Origin: Candidatus Harrisonbacteria bacterium
GTDB taxonomy: Bacteria > Patescibacteriota > Minisyncoccia > UBA6257 > 1-14-0-10-40-38
Length of the DNA stretch: 64,000 nt
Reading direction: 5' to 3'
NCBI GenBank assembly: GCA_023245035.1
Contig: JAHFLD010000001.1
Location: 83,285-147,284, forward strand
Shown: in pieces, positions 1 through 64,000 of the stretch
How positions within the stretch are numbered: position 1 is the stretch's first letter
Layout of the letters: the number at the start of each line of letters is the position of its first letter
Notes under the pieces: model-generated
What the model saw: the letters and a program-made list of their open reading frames with translations, nothing else
Told to the model about the DNA's origin: nothing
Databases searched by the model: none
Position numbers and translations under genes: made by a program

Positions 1-224
1 TAAGACCGTGAGCCGATGTCTCTATGGCCAATCAATTATGACACCAACAAACACCCACCGCTTTCCCCTAAAAACACCGTAAAACCAGCCATTTTTTAGA
101 TTTTCCATTTACTTGGTGGTCAAAATCTGCTAGCATGTAGCTTCGGTACTTTGGAAGCCAAAACAGGAATCCCACTCAGGGAAGACTGATCTGGGTAACC
201 AAAGACCGCTCGGATCGTTTTCCT

Positions 225-761
225 ATGTTAGAAGGCGAAGAGAACTTAATACAACAAGCAAAAAAAGGAGACGCGACTTGTTTTGGCCGGCTTTACGACC
301 ACTACATGAGCAGAATCTATCGGTTTATCGCGCTGAAGGTTGCTACCAAAGCCGAGGCCGAGGATCTTGCCCATGAAGTATTCACCAAGGCCTGGCGTAA
401 CATGCCGCGCTATATTCTTCAGGGCTTTCCTTTTTCCAGCTGGTTATATCAAATTGCCCGTCGCCAGGTGATTGATCATTATCGGGTCAAAAAAGAGCAC
501 CAAAGTCTGGATGCTACCAGCGAAGAAGCGCTAAGCGTCGCGGCGACTTTAGATCAGGATGCGGATTTATCTTTAAGCGTGGGACGGGTCAAGTTGGCCA
601 TCAAAAAGCTCAACTCCGATCAACAAGATGTTATATTGATGCGCTTTGTTGACGATCTCTCTCATCGCGAAATCGCTAAAGCCATGAAAAAAAGCGAAGG
701 CGCCGTCCGATTGATTCAACACCGCGCCATTCATGAGTTAAGAAAAATTCTACAAGCCTAA
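225..761 (+). CDS. ECF-type RNA polymerase sigma factor (sigma-70 family, region 2 and region 4)
   Basis: Region 2 motifs (YDHYMSRIYRFIALKV, DLAHEVFTKAW) and region 4 HTH (LSHREIAKAMKKSEGAVRLIQHRAIHELR); 178 aa, typical ECF size. Confidence 0.85.
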   Translation: MLEGEENLIQQAKKGDATCFGRLYDHYMSRIYRFIALKVATKAEAEDLAHEVFTKAWRNMPRYILQGFPFSSWLYQIARRQVIDHYRVKKEHQSLDATSEEALSVAATLDQDADLSLSVGRVKLAIKKLNSDQQDVILMRFVDDLSHREIAKAMKKSEGAVRLIQHRAIHELRKILQA

Positions 762-770
762 ATCATAATT

Positions 771-1199
771 ATGGATATGGAAGAAAAAATCATTAAATCG
801 CTTAACTCCTATCGGGAAAGCATTAATCCCGATCCGGCTTTTTTGGAGCGTTCCAAGCCCCAAGTTTTGTCCACTTCTCAAGTCAAGTCTGGTTTTCTTG
901 GCGAATGGCGTAGGGCCATGTGGGAAAATTTTAAGTTCACCGGCGCTCTGACTGCCGCCGGCTTCGTGGTGATTGCGATCGCCATAACCGCCGTCAGCTT
1001 CCGCGGAACCGACAGCGCCCAAGGCACAACCGCCGTTGCCAAAAACCTCTTTCTTGAATCACAATCGGTTGATTTTCAAATTCGCTTGGACGAGGCCAGC
1101 TACTTCAGCGAATCCGCCGAAAAAGTAGCCGCCGTCTTAGATCACGTCTCTCAAGATCCAGCTTTAAAAAGCGGTGATCAATCAGAGGGCAACAACTAA
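771..1199 (+). CDS. putative anti-sigma factor (single-pass membrane protein) encoded immediately after the ECF sigma gene
   Basis: Starts 10 nt after the sigma stop. One hydrophobic TM segment (ALTAAGFVVIAIAITAVSF) about 60 aa in. Position and topology are typical of an ECF anti-sigma; no sequence family recognised. Confidence 0.45.
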   Translation: MDMEEKIIKSLNSYRESINPDPAFLERSKPQVLSTSQVKSGFLGEWRRAMWENFKFTGALTAAGFVVIAIAITAVSFRGTDSAQGTTAVAKNLFLESQSVDFQIRLDEASYFSESAEKVAAVLDHVSQDPALKSGDQSEGNN

Positions 1200-1205
1200 A
1201 CACCT

Positions 1206-2087
1206 ATGAAAACCAAACCGTTTCAAAAAACCGTAATTCTCTTTGTCGCTCTCGGACTAATTAGTCCCTTGCTTGTTGGCGCCCAATCGGAGGCGGTTCG
1301 TTCCGCGCGCGAAGAATTGGTAAAAAGTAGCGAGAAATTAGATGAGCTAAGCGCTAGCGAAAATGTTCTGACGCCCGAAGAGGCCACGGAACAGGAGTTT
1401 CGCACCAGCCAAGCGGCCGTTGCCGGCGCCATCAGCCTGACTCGCGCGGAAATCAGTGATCTTCGCGACGGCTTGAGCGATCTTAAAAACGTGGAAGCCG
1501 ACTTCGCCTTACTGCGAATCGCTTTTTTGCAGACCCTCAATGACTATGACGACTATCTGACAAAAGTTGAGCAAGATTTGGAAAGCACCCTGACTTTAGA
1601 CGAAGTTCGCTCCATTGCCAAGACTTTCAAGGGGTGGCGCGCCGGAAGCTATGACCAGGAGATCATTAAGATGATTAACTTCCGAGTGGTTTTTCAGATG
1701 AAATCTATTCTCAAAAAAGTTGACGAACGAATCAGCAAGATTTCCGGCGAGATCAAGCGTCTCAAAACCGTAAAAATGAAAACCGCTGGACCAGAGAGTT
1801 TCTTCAACCAAGCCACCGCCAACATCAAGCTTGGCCGTGAGCTGACTTCCAGAGCCCAAGAAGCCCTCCGCGCCTATCTGCCCAAAACTCAAGAAGAGTT
1901 AGCCGCCGAAACGATTGCCGCCGCCGCGCTGGCGGAGCCGACAACTCTGACCCTTGAAGTCAAACCCAAGGATGAAGTTCGCAAACCGACCGTCGGTCAG
2001 ATTATCGAAAGCGCCTCAACGCGAGTTAAGGATGCCTATAAGAATCTTATCGACCTCAATCAATCTCTAAAACCTCTGCTTAAATAA
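1206..2087 (+). CDS. secreted alpha-helical/coiled-coil protein of unknown function (third gene of the ECF module)
   Basis: N-terminal signal peptide (VILFVALGLISPLLVGAQS), highly charged helical body, 293 aa. Starts 7 nt after the upstream ORF. Confidence 0.5.
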   Translation: MKTKPFQKTVILFVALGLISPLLVGAQSEAVRSAREELVKSSEKLDELSASENVLTPEEATEQEFRTSQAAVAGAISLTRAEISDLRDGLSDLKNVEADFALLRIAFLQTLNDYDDYLTKVEQDLESTLTLDEVRSIAKTFKGWRAGSYDQEIIKMINFRVVFQMKSILKKVDERISKISGEIKRLKTVKMKTAGPESFFNQATANIKLGRELTSRAQEALRAYLPKTQEELAAETIAAAALAEPTTLTLEVKPKDEVRKPTVGQIIESASTRVKDAYKNLIDLNQSLKPLLK

Positions 2088-2122
2088 ACTTTCTAGCGTT
2101 TATACAGTCCGCCCAAGTAAAC

Positions 2123-2146
2123 AAAAAACCCCTTTCGGGGTTTTTT
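2123..2146. terminator. bidirectional rho-independent terminator between convergent genes
   Basis: aaaaaaCCCCtttcGGGGtttttt: a perfect GC stem flanked by an A-run and a T-run, sitting between the + ORF ending 2087 and hup ending 2194. Confidence 0.6.
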
Positions 2147-2193
2147 GTTTAATCATAACCTCTCTCTGAGTCACGAAGCTCTAAATCAGAGCC

Positions 2194-2469
2194 TTACTTG
2201 ACCGCCTCTTTCAAAAGCTTGCCGGCGCGGAATTTTGGCTTGATTGAAGCCGCGATCTGAATCTTCTCGCCCGTCATTGGGTTGCGACCCTCTCGAGCTG
2301 CTCGGTTTGCCACCCGGAAGGTTCCAAAGCCGGAGATAGCTACCTCCTCGCCCTTGGCCATCGTCTTCACGATCGTGTCAAAAACCGCTTCAACGGCATC
2401 CTGCGCCATTTTCTTGGTCTCAATGTGAGCCGCGGCCATGACCGCCTCAACTAGTTCTGGTTTTTTCAT
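2194..2469 (-). CDS. hup: DNA-binding protein HU
   Basis: 91 aa. Conserved HU signature (GFGTFRVANRAAREGRNPMTGEKIQIAASIKPKFRAGKLLKEAV). Confidence 0.9.
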   Translation of the reverse strand: MKKPELVEAVMAAAHIETKKMAQDAVEAVFDTIVKTMAKGEEVAISGFGTFRVANRAAREGRNPMTGEKIQIAASIKPKFRAGKLLKEAVK

Positions 2470-2567
2470 ATCGTCCGTTCAAATTATTACGGCGTTTTGT
2501 CCCTCTATGACAACGCCATCGCCTCGACCTTTTCACCTACAGAAGGAACGCAAGCATTATATCATAG

Positions 2568-4091
2568 CTATTTTGCGTATTCTACTGCCCGGGTCTCCCG
2601 AATAACATTAACCTTGATCTCGCCCGGATAGCGCAGCTCCGATTGAATTTTTCCGGCAATATTTTTGGCGAGCTGTAGCGCCCCAAAATCGTCAATTTTT
2701 TCCGGAACAACGAAGACGCGAATTTCCCGTCCGGCCGACAAGGCATAGGCGCTTTTAACTCCATCAAACGAGGTGGTGATTTTTTCCAAATCTTCTAGCC
2801 GTTTGATGTAATTTTCCACCGTATCTCGCCTGGCCCCCGGACGAGCGGCCGACAAGGCATCGGCGGCCGCGACTATAAACGACTCCGGCGTGGAGAAGGG
2901 ATAATCCTCATGATGCGACTCCATCGCCCGAATAACCGATTCCTCAATGTCGTATTTCTTCAAGATCTTGCGCCCCAAATCAACATGCGTACCTTCCACC
3001 TCGTGGCTAATAGCCTTGCCAATGTCGTGCAGTAAGGCGCCTTTTTTGGCGACCTCCACGTTCGCCCCAAGCTCGGCCGCCATCATGGCCGAGATATAGG
3101 CCATCTCCACCGAATGTACCAGCACATTCTGCCCATAGCTAGTACGGAAGTTGAGTCGTCCCAAGAGTTGCAGGATTTCTTTGGGTAAATTGATAATTCC
3201 CAAATCAGTGGCCGCCTGTTCGCCGATACTCTGCATTCGCTTTTGCATCTCTTGTTTTGATTCTTCAACTTTCTCCTCAATCTTCGCCGGCTGAATTCGC
3301 CCGTCTTTAATCAACTTCTCCAAGGTCATCTTGGCAATCTCGCGCCGTAGGGGATCAAACGAAGACAAAATCACATTCTCCGGCGAGTCATCAACAATCA
3401 CCTCAACGCCGGTCAAGCGTTCCAGGGTCTTAATGTTGCGCCCCTCTCGGCCGATAATCTTGCCCTTTAGCTCCTCGTTAGGCAGTTGAAAGACGCTAGT
3501 CGTCACATCGCTCACATGCGAGCGGGCATACCGCTGAACCGCGGTTGTAATAATCTCCAAGCTCTTTTTTTCAACCTCTTCGCGTCGGTCGTTCTCCAGT
3601 TTTTGAATGACCACCGCCAAATCATCGCGATGATGTTCCTCAATTTCTTTAACAATCCGCGCGCGCGCCTCTTCGCGTGTCAGTCCGGCTATTTTTTCAA
3701 CCTGCTGAAGCGCCTGAGCGTGTTGCGCCCTCGCCTCCTCGCTAAGACGAGCCAGTTTTTGGGCTTCATCTTCCAGTCTCCGCTCGCGCTCGGTCATGGA
3801 TCGCTGGTGAGCTTCCAGCGATTCATCTTTTTTAAGCAATCGCTCCTCAAGCTTTTCCAGTTGTGTCTTGCGCTCCCTCTCCTCGCGCTTAAATTCTTCC
3901 AATAGCAAAGCCGCCTTTTCTTTGGCTTCAATTAAAATCTCTTTGGACTGGTTCTTGGACTCCTCAACTTTAAGCTTTAGCGTCTGTTCTACCGAGTTCG
4001 CCTTTTGAGCGGCAAAAAACTGTCGAAAGGCATAGCCGATTGCAAAACCGATAACGGCAACGACCCCCGACACCAGCAGGGTTTGTGACAT
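2568..4091 (-). CDS. rny: ribonuclease Y (N-terminal membrane anchor, KH domain, HD domain)
   Basis: N-terminal TM helix, a long coiled-coil region, KH motif (GKIIGREGRNIKTLERLTGVEVIV) and HD domain (HSVEMAYISAMMAAELGANVEVAKKGALLHDIGKA). 507 aa. Confidence 0.9.
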   Translation of the reverse strand: MSQTLLVSGVVAVIGFAIGYAFRQFFAAQKANSVEQTLKLKVEESKNQSKEILIEAKEKAALLLEEFKREERERKTQLEKLEERLLKKDESLEAHQRSMTERERRLEDEAQKLARLSEEARAQHAQALQQVEKIAGLTREEARARIVKEIEEHHRDDLAVVIQKLENDRREEVEKKSLEIITTAVQRYARSHVSDVTTSVFQLPNEELKGKIIGREGRNIKTLERLTGVEVIVDDSPENVILSSFDPLRREIAKMTLEKLIKDGRIQPAKIEEKVEESKQEMQKRMQSIGEQAATDLGIINLPKEILQLLGRLNFRTSYGQNVLVHSVEMAYISAMMAAELGANVEVAKKGALLHDIGKAISHEVEGTHVDLGRKILKKYDIEESVIRAMESHHEDYPFSTPESFIVAAADALSAARPGARRDTVENYIKRLEDLEKITTSFDGVKSAYALSAGREIRVFVVPEKIDDFGALQLAKNIAGKIQSELRYPGEIKVNVIRETRAVEYAK

Positions 4092-4293
4092 ATAAAATTA
4101 TGTTCGCTAAATTCTTCATGATGAATTCTTTAGGAACCATGGAAGTATTTGGTAATCCCAACACCTTCACTATACCCCGTATGTCTCGAGTCCGCAAATA
4201 CGCCAAGCAACCGGCGATTCAGCTCAAACAGCTAGTCTCCACCAACCAGCGAGGACACATCTCTCCTCAAGAGGTTCTCGCAGGCGGAATGAG

Positions 4294-4590
4294 CTGGGTT
4301 TTTTGCACTTCCAACCGCGAGGACTCTTCTTTGTGCGGGGAGCTCTCGGAGCGCTTCGCAGCTTGGTATTCCGTCAGGAATTGCGAAGCGCGAGAGGAAG
4401 TGGTCGTTCTTCGCAGGAAAAGAACGAACCACAATCCCACTAACAGCGAGGACTCTTGGGTTTTGCAAAGCTCTCGCAACTCTAACTAGCTTGGCTTCCA
4501 GCTAATGCTGGAATAGTTAGAGTGAGAGGAAGTGGAGAAAATTCGCGGGAAATTTTCTACCACGGTTTGCAAAACCCAAGAGTCCGAGCC
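4294..4590. other. highly structured intergenic element (candidate ncRNA or cis-regulatory leader) between the recA stop and the rny start
   Basis: Nested inverted repeats: 4449-4465 pairs with 4568-4584, a 10-bp stem gcgcttcgca/tgcgaagcgc, and ctctaacta/tagttagag. A stem-loop motif is duplicated at 4391-4429 and 4523-4560, with compensatory stem changes (tcgttc/gaacga versus agaaaa/ttttct). Confidence 0.3.
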
Positions 4591-5651
4591 TACTTCGCTG
4601 CCGCCTCCGTCTTCTTCGCAATCTCGTGGAGCAACTTCTTATCTTCTTTTAGGGTGTTCTTGGCATTCTCCAATCCCACCCCCAACTTGTGCTCTTCAAA
4701 GTAATAAGTTAAACCGGTTTTGGAAACGACGTTATATTTCAAAGCGGTATTCACCACATCGGCCTCATAAGAAATTCCCTCGCCGTAGCTGATATCAAAT
4801 TCCGAAACTCTAAACGGCGCCGCCACCTTGTTTTTGACCACCTTGGCCTTGATTCTATTCCCAACAACCTCCTCGCCCTTCTTGATCTGGGCGATTCGCC
4901 GAATATCCACCCGCACCGATGAGTAAAATTTCAACGCCTGCCCGCCCGGAGTCGTTTCTGGATTGCCAAACATAACGCCAATTTTCATCCGGATTTGGTT
5001 AATAAAAATTATAAGCGTGTCGGTTTTAGCGGCGATTGCTGTCAGCTTGCGAAGTGCTTGCGACATCAGTCTGGCTTGCCGTCCAATGTGAAGATCGCCC
5101 ATATCACCCTCAATTTCTGCCTTGGGCGTCAGCGCCGCCACGGAATCCACCACGGCGATAGTTATCATTTCGGAGCGAACCAAACTTTCCAAAATGTTAA
5201 GCGCCTCCTCGCCATTGTCGGGTTGAGAAATAATCAGCTCCTTCACGTTGACTCCAAGTTTTTCGGCGTATTCTGGATCCAGCGCGTGTTCAGCGTCAAT
5301 AAAAGCCGCCTTGCCGCCTTTTTTCTGTGCCTGGGCGACGACATTCAGCGCCAAAGTTGTCTTGCCGGACGACTCTGGTCCATAAACCTCAACAATTCTT
5401 CCTCGCGGCAATCCACCAACCCCCAGCGCCAAATCGAGCGAAAAGGAGCCGGTAGAGATCGCGTCAACGTGAACCTTTTTCCAGTCACCGAGCTTCATCA
5501 CCGATCCCTCGCCAAACTTATCCTGCAAGCTCTCGAGTAGCTTATCTATATTCCTCGGGCCCGGCTGGTGAGCCTCTTTTTTCCCCAACGGCGCCCCGCC
5601 CTCATCAACCAACTCCTCCTCCTGTTCTCCACCAGAATTTTTCTTAGCCAT
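4590..5651 (-). CDS. recA: recombinase RecA
   Basis: Walker A ([12 protein letters not shown]), RecA core ([10 protein letters not shown] ... [38 protein letters not shown]); 353 aa. Confidence 0.95.
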
Positions 5652-5906
5652 AATATCTACAGTTTATTCCGCAAGCGCAATATCCGCCAGTACCCAGCTA
5701 GTTTACGAATTTTTTGCTCTTCCACCACCCAAGCGAGGAACATCTTCCCCTGAAACCATTACGGAGACGAGCGTGATTTTCTGCGAATGAATAGAACTTT
5801 TTGTCGGGGACACGCGAGCGGAGCGAGCAGGGTGACAAAAATTCGTAATAAATGAGCTAGAAAATAGCGAGTTGCAGTGGGTTGAAGGGAAGATGTTCTG
5901 AGCTCC

Positions 5907-6629
5907 CTATGGTTGTCCCCCAGACAACGGCAACGTCGTGGAAGCCCTGGTGTTTGGCCTTCTTGAACCGGACTGATCTTTTGGCTCCAAATTATCGGCC
6001 GGCTGATAAACCACCTGTCGAGTCATTCGCGTCTCCCGCCCCAAGATCTTAGTTGCCACAAACTCAATCGTATTCAAACCCGGCTCCAGCGTATAAGGAT
6101 AGGAAAATTCCCCTCGGGCATTAGTTGGCACCTCATCGCCCCCGATAATAATCTTGTCTCCGGCATTAATGGATCCCTGGATGACCAGCTCGCGCTCCGT
6201 AACCGTTGTTACCGGAAGCACCGGTACCGTAATCCGAAGCGTCGGCCGATTGAGAACTCTAAAAAGAAAAAAACCGAATACCAAAAGCGCCAAAGCTCCA
6301 CCGGCCGAAAAAAGTATCAGCCGTGGATTAGTGGAAGAAGTTAAGCGAAAACGATTGGAGGGTAAGACATCTTTGGCGCCGGAGGTGCGAAGCGACGTCT
6401 CCTGCCGGTAGGTCAGCATCACCTCATTGACGTCTAAATCAAGCGCCTGGGCGATTTTCATCAGGTAGCCGCGAATATAGGGAGCCGCCGGCAGCTTTTC
6501 CAAATCACCGCTTAAAATCGCCTCAATATGGCGTTCGGCGACACCGGTCTTTTGCGCCAGCCGCTCAAGATTAATCTCCCGCGACTGCAGGCGCTCCTCA
6601 AAAAACTTTTTAAGCGAATGATGTTCCAT
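5907..6629 (-). CDS. rodZ: RodZ-like cytoskeleton protein (N-terminal XRE-type HTH, one TM segment, C-terminal extracytoplasmic domain)
   Basis: The N-terminal HTH follows the RodZ pattern (LAQKTGVAERHIEAILSGDLEKLPAAPYIRGYLMKIAQALDLDVNEV). Single TM segment (LILFSAGGALALLVFGFFLF). Encoded next to ftsK. Confidence 0.6.
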   Translation of the reverse strand: MEHHSLKKFFEERLQSREINLERLAQKTGVAERHIEAILSGDLEKLPAAPYIRGYLMKIAQALDLDVNEVMLTYRQETSLRTSGAKDVLPSNRFRLTSSTNPRLILFSAGGALALLVFGFFLFRVLNRPTLRITVPVLPVTTVTERELVIQGSINAGDKIIIGGDEVPTNARGEFSYPYTLEPGLNTIEFVATKILGRETRMTRQVVYQPADNLEPKDQSGSRRPNTRASTTLPLSGGQP

Positions 6630-6632
6630 ACC

Positions 6633-8768
6633 TTATTCCAAGGCTTCTGGCGGGGCTTCGTAAACCTCGCGAGGCTTAGCTCCCTCTCCCGGGCCAACTA
6701 CGCCGCGCTCCTCCATGATGTCAATCAGCCTTGCCGCCCGAGCATAACCAACCTTGAGTCTTCTTTGCAATAGGGAGGCCGAAGCCTTCTTGGCTTCGCG
6801 GACCACCCCCACTGCCTCTTGATAGAGCTCATCGTCATCGTCGGCATCGCCACCAAACATGTCTTCCGGTTGCCTGATTAAGGCGTCTTGAAGGGGTTGG
6901 TTTTCCGTTTGCGTTCCCGCAGACGCGATCATGGCATCGGCCAACTCGTTGTTGTCGCGAATAAAATCAGTCACAGCGTGAATCTCTTCTTCCGAAACAT
7001 AGGATCCCTGAATGCGCTTCGGCTTGGAATAATCGGAAGAAATAAACAACAAATCTCCGCCGCCCAACAGTTTTTCCGCGCCGGCCAAATCAAGAATGGT
7101 GCGGGAATCAATTTGACTGGCGACCTGCAAGGCGATTCGCGCGGTAATGTTGGCTTTAATTAATCCGGTGATGACCTCCACCGACGGCCGCTGGGTAGAA
7201 AGAATCAAATGAATGCCGGTCGCCCGCGCCATCTGCGCCAGGCGCACAATTGAGCCTTCTATCTCCCTCCCATAGCTCGCCATCAAATCAGCCAGTTCAT
7301 CCACCACGATAACTATGTAAGGCAGCGGCTCATCGCTTTGCTTGTTAAAACTTTTTATATCGCGGACTCCGGCTCTAAGCAGAACCTCATACCGCCGCTC
7401 CATTTCTTTAATCGCCCAACGAAAGGCGCCGACAGTTTTCTTGGCCTCGGTAATGACCGGAGCCACCAAGTGCGGTATGTGCTCGTAAATCGAAAGCTCC
7501 ACGCGCTTCGGATCAATCAAGAGCAGACGCAAAGTATCCGGAGCGTTCTTGAAAAGCAGGGACAAGATCAGGGTATGGATCGCCACACTCTTACCACTGC
7601 CGGTGGATCCGGCGATAAGCAAATGAGGCATCTTTTCGATATTGCTAAAAATCGGCTCGCCGGTTACGTCGCGCCCCAAGGCAAAGGTCAGCGGCCCGGC
7701 AATGCCAAAATCCTTGTAGGCCATAATACTTCCCAAACGCACTATTGCCGCCGCCTTATTGGGCACCTCAATTCCCACCAGCGCTTTGCCTGGAATCGGC
7801 GCCTCAATGCGAATCGGATGCGCGGCGAGCGCCAACTCAAAGTCGCGCTGAAGAGCGATGATCTTGGTCAACTTAACCCCCTCGGCTGGTTTTAAAGTGT
7901 AGCGCGTTACCTTGGGGCCAATGTTGATCTCGCCCATTTCAACTGGAATCCCAAAACTTTCCAGGGTCCGCTTGATTATGTTGGCGTTGGCGCGCAGATC
8001 GCCGGAAGTTGGTTTTTCAATCTGCGAAGTTAAGAGTGATAGGGGAGGCGGCACGTAATTTTTGCTGGAAATCGGGCGGGGCAAGGTTCGAGCGATTTCC
8101 CCGGCTGTGTTCTCCTTAACCTCCATCTCATCCGGCTCCTCGTCTTTTTTGTTTTCCTTGATCTTGATCTTGGTTACTGGTTCAGGGTTTGGCTCTTCGG
8201 CCTCCGAGTCGTCGTCGCGGTCGCCATCTCCGGCCTCGTGGATAATCAGCGCTTTTTCTTTTGGTTTTCGTTCACTGCCAAAACGGAGCGGCGTATTGAA
8301 AGCGATGAGCAGAGATATCAACAGCAGAAGACTCAAAATAATAATTGAGGCCAAATAGCCAAAAAGCGCCTCAATGGATCCGATGGCTTGCCCCAAAATC
8401 CCCCCCTTGTCCGGAAAAAGCACATCGATCAGCCCCAGTCCGGCAATCACAAAAAATCCGGCCCCAAACAAACTCATGCCCAAGATTTTTCGCTCGTGGC
8501 TAAAGAGCAAAAAGAAGGCCACCAAAAAAGCTATGAAAGGAATCAGGTAATATCCCAAACCCAAGAGGGTCGAAAGAACGGTAAAGACAAAATTACCCGC
8601 CGGACCGGATCGGCCAACGCTTGCCAATACCAAAACGATGGAGACTCCAAAGAGCAAAACAGCCACGATACTCTTCTTGGTCTCGGGGCTCACGCGGTGC
8701 CGTGTTTCAACGCGCCCCCCCGGGCGCTCCTTTTTTTTCTTCTTGCCGCCAAAAGAAATTCCAAACAT
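6633..8768 (-). CDS. ftsK: DNA translocase FtsK/SpoIIIE
   Basis: N-terminal polytopic membrane domain, an acidic linker, the FtsK motor with Walker A (GSTGSGKSVAIHTLILSL) and Walker B (IVIVVDELADL), and a C-terminal gamma winged-helix domain. 711 aa. Confidence 0.9.
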   Translation of the reverse strand: MFGISFGGKKKKKERPGGRVETRHRVSPETKKSIVAVLLFGVSIVLVLASVGRSGPAGNFVFTVLSTLLGLGYYLIPFIAFLVAFFLLFSHERKILGMSLFGAGFFVIAGLGLIDVLFPDKGGILGQAIGSIEALFGYLASIIILSLLLLISLLIAFNTPLRFGSERKPKEKALIIHEAGDGDRDDDSEAEEPNPEPVTKIKIKENKKDEEPDEMEVKENTAGEIARTLPRPISSKNYVPPPLSLLTSQIEKPTSGDLRANANIIKRTLESFGIPVEMGEINIGPKVTRYTLKPAEGVKLTKIIALQRDFELALAAHPIRIEAPIPGKALVGIEVPNKAAAIVRLGSIMAYKDFGIAGPLTFALGRDVTGEPIFSNIEKMPHLLIAGSTGSGKSVAIHTLILSLLFKNAPDTLRLLLIDPKRVELSIYEHIPHLVAPVITEAKKTVGAFRWAIKEMERRYEVLLRAGVRDIKSFNKQSDEPLPYIVIVVDELADLMASYGREIEGSIVRLAQMARATGIHLILSTQRPSVEVITGLIKANITARIALQVASQIDSRTILDLAGAEKLLGGGDLLFISSDYSKPKRIQGSYVSEEEIHAVTDFIRDNNELADAMIASAGTQTENQPLQDALIRQPEDMFGGDADDDDELYQEAVGVVREAKKASASLLQRRLKVGYARAARLIDIMEERGVVGPGEGAKPREVYEAPPEALE

Positions 8769-8819
8769 ACGTGTTCATTATAATACCGCACTCCGGCGCA
8801 TTGTAGTACCATAAAAGCA

Positions 8820-9245
8820 ATGAGGAAAAAGAATCAGCCATCCATAAAGGCCCCAGCGGCAAAAATCTTTGGCGCCTACGACATCCGTGGCCGCTATCCA
8901 CGGGACATTAATTTGTCGGCGGTTGCGGTAATCGCGCGGGCCTTAAGCCGCGACTGGCGGGGCCAGACAGTCGTGCTGGGGCGCGACATCCGTCACGGCT
9001 CCGTAGAAATTTCTTCTGGTATTAAGTCCGAGCTTGAATCTGGCGGGGTCATGGTGATTGACGGCGGGTTAATGACCACTCCAATGCTCTATTTTCTCGT
9101 CTGCGAGACCAAGGCCTCTGGCGGGATCATGGTGACCGCCTCGCATAATCCAAAAAATTGGAACGGATTGAAGATGGTCGGATCAGGCGCTATTCCAATC
9201 CGCGGCGAGGAGGTTTATCAAAAAGTTAAAAAACTTGAGTCATGA
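8820..9245 (+). CDS. phosphomannomutase/phosphoglucomutase, N-terminal fragment (domain I with the catalytic Ser loop)
   Basis: Active-site loop TASHNPKNWNGLK. 141 aa, ends at a TGA that overlaps the ATG of the next ORF. See the fragment at 9242..10123. Confidence 0.7.
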   Translation: MRKKNQPSIKAPAAKIFGAYDIRGRYPRDINLSAVAVIARALSRDWRGQTVVLGRDIRHGSVEISSGIKSELESGGVMVIDGGLMTTPMLYFLVCETKASGGIMVTASHNPKNWNGLKMVGSGAIPIRGEEVYQKVKKLES

Positions 9246-10123
9246 ACCATCTCCAATCTTATCTAACATTTCTCAAACAGTTTCTTCGGCCAATGCGTCC
9301 GCTTAAAATCGTGATTGATTGTTCGGATGGTGTTGCGGGTGAAATCTTAAAAAAACTTTTTACGGAAGACGGGAATCCGGAAGTTATTTTAATTAACGCC
9401 GAACCCAATCCCGATTTTCCGGCGCACGGCCCCAATCCGCTTGTCCGTGGGGCGATGCGCGAAATTGCCGAAGCGGTAAAACAAGAGCAGGCCGACTTTG
9501 GCGCCATTTTTGACGCCGACGGCGATCGTGTTTTTTTTGTAGATAATCACGGCGGAGAAGTTCCCGCCGATGCCGTCTCTAGAATCATGTCCGGCGAAAT
9601 CAAAACGCCGATTCTCGTAACGCCCAACGCCGGCTACCTTATGCGAGATTGGCATGAAGTCCGCGAAGGCCGTATCGGCCACGCCTTTATGAAGCAAACA
9701 TTACGCGAGCAAAATCTGGACTTTGGTTACGAAAGTTCCGGCCACTACTACTTTAAAGATTTTTTCTCTTGCGACTCGGGCATTGTGGCCTTGTTAAAGT
9801 TTCTGAGCGCGATTTCAAGTACCACCTCTCCGCTTCGAAAAACCGTCAAAAGCTTTGGCGTCGTCTATCGCCTCCAAGAAAAAAACTTCCACCTCAAAAA
9901 TTCGGAGCTCGTCGCAAAAAAGCTCGTCCAAATAGAAGCCACCTATACCGGCAAGTCCAAGATTAGCCGTACCGAAGATCTGCGCGTGGCGGGGGACGAC
10001 TGGTGGTTTTCTCTGCATCCTTCGCATACCGAGCCACTCTTGCGCCTTAATCTTGAAGCCAAAGACAAAAAAGTCTTTCAGCAAAAAAAAGCGGAAATTT
10101 TGAGTCTAATCAAATCAGCTTAA
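9242..10123 (+). CDS. phosphomannomutase/phosphoglucomutase, C-terminal fragment (domains II-IV)
   Basis: Metal-binding loop FDADGDR and sugar-binding GYESSGHYYF. In a different frame from 8820..9245, with an ATGA overlap. Together the two ORFs make a normal ~435-aa PMM. Confidence 0.7.
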   Translation: MNHLQSYLTFLKQFLRPMRPLKIVIDCSDGVAGEILKKLFTEDGNPEVILINAEPNPDFPAHGPNPLVRGAMREIAEAVKQEQADFGAIFDADGDRVFFVDNHGGEVPADAVSRIMSGEIKTPILVTPNAGYLMRDWHEVREGRIGHAFMKQTLREQNLDFGYESSGHYYFKDFFSCDSGIVALLKFLSAISSTTSPLRKTVKSFGVVYRLQEKNFHLKNSELVAKKLVQIEATYTGKSKISRTEDLRVAGDDWWFSLHPSHTEPLLRLNLEAKDKKVFQQKKAEILSLIKSA

Positions 10124-10266
10124 ATCCCGCTGCCATCTTTTCCTTTCTGTACCACACCCGCCTCTGGAGATAAGGTCGGAATCCGGACTCTGACCTAGAT
10201 CCGGCGCAGCTGCTCATTATTGGCGCTTTCTGTAAAAACCCCTATTTTAAAGGGTTTTCGCAGCTA

Positions 10267-10296
10267 TTGACAAGTAAGCTTCATATATAGTACAAT
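10267..10296 (+). promoter_or_regulatory. near-consensus sigma-70-type promoter (TTGACA - 18 nt - TACAAT)
   Basis: ttgaca at 10267-10272 and tacaat at 10291-10296, in a long non-coding stretch upstream of the GC-rich orphan ORF. Confidence 0.4.
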
Positions 10297-10385
10297 AGCT
10301 AAGTTAGTTGAGCTCCTTAAAAATCACAAAAAACCGAGTTTCTTTACCGTGGCTCGCGCCACGGGAACTCTGACTTGTCGATTTA

Positions 10386-11192
10386 TTGGCTAGCTCAAAT
10401 CCGCTAGTACCGGATTTCACCGCGAAAGGACTCTCTACGGCCGCTGATACCGGCATCGAAACGAACGTCTGGAAGCGCTTCTTTGATCTGATTGCAATGA
10501 TCATGAAGCTCGTCCGCGACGGCAAGCGCGAACTGGAAGATGTTTGCGACGCGATCCAGCTCATCCGCGATCGCGCGGATTTTGCCACAGCCTTCAAGGC
10601 CTTCCTCGCCTCCCGCGCCCTTGGCGCGAAGCCCGAGGCAACTCCTTCTGCAGGTTTTACCTCCATCTGGAGGCAGGTCTACGCCAAGCTCGGTGTAACA
10701 GCCGACTTCTCGGGGCTCACGATCGAAGACCGCCCCGGATACTGGCCGATTGTGGTCCTTACTGGCATGACCCCGCAAAAGATCATGCAGGCCATTAGGG
10801 AGGCGAACCTCTTCCAAACACGGCAGTACGCTCCCGATCTTGATATTGCTGTCATGGAGAACGACCGCGACCCCAAGACTGGATCCTACGTCGTCTACGT
10901 CAAGGCAACTCAAGAAGCCGATCCCGAGCTCAAGAATCTCTCGGCAAACGAGCTGAAAGATCGAAAGATTCAAGGCATCACGATCCTAGAGCGCATCCTC
11001 CTTGAGGTCTTCTACTTCATCCTCTCAGGCGGGAAACATCTCGACCCCATAACCGTGACCTTTTGCACCGGTTCGCGGGACTCCGGCGGCCATGTACCGA
11101 GCACGGGCTGGCTCAATCACACGGTCCGCGTCTATTACTGCTTTTCCGGCCTTCGGTATGATGGTGTTCGTGCTCGTGCAGTAGTTTCGTAG
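10386..11192 (+). CDS. hypothetical protein encoded in a compositionally atypical (GC-rich, high GC3) segment
   Basis: ORF of up to 268 aa (TTG at 10386; first ATG at 10497). No family recognised. Has its own upstream promoter and a terminator directly after the stop. A 189-aa ORF overlaps it on the opposite strand, as expected for a GC-rich shadow. Confidence 0.45.
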   Translation: MASSNPLVPDFTAKGLSTAADTGIETNVWKRFFDLIAMIMKLVRDGKRELEDVCDAIQLIRDRADFATAFKAFLASRALGAKPEATPSAGFTSIWRQVYAKLGVTADFSGLTIEDRPGYWPIVVLTGMTPQKIMQAIREANLFQTRQYAPDLDIAVMENDRDPKTGSYVVYVKATQEADPELKNLSANELKDRKIQGITILERILLEVFYFILSGGKHLDPITVTFCTGSRDSGGHVPSTGWLNHTVRVYYCFSGLRYDGVRARAVVS

Positions 11193-11214
11193 CCCTTCGT
11201 TCTTTTTCACTTAC

Positions 11215-11243
11215 GCCCCACACAAATGTGTGGGGCGTTTATA
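11215..11243 (+). terminator. rho-independent terminator
   Basis: gccccacac aaat gtgtggggc (9-bp GC-rich stem, 4-nt loop) followed by tttatatt, 23 nt after the stop of the 10386..11192 ORF. Confidence 0.6.
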
Positions 11244-11253
11244 TTCGTCACCA

Positions 11254-11433
11254 TTTCGCATCATTTGCGTGTGTCTTTCCGCGCTTATTCGCATCGCCAA
11301 ACCCTAAACCCTGAATCTTATTCGTGCTTATATTACGCTTTCGCATCATTAGCGTGCACTCTTCTGTATTTTTTCGCATCGCCATTGTATTCCAGTACTT
11401 ATTCGTATTTTCGTAATAATTCGTAATTTCGTA
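11254..11433. repeat. degenerate ~85-bp tandem duplication carrying TTCGCATC and TTCGTA iteron-like motifs
   Basis: Motif tttcgcatcattNgcgtg at 11254 and 11339. Motif ttcgcatcgcca at 11288 and 11373. Motif attcgt at 11320 and 11401. TTCGTA occurs four times between 11402 and 11433 with 8/10/8-nt spacing. AT-rich, between convergent genes. Confidence 0.5.
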
Positions 11434-11437
11434 GTTT

Positions 11438-12001
11438 CTAGAATAACGTCGCCGGGAAAATCACCTCCCTCCAAGTAACCGCCGCCTTTTCGTGAACCCC
11501 GGTAATCCGATTCGGCGCCTTCAAAAATCCCTGCTTCTTTCCCAAGTCATAGAGTTCTTTGGTGATTTTTACGTCGTTCAAGCAATAATTTTTCAACTCC
11601 TCCATATTCCCGTCGCGATACAACTCAATCGCTTCCAAGCTGTGGTGGGTTTTGCTCATACCCAGATTTACCTTGCCCAAATCATCCAGCCCGATCTTCC
11701 GCCCAACAGCCAGCTCCACGTCTTCGCAAATATCCAAAGCCGCGAGTGCCTTGGTATTAAAAGAAAAATGCTTCTGCAGTACCGGCAAATCAAATCGATT
11801 AATAGTGTGCCCGATTACCAGTCCCGCCCCCTTAAAAAGTTCCTCAACCTTGTCTAACTCGTGCTCGGTAAAGCACCAGTACTTATCCTGATTGTAGGAA
11901 TAAACGCCGACCACCGAAACTTGGAGCGCCGCGATGTTCCGTTCGCCGCCAACCTCGCGAAAGCTGTTTTTAGTTTCAATATCAAAGACGAGCTTATCCA
12001 T
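11438..12001 (-). CDS. DEDDy-type 3'-5' exonuclease-like protein (RNase H fold)
   Basis: Exo I motif (LVFDIETKN), Exo II-like (GHTINRFDLPVL) and Exo III-like (YCLNDVKITKELY). Start placed at the internal Met (MDKLVFDIE). The longer ORF to 12103 adds an Arg/Pro-rich extension of unlikely reality. Confidence 0.6.
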   Translation of the reverse strand: MDKLVFDIETKNSFREVGGERNIAALQVSVVGVYSYNQDKYWCFTEHELDKVEELFKGAGLVIGHTINRFDLPVLQKHFSFNTKALAALDICEDVELAVGRKIGLDDLGKVNLGMSKTHHSLEAIELYRDGNMEELKNYCLNDVKITKELYDLGKKQGFLKAPNRITGVHEKAAVTWREVIFPATLF

Positions 12002-12032
12002 AATAGATATAACTTTCGCGGCGGAACTTATT

Positions 12033-12530
12033 CTATCTCTTGTTGATGTGCTTGTCGGCGACACTGGACGCCGCGTAACTCTCCGGCTTGGTCTTGGCCT
12101 CAAAGTTATTGGCCCGAATCATGTTAACCACCTCTTGAATCATGGCCTTGGTCTTGCCAGTTTCGCCAACATCCACGTGAATCTCAAAATCAAATTTAGG
12201 CAGAATGCCAAAATCTTTCGCCACCGCCAAAAAATCGCGCGCCACTTCAAGCGAACTCAAAACCTCATTTACGATTCGCTCGCGAATGGTATGGAAGCCC
12301 TGTCGCGGCTTAAATCTCCGCCAAAAATATCGCCCGCCGTTGCCTACGCGGTGAATCACGATCGCGGTCACAAAATCACTCACTCGCCCCTGAACCGCCT
12401 GCGAATCGGTGCCAATAGTCACCTTGTAAGTCCGCTTATCGTCGGCGCGGATAAAATCAAGCATCGCCTGGACGACGTCTCGTGTTTTTAACTGCCCGCC
12501 TTTGGAATCGTTAAAAATAAAGCCAGTCAT
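12033..12530 (-). CDS. DUF458/YkuK-family RNase H-like protein
   Basis: KVTIGTDSQ motif and the length (165 aa) are typical of the YkuK/COG1978 family. Encoded 30 nt upstream of the exonuclease gene on the same strand. Confidence 0.55.
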   Translation of the reverse strand: MTGFIFNDSKGGQLKTRDVVQAMLDFIRADDKRTYKVTIGTDSQAVQGRVSDFVTAIVIHRVGNGGRYFWRRFKPRQGFHTIRERIVNEVLSSLEVARDFLAVAKDFGILPKFDFEIHVDVGETGKTKAMIQEVVNMIRANNFEAKTKPESYAASSVADKHINKR

Positions 12531-12759
12531 GTTCGTTTAGCCTAGTGTCTTCATCGGACTTTGTCAAAAAATTAGACCTATCGCATAATAATTTTCGAGG
12601 TATCTTTCCTAAATTTCGAGCGAGACGAAGCGGAAATTTTTCAGCATATATGGAATATCTGTTGAAAAAAATCGGCAAAGTCGGAGCCGAAATTGAGGAC
12701 AAAGAGCCGAAGGGTTGTTGTGCGGGAGGTCTATTCTCAGTTATATATTGAAGCGACAA

Positions 12760-13956
12760 ATGCATTATAAAATCAAAAATTCAATCTATCTAGATTACGC
12801 CGCCTCAACCCCTCTCGCCCTAGAGGTGGCTAAGGCCATGGATGGTTGTCGGTCCAACTTTGGCAATCCCGGGTCTTTGCATCTCCTGGGTCAACGTGCC
12901 ATCTCCTTGCTCGATGAGGCGCGTCAAACCATCGCCCAAAACCTCGGCGCCAATTTTAACGAAATTATTTTCACCGGATCGGCAACCGAGGCCAACAATC
13001 TGGCGCTCCGCGGCGCGGTCAAGCTTTTCCGCCAGAAATTTCCCAAAGTCAAACCGCATCTTATAGTTTCTTCTCTTGAACACGAATCAGTCCTCGCAAC
13101 CGCTAAAGATTTGGCGACTGAAGGAGTGGGTCTCACAATTTTGGGCGTCTCGCGAGAGGGAGTTGTTAATCTCGAGGAGCTTTTACTCGCGCTCCGGCCA
13201 AATACGGTCCTGGTTTCCATTATGCACGCCAACAACGAAACCGGCGTCATCCAGCCATTGTCTAAAATCGCGGAGATTATTGAGCAATTTCGCCAAGACC
13301 ACAAAAAAACAAAACACGGCGAAAATCGTTATCCCTTATTGCACACCGACGCCGCGCAAAGCCTGCAATTTATCAAGTACGATCTAAAAAATCTTGGCGT
13401 TGATTTGCTGACCATCTCGGCCCAAAAAATCTACGGCCCCAAGGGCGTCGGCGCGCTCTATGTAAAAAGAAAGAAGTTAAACCCAGATATTTTAAGTCCG
13501 GTTATAACCGGCGGGGGACAAGAATATGGCCTCCGTTCCGGCACCGAAAATATTTCCGGCATTGTCGGCTTTGCCCGCGCCATAAATCTCGCGGCCAAAT
13601 TGCGAGCAACCGCGACCAAGCGCCTGACCAAACTCCGTCTTGAATTTGAGTCGGGGCTTAAATCTTTACCGCGCGAAGTGACGATTCATTCGGAGCAAGC
13701 CCCGCGCTTGCCACACATCGTGAGTTTTCGTCTGCCGGGTGTCAGCAACGAAAAAGCGCTCATTAAACTTGATCAAGCTGGCATCTGCTTGGCCACCGGA
13801 CCGGCCTGCTCCAGCCGATCGCACGCCCCATCGCATGTCTTGCTGGCCATGGGCCTTACCGAGCAGGCGGCTAAAGAAAGTTTACGCGCAAGTTTCGGAC
13901 GCGACACCGACATCCAGGCAGTCCAAGCAACCCTCCAAGTCATCGGTCGGTTATAA
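12760..13956 (+). CDS. cysteine desulfurase (class V aminotransferase, NifS/IscS family)
   Basis: IYLDYAASTP, the PLP-lysine region (TISAQKIYGPKGVGALYV) and the catalytic Cys loop (ATGPACSSRSHAPSHVL). Start at the internal ATG of the 12715 ORF. Confidence 0.85.
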   Translation: MHYKIKNSIYLDYAASTPLALEVAKAMDGCRSNFGNPGSLHLLGQRAISLLDEARQTIAQNLGANFNEIIFTGSATEANNLALRGAVKLFRQKFPKVKPHLIVSSLEHESVLATAKDLATEGVGLTILGVSREGVVNLEELLLALRPNTVLVSIMHANNETGVIQPLSKIAEIIEQFRQDHKKTKHGENRYPLLHTDAAQSLQFIKYDLKNLGVDLLTISAQKIYGPKGVGALYVKRKKLNPDILSPVITGGGQEYGLRSGTENISGIVGFARAINLAAKLRATATKRLTKLRLEFESGLKSLPREVTIHSEQAPRLPHIVSFRLPGVSNEKALIKLDQAGICLATGPACSSRSHAPSHVLLAMGLTEQAAKESLRASFGRDTDIQAVQATLQVIGRL

Positions 13957-13979
13957 AAAAGAATGAACAAATCAAAAAC

Positions 13980-15230
13980 ATGCTAAAAATTAATCAAAAT
14001 TTCAAAAAAAACCTCTACTTCACGACAAGTGTGCTCTTGATGGGTTTTCTGCTTGGCATTCTAAGCCATGGCCCCGCGGCACAAGCAAGTTTTCTGGATC
14101 GCATTTTTGGGCGCTCGCCAAATACTGGCCAAATATTGACGCCATCGCCAATTATCAAATACGAGTCCCGGATCGACTATGAAACGGCGATTGTAAAAGC
14201 AGTCGAGGAGAGCGCGCCGGCTGTTATCTCCATAATCATCAGCAAGGATCTTCCGGTTATCGAGAATTGTCCATACGATCCGTTTTCCAATATCCCGCCA
14301 GAATTTCGCGATTTTTTTGGCGGCGGTTTTTCTTTTAATCGTCCATGTCAGAAGGGGACTAAGCGTCAGGAAATTGGCGGCGGCTCGGGCTTTATAGTTT
14401 CGCCTGATGGGCTGATTTTGACCAATAAGCACGTTGTCTCTGATAAAGAAGCTGAATACACCATTCTGGCCAATGATGGTAAAAAATACGCCGCCAAAGT
14501 TCTCGCCCGCGATCCGGTCCAAGATTTGGCCCTGGTCAAATTCGTCAATCCACCTGCTAATCTTAAAAGTGTCAGACTAGGCAATTCAGAAAGTCTCAAA
14601 CTCGGCCAAACCGTCATTGCCATCGGTAATGCTCTCGGTGAATTTAGGAATACGGTCTCCCAAGGAATAGTCTCCGGCCTTTCCCGCAATATCACGGCCA
14701 ACGGCGGTGGGTCTAGTGAAAGAATCGAGGGTTTGATTCAAACCGACGCGGCTATCAACCCGGGCAATTCTGGCGGTCCGCTTCTTAATTTGCACGGAGA
14801 GGTGATTGGTATCAACACTGCCGTCGCCGAGGGGGCGCAAAATATCGGATTCGCGATTCCCATTAATAAGGCCAAGCACGATATTGACTCAGTTAAATCA
14901 ACTGGAAGCATTTCAGCGCCTTATCTCGGCGTCCGCTATATCGAAATCACTCCAGAGTTGGCTGAAAAGGAAAAACTTCCCGCATCCACGGGCGTCATAG
15001 TTCGCGGGAATTCCGATGGTCCTGGCGTAATTCCAGATTCTCCAGCCGGAAAAGCCGGCATTTTGGCGGAAGATATAATTTTGGAAGTTAACGGCGAAAA
15101 AATATCCGCCGAAACCTCGCTCTCAAATCTGGTCCAAAAATATCAACCCGGGCAAACAATCGTCATTAAATTAAACCGGCAAAAGCAAAACCTGCAAATC
15201 AGAGTTGTCTTAGGCGCCCACCCGGAATAA
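13980..15230 (+). CDS. htrA: HtrA/DegP-family serine protease (trypsin-like domain plus PDZ)
   Basis: N-terminal membrane anchor. Catalytic His region (GSGFIVSPDGLILTNKHVV), Ser region (GNSGGPLLN) and a C-terminal PDZ domain. Confidence 0.85.
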   Translation: MLKINQNFKKNLYFTTSVLLMGFLLGILSHGPAAQASFLDRIFGRSPNTGQILTPSPIIKYESRIDYETAIVKAVEESAPAVISIIISKDLPVIENCPYDPFSNIPPEFRDFFGGGFSFNRPCQKGTKRQEIGGGSGFIVSPDGLILTNKHVVSDKEAEYTILANDGKKYAAKVLARDPVQDLALVKFVNPPANLKSVRLGNSESLKLGQTVIAIGNALGEFRNTVSQGIVSGLSRNITANGGGSSERIEGLIQTDAAINPGNSGGPLLNLHGEVIGINTAVAEGAQNIGFAIPINKAKHDIDSVKSTGSISAPYLGVRYIEITPELAEKEKLPASTGVIVRGNSDGPGVIPDSPAGKAGILAEDIILEVNGEKISAETSLSNLVQKYQPGQTIVIKLNRQKQNLQIRVVLGAHPE

Positions 15231-15300
15231 TCTTCGCCATGCCGGCGGGTGGGGATAACCATACGATTGAGCTCTTGGCAATAGAGAGTACAATCAGATA

Positions 15301-15594
15301 ATGGAACTAAATCGCAAAAGTTTTTGGATCGCCATGGTCGTGGTTTTTTTGTTATGCGTAGCTCTCCTCTATGTGTTCGTGGTTAAACAACGAGAAGCGG
15401 CTAAAGTTGCCGGATTACAAAAAGAAGTCGGAAAGCAGGCTGAACAATTTAAAGCGGCGCTCCAAAAAGCGCAACAGCAAACCGAAGTCAGCTTACCCTC
15501 CACCAATCCTCTGGGCAACGTCGTCCCCAAGGTCAGTCCGCTAGATAAGGTTAATCCCTTTAAAAACAATGCTTACCAAAATCCCTTTGAGTAA
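15301..15594 (+). CDS. small membrane-anchored coiled-coil protein, unknown function
   Basis: One TM segment (FWIAMVVVFLLCVALLYVFVV) followed by a charged helix. 97 aa. Overlaps the next gene by 26 nt. Confidence 0.4.
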   Translation: MELNRKSFWIAMVVVFLLCVALLYVFVVKQREAAKVAGLQKEVGKQAEQFKAALQKAQQQTEVSLPSTNPLGNVVPKVSPLDKVNPFKNNAYQNPFE

Positions 15595-17554
15595 ACGCTG
15601 GCTAATCGCCGCGCCGGCGATTATCGCCGCCTTGCTGATTGCCGGAAGCGCCTCGGCCCTTTCGGTTTTTGATATTGAGTTTCCCATCGCTGAACTCGGC
15701 AATTGTGCCGATAAAACCGCCTGCAAAGCCTATTGCGCCGATCCGGAAAACCAAACTGCTTGCCTTGAATTCGCCAATAAATTTGGCATCAACCAGTCGT
15801 CAGCGGGACCAAAAACAACCGTTCGCGACGAGGGTAATCAGGGCGGTGGCATTAATGTCGCGAAAGCCAAAGCGGCGATTGCCGAAGACGGCGGCCCCGG
15901 GCAATGCGGCTCTTTTGAGAAGTGCGGCGAATTTTGCGGGCAGGCCGTGAACGCGCAAACTTGCGCGGAATATGGCACGAAGCACGATTTATTTAATGGT
16001 CAGCAAAAGGAAGAAGCTAGGAAGGTCGGAGAGGCTCTTAGGGGTGGCGCCAAACTTCCCGGCGGCTGTCGTGACCGCGAGTCTTGCGAAAAAACCTGTT
16101 CGGATCCGTCAACACTCGCCATCGCCAAAGAATGTATTCAATTTGCTCGTGCCGCCAATTTGGAGAATGCCGGCGATTTAGATAAAGCTGAAAAATCCTT
16201 AAACTCTCTGGATAGCCGGGACAATTCTATCGGCAATGACTTCCGCAAGTGTCAAAAACCCAAAGACGAGGCCACCTTAAAAAAATGTATTGATTTTGCG
16301 GAAAAAAACGGCTTTATATCCCCGGAAGAAGCTGCTTTGGTCAGAAAAACCGGTGGCAAAGGTCCGGGTGGTTGTTTTGGTGAAGAATGCCGAACCTATT
16401 GCAACGGCGAAGATCACGCCGAGGAATGTCAGCGTTTTGCCGAAGAAAATGGCCTGGTGACTGCGGAGCAGAAACAACAACGCGAAGAAGGCAAGCAAGC
16501 CATCCGGAATAGCTTGCAGAATGCGCCCGCCGACGTTAAAGAATGCCTAACCGGCACCGTTGGAGCCGAAAAAATACAAGGACTCTTATCAGGCAACGGC
16601 CAACCAACCCAAAGTCTGGGTAGCGCCATCCGTCAGTGTTTTGAATCCAGCGCTAAGGCCATGAGAGAGCGGAACGATGAATTTAATCAGCCAGACAACG
16701 AGGATCAAAAACCAGCCAATTTTGAAAACAACAACCAGGGCCAGTCTGCCGGCGACCAAAAAAGTCGCGGCTTCGGAAATTCCGGCCCGGGGCGAAACTT
16801 TCCGCCATGCGCCTCCGAAGATGAGTGTCAGGCAATGAGAAAAAAAATGGAATCAGAAAATGGGGGCGAGGGGAGTCAGTTTCCAACCCGGAATCCCGGA
16901 AATTTTTTAAGGCCAGGCAATGAAAACAGTGATCAGAGTCAAGGCGACGCCATGATGAAGGGTAATGGCTCGGTGCCAAAAATGAGGCCGCGATTTATGG
17001 GTCAGCCTGGTAAGTTGGATGATTTAAATCCGGAGGGTCAGTTTAACCAAGGATCAAATCGCTTTCCGGGAATGGAACGAGAGGAGATGATGAAAAAAGA
17101 AGAATCAATGCCAAGAGTGGAAATGATGAAGGGTCAAAATCAAAATTTTCCCGGACAATCGCAATTTGGACCAGACCAGCAAGGTCAGATGCCGAGGCCA
17201 ATGTCCGGACCGGGACAATCCTTTGGGCCGAACCAGCCATTTCCTACAAACCCCGATCGACAATTTTCGGGGCAATCATCCGGTATGGGTAACTTTAATG
17301 GTCAGCCAATGATGGGGCCACCAGGTGGAGAAGGTAATTTTTCTTCGGGTAATTCTGGCGGAATGATGTCTCCGCCAATGGGTGGCTCCTTTCCTATGAG
17401 CGGACCTTCCGGCGGGTCAATGCCAAGCGCGCCTTCCGGAGGAATGCCTCCGCCACCTGGCTCCGGCAGTATGCCGCCACCGCCCTCCGGCGCCCTTCCT
17501 ACCAAGAATTTTTTCGGCTTTCTTCTCGAGCCATTTCTTCAATTATTTCAGTAA
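15569..17554 (+). CDS. secreted protein with about 6 tandem four-cysteine modules followed by a ~300-aa Met/Gly/Pro/Gln/Asn-rich low-complexity region
   Basis: Signal peptide. Repeated C-x5-C-x3-C-x8-11-C-x2-FA modules (for example CADKTACKAYCADPENQTACLEFANKFG and CFGEECRTYCNGEDHAEECQRFAEENG). The C-terminus is full of MxxM-like and PPPP runs, with no recognisable fold. Confidence 0.6.
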   Translation: MLTKIPLSKRWLIAAPAIIAALLIAGSASALSVFDIEFPIAELGNCADKTACKAYCADPENQTACLEFANKFGINQSSAGPKTTVRDEGNQGGGINVAKAKAAIAEDGGPGQCGSFEKCGEFCGQAVNAQTCAEYGTKHDLFNGQQKEEARKVGEALRGGAKLPGGCRDRESCEKTCSDPSTLAIAKECIQFARAANLENAGDLDKAEKSLNSLDSRDNSIGNDFRKCQKPKDEATLKKCIDFAEKNGFISPEEAALVRKTGGKGPGGCFGEECRTYCNGEDHAEECQRFAEENGLVTAEQKQQREEGKQAIRNSLQNAPADVKECLTGTVGAEKIQGLLSGNGQPTQSLGSAIRQCFESSAKAMRERNDEFNQPDNEDQKPANFENNNQGQSAGDQKSRGFGNSGPGRNFPPCASEDECQAMRKKMESENGGEGSQFPTRNPGNFLRPGNENSDQSQGDAMMKGNGSVPKMRPRFMGQPGKLDDLNPEGQFNQGSNRFPGMEREEMMKKEESMPRVEMMKGQNQNFPGQSQFGPDQQGQMPRPMSGPGQSFGPNQPFPTNPDRQFSGQSSGMGNFNGQPMMGPPGGEGNFSSGNSGGMMSPPMGGSFPMSGPSGGSMPSAPSGGMPPPPGSGSMPPPPSGALPTKNFFGFLLEPFLQLFQ

Positions 17555-17578
17555 ATCAGGGCTTGTAATCCCTCTATC

Positions 17579-17610
17579 AAAACCCCTCCAACGAGGGGTT
17601 TTGAATTTTG
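17579..17610 (+). terminator. rho-independent terminator
   Basis: aaaacccctc caac gaggggtttt followed by gaattttg, just after the 15569..17554 stop. Confidence 0.6.
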
Positions 17611-17685
17611 CCGAGTTGACAGGAAGAGATAAATGCTTAAATTTGAAATTTCAGTTAAGCCGTGCTATTATCATAAAAAATCACC

Positions 17686-20328
17686 ATGAAATCATTCAAT
17701 CGCTTCACTATTAAAGCCCAAGAGGCCCTGCAAAACGCCCAAGAGCTGGCCGCGCAAAGAAATCACGGCGAGTTCAAAGCCGTTCACTTGCTTTCTAGTC
17801 TTCTTGGCGACGAACAATCCCTGGTTCGCCCCATCTTGATTAAAAGCGGAGTCAATTTGGAGACCTTGTACGCCGCCATCGAAGAGGAACTGCAAAAATT
17901 GCCGAAAATTTTTGCCACCGGCAATGTCGGCCAACTCTATTTGTCCCAGGAATTGATGCAGGTGCTGGAAAAGGCCGGCAAAATCGCCCTCAATCAAAAA
18001 GATGAGTTTGTCTCTTGCGAACACCTTCTGTTGGGAATCTTGGAATTGCCTTCAACCGCCCAAAAACTTTTGGAAAAATTCGGCATCCGGCGCGACAATG
18101 CCTTGCGGATCCTCGCCCAACTTCGCGGTTCGATGCGCATTACCGACGAAACGCCGGAGAGCAAGTTCCAAGTTTTGGAAAAATACGCCATCAATCTCAC
18201 CGATCGCGCCCGTGAAGGCAAGTTGGATCCGGTCATTGGCCGAAACGAAGAATTGCGCCGGCTGATTCAGGTTTTGTCTCGCCGCACGAAAAACAACCCG
18301 GTACTAATCGGCGAACCGGGCGTCGGCAAAACCGCCATTGTTGAAGGACTGGCTCAACGTATCGTCTCCGGAGACGTTCCCGATAGTCTCAAAGACAAGG
18401 AGGTTATTATGCTGGATTTGGGATCGCTCATTGCGGGAACCAAATTTCGCGGTGAATTTGAGGATCGGCTCAAAGCTTTTATTAAAGAAGTTCAAAACTC
18501 CGCCGGCCGGATGATTTTATTTGTTGATGAAATCCACATGATTGTCGGCGCCGGCGCCGCCGAAGGCGCGATTGACGCCTCCAATCTTTTGAAACCGCCG
18601 CTTGCGAGGGGCGAACTCCACGCCATCGGCGCTACTACGATTCGTGAATACCAACGCTATATCGAAAAAGACCCAGCGCTCGAGCGGAGATTCCAGCCGA
18701 TTATCGTTGAAGAGCCGGAGCCCGAAGACGCTCTCGCTATTTTGCGCGGCTTAAAAGAAAAATACGAAATTCACCATGGCCTCCGCATTAGCGACGAAGC
18801 GCTCGTTGCCGCCGTACAACTCTCGGCGCGCTATATTACCGACCGCTTTTTGCCGGACAAGGCCGTTGATTTGATTGATGAAGCGGCCGCTGCCAGGCGC
18901 TTGGAATCCGAAAGCGTGCCGGTGGAAATAGACAAATTGCGCCGCGATATTACCCGGATGGAGATCGAAAAATCAGCTCTGCTCAAAGAAACCTCTGCCA
19001 AAAATAAAGAGCGGCTTAAGATAATTGAAAAGGAATTATCGGCGCTCAAGGAGAACAACGACGAACTCTCCGGAGGTTGGCACGCCGAAAAAATCGCCTT
19101 TGAGAATCTCCACAATCTGCGTCGGCGCATTGAAGATTTACGACGCCAGGCGGAACTAGCCGAACGCGCCGGCGATTTGGAAAAAGTCGCCCAAATACTC
19201 TACGGTGAACTGCCAAAAACCGAAAAAGAATACGAAGCTCTGGAGAAAAAACGCCTCAAAACGGTCAAGGGCAAAAACGCCGACAAAACCGAAAAATTCA
19301 TTAAAGAAATGGTGGACGAGGAAGATATCGCCGGCGTTGTCTCGCGCTGGACCGGCATTCCCATAACTCGGATGCTGGAATCCGAAACCGAAAAACTGGC
19401 CCGCATTGAAGATGTCTTGACCAAGCGGGTTATCGGTCAAGAATCAGCGATAGCCGCCGTTTCTAACGCCCTGCGCCGCGCGCGCGCCGGTCTCGCCGAC
19501 GAAACCCGACCCTTGGGATCCTTTATGTTTCTTGGCCCAACTGGTGTTGGAAAAACCGAACTCGCGCGGGCTCTCTCCGAGTTTATGTTCAATGACGAAA
19601 AAGCCATGGTGCGAATTGATATGTCCGAATATATGGAGCGCCACGCCACCGCGCGTCTTATCGGTTCCCCTCCGGGTTATGTTGGTTTTGAAGAAGGCGG
19701 CCAGCTAACCGAAGTAATTCGCCATCGCCCATATAGCCTGATCTTATTTGATGAGGTGGAAAAGGCCCATCCGGAAGTGTTTAATATCCTTCTGCAAATT
19801 CTCGACGAGGGCCGTCTGACCGATGGCAAAGGCAAGACCGTCAACTTCAAAAACAGCATCATTATCATGACCTCCAATGTTGGCAGTCATTACTTCAAAG
19901 AGATGTCCAACATCGGTTTTGCGACCGTCAGCAAAAATGAGGCCAACGACAAGGAAGACTCCTTCAAACGCAAGGTTAATGATTCTCTCCGCCAGACCTT
20001 CAAGCCCGAGTTCTTAAACCGCATCGACGAGATTATTATTTTCAACGCCTTGCGGGAGTCGCAGATTGAGCAGATTGTTGAAGTGCAATTAGTCGCGCTC
20101 AAGGAAAAGCTTGGAGAGCGAGGCATTAAAATATTGATTGATAACGGGGTCAAAAAATATATCGCCGAACACGGATTTGACGCCGATTTCGGCGCGCGCC
20201 CCATTCGGCGCCTGATCCAAAAAGTGATTCTGGACAAACTTGCCGACAGAATTATCAAGGGCGAACTTAAAGATGGCGACAAAATTAAAATCTCTTCTTC
20301 GGGGGCTGCGATTACCATTACTCCTTAA
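17686..20328 (+). CDS. clpB: ATP-dependent chaperone ClpB (two AAA+ modules with a coiled-coil middle domain)
   Basis: Clp N-domain; Walker A ([15 protein letters not shown]) in NBD1; the long coiled-coil M domain, which distinguishes ClpB from ClpA/ClpC; NBD2 Walker A ([14 protein letters not shown]) and sensor region. 880 aa. Confidence 0.95.
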
Positions 20329-20350
20329 CGCCGCTCTATTTGCCGGTGGT

Positions 20351-21019
20351 TTGTTCATTGTCTATCTGGTGGGGCTTGATTGGCTGGCTGCCGCCTTGTT
20401 TTTGTTGCTTGCGATTTATCTCTACAGCCATCCCAAGGGCAACTTGGCAACCACCTCCATAATTGGAATTGCCGCCGTTGTCATCAATCTGGCACTGATG
20501 AGTTATGTCACCTCGCCTCTAGCCGCCCTAAGTCTTGCCGCAATGGGCGGCGTTCTTTGGTGTCTTATTATCGGCATAAAAAATGTTGAATTTTTGGAGC
20601 GGCGCGAGTGGCATCTATTTGCCACGGACACGGTTATCTATGGAGTGCTGGTTTTATTTTTTCTTGCTAATCAAACAGTTTTTTCGGTAATTAATATCCT
20701 GGCATTGGCCGGGTTTGCCTATCTCGTTCACCGAGAATTGCTTAAAGATTATTTTGCTGAATCGGTTAAAAAACCGGATCTTGCTTTAGCCTCGGGAATT
20801 TTAAGTTTGATCGCCGTCAAAATTGCCTGGGTGGCTAGCCTCTTGCCCCTAGGATTTATCAGTGACGTTAACGCGGTTATGATTACCTTGCTTTGCGCCC
20901 AAAACTTGATTATCCGCAAATTAGAAAATCGACTGACTGCTCGTTTTACTCTCTTGCAGATCTCATTTTTTGGCTTGGCGATGCTCTTAATCGCCGGTAC
21001 CACAAGCTGGTCCTTGTAA
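20351..21019 (+). CDS. polytopic membrane protein of unknown function
   Basis: At least 6 predicted TM helices. The ORF track opens at 20240 inside clpB. The start is placed at the first in-frame TTG after the clpB stop and is uncertain. Confidence 0.45.
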   Translation: MFIVYLVGLDWLAAALFLLLAIYLYSHPKGNLATTSIIGIAAVVINLALMSYVTSPLAALSLAAMGGVLWCLIIGIKNVEFLERREWHLFATDTVIYGVLVLFFLANQTVFSVINILALAGFAYLVHRELLKDYFAESVKKPDLALASGILSLIAVKIAWVASLLPLGFISDVNAVMITLLCAQNLIIRKLENRLTARFTLLQISFFGLAMLLIAGTTSWSL

Positions 21020-21139
21020 TCCAAAACCGGAACGGCTAAAAGATTTTTAAGCGATAATTTCCACCCAAGAAGGTCTTGGCGAAAAACCAAGCCGGGTTGA
21101 CTCGCGCCCCTAAAGAAAATAGACTGTGCTCAAAAAACA

Positions 21140-21784
21140 ATGACCATTGAGCAAAAAATCCAAGCCTTGGGAGTCGCCCTTATTAAAATCTCGGTCAACG
21201 CCAAACGTCTGGAGCTTCGACACCGACTGGAGCGCCAAGCATTCAATCTTTTGGAGTGCCTTGTTGATGAAAACCAAGTCAACCTCAAAAATCAGTTAAG
21301 GGCTGTGGATAACCTGGTAAAATTTGGCGGCCTGCTCTATGAGATCGAAACTATGCACGTCCGGGGGATTCGCGAGTGGATTGATGAAATAAGTCTGGAA
21401 ATTGAGTCCAGGCGTGAAGAAGGAGAAGAGCTTCCAGATCTGGATGAGATATTCGGTAAGAAAATGGATGAAATACCCAAAGAAGTCAAAAAAAAGGAAC
21501 CCGGCAATGAAATACGGCAAAACACGGCAATTGCCGAATTAAATAAAGAAAAAGAGTTAAACAACGAGCTAAATAATGCGGCAATCCGGCAATCGGCAAT
21601 CATTGATAGAATTCGGCAATCCGGAAATCAAACACAGATTCAGTTAAGAGATATTACCCAAGAACTCCCCGATGTTAGCGAGAGGACTATTCGCTACGAT
21701 CTCCAAAAACTTTGTAGCGACGGAGTTTTGGAAAGAATCGGCCAGGGCGGCCCCGGAACCTACTATCGTATCCGGGTTATTTAA
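21140..21784 (+). CDS. putative transcriptional regulator with a C-terminal winged-helix DNA-binding domain
   Basis: C-terminal HTH-like segment (SERTIRYDLQKLCSDGVLERIGQGGPGTYYRI). N-terminal helical domain and a charged linker. Confidence 0.5.
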   Translation: MTIEQKIQALGVALIKISVNAKRLELRHRLERQAFNLLECLVDENQVNLKNQLRAVDNLVKFGGLLYEIETMHVRGIREWIDEISLEIESRREEGEELPDLDEIFGKKMDEIPKEVKKKEPGNEIRQNTAIAELNKEKELNNELNNAAIRQSAIIDRIRQSGNQTQIQLRDITQELPDVSERTIRYDLQKLCSDGVLERIGQGGPGTYYRIRVI

Positions 21785-22331
21785 GTGTTATTGGAAACAA
21801 ACCAGCAAAAAGGTCAATGTTTCTTGCTTTATTTGGGTATCTGTAATAAAGTTACCTAGGTTATCGTTCTAACCTACGAGTCAGAAAAACACGGTATTCT
21901 TTCGTGGTTTTTATCTGCTCGTAAACCACAATGGCCTTCCTATCAATGGGACTGCTTGAGTGGCGATGAAAACTTAATAATTAGACCTAAGGCTTTTTAG
22001 GCAGTGGGTCTATGAGAATTTCAAGTTGACTTGGAGTGAGGCCAAGCCGACCGAAAGTCTGGTTTTTCTTATTTAGATTCTTTCGGATCGTCTTTTGTCT
22101 CGCTTTAAGCGAGATTTTTTGTTGTGTTACTAGGGGTTTGTCTTTGTTGCTGAGGTCGATTTCGCCTCGCGGAAAAGCCCGCTGGCGGAAGGACAAGGAT
22201 TAATCCTTCCGAAATTGAGCAATTAGAATTGATTAAAAACGAATTTCATAGAAATCGAAAAACTTGTTTACGATATAGCTTCCGGTCGGTGAAGGCGTCG
22301 TGAATAAGGAAAAAGTCAGAAAATAATTACA

Positions 22332-25300
22332 ATGAGTAAAACACTAACAAGCAAAATTACCTCCGTCGTCCTTTCTGTGGCGACGTTGGCCCTTTTTGCC
22401 GGCTCGATGCTTCCTAAAGCTGAAGCCGCTATGTCAGTGGCCGATCTCCAAGCGCAAATCGCCGCATTGCAGGCTCAGTTGTCTGCGCTCGCCGGTGGTT
22501 CTTCCACGCCAGCAACGTCATGCACCTTTTCCAGCACCCTCACTGTTGGAGCCAAGGGAAGTGCCGTTACTTGTTTGCAGAACTACTTAACGAGCACTGG
22601 TGACTATACCCACAGCGGTGGCGCGACGGGATACTTTGGTAACATTACCAAAGCCGCGGTCGCTTCATGGCAGTCTAAGCACGGAGTGTCTCCGGCAGCG
22701 GGCGTTTTTGGCCCAATCTCTCGAGCAAAATACAGTGAGTTACAGGCGGTTGCGGTAACCCCGACACCGACCCCAACTCCAGGCCCGGTAGCCGCTGGAA
22801 CGGGTTTAACCGTTTCTTTGGCCTCCGATCAACCGGCCCAAGGGCTGTTTGGCGAGAGCTTTGCCAGCCGTCCGTTTACCAAGCTCAACCTCACCGCCTC
22901 TTCGGATGGCGATGTGACGGTTAAGAAAATCGTTGTTGAGCGCGTTGGTCAGTCAGCCGATGCCGTTTTCTCCGGCGTTATCGCCTTGGATGAAAATTAC
23001 ATCCGCTATGACCGATCCAAGACGTTTGGCTCCGACCACACCTTGAGCTTGACCCCAAGCATCTTGGTGAAAGCCGGTCAAACCAAAACAGTCTATATCG
23101 CCGGTGATTCCGACAACAACCAAGATGCCTACAACGGCCAATTGGCCGCTTTGCAGGTTAAATCAGTTGATGCCGGTACTGCTACGGTTAATGGCTCCTT
23201 CCCAATGGTTGGAACCACGATGACTGTTAACAGCACGCTAGCGATCGGATCCGCGACTCTTACCCGAGGAACTCTGGATCCAGGTGTCAGCCAGACTAAA
23301 GAAGTCGGTACCACCGGATACACCTTCTCCGGTATTCGTATTAGCGCCGGTTCCAACGAAGACATTACCGTGAAAGCGGTAAAGTTCCTTCAGAGTGGTT
23401 CGGCTAGTGCGAGCGATCTAAGCAATGTCCAGGTCGTTTTGGATGGAACCTCTTACCCGGCCCAACTTTCTTCGGACGGCAAGTATTACACCGCGAACTT
23501 CGGTTCCGGCCTCTTCATCCAGAAGGGTCTGCAGAAAGAAATGTCAATCAAGGGTGATGTCATCGGCGGATCAAACCGCACGGTTGACATGAACCTTGAC
23601 TACTACGAAGATCTCCGAATCGTGGGCGCGACCTATGGCTATGCCATTACGCCGTCTGCCACCGATTCCGGTGACTCCGCGACGGACAACGATGGAACCT
23701 TCCAAGCATCCAACCCGAACTACGATGGCTATCTAGCCACCATTGGAACAGGAACGATGAACGTTACCAAGGCTAACTCGGTAACAGCTCAAAACATCGC
23801 GATTAACCTCGCTGATCAGGTTTTGGGAGGCTTTGATTTTGACGTCAAAGGTGAACCAATCACGATTGCGACCCTGCGCTTTAGCTTGGCCCCAAACAGC
23901 GGTAGCTCTGCCGACACAGCTGACATCACCAATGTCAAGCTCGTCCGTGCTGATGGTACTGTTGTTGCCGGTCCGGTTGATGCCGTAGCTGGTGGCACCA
24001 ACGCGGTTGTCTTTACCGATACCGTCACCTTCAATCCGGGCATTACCACCTACAAGCTCATCGGTAAACTGGGAACCGATTTCACCAACAACAACACGGT
24101 GACGGCTTCCACAACTCCTGGCAGTAACTGGTCCACGATTCGTGGCACGGTGAGCAACATCTCACTGACCCCGACTCCGTCCGGAGCGGTTATCGCCAAC
24201 ACGATGACCGTTAAGGCGGCTGCTCTCTCGGTCTCGGTCTCCCCGATTCCGTCAGCGCAGACAATCGTTGCTGGCTTGAACGGATTCAATTTCGGCAACT
24301 TCGTCTTTGACGCGAGTGGTTCCGGTGAAGATGTCCGCACGACCTCTTTCCAGCCACAAATATCCTTTGGTCAGTTAAACACCGCGGACGACCTCCGCGC
24401 CTGTCAGTTGTTTGATGGCGCAACTGCCTTGAACACCGGCACGAACATCGTGAACCCAGGCAATAGCGTCGCGAACCAAGATAACGTGACTTTCACGCTT
24501 GATTCCGGGGTCATTATTCCCAAGGGTTCGGTCAAGACTTTGGCCTTGAAGTGTAACGTTTCCGCTACAACTACGTCGGTCTCGACGGTTGCCGGAACGA
24601 TTAACTACACCTTTGCTTGGGGTCTTGGTTCTGGAGCTTCTGCCGCCAACACGGCAGTCACAACTGGCTTGACCTCTGGTCAGACCGTAACTCCAACCAT
24701 CAACACCAACAATGGTCAGAACATCAGTGTTGTGGCGAGCGGCACGCTCTCCATCGCGCTTGATTCCTCGAGTCCCGGCGCCCGATGGGCGGCTGGCGGC
24801 ACGACCGACAATGTCTTGAACGTCCTCCGCATCACAACTGGCGCGGAAGATGTGAACTTGACTCAAATCGGCTTGATCTTGGGTGGTGGTGCTTCCAACA
24901 CTCCGCAGGATTTGACGAAAGTCACCCTGTGGGATGGCGATGCCGCTACTCCGACCAAAGTTGGTGAAGTAGTCTTCTCTACGGCTGATATCGCGACCGC
25001 CACAATCTCCGGAATGATTATTCCGAAGAACAGCGACCGCAAATTGGTCATCAAGGGAGATATTGGCGCCTTCGGCGTCGGTGCGCCGGCTAAACCCGGT
25101 CACTTGGTACGAGTTGAGTATTGGTACGCCTCTGGTGACACTTCCGGTAATGGTACACGTGGCACCGGTTTGAGCTCTGGTAACTTCATTTACTCGGGCA
25201 CAACCGCGAGCACGACTGCTTCCGGTGGTGTGTATATCGCCAAGTCGTATCCGATCCTGACTCCGATCGCCTTACCGACCAACAAGCTGATTGCCGGAAC

Positions 25301-25997
25301 ACCGGCCATCTATCGCTTCTCGGTCACTGCTCCGTCAACGGGTGGAGTTGGACTTTATAAGTTCAGCTTCCGCACGGCGACCGCAGGTGGTACTACGGCT
25401 GTTTCTTACCAAGTCACCAACTTCCAGACCTGGGGCTACTCCGATTCGGCGTTCTCCATTCCGGCATATGGTTCGACTGGTCTCTTGAACAGCTCTGATC
25501 TAGTAACTGCGTCAAGCACGGCAACGGGCTACGCCATCGACGATTCGGCTAACCAGGCAGGAAGATTTACCATCTTCTTCAACCCGGTTGCCGGCAGCGG
25601 CACGACCAATGAGGCGATTCAGGTCCCAGCCGGACAGACTCGCTACTTTGAGGTCAAAGCCAACGTTGCTGGTGTCAGCGCTTCAACGACATTGAGCACC
25701 CAGCTTGAGGGCGACATTCAAACCCTTTATGCGAAGGATGCCGCGGATACATTTACCTCCGGCAACTACTCCTTCGCCACTACGGCCGCTTATGTTGCTT
25801 CTAGCACCATATTCGGTACCGAAGGCGCGGGCGGTGATGGCGTACTCTTGAGTGGATCAGGGGATGTCAGAAACGACTTCATTTGGTCCGACAACGCGAC
25901 GACCACTTCCGGTGTTGCGAACTACGACTGGATGAACGGCTACTTGGTTCCTGGCTTGCCGGGCACCAACATGTCATCTCAGACGCTCACCCCCTAA
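22332..25997 (+). CDS. giant secreted Thr/Ser/Gly/Ala-rich surface protein with an N-terminal peptidoglycan-binding (PG_binding_1-like) domain; S-layer/adhesin-like
   Basis: Signal peptide, a coiled-coil heptad (LQAQIAALQAQLSAL), a PG-binding-like domain (TCLQNYLTSTGDYTHSGGATGYFGNITKAAVASWQSKHGV), a TPTPTPTP linker, then ~1000 aa of Cys-free beta-rich low-complexity sequence. 1221 aa. Confidence 0.8.
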   Translation: MSKTLTSKITSVVLSVATLALFAGSMLPKAEAAMSVADLQAQIAALQAQLSALAGGSSTPATSCTFSSTLTVGAKGSAVTCLQNYLTSTGDYTHSGGATGYFGNITKAAVASWQSKHGVSPAAGVFGPISRAKYSELQAVAVTPTPTPTPGPVAAGTGLTVSLASDQPAQGLFGESFASRPFTKLNLTASSDGDVTVKKIVVERVGQSADAVFSGVIALDENYIRYDRSKTFGSDHTLSLTPSILVKAGQTKTVYIAGDSDNNQDAYNGQLAALQVKSVDAGTATVNGSFPMVGTTMTVNSTLAIGSATLTRGTLDPGVSQTKEVGTTGYTFSGIRISAGSNEDITVKAVKFLQSGSASASDLSNVQVVLDGTSYPAQLSSDGKYYTANFGSGLFIQKGLQKEMSIKGDVIGGSNRTVDMNLDYYEDLRIVGATYGYAITPSATDSGDSATDNDGTFQASNPNYDGYLATIGTGTMNVTKANSVTAQNIAINLADQVLGGFDFDVKGEPITIATLRFSLAPNSGSSADTADITNVKLVRADGTVVAGPVDAVAGGTNAVVFTDTVTFNPGITTYKLIGKLGTDFTNNNTVTASTTPGSNWSTIRGTVSNISLTPTPSGAVIANTMTVKAAALSVSVSPIPSAQTIVAGLNGFNFGNFVFDASGSGEDVRTTSFQPQISFGQLNTADDLRACQLFDGATALNTGTNIVNPGNSVANQDNVTFTLDSGVIIPKGSVKTLALKCNVSATTTSVSTVAGTINYTFAWGLGSGASAANTAVTTGLTSGQTVTPTINTNNGQNISVVASGTLSIALDSSSPGARWAAGGTTDNVLNVLRITTGAEDVNLTQIGLILGGGASNTPQDLTKVTLWDGDAATPTKVGEVVFSTADIATATISGMIIPKNSDRKLVIKGDIGAFGVGAPAKPGHLVRVEYWYASGDTSGNGTRGTGLSSGNFIYSGTTASTTASGGVYIAKSYPILTPIALPTNKLIAGTPAIYRFSVTAPSTGGVGLYKFSFRTATAGGTTAVSYQVTNFQTWGYSDSAFSIPAYGSTGLLNSSDLVTASSTATGYAIDDSANQAGRFTIFFNPVAGSGTTNEAIQVPAGQTRYFEVKANVAGVSASTTLSTQLEGDIQTLYAKDAADTFTSGNYSFATTAAYVASSTIFGTEGAGGDGVLLSGSGDVRNDFIWSDNATTTSGVANYDWMNGYLVPGLPGTNMSSQTLTP

Positions 25998-26029
25998 GGA
26001 ATACTTGAGGTTCCTTAAGGAAAACAAAG

Positions 26030-26062
26030 CCGCTCCGGTTAAACCCGGGGCGGTTTTTGTTT
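26030..26062 (+). terminator. rho-independent terminator after the giant surface-protein gene
   Basis: ccgctccgg ttaaac ccggggcgg (one G-U pair) followed by tttttgtttt. Confidence 0.5.
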
Positions 26063-26150
26063 TCCTGGTGTTTTTATGAACTCAAGTCGGCGCCTCGTGT
26101 TGGATTGCCGAAATTTGACCCGCGGGCGCGAAGTATTATAATAGCGGAAC

Positions 26151-26879
26151 ATGAAACCCGATTATAAAAAAATATTCCTTGTTATCGTTGGCATCGCCGT
26201 CACGGCATTAATTTCGGCGTACGCCGTAACTCAAATCAGGCTCAAACTTATTTTTGGCGATCTGCCACCCTATCGCGGTGAGCGCCTTGAATACATTGGT
26301 CCTGGGGACGAGTTTACAAAAACCCTGCCTAAAGCGGCCGTAGAAAAAAGAACCCAAGAACTCGCCGGTCTTAAAAAGCAAATCTACGCCAATCCAAAAG
26401 ACTACAATCTCTGGATCCAGGCCGGCATTCTCAAAAAGTTCTTTAATAACTACGAAGGTGCCCGCGACGTCTGGGAGTATGCCATTGTCGTTGATCCCAA
26501 AATATCACTGGCCTATTTTAATCTTGGAAATCTCTACGAATACTATCTCAAAGATTTTGCCAAAGCGGAAGCAAATTACCTGAAAGCTGTGGAAATTGAA
26601 GGTCGCGTCGCCGCGCAATATCACATTGCCCTCGCCGATTTTTATGATATTTCCTATGTTGAGAAAAAAAACGAAGTTGAAAAAGTGTTGTTAAATGGAA
26701 TCAACCTAATACCCCACGATGCCAGCCTCAAAGTTCGCCTGTCTGCTTATTACGAAAAGCAAGGCGATGTGCCAAAAGCAATTCAATATTTGAAAGTGGC
26801 TATAATCGACGACCCATCGCTAATTGAGGTTCAGAAAAAACTTCAGAATTTAGAATCTTCTGCTAGCAGGCGAAAATAA
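26151..26879 (+). CDS. membrane-anchored TPR-repeat protein
   Basis: N-terminal TM helix. TPR-like repeats (AYFNLGNLYEYYLKDFAKAEANYLKAVEI). Confidence 0.55.
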   Translation: MKPDYKKIFLVIVGIAVTALISAYAVTQIRLKLIFGDLPPYRGERLEYIGPGDEFTKTLPKAAVEKRTQELAGLKKQIYANPKDYNLWIQAGILKKFFNNYEGARDVWEYAIVVDPKISLAYFNLGNLYEYYLKDFAKAEANYLKAVEIEGRVAAQYHIALADFYDISYVEKKNEVEKVLLNGINLIPHDASLKVRLSAYYEKQGDVPKAIQYLKVAIIDDPSLIEVQKKLQNLESSASRRK

Positions 26880-28045
26880 AGTGTCTGCGTCCTCTGGTAC
26901 ATCTCTTTGAGTGAAAAAGATTGTTCGATCCTCTGCCACAAGGCGTGACCAAGATCTTGCCGCGTCGTAGTATTGTTAGTGAGTTTTATAATTTCCAACG
27001 CGAGCGCCGCTGGATTTTTTGGAGGAACTAAAAGACCGTTCTCGTGGTTGCTGATGATTTCCGGTATGCCGCCGACTCGACTTGCGACAACCGCTCGCCC
27101 AGCTATGCCGGCCTCCAAAAGAAAATAAGGCAATCCTTCCTTTAAAGACGGCATCGCGATTATGTCAAAAGCTCGGAGATGTTTTGAGGCTTCGCTAACA
27201 TAAGGCCTAATAAAAAAACGATCCGCGAGTCTGGCTTCGGTAATTAAGCGAGTTAATAGTTTTTCCTCTGGGCCTCCGCCGAAAATTGCAAAATAAAGAT
27301 TAAATCCAGGGTTCTGCTTAAATACCAAAGCCGCCGCCCCCACTAAATAACGCAGTCCCTTGTTGGCGTAGAAATGAGAAATAGTCCCGACAAGTATCGC
27401 GTTGGGTGGTAAATCTAGTCCCAGTTTTCTGCGAGCCTCTGCCTTGTCTAAAAGAGTCTTTGAATCGGAATCAATGCCGTTGTGAATAGTTTTTAATGCG
27501 CCCCTGTTCGCGATGTGGTATTTTAAAGCCGAAGCTCGATCAAAATCCGAAACGCAAATAATCGCGTCCCTAAAAAATCGAGCCGCGAACTCCAATGGTA
27601 TATAAATCAGTTTTTTCCAAATTCCCGGCTCGTTGAAGGGGAATCCATGCGCGGTGTAAACGCATCTTGCTCGCGAAAAAGCTCGGCGGTTATAAAGATA
27701 GACGCCGTATGGTCCAAAAATTCCGGCATTGGTGCTGTTGAAATGAACCAGGTTTGGGGCTAACTTTTGTAAAAGCTTCTTAAGTTCCAATGAGAAGAGC
27801 AGGTTCTCAAACGGGTTTAAAGAACGGCGCAAATGATTTAAGGTGAAAACCGGAATGCCGTACTCCATAAGCCGGTGAACTAATTCACCCCGATGACGCG
27901 CTCCGCAGACCACGCTTACGCGATAACCCGGCTGGCTAGAAAAATAAACCGCCAAATCAAAGACATAGCGTTGAGCGCCGCCCCAACTCCCCTGGGTAAT
28001 GACATAAACTATGTGGCGAGACTTCTCATTTTTGTCCAAAGGCAT
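26843..28045 (-). CDS. glycosyltransferase family 4 (GT-B)
   Basis: N-terminal donor/acceptor-domain motif (ITQGSWGGAQRYVFDLA) and C-terminal EX7E-type motif (EGLPYFLLEAGIAGRAVVASRVGGIPEII). Confidence 0.85.
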   Translation of the reverse strand: MPLDKNEKSRHIVYVITQGSWGGAQRYVFDLAVYFSSQPGYRVSVVCGARHRGELVHRLMEYGIPVFTLNHLRRSLNPFENLLFSLELKKLLQKLAPNLVHFNSTNAGIFGPYGVYLYNRRAFSRARCVYTAHGFPFNEPGIWKKLIYIPLEFAARFFRDAIICVSDFDRASALKYHIANRGALKTIHNGIDSDSKTLLDKAEARRKLGLDLPPNAILVGTISHFYANKGLRYLVGAAALVFKQNPGFNLYFAIFGGGPEEKLLTRLITEARLADRFFIRPYVSEASKHLRAFDIIAMPSLKEGLPYFLLEAGIAGRAVVASRVGGIPEIISNHENGLLVPPKNPAALALEIIKLTNNTTTRQDLGHALWQRIEQSFSLKEMYQRTQTLYFRLLAEDSKF

Positions 28046-28065
28046 TTAAATAGATAAACCCTATT

Positions 28066-29235
28066 ATGGATCATAAAGTTGCGCGTATCGCGGTTTTTTC
28101 TTTGGCCTATCACCCTTTTGAAGGCGGTGCCGAAATTGCCGCGCGCGAGATCATGACCCGAAATCCAAGCTATGATTTTTGCCTCTTTACTCATCGCTTT
28201 GAATCCTCCTGGGCAACCGAGGAAACCACGGCGGGAATTCAAATCACTCGCCTTGGCCGTGGTCAAAGTCATAAAAGCTACTATGGGCGAACCTTGGAGA
28301 AATGGGGTTATATTTTCCGCGCTTGGCGAAAAGCCGAGCGAGAACATCGCCGTTCGCCCTTTTCTTTAGTTTGGGCGATTATGGCCTCCTATGGCGGTGC
28401 CGCCGCCTGGCTTTTTAAAATTCGCCATCCCAGTATTCCCTTTCTGCTTACCTTGCAAGAAGGAGATGCCGAATCCCATATTTTGCGCCGAGTTGGAATC
28501 TGGCACCCAATCTGGCGGTATATCTTTAAAACCGCCAACCAAATCCAGGCGATTAGTAAATTTCTGGCAGATTTTGCTCGCCGTGAGGGAGCGACTTGTC
28601 CCATTGAGATTATTCCCAACGGCGTGGCTCCCGAAGAGATTAAAATCAATCCGATTCAGGGAAAAAAAGAAAAAATCATTATTACCACCTCGCGCTTGGT
28701 TCACAAGAACGGCATTGATATCGCTCTGCGCGCGCTTGGTTTTCTAGAGAGAAGGGGAATTACCAAGTGGATTTTTTGGATTTTAGGACAAGGACCCGAA
28801 GAGAACGTCCTTATGAAACTGGCTCAGTCCGAGGGGGTAGGAGACAAGGCGATTTTCATGGGCACCGTGCCCCGCGAGACCATCCCCGGATACTTAAGCA
28901 AGGCCGATATTTTTATCCGCCCGTCGCGCTCCGAAGGATTGGGTAACTCATTTCTGGAGGCCATGGCCTCGGGCGTGCCGATTATTGGAACCCCAGTCGG
29001 AGGCATCGTTGATTTTTTGAAAGATGGCATCACCGGCTTGTGCGCCCAAACCGAAAATCCGGAAAGCGTCGCCGAAAAAATCCAGCTTCTCCTCGGGGAT
29101 CAGGCCTTAAGAAAACGCCTGGCCGAAAACGCGGCCAAATTGGTCGCCGAAAAATACACCTGGGATATTATCGCGGCCAGTATGAATGAACTCTTCAAAA
29201 AGTGTTTGGTGTTGTCGAAACAGAAACCAAGATGA
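28066..29235 (+). CDS. glycosyltransferase family 4 (GT-B)
   Basis: C-terminal motif SEGLGNSFLEAMASGVPIIGTPVGGIVDFLKDGITG. Diverges from the previous GT4 gene with only about 20 bp between the start codons. Confidence 0.85.
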   Translation: MDHKVARIAVFSLAYHPFEGGAEIAAREIMTRNPSYDFCLFTHRFESSWATEETTAGIQITRLGRGQSHKSYYGRTLEKWGYIFRAWRKAEREHRRSPFSLVWAIMASYGGAAAWLFKIRHPSIPFLLTLQEGDAESHILRRVGIWHPIWRYIFKTANQIQAISKFLADFARREGATCPIEIIPNGVAPEEIKINPIQGKKEKIIITTSRLVHKNGIDIALRALGFLERRGITKWIFWILGQGPEENVLMKLAQSEGVGDKAIFMGTVPRETIPGYLSKADIFIRPSRSEGLGNSFLEAMASGVPIIGTPVGGIVDFLKDGITGLCAQTENPESVAEKIQLLLGDQALRKRLAENAAKLVAEKYTWDIIAASMNELFKKCLVLSKQKPR

Positions 29236-29241
29236 AATTTG

Positions 29242-29853
29242 CTACTTTCGCGCCAAAACATAGAATCCGGCAGTTGTTGTTCTCTGTTTAGTTTTCAACA
29301 AAAGATCCAGACTTTGAGCGATAAAATTCAATAATGGTCGCATTCGGTGTTGGAACGGAACAAAAAAAGACAGGGCCAAAAAATATCCTCCGCGTTTCCG
29401 GACTTCGACCGAAGAAAAATCACGACATAACTCATTAATGGTATCATTGAAAAAACGCCAATAATCACCATAATGCCCGAGACGCGCGTGGTATGGATAT
29501 AGTGAAGGAACATAAAAGAAAAGAATCCCACCGGGTCGGAGAATTCGCTTGATTTCCGAAAAAGCCCGCAGTGGGTCGGGAATGTGCTCTAAAACCGAAC
29601 TGCACAAAATAGCGTCAGCCGAAGCATCTTCAAGCGGGATGTCGCTGACACTCCCTAGAATATCGGGGTGCGTTGTTGGGTCAGAGTCAAGTGTCCGATA
29701 AGTTTTTCCCTTAAAAAGAGCTTCATATGGCGCGAGCCACTTGGTAAATCTTTCGCCGCCGCCGACATCGATTATGTTTTTTTCTTGGGCCACTTGGCGG
29801 ACGGCATGTTCAATGAAGTTTTTTGAAGATTCTTGAGTGAGTGATAGTCTCAT
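29242..29853 (-). CDS. class I SAM-dependent methyltransferase
   Basis: Motif I (IIDVGGGE) and post-I/II features (ILCSSVLEHIPDPLRAFSEIKRILRPGGILFFYVPS). Confidence 0.8.
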   Translation of the reverse strand: MRLSLTQESSKNFIEHAVRQVAQEKNIIDVGGGERFTKWLAPYEALFKGKTYRTLDSDPTTHPDILGSVSDIPLEDASADAILCSSVLEHIPDPLRAFSEIKRILRPGGILFFYVPSLYPYHARLGHYGDYWRFFNDTINELCRDFSSVEVRKRGGYFLALSFFVPFQHRMRPLLNFIAQSLDLLLKTKQRTTTAGFYVLARK

Positions 29854-30026
29854 AAAATAGATTATGCTATTAAATTCTGACTTTAGTCAAAAATAGCGTG
29901 AGATATGATCTCAATAGGACTCGTAAAAACAAAAGCTAGTCTTTTGGTGACTTTTCTATAAATGTCCATAGTTCAACAGAATATCCATGGGTATCATCAA
30001 AGCCAAAATTTAGAATTAGAAAAGGC

Positions 30027-31217
30027 ATGAATAATTCACAACAAGAATCAGCAATGAGAATCTGCATGGTAACGACAATTTTCCCTCCGGCGCTCGGTGG
30101 GCCGGCCACGCAGTGTTTCAATCTCTGTACTGCCTTGCGTGATCGAGGGCTTGTCCCCGTCGTTGTTACTTATGGTGAACGCTTTACTCACATCAAGCCA
30201 AATGGCTATTCGGTTTACTCCTTTCGGGAAAGTTACGGATTTGGGCCAATAGATAGGTTATTGCGCTGGCTTATTTTCCCTTGGTATATCGGCGCCATTT
30301 TCCGTCGGGAAAAAATTGATATTCTCCACTGTCACAGCGTTAACATGCTATCGTTCATTGCGGCGATGGTGGGCAAAGCGATGGGCATTCCCCGAATAGT
30401 GAAATTCGCCGGCGATTGGGTTTGGGAAACTCTTTCAACGCGCAGAGTACGTGGCAAAAATTTCGCGGAAGTCTATAGATCATCTTGGTATAGTCGTTTC
30501 TTGGCGGTTTTAGAGAGAAGGGGAATTCGCCTTTTTGATTTAATCTGGGCGCCCTCAAAATCCCGGCGGAGAGAAGTCGAATTTTTAGTCGGTCAAGATC
30601 CGCCAAGTATAATTATTCCCAACTGCTTGCTTTTCCAAGATTCGCCCGGTACTAATCTGCGCGACCCAGAAAAAATTATTATTGTTTCAGCTAATCGCTT
30701 CATCCCTCACAAGCGGATACCTTGGATCGTGGAGCTATATGCCAAAATCAAAAGCCCCAAAACATGCTTAGTATTGATCGGTGACGGCACAGAAACTGCG
30801 GTGGTCAAAGAAACAATAGAGCGATACCGACTTGAAGATTCGGTAATCTGTACCGGCAGATTATCTTCAGAGGCAGTCTATGAACAATTCAAGAAAGCCT
30901 CCATATACATATCGGCCTCACTCGACGAAGGCTTGCCAAATGTTTTCATTGAAGCCATGCATTACGGCTTGCCGATCGTCACCACCAATGTCGGTGGCTC
31001 CGGGGAAATGGTCAAAAACGGGGAAAATGGCTTCGTTCTGCCGCCGGACAATCAAGAAGCATTCGTCAGCGCCGTGAGAAAACTAATTAACGACCCCGAT
31101 CTGCGTCTTGAAATGAGCATGGCCTCCACGGAGATCTCAAAAAACTACGATCTCCAAACACGAGTCGAAGAATTCATAGCTATGTACAAAAATCTGTCAG
31201 TGAAAAAAAGTGGATAA
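30027..31217 (+). CDS. glycosyltransferase family 4 (GT-B)
   Basis: LDEGLPNVFIEAMHYGLPIVTTNVGGSGEMVKNGENGFVL. An alternative start at the internal Met (MRICMVTT) is possible. Confidence 0.85.
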   Translation: MNNSQQESAMRICMVTTIFPPALGGPATQCFNLCTALRDRGLVPVVVTYGERFTHIKPNGYSVYSFRESYGFGPIDRLLRWLIFPWYIGAIFRREKIDILHCHSVNMLSFIAAMVGKAMGIPRIVKFAGDWVWETLSTRRVRGKNFAEVYRSSWYSRFLAVLERRGIRLFDLIWAPSKSRRREVEFLVGQDPPSIIIPNCLLFQDSPGTNLRDPEKIIIVSANRFIPHKRIPWIVELYAKIKSPKTCLVLIGDGTETAVVKETIERYRLEDSVICTGRLSSEAVYEQFKKASIYISASLDEGLPNVFIEAMHYGLPIVTTNVGGSGEMVKNGENGFVLPPDNQEAFVSAVRKLINDPDLRLEMSMASTEISKNYDLQTRVEEFIAMYKNLSVKKSG

Positions 31218-31248
31218 CGTCTCGGAATATATTTGCTACAATTAAGGT

Positions 31249-32583
31249 ATGTGGCTCAAGATCGTTTTTAAGATTTTGCTACTCCCGATAGTTTTGGGTA
31301 GTATGTTATCCACCTCTGCCGAAGCGGCCGTGCCCCTGATTGATCGTGGAATGGTTCCCGGCAACGGCGATCAGGAAACCGCCGGCGAGGTTAGTGTTTG
31401 GCAAGAATATTTGATCCAAGGCGGTTATCTTAAAATCAACCAGCCAACCGGAATTTTTGGCGGACTAACGGGCCTAGCAACCGAACTCTGGCAAAAAGAT
31501 CACGACATCACGCCAACTTCTCCGTCTGTCGGACCGCGCGTGCGGGCCAAATTAAAAGAACTCGCGGAAACCGCGGTTAAGTCGCCGACACCGATCCAAC
31601 CAACATCACAGGTCTCCTCCGTTATCGGGTCTCCGACGCTGACAGATGGTCAAATTGTCCCGCTGACGCCATGTTTTGAGCGCCGGGTTCCTGAAATCTA
31701 CGCCACTATTGGCGAGGCGATTCGCGCCGCCTGTGCCAATGATCTAGTCTTAATCGGACCCGGCACCTACGAAGAAAGTATTATTAACATCACCCAGCCA
31801 GTTGTCATTCTGGGAGTTCAAGGGCGGGACAAGACGATTATTCGCGCCACCCGCGGACCGGCCTTATTGATTTCAGCTCCGATTTCCGGGGTCGTAATTG
31901 ATGGTCTCACTCTAATTGGTGCCACCAATCAACCCGCTGCTCTCGTTAATGTATCGCCTCGTCTCCTTACGCCAACCATTGCCTTAACGATCAAAAATTC
32001 TTCCCTAAAGAATTCCGAAATCGGATTGAGTGTTAGCGCGCCTGCCGGCGAAGTTGATGTTGAACGGACCATCATCGCCGAGAATCGGACTGATGGCGTT
32101 TCCGACAACTTCGGCGGAATAATTACCTTGGTCAACAACACCATCGCGCAAAACGATACCGGATATTCTTTGCAGAACCTCGGTGGTCATCACGTTCTTA
32201 CCAATAACATCATTGTCCAAAACAAAACCGACGGAGTCGCGGTGAGTTATCTGGGCAAAGAAACCACTCTGGATATGAATTACAACAACGTCGCCAATAA
32301 CGATAAGAACAATTACTACACCTATCGCGACGCGGCGGTTTTTGTTCCGCGGGGTTTGGTCAATCTAAGTTATAACCCGGGGTTTGTGTCTCAAAATGAC
32401 TATCGCTTAATTTCAACTTCAAAACTTATTGATGCCGGCGATCCCAAAACTCCGCTCGACGAGGATGGGACTCGAGCGGATATTGGGGCCTTGGCTTTTG
32501 ATCAGCGCCAGCTAAAAAGTGGCGCCAGTCTCTTGGTGAGTGTCGGAAAACTTCTCTCGCCGATAATTAGTTGGATGTGGTAG
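31249..32583 (+). CDS. secreted protein with an N-terminal peptidoglycan-binding-like domain and a right-handed parallel beta-helix (PbH1) repeat region
   Basis: Signal peptide. A PG_binding_1-like segment (VSVWQEYLIQGGYLKINQPTGIFGGLTGLATELWQ). Repeated beta-helix rungs (TNNIIVQNKTDGVAV / NNTIAQNDTGYSL / ERTIIAENRTDGVS). Confidence 0.65.
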   Translation: MWLKIVFKILLLPIVLGSMLSTSAEAAVPLIDRGMVPGNGDQETAGEVSVWQEYLIQGGYLKINQPTGIFGGLTGLATELWQKDHDITPTSPSVGPRVRAKLKELAETAVKSPTPIQPTSQVSSVIGSPTLTDGQIVPLTPCFERRVPEIYATIGEAIRAACANDLVLIGPGTYEESIINITQPVVILGVQGRDKTIIRATRGPALLISAPISGVVIDGLTLIGATNQPAALVNVSPRLLTPTIALTIKNSSLKNSEIGLSVSAPAGEVDVERTIIAENRTDGVSDNFGGIITLVNNTIAQNDTGYSLQNLGGHHVLTNNIIVQNKTDGVAVSYLGKETTLDMNYNNVANNDKNNYYTYRDAAVFVPRGLVNLSYNPGFVSQNDYRLISTSKLIDAGDPKTPLDEDGTRADIGALAFDQRQLKSGASLLVSVGKLLSPIISWMW

Positions 32584-32603
32584 GAAGTTGATGTGATAAA
32601 AAC

Positions 32604-33731
32604 ATGAAAATTTTGATGCTGGGCACGGACAGCCGTGCCTTTGTTGCTGATTCGGAAACTTACCGGCGGTTTGCCGAATATTCCGAGTTGGGTCAGGAAT
32701 TGCACGGCCTAATATATGTCGGCCCAAAAAAAGATTTTGGCCTGGTTAAACCCGCCCCGAATGTCGTCTTGCATTCAATCGCTTGCGGCCGTCTAAACTA
32801 TTTTTTACGAGCCTATCGCGAAGCTGCAAAAATACTCTCCACTGACGCTTCTTCGGAGTGGGTCATTACCGCGCAGGATGTCTTTGAAACCGGGCTCGTG
32901 GCTACGGCGCTCGCCTGGCGCTTCAAGATCCCGCTCCAACTTCAGATTCATACTGACTTTTTAAGCCCATATTTCCGCCGTGAATCAATCAAAAACCGGA
33001 TCCGTGCCGGCTATGGAATTTTTTTGGCTCGTCGCGCGCGCGGTCTGCGCGTGGTAAGTTCTCGAATCAAAGATTCGCTGGTTAATCGCGGCATCGCCCC
33101 CGACAAAATCCATATTCTGCCGATTATGAGTCGGCGAACGGAATCCAAAACCAAAACATCTCCAGCGAATATTGCCGAATTACGCGGTAATCACGATTAC
33201 GTTTTTTTAATCGCCTCCCGTCTCTCGCGCGAAAAAAACATCAGTCTTGCCATTCGGGCTTTAAGTGCCGCGGTTTTTGAAAAAAATCCAGCAAAACGCA
33301 ACCCGCTTCTGTTGATAGTTGGCTCCGGTCCCGAAGAAGAAAATCTACGTGCTACCGCCTCTCATTACGGTCTTCAAAAACATTGCCGCTTTGCACCCTG
33401 GGTTGATGATTTAAGTCTCTACTACTCCGCCGCCGATGTTATGCTTTTGACCTCTAACTACGAAGGCTACGGCCGAACCATTATCGAAGCTCTGGAAGCC
33501 AATCGTCCGGTCATCGCAACCGACGTTGGCATCGCGCGTGAAAATATCGTAACTGGCGAGAATGGATATATTATCCCAGTGGGAGACGCTAAAGCGCTAA
33601 CCGAGGCCATGTTGCTCGCCTTTCATCGCAAAGCCCAATGGAAGATAGGGCGTGGCAAGCGCTATGAACCATTTGCCAGTCGCGCCGACTATCTGCTTCA
33701 ATATAAAAACAGCTTAAACGCGCTGTTCTGA
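32604..33731 (+). CDS. glycosyltransferase family 4 (GT-B)
   Basis: YEGYGRTIIEALEANRPVIATDVGIARENIVTGENGYII. Confidence 0.8.
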   Translation: MKILMLGTDSRAFVADSETYRRFAEYSELGQELHGLIYVGPKKDFGLVKPAPNVVLHSIACGRLNYFLRAYREAAKILSTDASSEWVITAQDVFETGLVATALAWRFKIPLQLQIHTDFLSPYFRRESIKNRIRAGYGIFLARRARGLRVVSSRIKDSLVNRGIAPDKIHILPIMSRRTESKTKTSPANIAELRGNHDYVFLIASRLSREKNISLAIRALSAAVFEKNPAKRNPLLLIVGSGPEEENLRATASHYGLQKHCRFAPWVDDLSLYYSAADVMLLTSNYEGYGRTIIEALEANRPVIATDVGIARENIVTGENGYIIPVGDAKALTEAMLLAFHRKAQWKIGRGKRYEPFASRADYLLQYKNSLNALF

Positions 33732-33738
33732 AAAAAAT

Positions 33739-34446
33739 ATGTCATTCAAAAAACTCTCTATCGTCATACCGGCCTATAACGAATCGGCTACCCTGCGCGA
33801 GATTATCGCCAAAGTTAAGGCGGTCCAACTTCCCGGCGGCTTAACCAAAGAGATAATTGTCGCCGACAATGGTTCGAGCGACGCCACGGAAGAACTGCTA
33901 AAAACCATACCCGACATCACGGTTCTGATTTTGCGCCCCAACCGTGGCAAAGGGGGAGCGGTCAAAGCCGGATTCGCGGCCGCGACCGGCGACTTGGTGA
34001 TTATCCAGGATGCTGACTTGGAATACGACCCCGAAGATTTTCCGGCTATGGTGCGCCCGATTCTTGATGGCAAGACCGAAGTCACGATCGGAGTTCGGAT
34101 TGAACCCGAACATGACGCGCGCAAGCACAAATCGCTCTACTGGGCGAGTTGGTTCGGCAATCACCTCATAACCTGGACGACCAATATTTTGTATCTCAAC
34201 AACGGCGGGGAATACGAAGGTTGCTACAAAGCCTTCACCAAAAAATTACTGGACCAGATTACCGTCAAAACTAACAATTTTGATTTTGATAACGAACTCG
34301 TCTGCAAAATCCTCAAGCAAGGATACAAAACCATAGACGTTCCCATCCGCTATTATCCCCGCAACTACGACGAAGGCAAAAAAATCAATTGGAAGCACGG
34401 CGTAAAAATCCTCTGGACGATTATCAAGTATCGCTTCGTGCGCTAA
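33739..34446 (+). CDS. glycosyltransferase family 2 (small soluble GT-A, DPM1/GtrB-like catalytic domain)
   Basis: LSIVIPAYNE, VADNGSSDAT and the DAD/DxD region (VIIQDADLEYDPEDF). 235 aa with no C-terminal TM segments. Confidence 0.8.
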   Translation: MSFKKLSIVIPAYNESATLREIIAKVKAVQLPGGLTKEIIVADNGSSDATEELLKTIPDITVLILRPNRGKGGAVKAGFAAATGDLVIIQDADLEYDPEDFPAMVRPILDGKTEVTIGVRIEPEHDARKHKSLYWASWFGNHLITWTTNILYLNNGGEYEGCYKAFTKKLLDQITVKTNNFDFDNELVCKILKQGYKTIDVPIRYYPRNYDEGKKINWKHGVKILWTIIKYRFVR

Positions 34447-34450
34447 ACTC

Positions 34451-35194
34451 ATGATTGTAAAAATTCTCGGCAGTGGCGGTTATCACCCGACCGAAACCCG
34501 GCACACGACCTGCGTTATGATTCCCGAATACGGCATCGTGCTTGATGCCGGCACCGCCTTCTTTAGGGTTGGAGAAAATCTGGCGACCGACCATCTGGCG
34601 GTGCTCTTATCTCACGCCCACCTGGACCACGTTACCGGATTGACTTACGTCTTTGATATTTTCCAAAATAATCTCCAGCAAAACAACATCAACGTCTATG
34701 GCCGCGCCGATCACCTTCAAGCCGTGGAGAAAACGCTCTTTTCCCAGCCATTTTTTTCGGCTAAGCCAAGCATGCTTTTCAATCCAGTTGTCGCTCAAAG
34801 GGAATTTTCTCTCAAAAATGGAATTCGCGTCTTGGCCAAAGAAAACAATCACCCCGGCGGCTCGCTGGGTTATCGTTTGACCTTTCCTAACGGCAAAATC
34901 GTCGTCTACCTGACCGATACCATTGCCTCGGAAGCCGATGTTGATTTCGCGCGCGATGCCGATCTTCTGCTCCACGAGTGTTATGCTAAAGAAAAGGAGC
35001 GGGATTTTGCGCTGGCGACTGGCCACAGTTGGCCAAGTTCGGTTTATGATCTTGCGGCAAAGGCTGGAGTAAAACAACTAGCCTTAATTCATCTAAACCC
35101 AAGCCACAATTTGCCCGATCCTTTCGGTGAAAAAGATTTGTCGGTTACAAAAAAACGAATCATCGCCAACGATAATTTAACTCTGTCAGTTTGA
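34451..35194 (+). CDS. MBL-fold metallo-hydrolase
   Basis: HxHxDH motif (LLSHAHLDHVTGL). Downstream His/Asp ligands. Confidence 0.75.
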   Translation: MIVKILGSGGYHPTETRHTTCVMIPEYGIVLDAGTAFFRVGENLATDHLAVLLSHAHLDHVTGLTYVFDIFQNNLQQNNINVYGRADHLQAVEKTLFSQPFFSAKPSMLFNPVVAQREFSLKNGIRVLAKENNHPGGSLGYRLTFPNGKIVVYLTDTIASEADVDFARDADLLLHECYAKEKERDFALATGHSWPSSVYDLAAKAGVKQLALIHLNPSHNLPDPFGEKDLSVTKKRIIANDNLTLSV

Positions 35195-35273
35195 CAAAAG
35201 AAGCCAGACAAATTAATATACAAGACGCGTTCGCACCTTAAAAACTAACTGATTTTTTAAGAAAGGAGAGGCA

Positions 35274-35912
35274 ATGAGTTTGAAGGCAATACTCATCGAC
35301 CTCGGCAATGTGCTTGTTTTCTTTGACCGACATAGGGTCGTCGAGCATTTCGCGTCCATCACCGGAATGTCGGCAGATGTGATAAATTTCCATCTAAACA
35401 AAAGCGCCGACGGTCAGGCAAGGCTAGCGGCCTTTGAAGAGGGCAGAATAGGACAAGACGAGTTTCAAACTTTGACGCAACGAGTGTTGGGGCAATCTTT
35501 TCCAATTAAACTTTTCTGGGCCATGCACGCCGATCTGTTTAGTGCCAACTATCCGGTTATCAACCTCTTGCATCGCGTTAGTTCTCTGTATCCGGATGTA
35601 AGACTTCTGGCAGTAACAAATACCGACGAAGTTCGCCTGGAGCGAATGCTCCTGCTCGCCGGAATACGTTTTCATGAAGTAATCGCCAGTTGCCATGTCG
35701 GCAGTAAAAAACCCGATCCAAGGATTTACCAAGCGGCGATCAAACGCGCCGGTGTCCCAGAACAAGACTGCCTCTTCGTTGATGATGTTCCGGAAAATTG
35801 CGTCGCCGCCGAAAAAAATTGCATTCCAAGTCACCATTACCAGACTCTCGCGGGTCTGGAGGGCGCCCTTGGCGAACGAGGACTAAATCTCAAAAAAGGA
35901 GAAAATTCGTGA
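35274..35912 (+). CDS. HAD-superfamily hydrolase (phosphatase-like)
   Basis: Motif I (ILIDLGNVL), motif III/IV (GSKKPDPRIY ... LFVDDVPEN). Confidence 0.7.
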   Translation: MSLKAILIDLGNVLVFFDRHRVVEHFASITGMSADVINFHLNKSADGQARLAAFEEGRIGQDEFQTLTQRVLGQSFPIKLFWAMHADLFSANYPVINLLHRVSSLYPDVRLLAVTNTDEVRLERMLLLAGIRFHEVIASCHVGSKKPDPRIYQAAIKRAGVPEQDCLFVDDVPENCVAAEKNCIPSHHYQTLAGLEGALGERGLNLKKGENS

Positions 35913-36304
35913 TTCGCTCTAAACGCTTTGAAAAAGGCAGCGCCATCGATCCTCTGGAGGGCGGTTGGGTCGCCGGTCACATGATTCCGGAGAGGTGTCT
36001 CACTGGAACTTCCGCTCTTGAAATTAAGCTGTGGAATTATCCCGAAGCGATAAACTACGGCAAAAAGGCCTTCGGTGGTACCGAGTTTGTCGTCATCTAT
36101 GGCGGCAAGATTCGCTTCTGGCTAGGGAAAGATGGCCAAAGAGAATTTGTGGATCTCGACGGCGAAAAACACGAATACATCGCTATCGCCCCCGGGGTCA
36201 TCAAGGAAGTTGAGGTGCTTGAATTTCCCGCCTTCGGCGTTACCATTCGTTGGCCATCGGCCCCGGGAATCAATCAAGTTATCTCACCACCCAAAGAAGT
36301 CTGA
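35909..36304 (+). CDS. small cupin-like protein (possibly a sugar isomerase/epimerase of the WxcM/FdtA type)
   Basis: GTG start overlaps the HAD gene stop (GTGA). AAGGAG lies 7 nt upstream. Beta-rich ~130 aa; the family assignment is tentative. Confidence 0.4.
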   Translation: MIRSKRFEKGSAIDPLEGGWVAGHMIPERCLTGTSALEIKLWNYPEAINYGKKAFGGTEFVVIYGGKIRFWLGKDGQREFVDLDGEKHEYIAIAPGVIKEVEVLEFPAFGVTIRWPSAPGINQVISPPKEV

Positions 36305-36309
36305 AGTTT

Positions 36310-36338
36310 AGGGATGCGCCAAGCATCCCTTTTTTATT
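36310..36338 (+). terminator. rho-independent terminator
   Basis: agggatgc gccaa gcatccct followed by ttttttatt, directly after the cupin-like gene. Confidence 0.55.
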
Positions 36339-36390
36339 ACCCCGGAAAACCTTATACTGCGGAGCGAGGTTATATCCAAAACGGCGCCAT

Positions 36391-37293
36391 ATGCAGAAAA
36401 TCAAGCCAAAACAAGTAACTAAGCTCATTATTCCGCTGGCCGGTTTCGGCACGCGCTTTCTGCCTGTTTCCAAAAATTATCCCAAGGAGATGATTAATTT
36501 GGTTGACCGGCCGGTGATTCAATATCTCGTGGAAGAGGCCCACGAATCCGGCATCAAAGAAATCATCTTTGTTCTCAACTACAGCAAAGACATTATCCCG
36601 CAATATTTTTCCAAGCACCAACATCCCCACCAAAAAAAAGCCTACCAAAATTCCTCTGCCGCCAAAGAAAATCTGGCGGAACTCGACGACCTGCTTTCTA
36701 AAATAAAATTTCATAAGATTAAAAAAACCACCACTCTCGGCGACGGACACTCTATTTTATTTGCCAAATCAAAAATCGGCGCGGGCGAACCATTCGCGGT
36801 AACCATGGGTGATCTGCTTTCGCCCCCCGGCAAACCCTTTCTTAAGCAATTGATTCAGGTTTACCAAAAAACCGGCGCGCCGGTTATTTCGGTGGAAAAG
36901 AAACCGAGACCAGAAGTCAACAAGTTTGGCGTCATCGCTCCCCAAAAAAGCGATGGCCGCCTGCATCTCGTCGGCGGTCTGGTGGAAAAACCCAAACCGG
37001 AAGAAGCTCCCAGCACCATGGTACTTACCGGTAAATATATTTTGACTCCCGCGATTTTTCGGGAAATTCAAAAAGTCATGAAAAATCCGGCAAGCGGCGA
37101 AGTGCGCCTGGCGGACGCCTTGGCATCTTACGCCAAAAACAACACGCTCTACGCCTATGAGTGCGAGGGCAAGATTCAGGATACCGGCAATAAGTTGGAT
37201 TTTTTGAAAGCTACCGTGGAATTTGCCGCCGCACATAAAGTTTTCGGCGCGGATTTCAAAAAATTCCTTCAGTCGTTTACGCGCGAAGTTTAG
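36391..37293 (+). CDS. galU: UTP--glucose-1-phosphate uridylyltransferase
   Basis: LIIPLAGFGTRFLPVSKNYPKEMINLVDRPVIQYLVEEA matches the GalU N-terminal signature. Start at the internal ATG of the 36250 ORF. Confidence 0.8.
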   Translation: MQKIKPKQVTKLIIPLAGFGTRFLPVSKNYPKEMINLVDRPVIQYLVEEAHESGIKEIIFVLNYSKDIIPQYFSKHQHPHQKKAYQNSSAAKENLAELDDLLSKIKFHKIKKTTTLGDGHSILFAKSKIGAGEPFAVTMGDLLSPPGKPFLKQLIQVYQKTGAPVISVEKKPRPEVNKFGVIAPQKSDGRLHLVGGLVEKPKPEEAPSTMVLTGKYILTPAIFREIQKVMKNPASGEVRLADALASYAKNNTLYAYECEGKIQDTGNKLDFLKATVEFAAAHKVFGADFKKFLQSFTREV

Positions 37294-37353
37294 CGGTTTA
37301 AAATAAGCGGCATCTTTGTTCGGTAATTTTATTTCCTTCAATCTTCAATCATT

Positions 37354-37962
37354 ATGCAGGGCCGAATCACCAAAATCCAAAAACTTTCGGGAAAGTTTCA
37401 CAACATCTTTCGTTTTACTCGGCGCACCGCCAAGGTAAAATTGCATAATGGCAAAGAGTATTCTCTAATCCGCCACGTTCTCGAAACCGGCCCGGCGGTC
37501 AGCGTCTTGCCCTACTTTTATGACGAGCAAAAAAAAATCTGGAACGTCGTTATGGTTCGCCAATATCGTCCGGCGGTAGACGCGGTTTGCCTGGAAGCTC
37601 CCGGCGGACTGACTCACGAAGGGAGCGATTTGAAGCGCGAAATGGCTCGTGAATTGCAAGAAGAGTCCGGCATCAAAATCACTCCGCGAGCGATTAAGGT
37701 TATCGGAAGCCAGCACCTAGCCAATTCTTTTTGCGATCAAGTGGTGCACCTTGGAATTGTTAAGCTCCCGCCAAAAATCATCGACCAGCTTCGGCGCAAA
37801 GAAAAAATCCACAATGGAGTCATCAGCGAGCGCGAATTTACCGAAGTCATCGTCTTACCTCTTGCCAAGGTTTTGAATAACCAAAAGTTAGTCACCTACA
37901 CCCTCGCCAAATATCAAGCGCTGGATCTCAAGCATCGTTTAGGTGATCTTCTTGAAGGCTAG
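37354..37962 (+). CDS. NUDIX hydrolase
   Basis: Nudix box (APGGLTHEGSDLKREMARELQEESGI). Confidence 0.75.
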   Translation: MQGRITKIQKLSGKFHNIFRFTRRTAKVKLHNGKEYSLIRHVLETGPAVSVLPYFYDEQKKIWNVVMVRQYRPAVDAVCLEAPGGLTHEGSDLKREMARELQEESGIKITPRAIKVIGSQHLANSFCDQVVHLGIVKLPPKIIDQLRRKEKIHNGVISEREFTEVIVLPLAKVLNNQKLVTYTLAKYQALDLKHRLGDLLEG

Positions 37963-38115
37963 GAATAAAGCTTCGCATTAGAAAACTTTTAAATACGAGG
38001 CGCGAGAGAGTACCGAGGGAGGCGTACATTAGTAGATGTACTCTGACCGAGGAACGGAGCTCGCAACAAAGTAGTTAAAGTTTTTAATGCGAAGAAGAGT
38101 ATAAAAAACCCCGAC

Positions 38116-39603
38116 CTAAGTCGGGGCTGTACTACTGCGCAAAATGAAGTCCGGGAGTCCCTGTCCCATGCTGTGTCCAAACTGAAGTTCGGGCACATCG
38201 GTCTGGTAGGGTTGTCCCAGTTTTTCTCGAAGCTCTCTTTCGGTCTCTCGGCACAGACGCGCCAAATCCTCGGCGGAAAGTTCATCGGTAAAGGCGAAGA
38301 AGCTGTCCAGCCCCATTCGCGCCCCGCGATCACCCTTGTAGTAGATGAAGTCCTTAAAGTAATCAACTTGTCTGGAATACAAGTGATCGCCATTTACCGT
38401 GTAAACCCAAACTCCATCCAAATGCGGAACCGCGTGGTCAAAGTAGGGCGTTCCCGGATAGACGGTAATCCGCGTCAGATCAAACGATTCCGGCCTCATC
38501 GCCAAAATCCAATCCTTTGTCTCTAAAATTGTCTCTTCGGTCTCGCCCGGATGCCCAACGGACATCAAGGCCTTAACTCTTAAGCCGTGTCGACGCGCTA
38601 TCTCCACGCACCGCGTATTATCTTCTCGAGTGGCGCCCTTCTTGATGTTGCGCAAGATACGGGGCGATCCCGATTCAAAGCCGGTCAAAATTTCGCGGAA
38701 TCCGGCCTCGTACATCGCCTCCGCCTGTTCGTCGGTAAAAAGTTCGGACTTGATGAACCCGCGCAGAGCCCATTCAATTCCCAACTCCTTGCCGAGTGTG
38801 GCAATGGCCCGCATGAGCGCTACCATTTGCGGATTAACATTTAGCTCATCGTCGTAAAACATTATCCCGCGGTAACCGTAGGTCTGGTAGATGTGGCGCA
38901 TCTCGGCAATCACGCTTTCCGTTGTTCGCACGCGAACCTTGCGCAAAAATGGCGATTCGCGCCCGCCGCAAAAACCGCATTGGAAGGGGCATCCCAACTG
39001 GGCGATCATGCTTGTGGCCGGCGCGCCGTTGATTCGGTAGTGATAGCTTTCCATCGCGACCAGATCACGGGCAGGAAAGGGTAGAGCCGTTAATTCTTCG
39101 GAAGTCAGAAATAACGGGCTGCGCCGATCATCGGCATCAATCAACTGTGGTCCGTTCGGATTAAGCGCCTCAAAGATCGCCTTCTCGCCGTCGCCGGCGA
39201 CCAGACAATCAAACATCTGGGCTAATCTTTGTAAATCATGATCCGCTCGGCCTAAAACGTTGCGTTCAACTTCTTGCCGTCTTGCCGCATTCACGAGTGT
39301 AACGTGTGGGCCGCCCAAGACTAACTTGATGTCCGGATTAAAATTCCGGATTATCTCCGCGATTCGCGCCGTTGCCGGCATCTGCGGGCTGGTCGCTGTA
39401 ATGCCAATGAACCAGGGTTTGTTTTTGCCGGCAATGTAGGCGCAAACCGCCTCGGGGTAGTTGGCCACTCCGGACAAGTCCAAGACATCAACCTCGATTT
39501 TTTTTTCCCGCAACACCGCCGCTACCCGTAAAACTCCGATGTGAGTGAAGAATCTTTCATCGCTCAAAATGAGCGACGGGGGAATGATTAAACCGACAGG
39601 CAT
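38116..39603 (-). CDS. B12-binding radical SAM enzyme (class B radical SAM; cobalamin-binding domain plus radical SAM core)
   Basis: N-terminal B12-binding-like Rossmann segment. CxxxCxxC cluster motif (GCPFQCGFCGG). Start at the internal Met, preceded by AAGGAG 5 nt upstream. The terminator hairpin overlaps its stop (38108-38125). Confidence 0.8.
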   Translation of the reverse strand: MPVGLIIPPSLILSDERFFTHIGVLRVAAVLREKKIEVDVLDLSGVANYPEAVCAYIAGKNKPWFIGITATSPQMPATARIAEIIRNFNPDIKLVLGGPHVTLVNAARRQEVERNVLGRADHDLQRLAQMFDCLVAGDGEKAIFEALNPNGPQLIDADDRRSPLFLTSEELTALPFPARDLVAMESYHYRINGAPATSMIAQLGCPFQCGFCGGRESPFLRKVRVRTTESVIAEMRHIYQTYGYRGIMFYDDELNVNPQMVALMRAIATLGKELGIEWALRGFIKSELFTDEQAEAMYEAGFREILTGFESGSPRILRNIKKGATREDNTRCVEIARRHGLRVKALMSVGHPGETEETILETKDWILAMRPESFDLTRITVYPGTPYFDHAVPHLDGVWVYTVNGDHLYSRQVDYFKDFIYYKGDRGARMGLDSFFAFTDELSAEDLARLCRETERELREKLGQPYQTDVPELQFGHSMGQGLPDFILRSSTAPT

Positions 39604-39720
39604 GAGAACTCCTTGTGTTGTTTCAAAGAACCATTCCAATTAAGCCAAAAAAACCGGTATTTAGCAAGTGTTCGGTAACCGGAATTGAAGCTCGGGCGAT
39701 TCCATGATACGGTGGCCAAA

Positions 39721-41415
39721 ATGCGACTCCTATCGGCAAAAAAGCACGTTATCATCCTAAGCGCTATTTTTTTGCTCGCGCTCGCGGTTCGTTTAGTTGG
39801 GGTTCAATATGGCTTGCCCCAGGAATACGTTGGCGACGAGTATGTTCAAGTTGCCGTCGCGCTCAAAATGCTGGACACGAGGTCGCTCACGCCAAATTTT
39901 CCCACGATTTTTTATCATCAACCGCTTAGCGCCTACATTTCCACCGCGGGTATCGCGACTTATCTTGGCTCGCAAATGCTCACCGGACGGTTTGCGGACC
40001 TTGCCGCCATGCGCGACTACTATGCCGTTCACGCGAGCGATCTTTTAATTGTTATCCGCTCGCTCGCGGCTCTGCTCGGAGCGTTCTCTGTTTTTTTTAT
40101 CTATGCCGCGGGGCGCGACTTATGGAGTAAAAAAGTCGGCTACCTAGCCGCGCTCTTTTTTGCCTTGGAGAGTGTGGCGGTCTACGTCGGGCATAGCGGG
40201 CGGGTCTGGGGCTATATGGTTTTTTTTATCTCACTCTCCCTCTCTGCGTCGGTTAAGCTTTTCCAAAATCCCACGGCGAAAAATTACGCGCGTCTGACTT
40301 GGACGACGATTCTCGCCGCCGCCAACGCCCTGCCCGGGATTTTTACCCTGGCGCCGACCCTCCTCACCCAATCCTGGCGTCATAATAAAAACCTTGGGAA
40401 ATCCCTTCTGATAATTATACTTGGCGTAATTTTGATCGTCCTCATGAGTCCGCGAGGCTTGGGCGCCCTGATTTTTAGATTCCAAAGTTTAAGTGGCGGC
40501 AATCTGACGCAACTCGTCTCCGGCAATCCGATTACTTATGAAGTCGCGCCGGTTCCACTAGTTAAGCGCTTTAGCGATCCCTTAAAAACACTTCTAACCT
40601 ATTCGCCGGGAATAACGCTCCTCGCGTTTTTGGGGATTATCATACTCTGGCGAAAAGAACGGAAAACCGCCTTGATGCTCCTAACCTTTCCGGTTGCTTA
40701 TTATCTCTTCATCGGTCCGTTTTTTACCTTCGGCTGGGTAGTGAGAACTCTTATTGTTTTTTCTCCTTACTTAAGCCTCTTCGCGGCTTATGCCATATTT
40801 CGTCTCGCTAAATCTACTTCGCGATATGGCAAGCTCTTCGCTGGCTCGCTTGCGGTGCTCGGCCTTCTTCCCGGAATTGTCTTTGCCTACTTGATCGATG
40901 TCAAACTCTCCCTCGCCGACACGCGCACGGAGGCCATCGAATGGGTCTACCAAAACCTTCCCGAACACTCCAAGATTATCGCCTTTTCACTCACTAACGA
41001 CGTCATCAACCAGGATCGCGACGTTTTGAAAGTCATGCAAAACTTCGTGCCGCAGAAGTTGAATAGCCGGCAAAGAACCTTGCTTTCCGCTCAGGATGGC
41101 AAGTTTCCGCGTCCTTATTATTTTGCCTGGGACGCGCGGGACAGCGGCGTGGACGCTCTGCCGAAAAATTTTTTCAAAGATCAAGGTTTTACCTATTATT
41201 TGCGGACCGATTGGGGCGGTCGTCCGCAGTCATTTTATGACGAAGCCGTGGAAAGAGTTTTTAAAACCAAAGAACTGATTGTCACCTTTGATCCATATTC
41301 CAAGCTGCCGACTGGCGAGTTCGGCAGTCTGCACAACATGATAAATCCGTGGGACGCGCTCTTTAAAGCAACGCGCTTCGGCCCTCGGGTAGAAATTTAT
41401 CGGGTTGAGTATTAA
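39721..41415 (+). CDS. GT-C family polyprenyl-phosphate-sugar-dependent glycosyltransferase (ArnT/PMT-like)
   Basis: About 12 TM helices. A DE-containing first extracytoplasmic loop (EYVGDEYVQVAVALKM). A large C-terminal soluble domain. 564 aa from the first ATG. Confidence 0.6.
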   Translation: MRLLSAKKHVIILSAIFLLALAVRLVGVQYGLPQEYVGDEYVQVAVALKMLDTRSLTPNFPTIFYHQPLSAYISTAGIATYLGSQMLTGRFADLAAMRDYYAVHASDLLIVIRSLAALLGAFSVFFIYAAGRDLWSKKVGYLAALFFALESVAVYVGHSGRVWGYMVFFISLSLSASVKLFQNPTAKNYARLTWTTILAAANALPGIFTLAPTLLTQSWRHNKNLGKSLLIIILGVILIVLMSPRGLGALIFRFQSLSGGNLTQLVSGNPITYEVAPVPLVKRFSDPLKTLLTYSPGITLLAFLGIIILWRKERKTALMLLTFPVAYYLFIGPFFTFGWVVRTLIVFSPYLSLFAAYAIFRLAKSTSRYGKLFAGSLAVLGLLPGIVFAYLIDVKLSLADTRTEAIEWVYQNLPEHSKIIAFSLTNDVINQDRDVLKVMQNFVPQKLNSRQRTLLSAQDGKFPRPYYFAWDARDSGVDALPKNFFKDQGFTYYLRTDWGGRPQSFYDEAVERVFKTKELIVTFDPYSKLPTGEFGSLHNMINPWDALFKATRFGPRVEIYRVEY

Positions 41416-41421
41416 CCAGGC

Positions 41422-42522
41422 ATGACCCAAAAAATTAAAGTAGTTGTAATTGTGGGCGCCCGTCCCAACTTCATGAAGGCGGCGCCACTCTTGCGCGCTA
41501 TGCGCGCCGGTAAAAAAATTGAACCGGTATTGATTCATACCGGCCAGCATTACGATCAAACCATGTCGGGATCTTTTTTTGAAGATCTCAAGCTTCCAAA
41601 GCCGGACTTGTTTTTGAACGTCGGCTCGGGAACTCACGCCGCGCAAACCGCTAAAATAATGCTGGCCTTGGAATCCGAGTTAATTCGCCTTAACCCCCGT
41701 CTGGTAATTGTAGTCGGCGACGTCAATTCAACCATTGCCGCGGCCTTGACCGCCAAAAAACTTGGCATCCAGGTCGCTCACGTTGAGTCCGGTCTCCGTA
41801 GTTTCGACGAAACCATGCCCGAAGAAATAAATCGAATACTCACCGATCACATCTCCGACTATCTTTTTGTAACCGAATCTAGCGGCATAAAAAATCTGCG
41901 CCGCGAAGGAATTGATTCTGGCAAAATATTTTTCGTGGGCAACGTCATGATTGATTCGCTGTATCAGAACCTGCCCCAAATCAACCGTTCAGAAATTATA
42001 GGAAAAATCGGAGTTACCAAAAAAAATTATGCTGTCCTTACCCTGCATCGGCCGGTGAATGTCGATGCCAAAGAATCGCTGGCGAAGATCCTTAAAATAA
42101 TTACCGAGGCAGTCGTCGACACCGAAGTTGTCTTTCCGGTGCATCCTCGCACTCGGAAGAATTTTGAAGCCATCTTGGCCGATGAAAGCATTGACCCGCG
42201 TCGCATCAAGGTTGTGGAACCATTGGGATATCTGGATTTTAATGCCCTCGTCAAAGACTCGCTTTTTGTCTTGACTGATTCCGGCGGCATCCAGGAGGAG
42301 ACCACCGCCTTGGGAATTCCCTGTATAACCCTGCGAGAAACCACGGAGCGCCCGATAACGGTTATACTGGGTACTAATCACATTGCCGGAACCGATCCGA
42401 AAAAAATCACGGCGATTATAAAAAAAATTAAACAGGGGAAGAATAAGAAAAATCACCAGGTTCCCAAATGGGATGGCCGCGCGGCCGAACGCGTTGTCAA
42501 AATTCTCCAAAAAAAATTATGA
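41422..42522 (+). CDS. wecB: UDP-N-acetylglucosamine 2-epimerase (non-hydrolysing)
   Basis: VVIVGARPNFMKAAPL, HTGQHYD and DSGGIQEETTALGIPCITLRETTERP. Confidence 0.9.
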   Translation: MTQKIKVVVIVGARPNFMKAAPLLRAMRAGKKIEPVLIHTGQHYDQTMSGSFFEDLKLPKPDLFLNVGSGTHAAQTAKIMLALESELIRLNPRLVIVVGDVNSTIAAALTAKKLGIQVAHVESGLRSFDETMPEEINRILTDHISDYLFVTESSGIKNLRREGIDSGKIFFVGNVMIDSLYQNLPQINRSEIIGKIGVTKKNYAVLTLHRPVNVDAKESLAKILKIITEAVVDTEVVFPVHPRTRKNFEAILADESIDPRRIKVVEPLGYLDFNALVKDSLFVLTDSGGIQEETTALGIPCITLRETTERPITVILGTNHIAGTDPKKITAIIKKIKQGKNKKNHQVPKWDGRAAERVVKILQKKL

Positions 42523-43475
42523 ATGTCTCGGTAGTCATTCCAACCTACAACGAAGAGTTGGCCATCGCGGAAAACGTCAAAAAAGTCATAGCGGCTCTTG
42601 AATCGAGCGGCAAGACCTGGGAATTAATTCTGGTCAACGATGGCAGCAAAGATCAGACGCTTTCCATTATTCAAGCCCTGGCCGCTAAAGAAAGGCGTCT
42701 CTGCGTTGTTTCTTATCCAGTCAATCGGGGGCGGGGCTACGCCTTGCGGCGTGGTTTTGCAGCCGCTCAAGGAGACTACATCATCGCCACCGAATCGGAC
42801 TTAAACTGGGGCAGTGAAATCATCGGCGCCTTTATTAGGAAATTGGATGAAGGCGATGCCGATCTGGTTATCGCCTCCCCGCACATGCCGGGCGGCCGCA
42901 TGGAAAACGTTCCCTTTCTTCGCTGGCTCTTGAGTTATCTGGGCAACAAGGTTTTTGCTCTCGCCTTTCCGGGGCGCATGACCATGTCGACCGGCATGAC
43001 GCGGGCCTATCGGCGCGAAGTGCTTGAATCTATGGATTTGGAAGCCGACGACAAAGAACTCCACATTGAAATTTTGTCTAAGGCTTTTGATTTGGGTTAT
43101 CGGATCGTGGAAATACCGGCCACTCTTCGCTGGAAGCTCGCCAAGCCCGGAGCGCCGGTGCGAAAATCAAGCTTCAAAATGGGCTCCATTATCAAGCATC
43201 TCGTGGTTAGTGTTGATGTCCAGCCCTATCTTTTTTTTGGCGGCCTCGGCTTTTTATTTATCCTCGTCGGCGCCTTGTTGGGGCTCTATCTCTTATGGCT
43301 TTCACTTTCGGGAGTCGGCGTCGCCGGCCGTCCGGCTCTTTTCGCCTCGGTGCTTTTTATCGTGGTTGGAATTCAAATTTTAATCTTTGGCTTTTTGGCA
43401 AGCCAAAATCGCGAACTCAAGCGCCAATTTATTCGGACTCAAAAGCTCATCAAGGAAACAACTAAACAAAAATAA
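42519..43475 (+). CDS. GT2 polyprenyl-phosphate glycosyltransferase (ArnC/GtrB/DPM1-like, with a C-terminal membrane anchor)
   Basis: VSVVIPTYNEE, LVNDGSKDQT and TESDLNW, plus two C-terminal TM helices. ATG overlaps the wecB stop (ATGA). Confidence 0.8.
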   Translation: MNVSVVIPTYNEELAIAENVKKVIAALESSGKTWELILVNDGSKDQTLSIIQALAAKERRLCVVSYPVNRGRGYALRRGFAAAQGDYIIATESDLNWGSEIIGAFIRKLDEGDADLVIASPHMPGGRMENVPFLRWLLSYLGNKVFALAFPGRMTMSTGMTRAYRREVLESMDLEADDKELHIEILSKAFDLGYRIVEIPATLRWKLAKPGAPVRKSSFKMGSIIKHLVVSVDVQPYLFFGGLGFLFILVGALLGLYLLWLSLSGVGVAGRPALFASVLFIVVGIQILIFGFLASQNRELKRQFIRTQKLIKETTKQK

Positions 43476-43478
43476 TCC

Positions 43479-44474
43479 GTGAAAGCCAAACTAATCTATT
43501 TTTCAAAAATTGGGGTTACGCTTGGGCTACTCGCTTATTTTTTGACCAAGGTTAACCTCCGTGATTCCTATGTGGCCATTAAAGCTGCCGACCCCAAGCT
43601 TTTTTTATTCGCCATAGTTATCACTGTTATCTCTTGGTACCTCGCCGCAATTCGTTGGAGCGCCGTTCTAGGCTTGATGCAGACTCAAGCTTCCGCTAGT
43701 CAGCTCTTTCGGATCAACCTCATCGGCACCTTTTATTCCATGGTCTTGCCAGGTGGCAAGTTGGCTGGTGATGCCATGTCAGCCCATCGTTTCACTAAAT
43801 ATCAAAGTCAAGGAGGCTACAGCAAGAAATATTTTTTGTCAGTCGTTATGGATCGTTTTTTTGGAATGCTCGGCATTTTTATTTTTCTCGGCTTTTATCT
43901 TCTTGCGCGCCGATCTGGCGTCTCGGCGCTTGGCAGACAAGAGTGGCTAGTAGGTCTTATCACTGTCACACTTGCCGGTCTGGGCTTGTTGGCCATTTTT
44001 TCAAACACATTGGATTTATTGATGCTTTGGGTGACCAAATTGCCGATTCGGGCACTCCAAAAATTGCGGGAACCGATTCGTGATGGTTTGCAAAAAATTC
44101 GACAAAAAAAATCCAAACTTTGGGGATTGTTGGGTATTACTGGAGTTTCTATGTTTTTTTCTATTCTTTCGGTCTATATCGTAAACCTTGCCGTTGGACT
44201 CAACGCCTCTTTCGAAATCATCGCCTTTGCTTATTCACTCTCCACTATCTTTATCGTCATTCCCATCACGCTCGCCGGCATTGGATTACGCGAGGGGACT
44301 ATCGTTTATATTTTGACTAAGGTCGGATTTGAAACGCCAAAATCAGTGGCCCTTGCTTTTTTGGGCATCGGCTTACTTTTTATTTTCGCCGCCACCGGCG
44401 GGCTTTTGGAATTAATGGGAATTATTCGCTTGGGTGGAAAAAATCATGACTCTCATAACCAGATTCAAGCATAG
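43479..44474 (+). CDS. flippase-like membrane protein (lysylphosphatidylglycerol-synthase TM-region / TIGR00374-like)
   Basis: 8 predicted TM helices. Family motif (RINLIGTFYSMVLPGGKLAGDAMSAHRF). The usual genomic partner of GtrB/ArnC-like GT2 enzymes. Confidence 0.6.
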   Translation: MKAKLIYFSKIGVTLGLLAYFLTKVNLRDSYVAIKAADPKLFLFAIVITVISWYLAAIRWSAVLGLMQTQASASQLFRINLIGTFYSMVLPGGKLAGDAMSAHRFTKYQSQGGYSKKYFLSVVMDRFFGMLGIFIFLGFYLLARRSGVSALGRQEWLVGLITVTLAGLGLLAIFSNTLDLLMLWVTKLPIRALQKLREPIRDGLQKIRQKKSKLWGLLGITGVSMFFSILSVYIVNLAVGLNASFEIIAFAYSLSTIFIVIPITLAGIGLREGTIVYILTKVGFETPKSVALAFLGIGLLFIFAATGGLLELMGIIRLGGKNHDSHNQIQA

Positions 44475-45795
44475 TCTCGAAAATAAAACCGGTGAGTGGC
44501 TGGGAATTATTCTTCTCATTGGCTTAGCCAGCGCATTGTTCTATGCGTTTTATTTTAAAATTCAGCCTAGCGTTGATGCTCGGGCCTATGATTCTATTGC
44601 CTGGGATATCGCCCAAGGCAAGGGCTACGATACCGATAGCGCTATTGGCCGCCCCGGTCCGGGATATGAATATTTTTTGGCTGGTATTTTTTCTATCTTT
44701 GGACATCGGTATCCAGCAATTTGGATTTTTCAAGCCATCTTAATTGCCGGATCAGCCTATCTGACCTTCCAGACGACGCGCCGTGTTTTCGGCCAAGTCT
44801 GGCATCCAATAATTGGACTTGCGGCTGCCGCGCTTGTATCTTGGTCGCCGGATTTGATTACCTCGGCAAGCATGTTGATGACCGAGGTGCTCACGGTCTT
44901 TCTGACCACTGCCACAATCTGGGGTTTCTTAAAATATCTTTCAACGGAACGCCGGCAAGGCATTGTGCTTACCGCGGTCGTCCTGGGATTGGCAGTTCTG
45001 ACTCGATCCAATACCATCCTTTTAATTCTGCCACTCGGTGGCGCCTTGATCTATCGACGTGAGTGGAAGCGGGGATTACTTTTGGTACTGGTTTTCATGG
45101 CGGTACTTGCCCCATGGGCTCTGCGAAATTATAGGGTCTATGGTGAACCACTGCCCTTCAACGGTGCCGCCGGACTCCTCTATGTGGGCAATCACTCCGG
45201 ATCTTCCGGGGAATTGGATTTGCATTATGACCTGCCGGTTGGCTACGGTGATTTTACTACCATGACTCAATTTGAAAACGACCAAGCGCTTCGTCGGGCA
45301 GGTCTAGATTATATCAAAAGTCATCCGCTGGATTTTATTCGCCTCTCGCTACAAAGGATTTCGGTTTATTTTAGCTTTGCCCGCCCCTTCGCTTTTTGGC
45401 CGCATCTCGTTGGCAATGCTCGCAAGGTTAGCATTGGACTCTCTAGTTTTTACGCGGCGGTTATATTCATAGGTGGTGGTTTGGGGACGCTTCTTGGCCT
45501 TCTCAAAGGAATCTTACCCAATCGCCAGCATATGGCCGTGCTTGGAGCGGCTATTCTTTCGTTGCCGCTTGCGATCGCGCCGCTTATCGTAGAAACACGC
45601 TATCGTTTTCCCAATTATCCCTTATTGGCCATTGGAGCCGGCTTTATGATTCATGCACTTTTCACTCACCGGGATTGGCTCGGAAAATTAGCGAAACAAT
45701 TGTGGATCGGTTTGGTGTTGATAGGAGGAAATACCATCTACGACGTCGCGCGTAACTTTGGTCGTATAGTGATTCGCCTTAAGAATCCGAGCTAA
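44446..45795 (+). CDS. GT-C family glycosyltransferase (PMT_2/ArnT-like)
   Basis: N-terminal loop with an acidic motif (YDSIAWDIAQGKGYDTD), followed by about 11 TM helices. The ORF track opens at a GTG at 44434. The start is placed at the ATG. Confidence 0.65.
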   Translation: MTLITRFKHSLENKTGEWLGIILLIGLASALFYAFYFKIQPSVDARAYDSIAWDIAQGKGYDTDSAIGRPGPGYEYFLAGIFSIFGHRYPAIWIFQAILIAGSAYLTFQTTRRVFGQVWHPIIGLAAAALVSWSPDLITSASMLMTEVLTVFLTTATIWGFLKYLSTERRQGIVLTAVVLGLAVLTRSNTILLILPLGGALIYRREWKRGLLLVLVFMAVLAPWALRNYRVYGEPLPFNGAAGLLYVGNHSGSSGELDLHYDLPVGYGDFTTMTQFENDQALRRAGLDYIKSHPLDFIRLSLQRISVYFSFARPFAFWPHLVGNARKVSIGLSSFYAAVIFIGGGLGTLLGLLKGILPNRQHMAVLGAAILSLPLAIAPLIVETRYRFPNYPLLAIGAGFMIHALFTHRDWLGKLAKQLWIGLVLIGGNTIYDVARNFGRIVIRLKNPS

Positions 45796-45799
45796 ATTT

Positions 45800-46966
45800 A
45801 TGGAATTCAAAAAAGTAGAAAAAAAACTCCGGCTTTCTCTGGTTGGCCCGTTGCATCCTTTCAAGGGAGGGATCGCCCATCACAACACACTCCTGGCAAA
45901 CGAGTTTTTAAAACATTCCGATATTGATCTGCAAGTCATCTCTTTCAAGAGAATTTTTCCAGCGTGGGTCTATTGGCGGACTCAGCGAAAAAATGCCAAA
46001 GATATCGAGAGTAAGAATTTTTTTCAGGGTCAGGCCGAATTCATACTGGACATGCTAAATCCTATAACCTGGTGGCGCACCGTCAAAAAAATTAAAGCCC
46101 ATCATCCGGAAGTTGTTATATTTCACTGGTATACCCCGCTTCTCGCGCCGCCATTTTGGATTCTGACTGCGCTTATTAAGCGCTATACCACAGCGCGGAT
46201 TGTCGCTATGTGTCACAACGTGTTACCGCACGAAAAACTTCCCCTGGATAAATTCTTAACCGGTTTGGTTTTTAAAAACGTTGATGCGTGTATCGTACAA
46301 TCAGAAGCTGATCGAATGGTGCTCCACGCCTGGCTTCCAAATAAAGCCACTATCAACGCCTTTCACCCCTTTTATGATTTTTTTTATCAGCCGATTCCGC
46401 GGGAAACAGCTCAAAAAAAACTCGGGATCAGTGGTCGAGCACTCTTATTTTTCGGTGGCATTCGAAAATATAAAGGATTGCCGTATTTGTTAGAAGCTCT
46501 AGCGATAGTGGTGCGAGAAATGCCGGTTACGCTTGTTATCGCCGGCGAATTTTTCCATGACAAAAAGCCCTACCTTGATCAAATCAAAAATCTGGGCATC
46601 GAAAAATATGTCAAAATCGTGGATCGATATATTTCCAACGAAGAAGTTCCAACTTTTTTTCTTGCTACCGACGCGCTGGTAACGCCCTATATTTACGGGC
46701 CCCAATCCGGCGCCGCCGCCGTGGCCTATTCCTTCGAGAAGCCGGTCATTGGTAGCGAAAACCTTAAAGAAGTCATTCGGGAAGGCCAGACTGGTTTTTT
46801 AGCCCGAGCCAAAGACAGCGCTGATTTGGCAATGGTCATTCTAAAATTTTATCGTGAAAGTGGTCGGATAAATTTTGCGATGAATATTCAAAACATAAAA
46901 CGAGAATTTTCCTGGGAAGCGCTATGTCAACGAATAATCTCCGGCCTTTGGAATTCCAAGGCTTAA
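45800..46966 (+). CDS. glycosyltransferase family 4-like (GT-B)
   Basis: GT-B architecture. C-terminal nucleotide-sugar-binding-like segment (GEFFHDKKPYLDQI ... YSFEKPVIGSENLKEVIREGQTGFL). Confidence 0.7.
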   Translation: MEFKKVEKKLRLSLVGPLHPFKGGIAHHNTLLANEFLKHSDIDLQVISFKRIFPAWVYWRTQRKNAKDIESKNFFQGQAEFILDMLNPITWWRTVKKIKAHHPEVVIFHWYTPLLAPPFWILTALIKRYTTARIVAMCHNVLPHEKLPLDKFLTGLVFKNVDACIVQSEADRMVLHAWLPNKATINAFHPFYDFFYQPIPRETAQKKLGISGRALLFFGGIRKYKGLPYLLEALAIVVREMPVTLVIAGEFFHDKKPYLDQIKNLGIEKYVKIVDRYISNEEVPTFFLATDALVTPYIYGPQSGAAAVAYSFEKPVIGSENLKEVIREGQTGFLARAKDSADLAMVILKFYRESGRINFAMNIQNIKREFSWEALCQRIISGLWNSKA

Positions 46967-46992
46967 ACTTAAAACCGAAATTATGCTACGTG

Positions 46993-48063
46993 ATGCCGGA
47001 ATATCAAGCGAAGAGTCACACGCACTTCGCTTATCTTCGTGACTTTATTCAGGAGCTGGCAAAATCGTACAACATTCAACTTCTGATTGAAAAGGGGGAA
47101 TTGCCAAAAGCAGACTTGGGTGTTTATCGAACCCTGTTAATAAATAAACTAGGCTTAAACCAAATTATAAGTTTGGCCGTTGCTTTAATAAAAATTCGGC
47201 AAGCCGGATGCAAAGTCGTCTATATTCATTACTCTTTTCGCGCGGCGTTTCTCGCGAGCTTTATATTTCGCTTGACCGGCGGTCGGGTATATTACTGGAA
47301 TTGTGGCCTCCCCTGGCAATATAAAAAAAATTTACCTCGGCTAATATTTGAATTTATTACCTATCATCTGATCAATAAACTAATAACGGGCACCGAGGGA
47401 CTCAAGAGGCGATATGCCCATCACTACCGTCTTAATTTGAGTAAAATCGAAGTAATGCCGAATTGGATAAATCTTCAAGACCAGCCAGCCAGCGGACCAT
47501 CCACGATAAAAAAAGATCTTGGCCTAACGTCAAAAACGCGTTTAGTGCTTTTTGTGCATCGGCTTTCCGAAAGAAAAGGTGCCAATTACCTAAGGGCCAT
47601 AGCCCAGGAATTGAAAACCGAAAGCGATGTTGCGCTAGTTGTAATCGGTGACGGCCCAACAATGATTGAACTGAAAAAAGAAATCAAAGATCAAAACCTT
47701 GAAGCTAATATAAAATTACTTGGCTGGCTCCCCCAAGAAATCATCCATCGTTACTATCAAGCCGCCGCCGTCATGATCATTCCCTCGGAAGAAGAAGGAT
47801 TTCCCCATGTGCTTCTAGAATCGTTTTTCGCCGGAGTTCCAGTAGTCGCCTTTGATGTCGGCGGCATTGCCGAGATTATACCGCCTGAGCTCACTCCGTA
47901 CCTGGTCGAACCTGGAAATATTAAAAAGTTTATCCAGGCCATCAAAACATTGCTACATACTTCACCGATTGAAATTAAAAATCTGGAAACCGCCGAAAAG
48001 AAATGGGTTGAACAATTTAGTCTGAAAAAAGTAGTCGCTCGCTTTAAGTCGCTAATACAATGA
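46993..48063 (+). CDS. glycosyltransferase family 4 (GT-B)
   Basis: SEEEGFPHVLLESFFAGVPVVAFDVGGIAEII. Start at the internal ATG after the upstream gene's stop. Confidence 0.8.
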   Translation: MPEYQAKSHTHFAYLRDFIQELAKSYNIQLLIEKGELPKADLGVYRTLLINKLGLNQIISLAVALIKIRQAGCKVVYIHYSFRAAFLASFIFRLTGGRVYYWNCGLPWQYKKNLPRLIFEFITYHLINKLITGTEGLKRRYAHHYRLNLSKIEVMPNWINLQDQPASGPSTIKKDLGLTSKTRLVLFVHRLSERKGANYLRAIAQELKTESDVALVVIGDGPTMIELKKEIKDQNLEANIKLLGWLPQEIIHRYYQAAAVMIIPSEEEGFPHVLLESFFAGVPVVAFDVGGIAEIIPPELTPYLVEPGNIKKFIQAIKTLLHTSPIEIKNLETAEKKWVEQFSLKKVVARFKSLIQ

Positions 48064-48139
48064 AATTACTGAATTGGAAAGATTGTAAAATATTAGGCAC
48101 GCGTTAATATGGTTACTATTGCAACAAAATTAATCTAAC

Positions 48140-49114
48140 ATGAAAACCGCCTTAATTACCGGCATCACCGGTCAGGACGGCTCCTATCTGGCCGAATTCC
48201 TGCTTAAGAAAAAATACCATGTTTTTGGTTTGGAGCGGCGCACTAGCAAGCGTAACCGCGAAAGCATTGAGCATCTTATAGACAAAGTTGAACTGCTTTC
48301 CGGCGATTTATTGGACGCGGAATCAATTACTCGTGCTCTCAAGCAATCAAAACCCGACGAAGTTTATAACTTAGCTTCGCAGTCATTCATTCCAGATTCC
48401 TGGCGGCAACCGGTATACACCGGTGAAGCCACCGGCCTCGGTGTCACTCGAATGCTTGAAGCAGTTCGGGAATTTGATCCAAATATAAAGTTCTATCAGG
48501 CCTCCACTTCGGAAATGTTCGGCAAAGTTCGGGCAACTCCGCAAAACGAAGGTACTCCCTTTCATCCGCGCAGCCCTTACGGCGTGGCTAAACTCTATGG
48601 TCATTGGATAACGATTAATTATCGGGAATCCTATGGTATGTTCGCGGTATCGGGAATTTTATTCAATCACGAATCTCCCCGCCGCGGCTTGGAATTCGTA
48701 ACTCGAAAAATTACCCACACAGCAGCCAAAATTAAGCTGGGATTAGCCAAGGAATTGCGCCTGGGCAACACTAGCGCTGAACGTGATTGGGGCTTTGCCG
48801 GCGACTATGTTGAAGCAATGTGGCTCATGTTGCAACAGGAAAAACCGCAAGATTATGTTATCGCGAGCGGGGAGACGCATTCGGTAGAAGATTTTGTACA
48901 GGCAACATTCAAGTATCTTAAACTCGATCCAAAAAAGTACGTAAAAATTGATAAGAAGTTTTTCCGACCAGCGGAAACGGATTATCTCCGAGGTGATGCC
49001 GGTAAAGCCCGGCGTGAACTCGGCTGGAAACCGAAAGTCGGTTTTGAAAAATTGGTGCAAATGATGGTTGATGCCGATCTCGCGGCTCTCTCTTCTTCAA
49101 AGATATCCAAATAA
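48140..49114 (+). CDS. gmd: GDP-mannose 4,6-dehydratase
   Basis: [19 protein letters not shown] with the SDR YxxxK ([10 protein letters not shown]); a full-length match to the GMD family pattern. Confidence 0.9.
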
Positions 49115-49119
49115 TAAAT

Positions 49120-50454
49120 ATGAAAAAAGCAATGGTCTCAAAAAATAATCCTGAATTGTGTCGAGCGGTTAATAATTGTCGTTCCTGTGGCTTTGCTCCA
49201 CTTGTCGATATTTTGTCGTTGGGGGATCAATACGTGTCTAATTTTATTGAGAGCCATGACAAGCTAAAAGACGAAAAAAAATATCCTTTAGAACTGGTGC
49301 TTTGCGATGTTAGTGTCGGAGGGTGTGGACTCTTGCAACTTCGCCACACAGTTTCCCCGGAGAAAATGTATAGAACTTACTGGTATTTTTCGGGGATGAA
49401 CAAAACCATGACCGATGAACTCGCTAACATCGCGCAAACCGCGGAAAAAATCACTAATCCAAAAAAGGGGGATATTGTTGTTGATATTGGCTGCAACGAC
49501 GGAACGCTACTCAAATCATATCAAACGCCGGGCTTGGTGCGCGTTGGTTTTGAACCGGCAAAAAATCTGGTACCTCTCGCTAAAAAAATCGCCACCAAAG
49601 TTTTCAATGAATTCTTCGGATCAACGCCTTTCACTAAGGCTTATGGTCGCAAAAAAGCCAAAGTAGTCACCGCTATTGCTATGTTTTACGACTTAGACGA
49701 CCCCAATGCTTTCGTGTCGAGCGTCAAAAAAATTCTGGACCAAAAAGGTATCTTCATAATCCAGATGAACTATCTCGCTTCTATGTTGACTTTGAATGCT
49801 TTTGACAATATCGGTCACGAACACTTGGAATATTATTCCTTGCTCTCATTGGAATATTTGCTGAAACGGCACGCTTTGGAAGTGTTCGATGTAGAACTAA
49901 ATCCGATTAACGGCGGTAGCTTCCGTGTTTATATTCGTCATCAAGGAAGTATGGTCGGCAACGAGCGACAAGGGCGCCAGAAGCGGCGAGCCGAACTTCT
50001 CGCTACAGAAAAAAAGATGGGATTAAACAAGCGCCCAGTTTACGATAAGTTTGTAAAACGAGTTCATGACATTCGCCAAAAAGTTACCTCTTTCATAAAT
50101 TCCGAAACCAAACAGGGTCGGAAAGTTTACATCTATGGCGCCTCCAACCGCGGCAACACCTTACTCCAGTTTTTTGGGTTGGATTCAAAAGTTATCACCG
50201 CCGCCGCCGAACGCAATCCGGTCAAATGGGGAATGAAGACCATTGGTACAAATATTCCCATTATCTCGGAGGCGCAGGCTCGTGAAGAGAAACCTGACCA
50301 CTTTTTGGTTCTCCCCTGGGCTTTTCTCAAAGAATTTATAAATCGGGAAAAAGAATATCTGGCTTCCGGTGGGCGCTTCATTGTTCCCTTGCCGACAATG
50401 AAAATAATCTCGAGCGATGATCTGAAACCGGAATCCAAGACTACTGGCGTTTAG
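49120..50454 (+). CDS. sugar C-methyltransferase-family protein (N-terminal zinc ribbon, SAM MTase domain, C-methyltransferase C-terminal domain)
   Basis: CxxC...CxxC zinc-binding N-terminus (CRAVNNCRSCGF). SAM motif (VVDIGCNDG). Architecture of TylCIII/NovU-type NDP-hexose C-methyltransferases. Confidence 0.75.
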   Translation: MKKAMVSKNNPELCRAVNNCRSCGFAPLVDILSLGDQYVSNFIESHDKLKDEKKYPLELVLCDVSVGGCGLLQLRHTVSPEKMYRTYWYFSGMNKTMTDELANIAQTAEKITNPKKGDIVVDIGCNDGTLLKSYQTPGLVRVGFEPAKNLVPLAKKIATKVFNEFFGSTPFTKAYGRKKAKVVTAIAMFYDLDDPNAFVSSVKKILDQKGIFIIQMNYLASMLTLNAFDNIGHEHLEYYSLLSLEYLLKRHALEVFDVELNPINGGSFRVYIRHQGSMVGNERQGRQKRRAELLATEKKMGLNKRPVYDKFVKRVHDIRQKVTSFINSETKQGRKVYIYGASNRGNTLLQFFGLDSKVITAAAERNPVKWGMKTIGTNIPIISEAQAREEKPDHFLVLPWAFLKEFINREKEYLASGGRFIVPLPTMKIISSDDLKPESKTTGV

Positions 50455-51002
50455 AAAAAATCCGCCTGGAGAAAAATAGTATCGTACAAATCCAATATCG
50501 CCCGGTGCACGCCGGCGCTGATAAGTTCTTGTCGGTCAAAGGCGATCAGTCCTTTGGATGCTTCATATTCTTCCGGATCCAGATGAGAACCCGCTTCCCG
50601 AATCTCTGTCGGTGTAAGCTTGATCGTAAAATTATAAGCCAAGTGATCCGTGGCGTGATTTTGTGGCGCCTCCTTCCGATCGCGAAAAAAATATCGATGC
50701 ATCGAAACAAAGCCAAATCGCTCGTCGGGAATCTTGAGAGAAGTTTCTCGGGCAAAACATCGCGCCGCCGCCGCCTTTTCGTTTTCCCCAACAAACATCC
50801 GGCCGCCAATCAGCCATAAGCCACTACAGGGTTTAACCTTGCGCGTCGCGAGATAAACAATTTTTCGCTCTCGGTCAATCGGGATTATATCTGCGGAAAC
50901 TATAATCAAAGAATCCAGCACACTTGCGTAGGTTTTCTCCGGTAAAAAGATCGGAGTCGAGGGTCTAGCGTCGTCGTCTTTATAAAAACTGGGTTGAAGC
51001 AT
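50451..51002 (-). CDS. NUDIX hydrolase (possibly a GDP-sugar hydrolase of the Gmm/NudD type)
   Basis: Nudix box (GGRMFVGENEKAAAARCFARETSL). About 180 aa, next to gmd. Confidence 0.6.
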   Translation of the reverse strand: MLQPSFYKDDDARPSTPIFLPEKTYASVLDSLIIVSADIIPIDRERKIVYLATRKVKPCSGLWLIGGRMFVGENEKAAAARCFARETSLKIPDERFGFVSMHRYFFRDRKEAPQNHATDHLAYNFTIKLTPTEIREAGSHLDPEEYEASKGLIAFDRQELISAGVHRAILDLYDTIFLQADFF

Positions 51003-51049
51003 AAAAATTATGTTACTTTATCTCCCGAGCAGATGTTTATCATAATAAC

Positions 51050-51574
51050 ATGGCTCATTTATCAGCCTACAAATTCTGCTCCGTCTGCGCTGGAAATCTC
51101 CGCGAAAAAAACGGCCACCTCGCCTGCGCCAAGTGTCCTTTCGTGAATTATCAAAACCCGCGACCCACCGTCAGTGGCCTCATTATGCATGGGGATAAAA
51201 TTCTCTTCACCCGCCGCGGCCGAGACCCCTACAAGGGTTGGTGGGACTTTCCCGGCGGCTTTATGGATTGGGGGGAGCACCCGGAAGAAACCCTGCGCCG
51301 CGAAATTAAAGAAGAAACCGGTTTAGATATTGCCGTTAAGCGCATCGTCGGAATCTATCCCGGATACTATCCGGCCAAGTTCGATCCGGTACACATTTTA
51401 AGCATCGCCTACTACGCCGTTGCCAAGACCGACAAGGTTGTTCCCGCCGACGACGCCGAAGAGGGGAGGTGGTTCCCGCTCACGAAGCTCCCTAAAAAAA
51501 TCGCCTTCAACAACCACGCTCGCATCCTCTCCGATTTCAAAAAGGTCTTGTGGTCGGCACCCGACATAGCTTGA
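51050..51574 (+). CDS. NUDIX hydrolase with an N-terminal zinc ribbon
   Basis: CxxC...CxxC (CSVCAGNL...CAKCPF). Nudix box (PGGFMDWGEHPEETLRREIKEETGL). Confidence 0.75.
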   Translation: MAHLSAYKFCSVCAGNLREKNGHLACAKCPFVNYQNPRPTVSGLIMHGDKILFTRRGRDPYKGWWDFPGGFMDWGEHPEETLRREIKEETGLDIAVKRIVGIYPGYYPAKFDPVHILSIAYYAVAKTDKVVPADDAEEGRWFPLTKLPKKIAFNNHARILSDFKKVLWSAPDIA

Positions 51575-51825
51575 CGTAAAAACAAATTTGCGGCAAACTA
51601 AGGCCGTTCTTTGAAATCGTGAAAAATCAACTCTTCCAGAAAGGAGTCTGGTATGCGCGCCATAAAAATCACAGTCTGTATCTTGGTAACGCCTTGTCTT
51701 GTCCTGTTGGATTTTGTGAATGTGATGAAAGAAACCACAAGTGGGGCATTTGTTGGGCCTGCCGGCCTAATTCTTCCGCGTTTTTGGTTGTGGGCCATAA
51801 CCAAAAAAAGGAGTAACATCAAACC

Positions 51826-52626
51826 ATGTCCCAACTCATAAAAGAACTGCCCTGGGATTCCAACCACTTCAAGGTGAAAATTGGTCGGTACCTGCCGACC
51901 ACCATCGCCGACCCCGATCAAGAAAAGAGCTTTCGCCAAGAGTTCTTTGCAGGAAAGTTTGACTGCGTCTATGCGATGCTCGACGCAAGCGATGTACACT
52001 CGCGCGAAGCAGCCGCTCGAAATCAGTTTTTCTTGGGCGACATCCGAATGAGCTACGCACTCACGAAGAAAGATTGGTTCCCGAAAGAACCGCAAAGGCG
52101 GCAAGGAACGATTCCCGCGGAAATTCGCTTCTTGAATCCGGATAACGCGGAGCAGGTGGCGCAAGTCAAGGTATTGTCCCGCGATCTTTCGGTTGTCAGT
52201 CGTTTTCATTTCGATGAGCGCTTTCGCCCCTATGTCGCCGATATGTACGAGATTTGGGCGGGCAACTTCATTAAGCCCAAGACCCCAACCGATCTTCCGG
52301 TCAAAACCGTCATCGCCCTTAAAAATGGCTGGGTGGCTGGTTTTATCGGCAACAAGATTGTTGAAGAAGAAAAAGACGGGCAAAAAGTTCGTCACGGCGA
52401 GGTAGTGCTCGTGGCCACCCATTCCGATTTTCGTGGCCAAGGCTTCGGTCGCGCGATGAGTGAAAAGAGTATTGACTGGTGCTTTGAACAGGGTGCCGAG
52501 TTCGTCACCGTTGATACGCAGGGCAACAACTACCAAGCCTCACGCCTCTACGAGAGTGTTGGCTTTCGTCTGCAGGACATGAAGCTGATCTACCACGTCT
52601 GGAAGCAATACGGCTTCAACAAGTAG
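51826..52626 (+). CDS. two-domain GNAT-family N-acyltransferase (WecD-like architecture)
   Basis: C-terminal acetyl-CoA-binding GNAT motif (HSDFRGQGFGRAMSE ... NYQASRLYESVGFR). AAGGAG upstream. A strong terminator follows. The 312-aa minus-strand ORF overlapping it is rejected. Confidence 0.7.
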   Translation: MSQLIKELPWDSNHFKVKIGRYLPTTIADPDQEKSFRQEFFAGKFDCVYAMLDASDVHSREAAARNQFFLGDIRMSYALTKKDWFPKEPQRRQGTIPAEIRFLNPDNAEQVAQVKVLSRDLSVVSRFHFDERFRPYVADMYEIWAGNFIKPKTPTDLPVKTVIALKNGWVAGFIGNKIVEEEKDGQKVRHGEVVLVATHSDFRGQGFGRAMSEKSIDWCFEQGAEFVTVDTQGNNYQASRLYESVGFRLQDMKLIYHVWKQYGFNK

Positions 52627-52633
52627 GCACGCA

Positions 52634-52662
52634 AGACCACCCAAAAAGGTGGTCTTTTTTTT
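52634..52662 (+). terminator. rho-independent terminator
   Basis: agaccacc caaaaa ggtggtct followed by ttttttt, immediately after the GNAT gene stop. Confidence 0.7.
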
Positions 52663-52700
52663 GCTTTCGGCATAGAATTGCCAGTATTCAAAACCAAGTT

Positions 52701-53843
52701 ATGGCAAACCCAAACCAGCGTCTCAAACTGCTCCTCTTGACCAACGACCTTGGCGTCGGCGGCGTTCAGCGCTTGGTGATTGATTTTGCCGCCATGCTTG
52801 ACCATCAGGTTTTTGACATTCATGTTGCCACCCTCCTCGACACCAAAGACGGCGATTTTTATCGGAGCGAACTTAGACCAGAGACTCCCTATCGCGCCTT
52901 CAAAATGAAAAGTCCCTGGCAGATAGCCCAGTGGTTCAAGGTCTATCGTTATCTCAAACGCGAAAAATTCGACATAGTTTTTAGCCAGCTCTTTGTTGCG
53001 GACACCATCGGTCGTATTGCTTCCAAGCTCGCCGGTGTTCCGCTTATCGTTACCGAAATTCAAAACATTATTCCGACTCTGCCCAAGTGGTACACCTGGA
53101 TTGATCACCAGCTTTCCAAAATTACCGATGTCTGTATTTCCACCACTCAAGCCGTAACCGATTACGGCGTTAATGTTGTCGGCTTTCCGCGAGAAAAAAT
53201 CGTCCTCGTGCCGACTAACGCCGTTGATCATCGCCGCTTTCTAAACCCGCCCGATCCGCAAAAATTTCGGCATGAGTTTGGTCTGCCAAGCGACGCCAAA
53301 ATCATCGTCAACATCGGTCGGATGGTGGAGCAAAAAGGCCAGATCTTTCTGATTCGCGCCATGAAAGAAGTTATTGAACGCGAACCCAAGGCCTACGCGC
53401 TCGTTGTCGGCTCCGGTGGTTTGGAAGAGAACTTGAAGGCCGAAGCCGAAAAACTAAATCTCGGCGATCACCTAAAATTCCTCGGCACGCGCAAAGACAC
53501 CCCGCATCTTTTGATGGGTAGCGATGTCTTCGCTTTTCCTTCTATCTACGAGGGTCAGGGATTAATTCTCTTTGAATCTTTTTTTTCCAAAATTCCCATC
53601 GTGGCCTCGGACACCGGCGGCATTCCCGATGTCATCAAGCACGAAGAAACCGGCTTGCTCTCGCCCCCCGGAGACGAGCACGCTCTAGCAAAAAACATTT
53701 TGCGGGTGCTAAATGATCCCACGCTCGGCAAAAAAATGGCAGCAGAGGCCTATCGGAGATATCAAGACAGAACTCTGGAGCAATCAATGAAAAAACTTGG
53801 TCAGGTGCTAATTGAAGCCTTTCGGCAAAAAACTCGCGTTTAA
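52701..53843 (+). CDS. glycosyltransferase family 4 (GT-B)
   Basis: LLLLTNDLGVGGVQRLVIDFA and YEGQGLILFESFFSKIPIVASDTGGIPDVIKHEETGLL. Confidence 0.8.
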   Translation: MANPNQRLKLLLLTNDLGVGGVQRLVIDFAAMLDHQVFDIHVATLLDTKDGDFYRSELRPETPYRAFKMKSPWQIAQWFKVYRYLKREKFDIVFSQLFVADTIGRIASKLAGVPLIVTEIQNIIPTLPKWYTWIDHQLSKITDVCISTTQAVTDYGVNVVGFPREKIVLVPTNAVDHRRFLNPPDPQKFRHEFGLPSDAKIIVNIGRMVEQKGQIFLIRAMKEVIEREPKAYALVVGSGGLEENLKAEAEKLNLGDHLKFLGTRKDTPHLLMGSDVFAFPSIYEGQGLILFESFFSKIPIVASDTGGIPDVIKHEETGLLSPPGDEHALAKNILRVLNDPTLGKKMAAEAYRRYQDRTLEQSMKKLGQVLIEAFRQKTRV

Positions 53844-53896
53844 GAACTCTTTGGAGGCGGAAACCAGCCACCACCGCCCCTGGTTGTAAGTAGGTC

Positions 53897-55093
53897 ATGA
53901 AAAAAGATATCGGCCTAAAACCAGCCAAAAAGTTCATCGTCTTCGGCAAACCGTCTATCGGCCAAGATGAGATTCGCGCCGTAACCGAAGTCTTGAAATC
54001 CGGCTGGATCGGCACCGGCCCCAAAGTTAAAGAGTTTGAAGTGGAATTCGCGAAATATGTTGGTGCCAAACACGCGGTCGCGGTCAGTCATTGCACCGGC
54101 GGACTCCACATCGCGCTCGAAGCGGTTGGCGTCGGCCCGGGCGACGAAGTCATCGCGCCCTCGCTAACTTTTGCCGCCACTATCAATGCCATTGAATACG
54201 CCGGAGCTACGCCGGTCTTGGTTGATGTTGATCCAAAAACGCACAACCTTGACCCGAAAGCGATTGAGCGCGCCATTACCAAAAAGACCAAGGCCATTAT
54301 GCCGGTCCACTTTGGCGGCTTGGCCTGCGACCTAAAGGCGATTTTTGCGCTCGCCAAGAAACACAACTTATTCGTGATTGAAGACGCGGCTCACGCCATG
54401 GGTACCGTTTACCAGGGCACGCGCATCGGCGGCTTCAAAAACTCCCTCGCCGTTTTTAGTTTTTATCCCAACAAAAATCTGACCTCAATCGAAGGGGGAA
54501 TGATTACGACTAATTCCAAAAAACTCGCCCGCAAGCTGGAGGTTTTGAGTTTGCATGGCATGGATAACGAGGCCTGGAAACGCTACAAGAGCGGCACCAA
54601 GTTGATTCTCTACGAAGTCGTAAGCCGCGGTTACAAATACAACATGACCGATATTCAGGCGGCGGTTGGCTTGGTTCAGCTCAAAAAATTTGACGCCATG
54701 CAAAAGAAGCGGGAAGAATACGCCAAAGTTTACGAGAAGTATTTTGGCAACCTCCAAGGCATCTCACTTCAGGAAAAACCCAACGACCAGAAAAACAAGC
54801 ACGCGCTTCACCTCTATACATTGGTTATGGATTTGCCCAAATTCAAAATAGACCGCAATGAGATGGTCTCACTCATCAAATCGCACAACATCGGCGCCGC
54901 GATTCACTACAAGGGCATTCATCTTCATTCCCACTTTAAGCGAACCCTAAAGCATGATCCGGCGACACTCCCGCATACCACTCGCATTTCCGAAAGTATC
55001 TTTTCTTTGCCGCTCACGCCCGTCATGTCGCTCTCCGATGCGCACTATATTGGCAAAACCGTCCGCGCCCTCGTTGAAGCCAATTATGTCTAA
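53897..55093 (+). CDS. DegT/DnrJ/EryC1/StrS-family PLP-dependent sugar aminotransferase (ArnB/perosamine-synthase-like)
   Basis: Family N-terminus (FGKPSIGQDEIRAVTEVLKSGWIG) and the PLP-lysine region (SFYPNKNLTSIEGGMITT). Confidence 0.9.
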   Translation: MKKDIGLKPAKKFIVFGKPSIGQDEIRAVTEVLKSGWIGTGPKVKEFEVEFAKYVGAKHAVAVSHCTGGLHIALEAVGVGPGDEVIAPSLTFAATINAIEYAGATPVLVDVDPKTHNLDPKAIERAITKKTKAIMPVHFGGLACDLKAIFALAKKHNLFVIEDAAHAMGTVYQGTRIGGFKNSLAVFSFYPNKNLTSIEGGMITTNSKKLARKLEVLSLHGMDNEAWKRYKSGTKLILYEVVSRGYKYNMTDIQAAVGLVQLKKFDAMQKKREEYAKVYEKYFGNLQGISLQEKPNDQKNKHALHLYTLVMDLPKFKIDRNEMVSLIKSHNIGAAIHYKGIHLHSHFKRTLKHDPATLPHTTRISESIFSLPLTPVMSLSDAHYIGKTVRALVEANYV

Positions 55094-56261
55094 AATCAGA
55101 GTAGGAATTTTTGCTGATGACCTGGCTCGTTCCGCCATGGGCACCGCGCTTGTCTTGCGACGCTTACTCGGTGAATTTCAGAAAAGCCATACGCCCGAAA
55201 TCGATGTTGTCTTGATTCATAAATCCGAAACCGAGTTTCCTGTGGAATTTAAAAAGTTTCTCAAAGTCGTAGTCCCCAAAATACACACGGCAAAATTCTC
55301 CGGCTTTTTTTCTTACCTTAGATTCTTTGTCACTACCCGAGAACGCTTCGACATTATCCACATTCCCCGTCCCGCGCTCCATCCATTTTTTTGGCTGTTA
55401 AAATTATTGGGAAAGACTAAAAAAATTATCGTTACTTTTCATGGCGCGCCAGACGACGATTCGATTCCCATCTTCGAAACTGCCTTCACTAAATTTAATC
55501 GCGGATTAATAAAACATTGGGGAAAGTACTGGATTGATTCGGCCATTGCCGACTCCAAAACCGGTCGAGAGCAAATTGTCCGTTACTATAAATTAAGGAG
55601 AGAAAAAACCGAAGTTATCTATCCGGGCGTTGATTCGGTGTATCATTCGCTTAGCGATCAAGAAAGAATTGAAGCGCAAAAAAAACTCCATCATAAGTAC
55701 GGCGTTGCCTCGCCATATGTGCTCTGCGTCAGTCGCCTTGATCCGCATAAAAATGTCCATCGCACGATTGAGGCTTTTGTAAAAGCTAAGGGTGAAGCAA
55801 ATTTTCCGCACGAACTAATAATCGTTGGCTCTAAACATGAGCCAGTTTATTCTCATCTCGTTGAAGAAACCGTTAAACGCCTCCAAGCCGAAAAATTCAT
55901 CAAAATAATTCCCTTCGTCGAAGAAATCGATTTACCGTGCCTGTATGCGGCCTCTGATTTCTTTATTTTTGCTTCGCTCTCCGAAGGCTTCGGCCTCCCT
56001 CTGGTTGAGGCAATGGCTTCGGGAATTCCGGCCATAACTTCAGATCGCTCTTGTTTACCCGAAATCGCCGGGGGTGCGGCCTTGCTCGTTGATCCCTATA
56101 ACATCATAAAGATCGCCGAAACAATCAGGACGCTAGCATCGGTTAGAACAGAAGTCCGCCATGCAATCGCTGAACGTGGCCAGAAGCGTGCTAGCGAATT
56201 CAAATGGGAAACAACCGCCCAAAAAACAGCCAATCTTTACAGGTCAGTCGCGAATACCTAA
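55086..56261 (+). CDS. glycosyltransferase family 4 (GT-B)
   Basis: SEGFGLPLVEAMASGIPAITSDRSCLPEIAGGAALLVDP. Start at the internal ATG; it overlaps the DegT stop by 8 nt. Confidence 0.8.
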   Translation: MSKIRVGIFADDLARSAMGTALVLRRLLGEFQKSHTPEIDVVLIHKSETEFPVEFKKFLKVVVPKIHTAKFSGFFSYLRFFVTTRERFDIIHIPRPALHPFFWLLKLLGKTKKIIVTFHGAPDDDSIPIFETAFTKFNRGLIKHWGKYWIDSAIADSKTGREQIVRYYKLRREKTEVIYPGVDSVYHSLSDQERIEAQKKLHHKYGVASPYVLCVSRLDPHKNVHRTIEAFVKAKGEANFPHELIIVGSKHEPVYSHLVEETVKRLQAEKFIKIIPFVEEIDLPCLYAASDFFIFASLSEGFGLPLVEAMASGIPAITSDRSCLPEIAGGAALLVDPYNIIKIAETIRTLASVRTEVRHAIAERGQKRASEFKWETTAQKTANLYRSVANT

Positions 56262-56279
56262 ACTACCCCTACCAAATCC

Positions 56280-57350
56280 ATGATTAACCCCGCGAAAAAA
56301 CTAAAAGGCAAGACCGTTCTAGTTACCGGTGGCGCCGGTTTTATCGGCTCTCACTTAATAGATCGCCTCTTAAGCTATGGCGCGCGAGTCATTTGCTTTG
56401 ACGATCTATCAACTGGCCGCCAAGAATACATTGACTCAAAAAAAGATGACCGAAATTTTATCTTTATCAAAGGCGATGCCAATGAAATGAAGGATATTAA
56501 AAAAGCCTTTAGCCATGGTCCGGTTGATTATGTTTTTCACTACGCCGCTCTGGTGGGGGTTCAGCGGACCATTGAAGAACCACTAAAAGTTTTGAAAGAT
56601 ATTGACGGCATCAAGCACATCTTGGAACTCGCGCTTCAGCACAAGATTAAAAAAATCGCCTACGCCTCTTCTTCCGAAATATATGGCAACCAAGAAAAGA
56701 TGCCTCTGCACGAGGAAAATTCCTATTACGACATCAAAATGCCCTACGCGCTGGTTAAGTCAGCCGGGGAGAATTTTTTCCGGAGCCACTGGGAATTATC
56801 TGGGGTGCCGGTTGTTATCTACCGCTTCTTCAACGCTTATGGTCCGCGACAAGCAAGCTCAATGTATGGCTTTGTGACCGGGGTATTTATTTCCCAGGTT
56901 TTGCAGAATATACCACCGACCATTTTTTACGACGGCAAACAAACCAGGGATTTCATGTATATCGATGACAACATCGAGGCCTCGATTCAAGGACTTTTAA
57001 ATGACAAGACCACCGGAGAAACAATCAATCTTGGCACCGGCCGGGAAACTACCATTCTTGAGCTAGCCAACAAAATCATCAAAATCTCCGGAAAGAAGCT
57101 TAAGCCATCCTTGTTAAACAAAAGAAATTTAATAGAAATCAAACGGCGAGTAGCAGACACCGCGAAAATGAAAAAAATAATTGGTTACAGACCGCGCGTT
57201 TCCTTGGAAGACGGCCTCCGACGAACTTATGATTGGTACGCCAACAATCCACAATTCATCGCGCAAGGGGAGCGGACGACTTACGCCTGGCGAAAGAAAA
57301 ATGTCTGGGCACCGATTAAAAAATCAAGCAAAACCAAGAAGAAGTCCTAA
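56280..57350 (+). CDS. NAD-dependent epimerase/dehydratase (extended SDR; UDP-glucuronate decarboxylase / UDP-sugar 4-epimerase-like)
   Basis: VLVTGGAGFIGSHLIDRLL, YxxxK (YALVK). Length 356 aa. Confidence 0.85.
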   Translation: MINPAKKLKGKTVLVTGGAGFIGSHLIDRLLSYGARVICFDDLSTGRQEYIDSKKDDRNFIFIKGDANEMKDIKKAFSHGPVDYVFHYAALVGVQRTIEEPLKVLKDIDGIKHILELALQHKIKKIAYASSSEIYGNQEKMPLHEENSYYDIKMPYALVKSAGENFFRSHWELSGVPVVIYRFFNAYGPRQASSMYGFVTGVFISQVLQNIPPTIFYDGKQTRDFMYIDDNIEASIQGLLNDKTTGETINLGTGRETTILELANKIIKISGKKLKPSLLNKRNLIEIKRRVADTAKMKKIIGYRPRVSLEDGLRRTYDWYANNPQFIAQGERTTYAWRKKNVWAPIKKSSKTKKKS

Positions 57351-57351
57351 A

Positions 57352-58620
57352 CTAACGCCAAACGAGAGGTAATTTTCTGATCAATCCATTTTCCACGAAC
57401 TTATCCAGATAGTCTTTGACCACGGAAAATTCCATTCCTAATTCCTCGGCAATCTCAAAAACACTCTGCCGGCCCTCAAGTCGCAACATAATTTGCTCCA
57501 GAAATTGGTTGAGTTTTTTATTATTCCGCCAGTCTACCCAAAGACCATATCGCGAAAGGAAAACCGGTCCTTTAAAAAGACGCTGCGGAACATAGTCTTC
57601 TTCAATCACGCGCAGCACGGCCAAAACCAAATCGCGTGAAGCCACAAGACGTTCCTCGGTGATAATCGCCGGAGTATCGTCGCTAGTGTGATATTCGGGG
57701 TAATGAGGAAATCCGGGCTTGGCCCGGCTAAGTGAGATCATCGGTACATCCACGCCCGGTCCATTGAAAGCCATTTCATCGTTGCCGACTATGGAGCGAA
57801 ATGGTCCGATAATATGATTCGGCGCTTGGGTTGCAAGAACTGCTTGTGCCACTCGATCAAGATAAGTCTTTCCCTGAAGAGTGTGTTGCAAAGCGAAGGG
57901 CTGGTTATTGCCGAGCATCTCCAAAAAGATTCCCGCCTTAAAACCCGGAACCAATTTTTCGTTTTGACTCAAGTAAGCAATGGAACCGATAGTCTCTGGA
58001 ACGAACAGAAGGCGATAAGTAAAATGCGGTTTTTTAACGGCGAGCTCCTTCGCTAGATCAACCAAAACCGCCACGCCCGAAAGATCGTCATTGGCTTGTC
58101 CCGGGTGGCAAAGGTGGGCCACTAGAGCAATCGTCTCCTCTGTTTTGCCCTTAATCAGACATTCGCCAACGCTTAAGTTGCTTGGCTCAAAAGATGAGTC
58201 AATTAGCACGCGATATTCCGATTCAGTGAATTGAGGCAACTTTTCATGTTGTAAGCAAAATCCCCAATCGCGCTCATAATATTTAAACTCATAAGGTATG
58301 GCGTTCGGGCGATCCGGTCGAGTATGGATATGTGTCAAAAGTTCTTCACGAGACACAACGCGGTTGATCGGCAAGGAATATGAAATCACGTGCAGTGGAT
58401 GATCTTTCAAATCAAGCAACTTCTGACCGGATGTGGTTGCGATATAAGCCTCGCGCACACTCCAGCGTTCCGGAACTTTCCAAGTCCAGCATTCGGTTCC
58501 GCTGGAGTAGCGCAGAATCTTAAGCGGAATTTGCCGGCCGATGTATTCCAAAGCTTCATCAAAACCAGCTGAAACCAAGTCGCGCCGCTTTAGATATAAG
58601 TCCTCAATTAGTTGTTTCAT
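57352..58620 (-). CDS. M28-peptidase-like (DUF2172/DUF4910-type aminopeptidase-like domain) protein with a C-terminal winged-helix domain
   Basis: Zn-ligand-like motifs of the M28 fold (HLCHPG, NDDLSG, VPETIG, YHTSDD). C-terminal wHTH-like segment (VFEIAEELGMEFSVVKDYLDKFVENGLIRK). Start uncertain, placed at the internal Met so as not to overlap the divergent formyltransferase. Confidence 0.6.
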   Translation of the reverse strand: MKQLIEDLYLKRRDLVSAGFDEALEYIGRQIPLKILRYSSGTECWTWKVPERWSVREAYIATTSGQKLLDLKDHPLHVISYSLPINRVVSREELLTHIHTRPDRPNAIPYEFKYYERDWGFCLQHEKLPQFTESEYRVLIDSSFEPSNLSVGECLIKGKTEETIALVAHLCHPGQANDDLSGVAVLVDLAKELAVKKPHFTYRLLFVPETIGSIAYLSQNEKLVPGFKAGIFLEMLGNNQPFALQHTLQGKTYLDRVAQAVLATQAPNHIIGPFRSIVGNDEMAFNGPGVDVPMISLSRAKPGFPHYPEYHTSDDTPAIITEERLVASRDLVLAVLRVIEEDYVPQRLFKGPVFLSRYGLWVDWRNNKKLNQFLEQIMLRLEGRQSVFEIAEELGMEFSVVKDYLDKFVENGLIRKLPLVWR

Positions 58621-58714
58621 TTCCTTGATGTAACTATACGCATCTGACCAAGCGTTAACAATAGAACCCGCGATTGGGTCTATGAAGTTTGTACCTTTAC
58701 AATCGGAGATCTCC

Positions 58715-59428
58715 ATGAAAATTGCCCTCCTCATGACCGAAGAAAACATTGTCGGTCGAGAGATTCTACTGCACGCTTTGAAAGCCGAACCAGCCGTGAA
58801 AATAGGTCTAGTGATCGTTGAAATAGGTGAACGAGCCAACAAAGAAAAGGTCTACCTCAGAAATGACTTTCACAATCCGCCAACTTTTGCAGAAGCGCTC
58901 AACTTGCTCCGAAAGAAAAACGCAGCGGCAGATCATACGACGATAGTGGTTCAAACCGGAAATCTGAACAACGACGCCGTCGCTCGTTGCTTGCTGGAAT
59001 ATAGCCCAGATTTGATCTTGTTGGACGGATCCACGATCATCAAGAAAAAAATTTTTGAAACGGCGAGGATTGGCGCGGTTAACTCTCACCCGGGTCTTCT
59101 GCCAAAGTATCGTGGTGTTGATTCAGTTCGCTGGGCGATATATCACGGCGATCCAGTCGGAACCACCTGCCATCTGGTAAATGATGGCATTGATACTGGC
59201 CCCATTCTTCTAATGGAAGAAGTGCCCTACGAAAAAGGAATGTCGCTGCTAGAGATTCGTGTCAGCGCAATGATCGCCGGTGTTCGTCTGATGATTGATG
59301 CCGTACAAAGACTGGCAGATGGAGTGTTGTCTCCTAAATCGCAATCCAACGAAGGTGCCAACTACTTTTCCTGGGCTCCAGTAGAAGTTCAAAATGCTGT
59401 TGAAGCCAAGCTATCAGTGAACACCTAA
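58715..59428 (+). CDS. formyltransferase-family protein (Fmt/PurN/ArnA-N-like; candidate sugar N-formyltransferase)
   Basis: Formyl_trans_N signature (VNSHPGLLPKYRGVDSVRWAIYHGDPVGTTCHLVNDGIDTGPIL). Start placed at the internal Met (MKIALLMTE). Confidence 0.8.
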   Translation: MKIALLMTEENIVGREILLHALKAEPAVKIGLVIVEIGERANKEKVYLRNDFHNPPTFAEALNLLRKKNAAADHTTIVVQTGNLNNDAVARCLLEYSPDLILLDGSTIIKKKIFETARIGAVNSHPGLLPKYRGVDSVRWAIYHGDPVGTTCHLVNDGIDTGPILLMEEVPYEKGMSLLEIRVSAMIAGVRLMIDAVQRLADGVLSPKSQSNEGANYFSWAPVEVQNAVEAKLSVNT

Positions 59429-59450
59429 GCCCCTTACCGGGGCTTTTTTA
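59428..59450 (+). terminator. rho-independent terminator
   Basis: aagcccc ttacc ggggctt followed by ttttat, immediately after the formyltransferase stop. Confidence 0.6.
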
Positions 59451-59534
59451 TAGTCAGCTCTGGTAGTTCATGTTATCGTGAAGTTAACCTCGATTTTTTT
59501 TATGGGTAAATCAGTGTCTAATCACCGTCGTCTT

Positions 59535-60614
59535 ATGAAACTAACCAAAAAAATCATTATCGCCGCCCATGATGCCGGCGGCATGGACTCACTCATACCG
59601 GTTATCGGTAAATTATTTCAAGATTCGTCCTACGAAGTCACTTGTCTGGTACACGGCCCGGCCAAAAAATTATTGGATCAGCGCCAGTATCGCTATGCTG
59701 ATGCCGACACCTTAAGCGACGCCGAACTTGAAATGTTGGTTGTGGATGTCGCACCCGATGTAATTCTAACCGGAACAAGTAGCGGCCTGACCATTGAAAA
59801 GAAGCTTCTCAAAATCGCTCAAGCCAAAAAAATTCCCACCGTCGCCATTATTGATTTTTGGATTAACTACAATCTCCAATTTAGTTTTGCCGCGAAAGGC
59901 AAAGCCAAAGCAGTCGACCTACCCGATTTAATTTTGGTCATGGATGATCTAGCTAAGCGCGAAATGATTGCCGAAGGATTTCCGGAAGAGAAAATTGTCA
60001 TCACCGGCAACCCTCATTTTGAAAGTTTCAAAATATTCCCCCCGCCGCCGGTGGAAAATCAGAACATCGTTTTTATTGATCAGGGTTTTTCCGGTCTCTA
60101 TCACGAGGGGTTCCACGAAAATATGGGTTTTGACGAAATCGAAGTCATGCGTGATTTAATCCGCGCGCTTTCGGAAATGGGCTTCGCTGGAAAAGTTATA
60201 GTCAAATTTCATCCCGCCACTCAAAACCGCGCCAAATATGATGCCCTAGTAAAACCGACTTCAATTAAAATTGAACTGGACAGCAAAGACACCCTCGAAA
60301 AATCTTTAGCCGAAAGCCGACTGGTAGTTGGTATGACCTCCATGGCGCTTTTCGAAGCGGCGCTTGGCGGTAAGATTGTTATCAGTTATCAACCCCATCC
60401 CGCCCGACTGCCTGATCCGCTTATCAGCAATCGACTTGGCCTTTCTCATTTCGCCTACAATTACGGCGACTTCAAAAAAATATTAACCAAAACATTATTG
60501 GGCAAAGCCAAACAAGAAATTAATCAATCACTCATTGACCAATACACCAAAAACCACGCCACCCTAAAAGTGATTGAAGAAATCGAAAAACTTATCGCCG
60601 TAAAGAAAGATTAG
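59535..60614 (+). CDS. GT-B-fold enzyme (PseG/MurG-like UDP-sugar hydrolase or glycosyltransferase)
   Basis: N-terminal Rossmann strand (KKIIIAAHDAGGMDSLI). C-terminal GT-B nucleotide-binding-like segment (MTSMALFEAALGGKIVISYQP). Position between the formyltransferase and a cytidylyltransferase. Start uncertain (GTG 59478, ATG 59502 or ATG 59535). Confidence 0.45.
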   Translation: MKLTKKIIIAAHDAGGMDSLIPVIGKLFQDSSYEVTCLVHGPAKKLLDQRQYRYADADTLSDAELEMLVVDVAPDVILTGTSSGLTIEKKLLKIAQAKKIPTVAIIDFWINYNLQFSFAAKGKAKAVDLPDLILVMDDLAKREMIAEGFPEEKIVITGNPHFESFKIFPPPPVENQNIVFIDQGFSGLYHEGFHENMGFDEIEVMRDLIRALSEMGFAGKVIVKFHPATQNRAKYDALVKPTSIKIELDSKDTLEKSLAESRLVVGMTSMALFEAALGGKIVISYQPHPARLPDPLISNRLGLSHFAYNYGDFKKILTKTLLGKAKQEINQSLIDQYTKNHATLKVIEEIEKLIAVKKD

Positions 60615-60652
60615 TTAGGAAACTACAACGGCATTTATTAAGTTAGACTGGT

Positions 60653-61399
60653 ATGCCAAATATCGTCTGCATTATCCAAGCTCGCAGTGGTTCTACCCGC
60701 TTGCCGAATAAGGTATTCTTACAGCTCCAAGGTAAAGCCATTCTGCTTCGCGTGATTGATCGTGTGCTGGAGTCAAAACGAATCAATCAAATTGTTGTGG
60801 CAACAACCGTAAAACCAAACGATGAAAAAATCGTTGACCTCGTCAAAAATTATAATCCCAAAGTAAGTGTGACCCGTGGTTCCGAAGAAGACGTTCTTGA
60901 TCGCTATTACCAGGCGGCCAAGGGAGTAAGCGCCGACATCGTCGTTCGCGTTACCTCCGACAACCCCTGTCTTGATCCCGAGGTAATGGATCAGGCGATC
61001 GAACTTTTTTTGAGCGATCCAAAAATGGATTATGTCTCCAACAACATCGGCGAACACACCTATCCCCGCGGACTTGATATCGAAGTCATCCGCTTTTCAA
61101 CTCTCGAGAGTCTTTGGAAAACGACAACCGAACCAATTGACCGCGAGCACGTGACCATTCACCTTAAGCGCTTTCCGGATCACTACGTTTGGAAAACACT
61201 CAAAAACAGCGAAGACCTCTCTGTCTATCGTTTCACCGTAGACGAAGATGTTGACTACAAACTAGTCGAACAAGTCTACAATGAACTCTTTCCTCAAAAT
61301 CCCAACTTTCGCCTCAAGGATATTATTGCCTTGATGCGGAACCGTCCCGAACTCGCAAAAATCAATCAACAAGTTGAGCAACAAAACAAAAAATACTAA
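60653..61399 (+). CDS. acylneuraminate/nonulosonate cytidylyltransferase family (SpsF/PseF-like)
   Basis: IVCIIQARSGSTRLPNKVFLQLQGKAIL matches the CTP_transf_3 N-terminus. Confidence 0.75.
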   Translation: MPNIVCIIQARSGSTRLPNKVFLQLQGKAILLRVIDRVLESKRINQIVVATTVKPNDEKIVDLVKNYNPKVSVTRGSEEDVLDRYYQAAKGVSADIVVRVTSDNPCLDPEVMDQAIELFLSDPKMDYVSNNIGEHTYPRGLDIEVIRFSTLESLWKTTTEPIDREHVTIHLKRFPDHYVWKTLKNSEDLSVYRFTVDEDVDYKLVEQVYNELFPQNPNFRLKDIIALMRNRPELAKINQQVEQQNKKY

Positions 61400-61450
61400 G
61401 GTAGCAAGGCAGATAACCTCATAAGCCCTTTCAGAGGTTGTATTAAAACA

Positions 61451-62785
61451 ATGACTAAACGAGATAAGCTAGCTCTTCTAGGCGGCAATCCGACTCTAAA
61501 GAAATCGGTTTCTGCCTACAATACCATCGGTTCAGAGGAAAAAGCCGCCGCGTTGCGGGTCATGAACAGCAAAAACCTCTCAGGTTTTTTGGGCCGCGCC
61601 GGCGATCGCTTTCGCGGCGGTCCGGAGGTTCGCGCCTTTGAAGAAAATTTTGAAAAAAAATTTGGCGTTAAGCACGCCATAAGCTTTAACTCCGCCACTA
61701 CCGCCCTCCAGGCCGCCGTTGGCGCGCTCGGTATCGGTCCCGGTGACGAAGTTATTACCACGCCGATGACGATGCCGGCCACAGCCACAGCTGTTCTGTT
61801 TAACGGCGCCGTTCCGGTTTTTGCGGATATAAATGAAAAAAATTATTGCCTTGACCCGCAGTCGGTGGCCAAAAAAATAAACTCTCGCACCAAGGCGATT
61901 TTTGTTGTTAATCTCTTTGGCACTCCGGCTGATTACGATGCCTTGCGCCTCATCGCCAAGCGCCACAATCTCAAAATTATTGAAGACAACGCCCAAGCGG
62001 CCGGCGCCAAATACAAAGGGCGGTTTGCGGGAACGATCGGGGATATTGGCGTTTGGAGTTTTAACGTCCACAAGATTATCCAATCTGGCGAAGGCGGTAT
62101 GCTCACTACGAACGATGATGGCTATGCCTACCGAGCCGAACTGATTCGTAATCATGGCGAAGCAGTCGTAGATGATATCTGGGAGACTAAGCCGGAGGAG
62201 CGGGAACTTGTCGCGGGAAGTAATTTTCGGCTAAGCGAACTTCACGCGGCGATTATGGGCGCCCAGCTGGCCAAGTTAGATGATCTAATTGCGAGTAGAA
62301 TTCATCTCGCGGCCTATCTGACAAAAAAAATAAAAGCGTCTGGCATAAAATGGTTGATTCCATTTGAATTAGTCAAAGGCGCTGTCAGTGCTCATTATCT
62401 TTATCCATTGCGCCTGCAAACTAAAATTATCGGTCTCCAGCGCGCAACTATCGCCAAGGCGCTGGCCGCTGAAGGTTTTACTTTGCAAGAAGGCTATCAA
62501 AAGCCGCTCTATCTGATGCCGATTTTCCAAGCCAAGAGAATCTTCCCCCGAACTCAATTTCCTTTTATCTCTCGCGAATTTCCTCACCCGAATCTAGATT
62601 ACAAACCCGGGTTGTGTCCGGTAGCTGAGCGTCTTTATGGGGAAGAGCTGGTAATGTCGAAATTGTGCCAACCGCCTCACACCACCCAACACATTGATGC
62701 TTTTATGGAAGCTATCAAGAAAATATCCGCTAACGCCGGCGAACTGAAGAAGTGGGAAACGGCGCAAAAGATCGCCAACCCTTAA
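61451..62785 (+). CDS. DegT/DnrJ/EryC1/StrS-family PLP-dependent sugar aminotransferase (PseC/LegC-like)
   Basis: PLP-lysine region (SFNVHKIIQSGEGGMLTT) and overall family conservation. 444 aa. Confidence 0.85.
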   Translation: MTKRDKLALLGGNPTLKKSVSAYNTIGSEEKAAALRVMNSKNLSGFLGRAGDRFRGGPEVRAFEENFEKKFGVKHAISFNSATTALQAAVGALGIGPGDEVITTPMTMPATATAVLFNGAVPVFADINEKNYCLDPQSVAKKINSRTKAIFVVNLFGTPADYDALRLIAKRHNLKIIEDNAQAAGAKYKGRFAGTIGDIGVWSFNVHKIIQSGEGGMLTTNDDGYAYRAELIRNHGEAVVDDIWETKPEERELVAGSNFRLSELHAAIMGAQLAKLDDLIASRIHLAAYLTKKIKASGIKWLIPFELVKGAVSAHYLYPLRLQTKIIGLQRATIAKALAAEGFTLQEGYQKPLYLMPIFQAKRIFPRTQFPFISREFPHPNLDYKPGLCPVAERLYGEELVMSKLCQPPHTTQHIDAFMEAIKKISANAGELKKWETAQKIANP

Positions 62786-62806
62786 ATTTTTTTGAGTAAA
62801 ATATCT

Positions 62807-64000
62807 ATGCTAGAAATTAATCTTGGCCCAATCAAAATCGGCAAAAATCATCCCTGTTTTATCGTGGCCGAAGCCGGAGCTAATCACGATGGGGATTTTA
62901 ATAAGGCCAAACAGCTTGTTGATGCCGCCGCCGAGACCAAGGCCAGCGCCATAAAATTTCAGCATTACACCGCCGGCAAACTCGCCTCCAAAGAAGCCAA
63001 GCGTTATTGGTTTGTTCACGGCGACGCCCAAGGCTATCAATTCGACCCCAATACCTACAAAGAATCTCAAATTGAAACCTTTAACAAAATTGACGGCATC
63101 CCGCGCGACAAAGACGCCGAACTCATCGCCTACGCCACAAAAAAAGGAATCGCTACCTTCTCCACGCCTTTTGATTTTGAATCGGTTGATCATTTGGACT
63201 CCCTTGGTACCCCGATGTTCAAAATCGCCTCCGGCGATCTGACCTATCACGATTTCTTGCGTTATGTATCCAGCAAGGGTAAGCCGGTCATTTTATCAAC
63301 CGGCGCCGCTACCATGGAAGAAATTCACGCCGCGGTGCGCGTTATCAAATCCACCGGCAATAATCAAATCATTCTTTTGCACTGCACCTTGGCCTATCCG
63401 ACCCCGTTGGAACACGCCAATCTCCGCATGATGAAAAACCTGGAGCAGGAATTTCCCGACTGTCTAATTGGCCTTTCCGATCACACGCCGGGAGTTGAAG
63501 CCGACGTAGCCGCCGCCATGCTGGGCGCGGTCATGATTGAAAAACATTTCACGCATACCCCGGGTCATGCGGCGGGGGACGATAAGGTCGGCGACAGCCC
63601 CGATCACGATATTGGCATCGGTAAAAAAGAATTTACCGAACTTGTCCGGCGCGTCCGGGAGAACGAGTCCAAAAAAATCGGCGTCGCCTTTGGCTTGAGC
63701 TACCAAGCAGCGGTAGCCAAAATTGAGCAAGGAAAATTTCCTCAAGTTCTAGGTTCGTCTGCGTCTAAAGATATTGATTCCAAAGTTGAACTCAAAGCCC
63801 GAGCCCAAGCTCGTCGTAGTGTCGTCGCGGGGCGAATGATTAAAGGCGGTACCGTTATTACTCAAGTCATGCTCGGCGACGGTACCTTTGTAGTTAAGCG
63901 TCCGGGTACAGGCATCCCTCCTTACGCGATATCCACCCTTATTGGCAAGGTAATTAAAAACGATGTAACCGCCGACACGGTTCTAATCAGCGACCACTTC
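62807..64000 (+). CDS. NeuB-family nonulosonic acid synthase (sialic/pseudaminic/legionaminic acid synthase-like), 3' end beyond the window
   Basis: NeuB signature (IGKNHPCFIVAEAGANHDGD, FSTPFDFESVDHLDSLG, LLHCTLAYPTP, GLSDHTPG) and the start of a C-terminal SAF domain. No stop codon within the window. Confidence 0.85.
   Translation, partial: MLEINLGPIKIGKNHPCFIVAEAGANHDGDFNKAKQLVDAAAETKASAIKFQHYTAGKLASKEAKRYWFVHGDAQGYQFDPNTYKESQIETFNKIDGIPRDKDAELIAYATKKGIATFSTPFDFESVDHLDSLGTPMFKIASGDLTYHDFLRYVSSKGKPVILSTGAATMEEIHAAVRVIKSTGNNQIILLHCTLAYPTPLEHANLRMMKNLEQEFPDCLIGLSDHTPGVEADVAAAMLGAVMIEKHFTHTPGHAAGDDKVGDSPDHDIGIGKKEFTELVRRVRENESKKIGVAFGLSYQAAVAKIEQGKFPQVLGSSASKDIDSKVELKARAQARRSVVAGRMIKGGTVITQVMLGDGTFVVKRPGTGIPPYAISTLIGKVIKNDVTADTVLISDHF

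Follow-up and report, generated by a model that had tools for sequence, protein, structure and literature searches.

The DegT aminotransferase, extended SDR and stand-alone formyltransferase in the window analysed here (a 64,000-nucleotide stretch of a Candidatus Harrisonbacteria contig) are best read as parts of a single, conserved glycan module that spans about 25 kb, occurs in candidate-phyla-radiation (CPR) bacteria and has a nonulosonic-acid (NulO) core. The favored interpretation, held with some reserve, is that the three enzymes make an NDP-6-deoxy-HexNAc derivative--by C4 oxidation and dehydration, transamination and N-formylation--that feeds a nonulosonic acid; the product of the cluster is probably an N-formylated, sialic-acid-like nine-carbon sugar. 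An earlier, sequence-only reading of this DNA had located all three genes and named their families correctly, far beyond chance; its doubt that the formyltransferase is a methionyl-tRNA formyltransferase (Fmt), its view of the SDR as dehydratase/decarboxylase-like and its prediction of an N-formylated amino sugar (still the most likely product) also stand, but neither of the two pathways that it proposed does.

Table 1. Features of the module and its flank, in window coordinates
Feature	Position	Strand	Description
Gmd, C-methyltransferase, two Nudix genes	48140-51574		four-gene cassette; C-methyltransferase of TylCIII type
GNAT266	51826..52626	+	two-domain GNAT; PF00583 E 1.2e-14
GT4c	52701..53843	+	family-4 glycosyltransferase; PF00534 E 5.9e-40; orthologues in L009, L010, L096
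DegT398	53897..55093	+	398 aa; PF01041 E 7.6e-129
GT4d	55086..56261	+	family-4 glycosyltransferase; PF00534 E 8.6e-29
SDR356	56280..57350	+	356 aa, extended SDR; PF16363 and PF01370, E about 1e-50
DUF4910/DUF2172 protein	57352..58620	-	PF16254 E 8.4e-74; PF09940 E 3.4e-34
FT237 (FT)	58715..59428	+	237 aa, stand-alone formyltransferase; PF00551 E 6.4e-20
Terminator-like hairpin	59427..59445	+	AAGCCCC-TTACC-GGGGCTT then TTTTAT, directly 3' of FT stop codon
E2like	59535..60614	+	divergent GT-B protein, NDP-HexNAc 2-epimerase (NeuC/LegG/GNE) fold
CTP248	60653..61399	+	SpsF/KdsB-like cytidylyltransferase (CMP-sugar synthetase family); PF02348 E 3.2e-34
DegT444	61451..62785	+	second DegT aminotransferase; PF01041 E 1.1e-89
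NeuB-family nonulosonic-acid synthase	62807..64000	+	open to window end; full gene is L001 11357-12556; PF03102 on full gene

The sequence-only reading had passed over GT4d in the gap between DegT398 and SDR356, the minus-strand DUF4910 gene in the gap between SDR356 and FT, and the NeuB gene at the window end. DegT398 and GT4d overlap by 8 nt; orthologues of the DUF4910 protein align from the Met at 58620; a GGAG lies 6 nt 5' of the FT ATG at 58715; and NeuB lies 3.4 kb 3' of FT on the same strand. Past the window end are a DUF218 gene, a second CTP_transf_3 gene, three GFO_IDH_MocA genes and genes for a radical-SAM/B12 (rSAM/B12) enzyme, a PseH-like GNAT and AsnB.

The module recurs, with protein identities of 40-90%, in the order [GNAT]-DegT398-GT4-SDR356-(DegT444)-DUF4910-FT-E2like-CTP-(DegT444)-NeuB-DUF218-CTP. 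Loci carrying it were found in Saccharibacteria (L008, L009), Parcubacteria (L002/L007), Harrisonbacteria (L005/L010) and Pacebacteria (L003/L004, L096); by protein identity the closest to the window is that of an uncultured Saccharibacteria MAG. In L096 all module genes are co-directional, and there, as in L003, DegT444 directly follows and overlaps the SDR356 orthologue. GT4d separates DegT398 from SDR356 in L003, L009, L010 and L096, and in these four loci, as in the window, the resulting triad stands beside DUF4910-FT; CTP248 is 60-84% identical in the same four. GNAT266 also precedes DegT398 in L009 (74% identity) and L096 (30%).

FT consists of PF00551 only and lacks the PF02911 C-terminal domain (Pfam). 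It keeps the Asn/His/Asp triad of N10-formyl-THF-type enzymes (N123, H125 and D160 are invariant among 11 orthologues), and its AF2 model (pLDDT 95) has the formyltransferase fold. The suspicion that it is too short for a canonical Fmt was well founded: the missing C-terminal domain and a score of 59 bits on the NCBIfam fmt model, against a cut-off of 201, rule Fmt out. Against the PDB, a profile of the FT clade gives 72.6 bits for FDH-N, 68.7 for Fmt, 66.4 for LgrA-F, 66.3 for PseJ, 63 for WbkC, 58 for PurN and 44 for ArnA, which is among the lowest-scoring characterised formyltransferases. PseJ, the formyltransferase of a pseudaminic-acid cluster (solved as PDB 6ci2/6ci4), is therefore not demonstrably an orthologue of FT, since its similarity (37 bits with the FT protein alone) does not exceed that of Fmt, FDH and LgrA in either profile or fold.

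Gene context, rather, is what links FT with the NulO part of the module. E2like lies directly 3' of FT in six of seven lineages; L003 has a second FT and E2like pair immediately 3' of NeuB-CTP; in L002 and L008 FT is grouped with E2like-rSAM-GNAT-GFO-GFO; and in two fusion proteins an FT-clade domain is joined to a GNAT with 51% identity to GNAT203 of the locus (P0166) or FT is joined to a GFO oxidoreductase (P0177). In L096 the FT slot is occupied by a different FT lineage, a case of non-orthologous displacement. Co-transcription of FT with E2like is not assured, because the terminator-like hairpin follows FT; this hairpin is a consensus match only, and such sites are no more numerous in the region than expected from shuffled sequence.

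For SDR356, the doubt was whether it might be a GalE-type epimerase. Its active site comprises SSSE(133)IYG, with the SSSE invariant, and Y156xxxK160; in alignments this Glu falls on the catalytic Glu of Gmd, RfbB, UXS and ArnA-C (TSE/TDE), where GalE-type epimerases have Thr/Ala. In agreement with the sequence-only reading, SDR356 thus has the dehydratase/decarboxylase Glu, of the type found in enzymes that perform chemistry at C5/C6, and not a GalE-type motif. On NCBIfam models SDR356 scores 169 bits for RmlB, 162 for LegB, 162 for GalE and 63 for ArnA, all under the cut-offs; among solved structures 4-epimerases come first (about 162 bits), Pal (6bwl) gives 153 bits, PGAP-named UXS decarboxylases 148 bits (34-36% identity), and E. 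coli RfbB a lower 104 bits. In L095 and L097, SDR356 homologues (57-61% identity) directly adjoin NeuB, in the order AsnB-SDR-NeuB-Epimerase_2-CTP_transf_3, and no DegT or FT was found within 9 kb of them; because these homologues adjoin NeuB without DegT or FT, SDR356 is linked to NeuB and not to ArnB or FT. SDR356 is a putative C4-oxidising NDP-HexNAc 4,6-dehydratase of the NulO pathway.

DegT398 is, on sequence similarity, a PLP-dependent NDP-4-keto-sugar 4-aminotransferase of the clade that includes ArnB, PseC and the Shigella sonnei O-antigen aminotransferase. Among solved structures ArnB (1mdo) comes nearest, with a full-length match of 309 bits, and on NCBIfam DegT398 reaches 390 bits for ArnB (cut-off 631) and 358 for PseC (cut-off 423); among plasmid proteins it is 44.6% identical to the S. 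sonnei DegT, 42-43% to arnB and 39.8% to pseC of B. thuringiensis. The nearest relatives of DegT444 are perosamine synthase (3bn1, 181 bits), BtrR-type inosose aminotransferases (2c7t, 174 bits) and the Kdo8N aminotransferase KdnA (5k8b, 171 bits). NeuB scores 292 bits for NeuB_NnaB (cut-off 400) and 244 for PseI (cut-off 340). No enzyme of the locus reaches the curated NCBIfam cut-offs for LegB, PseC, LegC, PseH, PseI, NeuB or PseF, so that subfamilies are assigned by context only.

Gene identities, catalytic residues, synteny, the fusions and the lack of Arn partners are direct observations; from them we infer a pathway, including the order of its steps, the amine that is formylated, the nucleotide carrier and the assignment of SDR356 as the dehydratase. 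SDR356, like LegB and Pal, would oxidise the NDP-HexNAc at C4 and dehydrate it to a 4-keto-6-deoxy sugar; a DegT aminotransferase--more likely DegT398, from the ArnB/PseC clade, with DegT444 as the alternative--would then supply the 4-amino group, and FT would transfer a formyl group from N10-formyl-THF to a sugar amine at the point where PseH, LegH or PglD normally acetylate. E2like would remove the nucleotide and epimerise C2, NeuB would join the product with PEP, and a CTP_transf_3 enzyme would make the CMP-sugar, yielding an N-formylated 5,7-diamino-NulO that the downstream GFO oxidoreductases, radical-SAM/B12 enzyme and AsnB may tailor further. The fold of E2like suggests the hydrolysing 2-epimerase step, but it might instead be a CMP-NulO transferase; it also gives faint glycosyltransferase signals (a weak match of 27.9 bits to the BFO_1060 NulO-transferase family, and PF07388 matches in homologues). 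The PseH-like GNAT encoded downstream is a further N-acyltransferase candidate beside FT.

Because DegT398, GT4 and SDR356 are also conserved neighbors of FT, synteny alone leaves room for FT acting on an amino sugar other than a NulO. SDR356 and DegT398 might make a separate 4-amino-6-deoxy sugar (or 4-aminopentose) that FT formylates, in the manner of VioF, WbkC or FdtF from O-antigen loci, and that the adjacent GT4s transfer directly, bypassing NeuB. This is distinctly less probable but has some points in its favor: the triad keeps its place by DUF4910-FT in all five loci named above, the nearest named relatives of DegT398 (the S. sonnei AAT-pathway DegT, 44.6%, and ArnB, 42%) use UDP-4-keto sugars that end as glycan residues, and the FT profile scores WbkC (63 bits) and PseJ (66 bits) about equally. 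The tightest partners of FT, however, are E2like and DUF4910, along with GNAT203 and GFO through the fusions; no DegT398 or SDR356 orthologue was seen on the sequence covered in L002 and L008, where FT keeps its other company; and a more obvious acylase for the DegT398 product stands beside that gene. GNAT266 has weak full-length similarity to WecD, the dTDP-4-amino-4,6-dideoxygalactose acyltransferase (NCBIfam NF008212, 42 bits over the full model, cut-off 219), which makes it a possible N-acetyltransferase for that product.

The pathway to which the sequence-only reading gave precedence was a split ArnA, in which SDR356 is the UDP-GlcA C4-oxidase/decarboxylase, DegT398 is ArnB and FT is equivalent to ArnA-N, with UDP-Ara4FN passing to the polyprenyl-phosphate-type GT2, PF03706 (LPG_synthase_TM) membrane protein and PMT_2 GT-C encoded 10 kb upstream. 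These three genes do recur in L096, DegT398 shares 41% identity with E. coli ArnB and has an ArnB as its closest solved relative, the T/S-S-E motif is common to SDR356, UXS and ArnA-C (with the UXS identities given above), and FT resembles ArnA in its triad and fold (TM 0.69-0.71 to ArnA-N). Yet the claim that every Ara4N/Ara4FN class except ArnD is present fails: with E. coli queries, tblastn found no match to Ugd, ArnD, ArnT, ArnE or ArnF in the window and the next 10 kb beyond it (74 kb in all), nor in seven related loci, and the GT-C called 'ArnT-like' gives no match to any ArnT model. ArnA-C is only 23% identical to SDR356 (66 bits), ArnA-N aligns with FT over 97 aa only (45 bits, about 32%), and the Arn cut-offs are missed by wide margins (ArnA 46-63 against 777, ArnB 390 against 631, ArnC 96 against 529). 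SDR356 homologues, moreover, accompany NeuB even where DegT and FT are missing; SDR356 shares V-x-R-T with RmlB and GalE, in a segment that reads P-x-x-Y in UXS and ArnA, a difference that we take to separate them; and PseC and a UDP-4-keto-6-deoxy-HexNAc aminotransferase are equally close relatives of DegT398. A split ArnA is accordingly improbable. What the locus does share with ArnA/ArnB is NAD-dependent C4 oxidation by a T/S-S-E extended SDR, C4 transamination by a DegT and N/H/D-type N-formylation; unlike that system, it keeps its genes in conserved company with NeuB and CMP-transferases, not with genes for lipid A modification, it has no UDP-GlcA supply, and FT lacks the C-terminal subdomain. 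It is best regarded, by analogy, as the ArnA/ArnB chemical logic applied to a different sugar.

Least probable of all is the GDP-N-formylperosamine route, which would combine Gmd (48140) with DegT398 acting as perosamine synthase and a WbkC-like FT: although Gmd is genuine (48% identical to E. coli Gmd; PF16363, 441 bits), perosamine synthases match both DegTs well (DegT398, 230 bits; DegT444, 181 bits) and WbkC gives 53-63 bits with FT, DegT398 is nearer to ArnB, PseC and WbgX-type enzymes than to perosamine synthase, Gmd is absent within 10 kb of FT in L007-L010, and Gmd falls outside the conserved module because its whole cassette is missing from L096, which otherwise keeps GNAT-DegT-GT4-SDR-DegT-DUF4910-FT.

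The NulO interpretation has precedents. Every step class of the LegB/C/H/G/I/F, PseB/C/H/G/I/F, B. thuringiensis Pen/Pal/Pam and B. subtilis SpsC-G pathways has candidates here (an SDR dehydratase, DegT, the N-acyltransferases FT and PseH-like GNAT, a 2-epimerase-fold protein, NeuB and CTP_transf_3), and the top NCBIfam matches include PseC, LegC and LegB, yet all scores stay under the equivalog cut-offs. Unlike those systems, the locus also has a second DegT, three GFO oxidoreductases, rSAM/B12, AsnB, DUF218, DUF4910 and a second CMP-transferase, additional genes that point to a more heavily tailored, so far undescribed NulO derivative. In Halorubrum sp. PV6, a predicted formyltransferase, HrrPV6_1050, is encoded beside legG, for 5-N-formyl-legionaminic acid (PMC6137143). 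Like PseJ and (by its description) HrrPV6_1050, FT is a small, single-domain, N10-formyl-THF-type enzyme without the Fmt/ArnA C-terminal domain, within a NeuB-family cluster beside a sugar-nucleotide hydrolase/2-epimerase step, and with a predicted N-formyl NulO product; unlike them, it occurs in CPR bacteria, paired with DUF4910 and a very divergent 2-epimerase-fold protein.

DUF4910-type proteins are themselves associated with NeuB/SpsE/SpsF clusters, according to passages of PMC4000134, which place DUF4910/DUF2172 loci of the CA_C2195 type (PDB 3k9t) amid genes for spsE (NeuB), spsF (nucleotidyltransferase), an NDP-sugar epimerase/dehydratase, an N-acyltransferase and a glycosyltransferase; the same gene classes surround the DUF4910 protein here. 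Those passages do not report the near-obligate DUF4910/formyltransferase adjacency seen here, and a text search of PMC4000134 for 'formyl' gave no occurrences. The protein combines an M28-metallopeptidase-like domain with a wHTH, and its gene, divergent from FT, adjoins FT in six of seven lineages and lies at most 3 kb away in the seventh.

The three genes on which the sequence-only reading was built, encoding an aminotransferase (DegT398), an SDR enzyme (SDR356) and a stand-alone formyltransferase (FT), do lie within 6 kb of one another and carry the expected Pfam domains. That reading was silent about two genes interleaved with them: a GT4 glycosyltransferase gene and a gene for a DUF4910/DUF2172/M28-like protein. 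The latter is given the coordinates tabulated here because the Met at 58620 is where the alignment of its orthologues begins, and, since it is on the minus strand, FT is transcribed divergently from the gene that parts it from SDR356.

Coordinates of the glycan locus and of neighbouring features (window positions, except where the locus record L001, which continues 10 kb past the window end, is named)
Feature	Position	Strand	Description
661-aa protein	15569-17554		no Pfam match; just upstream of the glycan locus
1221-aa protein	22332-25997		sole domain N-terminal, peptidoglycan-binding; just upstream of the glycan locus
Upstream radical-SAM enzyme	38116-39639	-	B12-binding
576-aa protein	39685-41415		multi-pass membrane protein, no Pfam match
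GT2, PF03706, PMT_2 genes	42468-45795		polyprenyl-phosphate-type GT2; LPG_synthase_TM protein; GT-C
Gmd cassette	48140-51574		Gmd (48140), TylCIII-type NDP-hexose C-methyltransferase, two Nudix hydrolases
GNAT266	51826-52626	+	WecD-like GNAT
DegT398	53897-55093	+	PF01041, E 7.6e-129
GT4 glycosyltransferase	55086-56261	+	start overlaps DegT398 end
SDR356	56280-57350	+	PF16363 and PF01370, E about 1e-50
DUF4910/DUF2172/M28-like	57352-58620	-	between SDR356 and FT
FT	58715-59428	+	237 aa; sole domain PF00551, E 6.4e-20
Hairpin	59427-59445		GC-rich with T-run, directly after FT stop codon
E2like	59535-60614	+	359 aa; sub-threshold Epimerase_2 match
CTP248	60653-61399	+	CTP_transf_3 cytidylyltransferase
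DegT444	61451-62785	+	second DegT
NeuB-family synthase	from 62807, cut by window end	+	3.4 kb downstream of FT
DUF218		+	past NeuB
Second CTP_transf_3		+	past NeuB
Three GFO_IDH_MocA oxidoreductases		+	past NeuB
Downstream radical-SAM enzyme	L001 15245-16801	+	B12-binding
GNAT		+	further downstream; weak PseH match
Amidotransferase		+	further downstream; AsnB-type

Judged by their families, the genes downstream of FT appear to be the content of a nonulosonic acid (NulO) cluster, legionaminic- or pseudaminic-like, to which extra tailoring enzymes have been added. The full-length NeuB-family gene contains PF03102, and its scores against subfamily models stay under the cut-offs (NeuB_NnaB 292 versus 400 bits, PseI 244 versus 340 bits). 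The surface-glycan locus as a whole spans 35 kb or more, ordinary chromosome (RNase Y, RecA, FtsK, HtrA, ClpB) filling the first 26 kb of the window. The genes for the GT2, PF03706 and PMT_2 proteins lie near that for the 576-aa membrane protein; the PF03706-PMT_2 pair is also found upstream of the corresponding module in a Pacebacteria locus (L096).

The module recurs in several lineages of the candidate phyla radiation (CPR), in the order [GNAT]-DegT398-GT4-SDR356-(DegT444)-DUF4910-FT-E2like-CTP-(DegT444)-NeuB-DUF218-CTP-GFO. Among the Saccharibacteria it is carried by two MAGs (L009 and L008); the other carriers are a Parcubacteria MAG (L002, the same as L007), a Harrisonbacteria MAG (L005, the same as L010), a metagenome lineage (L003/L004) and the Pacebacteria MAG of L096, which was found via the SDR and in which every gene is co-directional. 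FT directly adjoins the DUF4910 gene in 6 of 7 lineages and lies within 3 kb of it in the seventh, the pair being divergent in five lineages and co-directional in L096; E2like directly follows FT in 6 of the 7; and in L003 a second FT-E2like pair stands right after NeuB-CTP. In L096 the FT slot is occupied by a formyltransferase of a different lineage, which reaches only 71 bits against the clade profile; this argues that it is the slot, and not the particular protein, that is under selection. Most window genes share 77-90% protein identity with their counterparts in the Saccharibacteria locus L009 (CAYIWJ010000009.1). That similarity is a mosaic, from 90% for DegT398 and 84-85% for NeuB, DegT444 and CTP248 down to 51% for FT, 44% for GFO336 (one of the oxidoreductases) and 37% for the second cytidylyltransferase, which points to gene replacement or to fast divergence of the putative tailoring genes.

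The start of FT proposed earlier is favoured over the gene caller's later one by a GGAG 6 nt before the ATG at 58715. The catalytic residues of N10-formyltetrahydrofolate transferases are also in place: N123, H125 and D160 form the Asn/His/Asp triad, which does not vary among the aligned orthologues and hardly varies in a set of 39 relatives, and the AlphaFold2 model of the protein has a pLDDT of 95. With its Formyl_trans_N core and triad FT shares these features with the N-terminal domain of ArnA, but the triad is common to all formyltransferases and hence is not specific to ArnA. As had been anticipated, FT is not a canonical methionyl-tRNA formyltransferase, having no PF02911 C-terminal domain and scoring 59 bits against the TIGR00460 cut-off of 201.5. 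Assignment as PurN fails likewise (TIGR00639, 55 versus 150 bits; the neighbours are all glycan genes), as does assignment as an ArnA-N equivalent, for which the PF02911 OB-like subdomain is missing and the NCBIfam ArnA score is 46.5 bits against a cut-off of 777. E. coli ArnA aligns with FT over 97 aa, at 45 bits.

No specific characterised relative of FT was singled out by searches of the PDB, NCBIfam, E. coli references and Foldseek. Against the PDB, the clade profile gives 72.6 bits for FDH-N, 68.7 for Fmt, 66.4 for LgrA-F and 66.3 for PseJ, followed by WbkC (63), PurN (58), QdtF (52), VioF (50) and ArnA (44), so that ArnA is among the lowest-scoring characterised formyltransferases, while Foldseek places FDH-N, Fmt, ArnA-N and WbkC all at TM 0.65-0.71. 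FT is thus roughly equidistant from FDH-N, Fmt, LgrA-F, PseJ, WbkC, PurN and ArnA, and it constitutes a clade of its own. Its members are rare, a search of 1.84 billion representatives giving 198 clusters at E<=1e-30; a word-indexed database yielded 43 matches, about 11 of them at 42-55% identity. In its arrangement FT resembles PseJ, being a single-domain formyltransferase inside a NeuB/PseI-family cluster, an arrangement kept in 7 lineages; in its sequence PseJ is no nearer to FT (37 bits as a single sequence, 66 bits by profile) than are Fmt, FDH or LgrA. Because of the hairpin behind its stop codon, FT may be transcribed alone, or read-through into E2like may be attenuated; in a promoter and terminator scan of the region, consensus matches did not exceed the shuffled expectation.

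Gene fusions are informative about the partners of FT. In one relative (P0166) FT is joined to a GNAT that shares 51% identity with the PseH-like GNAT of this locus; another (P0247) has the reverse order, GNAT then FT; and a third (P0177) joins FT to a GFO_IDH_MocA oxidoreductase 29% identical to GFO336. Through these fusions FT is connected with the NeuB side of the module, and with neither DegT398 nor SDR356. P0306 is also among the FT-family fusions, and one fusion partner in the family is an ectoine synthase domain. A scan of genomes with the FT profile found 80 loci, only 4 of which contain the glycan module. In the other 76 (L011-L086), from Myxococcota, Bathyarchaeia and Marine Group II archaea, the formyltransferase is stand-alone, about 230 aa long, 30-40% identical to FT, and adjoins housekeeping genes (class II aminoacyl-tRNA synthetase, PNP, HtrA); these loci are therefore uninformative about the substrate of the FT clade and furnish no co-occurrence statistics.

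The class of SDR356 was approached by PDB ranking, NCBIfam models, tblastn against plasmid records with PGAP names, the names of homologues, and motif alignment. Its best solved relatives are archaeal and Thermotoga UDP-GlcNAc/Glc 4-epimerases (161-163 bits), followed at 153 bits by Pal, from the pseudaminic pathway of B. thuringiensis, and at 132 bits by human UXS1; rhizobial proteins that PGAP names UXS are 34-36% identical (145-148 bits). Among NCBIfam models RmlB (169 bits), LegB (162) and GalE (162) all fall under their cut-offs, as do ArnA (63 versus 777) and the UXS-type NF008872 (70 versus 294); over the whole of one model the score is 162 bits against an equivalog cut-off of 475. The family has an invariant SSSE(V/I)YG, and S131-S132-E133 together with Y156/K160 align with the TSE and YxxxK of UXS and of the C-terminal domain of ArnA (ArnA-C). 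The glutamate thus occupies the position of the catalytic Glu in Gmd (TSE), RfbB (TDE), UXS and ArnA-C (TSE), where GalE and the epimerase matches have Ala, Gly or Thr, so that SDR356 is not a GalE-type epimerase, as the earlier reading had required. The same motif does not single out a decarboxylase, since Gmd, a 4,6-dehydratase, carries it too. Of the proposed likeness to ArnA-C, the catalytic residues stand; over its length ArnA-C matches SDR356 by tblastn at 23% identity and 66 bits. Homologues of SDR356 at 57-61% identity occur in two further lineages in the order AsnB-SDR-NeuB-Epimerase_2-CTP_transf_3, with no DegT or FT within 9 kb, and in L003 and L096 the orthologues of SDR356 and DegT444 overlap, at the start of the latter. 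NeuB pathways need a dehydratase that oxidises C4, and no other candidate is present in the module; this context ties SDR356 to the NeuB pathway and, as genomic context only, favours a NulO role over decarboxylation.

DegT398 belongs to a clade of ArnB, PseC and other aminotransferases of UDP-4-keto sugars. The likeness to ArnB seen earlier is real (41% identity, 280 bits for E. coli ArnB by tblastn), but the scores of DegT398 fall short of the cut-offs for both the ArnB model NF008658 (390 versus 631 bits) and PseC (358 versus 423), and matches in plasmid records are as similar: 44.6% to the DegT of the Shigella sonnei O-antigen, which belongs to a UDP-4-keto-6-deoxy-HexNAc pathway, 42-43% to arnB and 39.8% to B. 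thuringiensis pseC. On these scores DegT398 is not specifically ArnB-like, ArnB and PseC being inseparable. DegT444 resembles perosamine synthase, inosose aminotransferases and KdnA more closely.

The sequence signals of E2like are faint: it matches Epimerase_2 at 26.7 bits, under the cut-off; its profile finds the M. jannaschii 2-epimerase at E 4.8e-5, and it matches the BFO_1060 family of Tannerella NulO transferases at 27.9 bits. The family appears to sit between 2-epimerases and sialyltransferase-like GT-B proteins. A hydrolysing NDP-HexNAc 2-epimerase (NeuC/LegG/GNE) is the most likely assignment, a CMP-NulO transferase being a less probable one. Homologues fused to a CTP_transf_3 cytidylyltransferase occur among its relatives (P0320, P0321-P0323 and P0325); in Pfam, two homologues that are not fused score above the cut-off for alpha-2,8-polysialyltransferase.

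The Ara4N/Ara4FN pathway, which the sequence-only reading saw as represented in nearly all its classes, finds no support in the window, in the 10 kb that follow it or in the related loci. Reference proteins (the E. coli K-12 Arn proteins, Ugd, GalE, RfbB, Gmd, Fmt and PurN, and two PGAP-named UXS genes) were compared by tblastn with the window plus L001. Ugd, ArnD, ArnT, ArnE and ArnF matched nothing there, nor in 7-8 related loci. ArnC matched two generic GT2 genes at about 30% identity, and the Arn cut-offs are missed widely (ArnA 46-63 bits versus 777, ArnC 96 versus 529). The supposed ArnC-like GT2 and ArnT-like GT-C fare no better: the upstream GT-C has no ArnT match in NCBIfam, and for the GT2, PF03706, PMT_2 and 576-aa membrane proteins no family-level match to ArnC or ArnT models is seen. 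The other route that had been offered, to GDP-N-formylperosamine, is unlikely as well. Gmd is genuine (48% identity to E. coli Gmd), but its four-gene cassette is absent from the otherwise syntenic L096 and no Gmd was seen within 10 kb of FT in L007-L010, which makes it an accessory cassette outside the DegT398/FT module, and WbkC reaches 53-63 bits to FT. The cassette suggests a second, strain-variable sugar, a C-methylated 6-deoxyhexose. An N-formylated amino sugar is still the likely product, though probably of neither pathway, and the underlying chemistry, in which C4 is oxidised and transaminated and an amine is N-formylated, was probably read correctly, only it would act on a NulO precursor and not on UDP-GlcA.

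From this perspective, SDR356 would form an NDP-4-keto-6-deoxy-HexNAc; a DegT enzyme, DegT398 or DegT444, would aminate C4 of the keto sugar (DegT444 may instead act with the GFO oxidoreductases on a later intermediate); FT would formylate an amine; E2like would release the 2-epimerised free sugar; NeuB would add PEP; and a cytidylyltransferase would activate the resulting NulO. Observation covers what the genes are, their catalytic residues, the synteny and the fusions; the substrate, the formylated position and the order of steps are inferred. FT could alternatively produce an N-formyl amino sugar of a separate kind, which the neighbouring GT4 enzymes would use directly, yet the WecD-like GNAT266 beside DegT398 argues against this, as do the fusion partners of FT, and such a product seems rather unlikely.

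There are precedents for a formyltransferase in a NulO cluster. PseJ, whose structures are solved, is a formyltransferase inside a NulO cluster; in Halorubrum sp. PV6 a predicted formyltransferase stands beside legG, for 5-N-formyl-legionaminic acid (PMC6137143); and formyltransferases are carried on Geobacillus flagellin glycosylation islands. Because N-formyl NulOs and NulO-cluster formyltransferases are already known, the advance here is incremental. New here are that FT forms a separate clade, that it is paired almost obligatorily with DUF4910 and with a very divergent protein of the 2-epimerase fold, and that CPR bacteria have so elaborate a NulO module; no paper on such sugars in Saccharibacteria or Patescibacteria was among the top text-search results. 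Saccharibacteria and their CPR relatives combine tiny genomes with a life attached to host cells, yet 35 kb or more here go to surface-glycan genes, and the sialic-acid-like sugar that the core of this locus would make is a plausible player in host attachment or in immune or phage evasion. More generally, where ArnB-like genes and sets of an SDR with a formyltransferase are found, NeuB should be looked for before polymyxin-resistance chemistry is read into them.

The adjacency of DUF4910 and FT (in the window, L002, L003, L008, L009 and L096) is a possible lead to the function of DUF4910, and the rare FT clade (about 200 clusters) and this neighbour are targets for biochemistry. According to PMC4000134 the DUF4910 family has no conventional metallopeptidase site; its gene neighbourhoods tie it to spsE/spsF loci, and that paper gives it no function. 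As a speculation, the M28-like DUF4910 protein might be the partner of FT, for example an N-deacylase that frees the amine. It is a long shot that DUF4910, FT and the divergent 2-epimerase-fold protein make up an undescribed CPR tailoring unit, which with GNAT, GFO, radical-SAM/B12 and AsnB enzymes would produce a new class of NulO, N-formylated and possibly C-methylated, amidated or tri-aminated; if it were so, DUF4910 would gain a function.

A B12-binding radical-SAM enzyme is encoded at either flank of the glycan locus. That on the downstream flank shows 63-65% identity among four CPR lineages and is invariably next to the PseH-like GNAT, a linkage that hints at radical C-methylation or other radical tailoring of the sugar. 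In L095 and L097 the NeuB cluster is of another CPR type (AsnB-SDR-NeuB-Epimerase_2-CTP_transf_3), in front of which lie a transaldolase gene and heptose genes like GmhA, HddA and GmhB; the lack of any aminotransferase in these clusters suggests an ulosonic acid that is not aminated or is derived in a different way.
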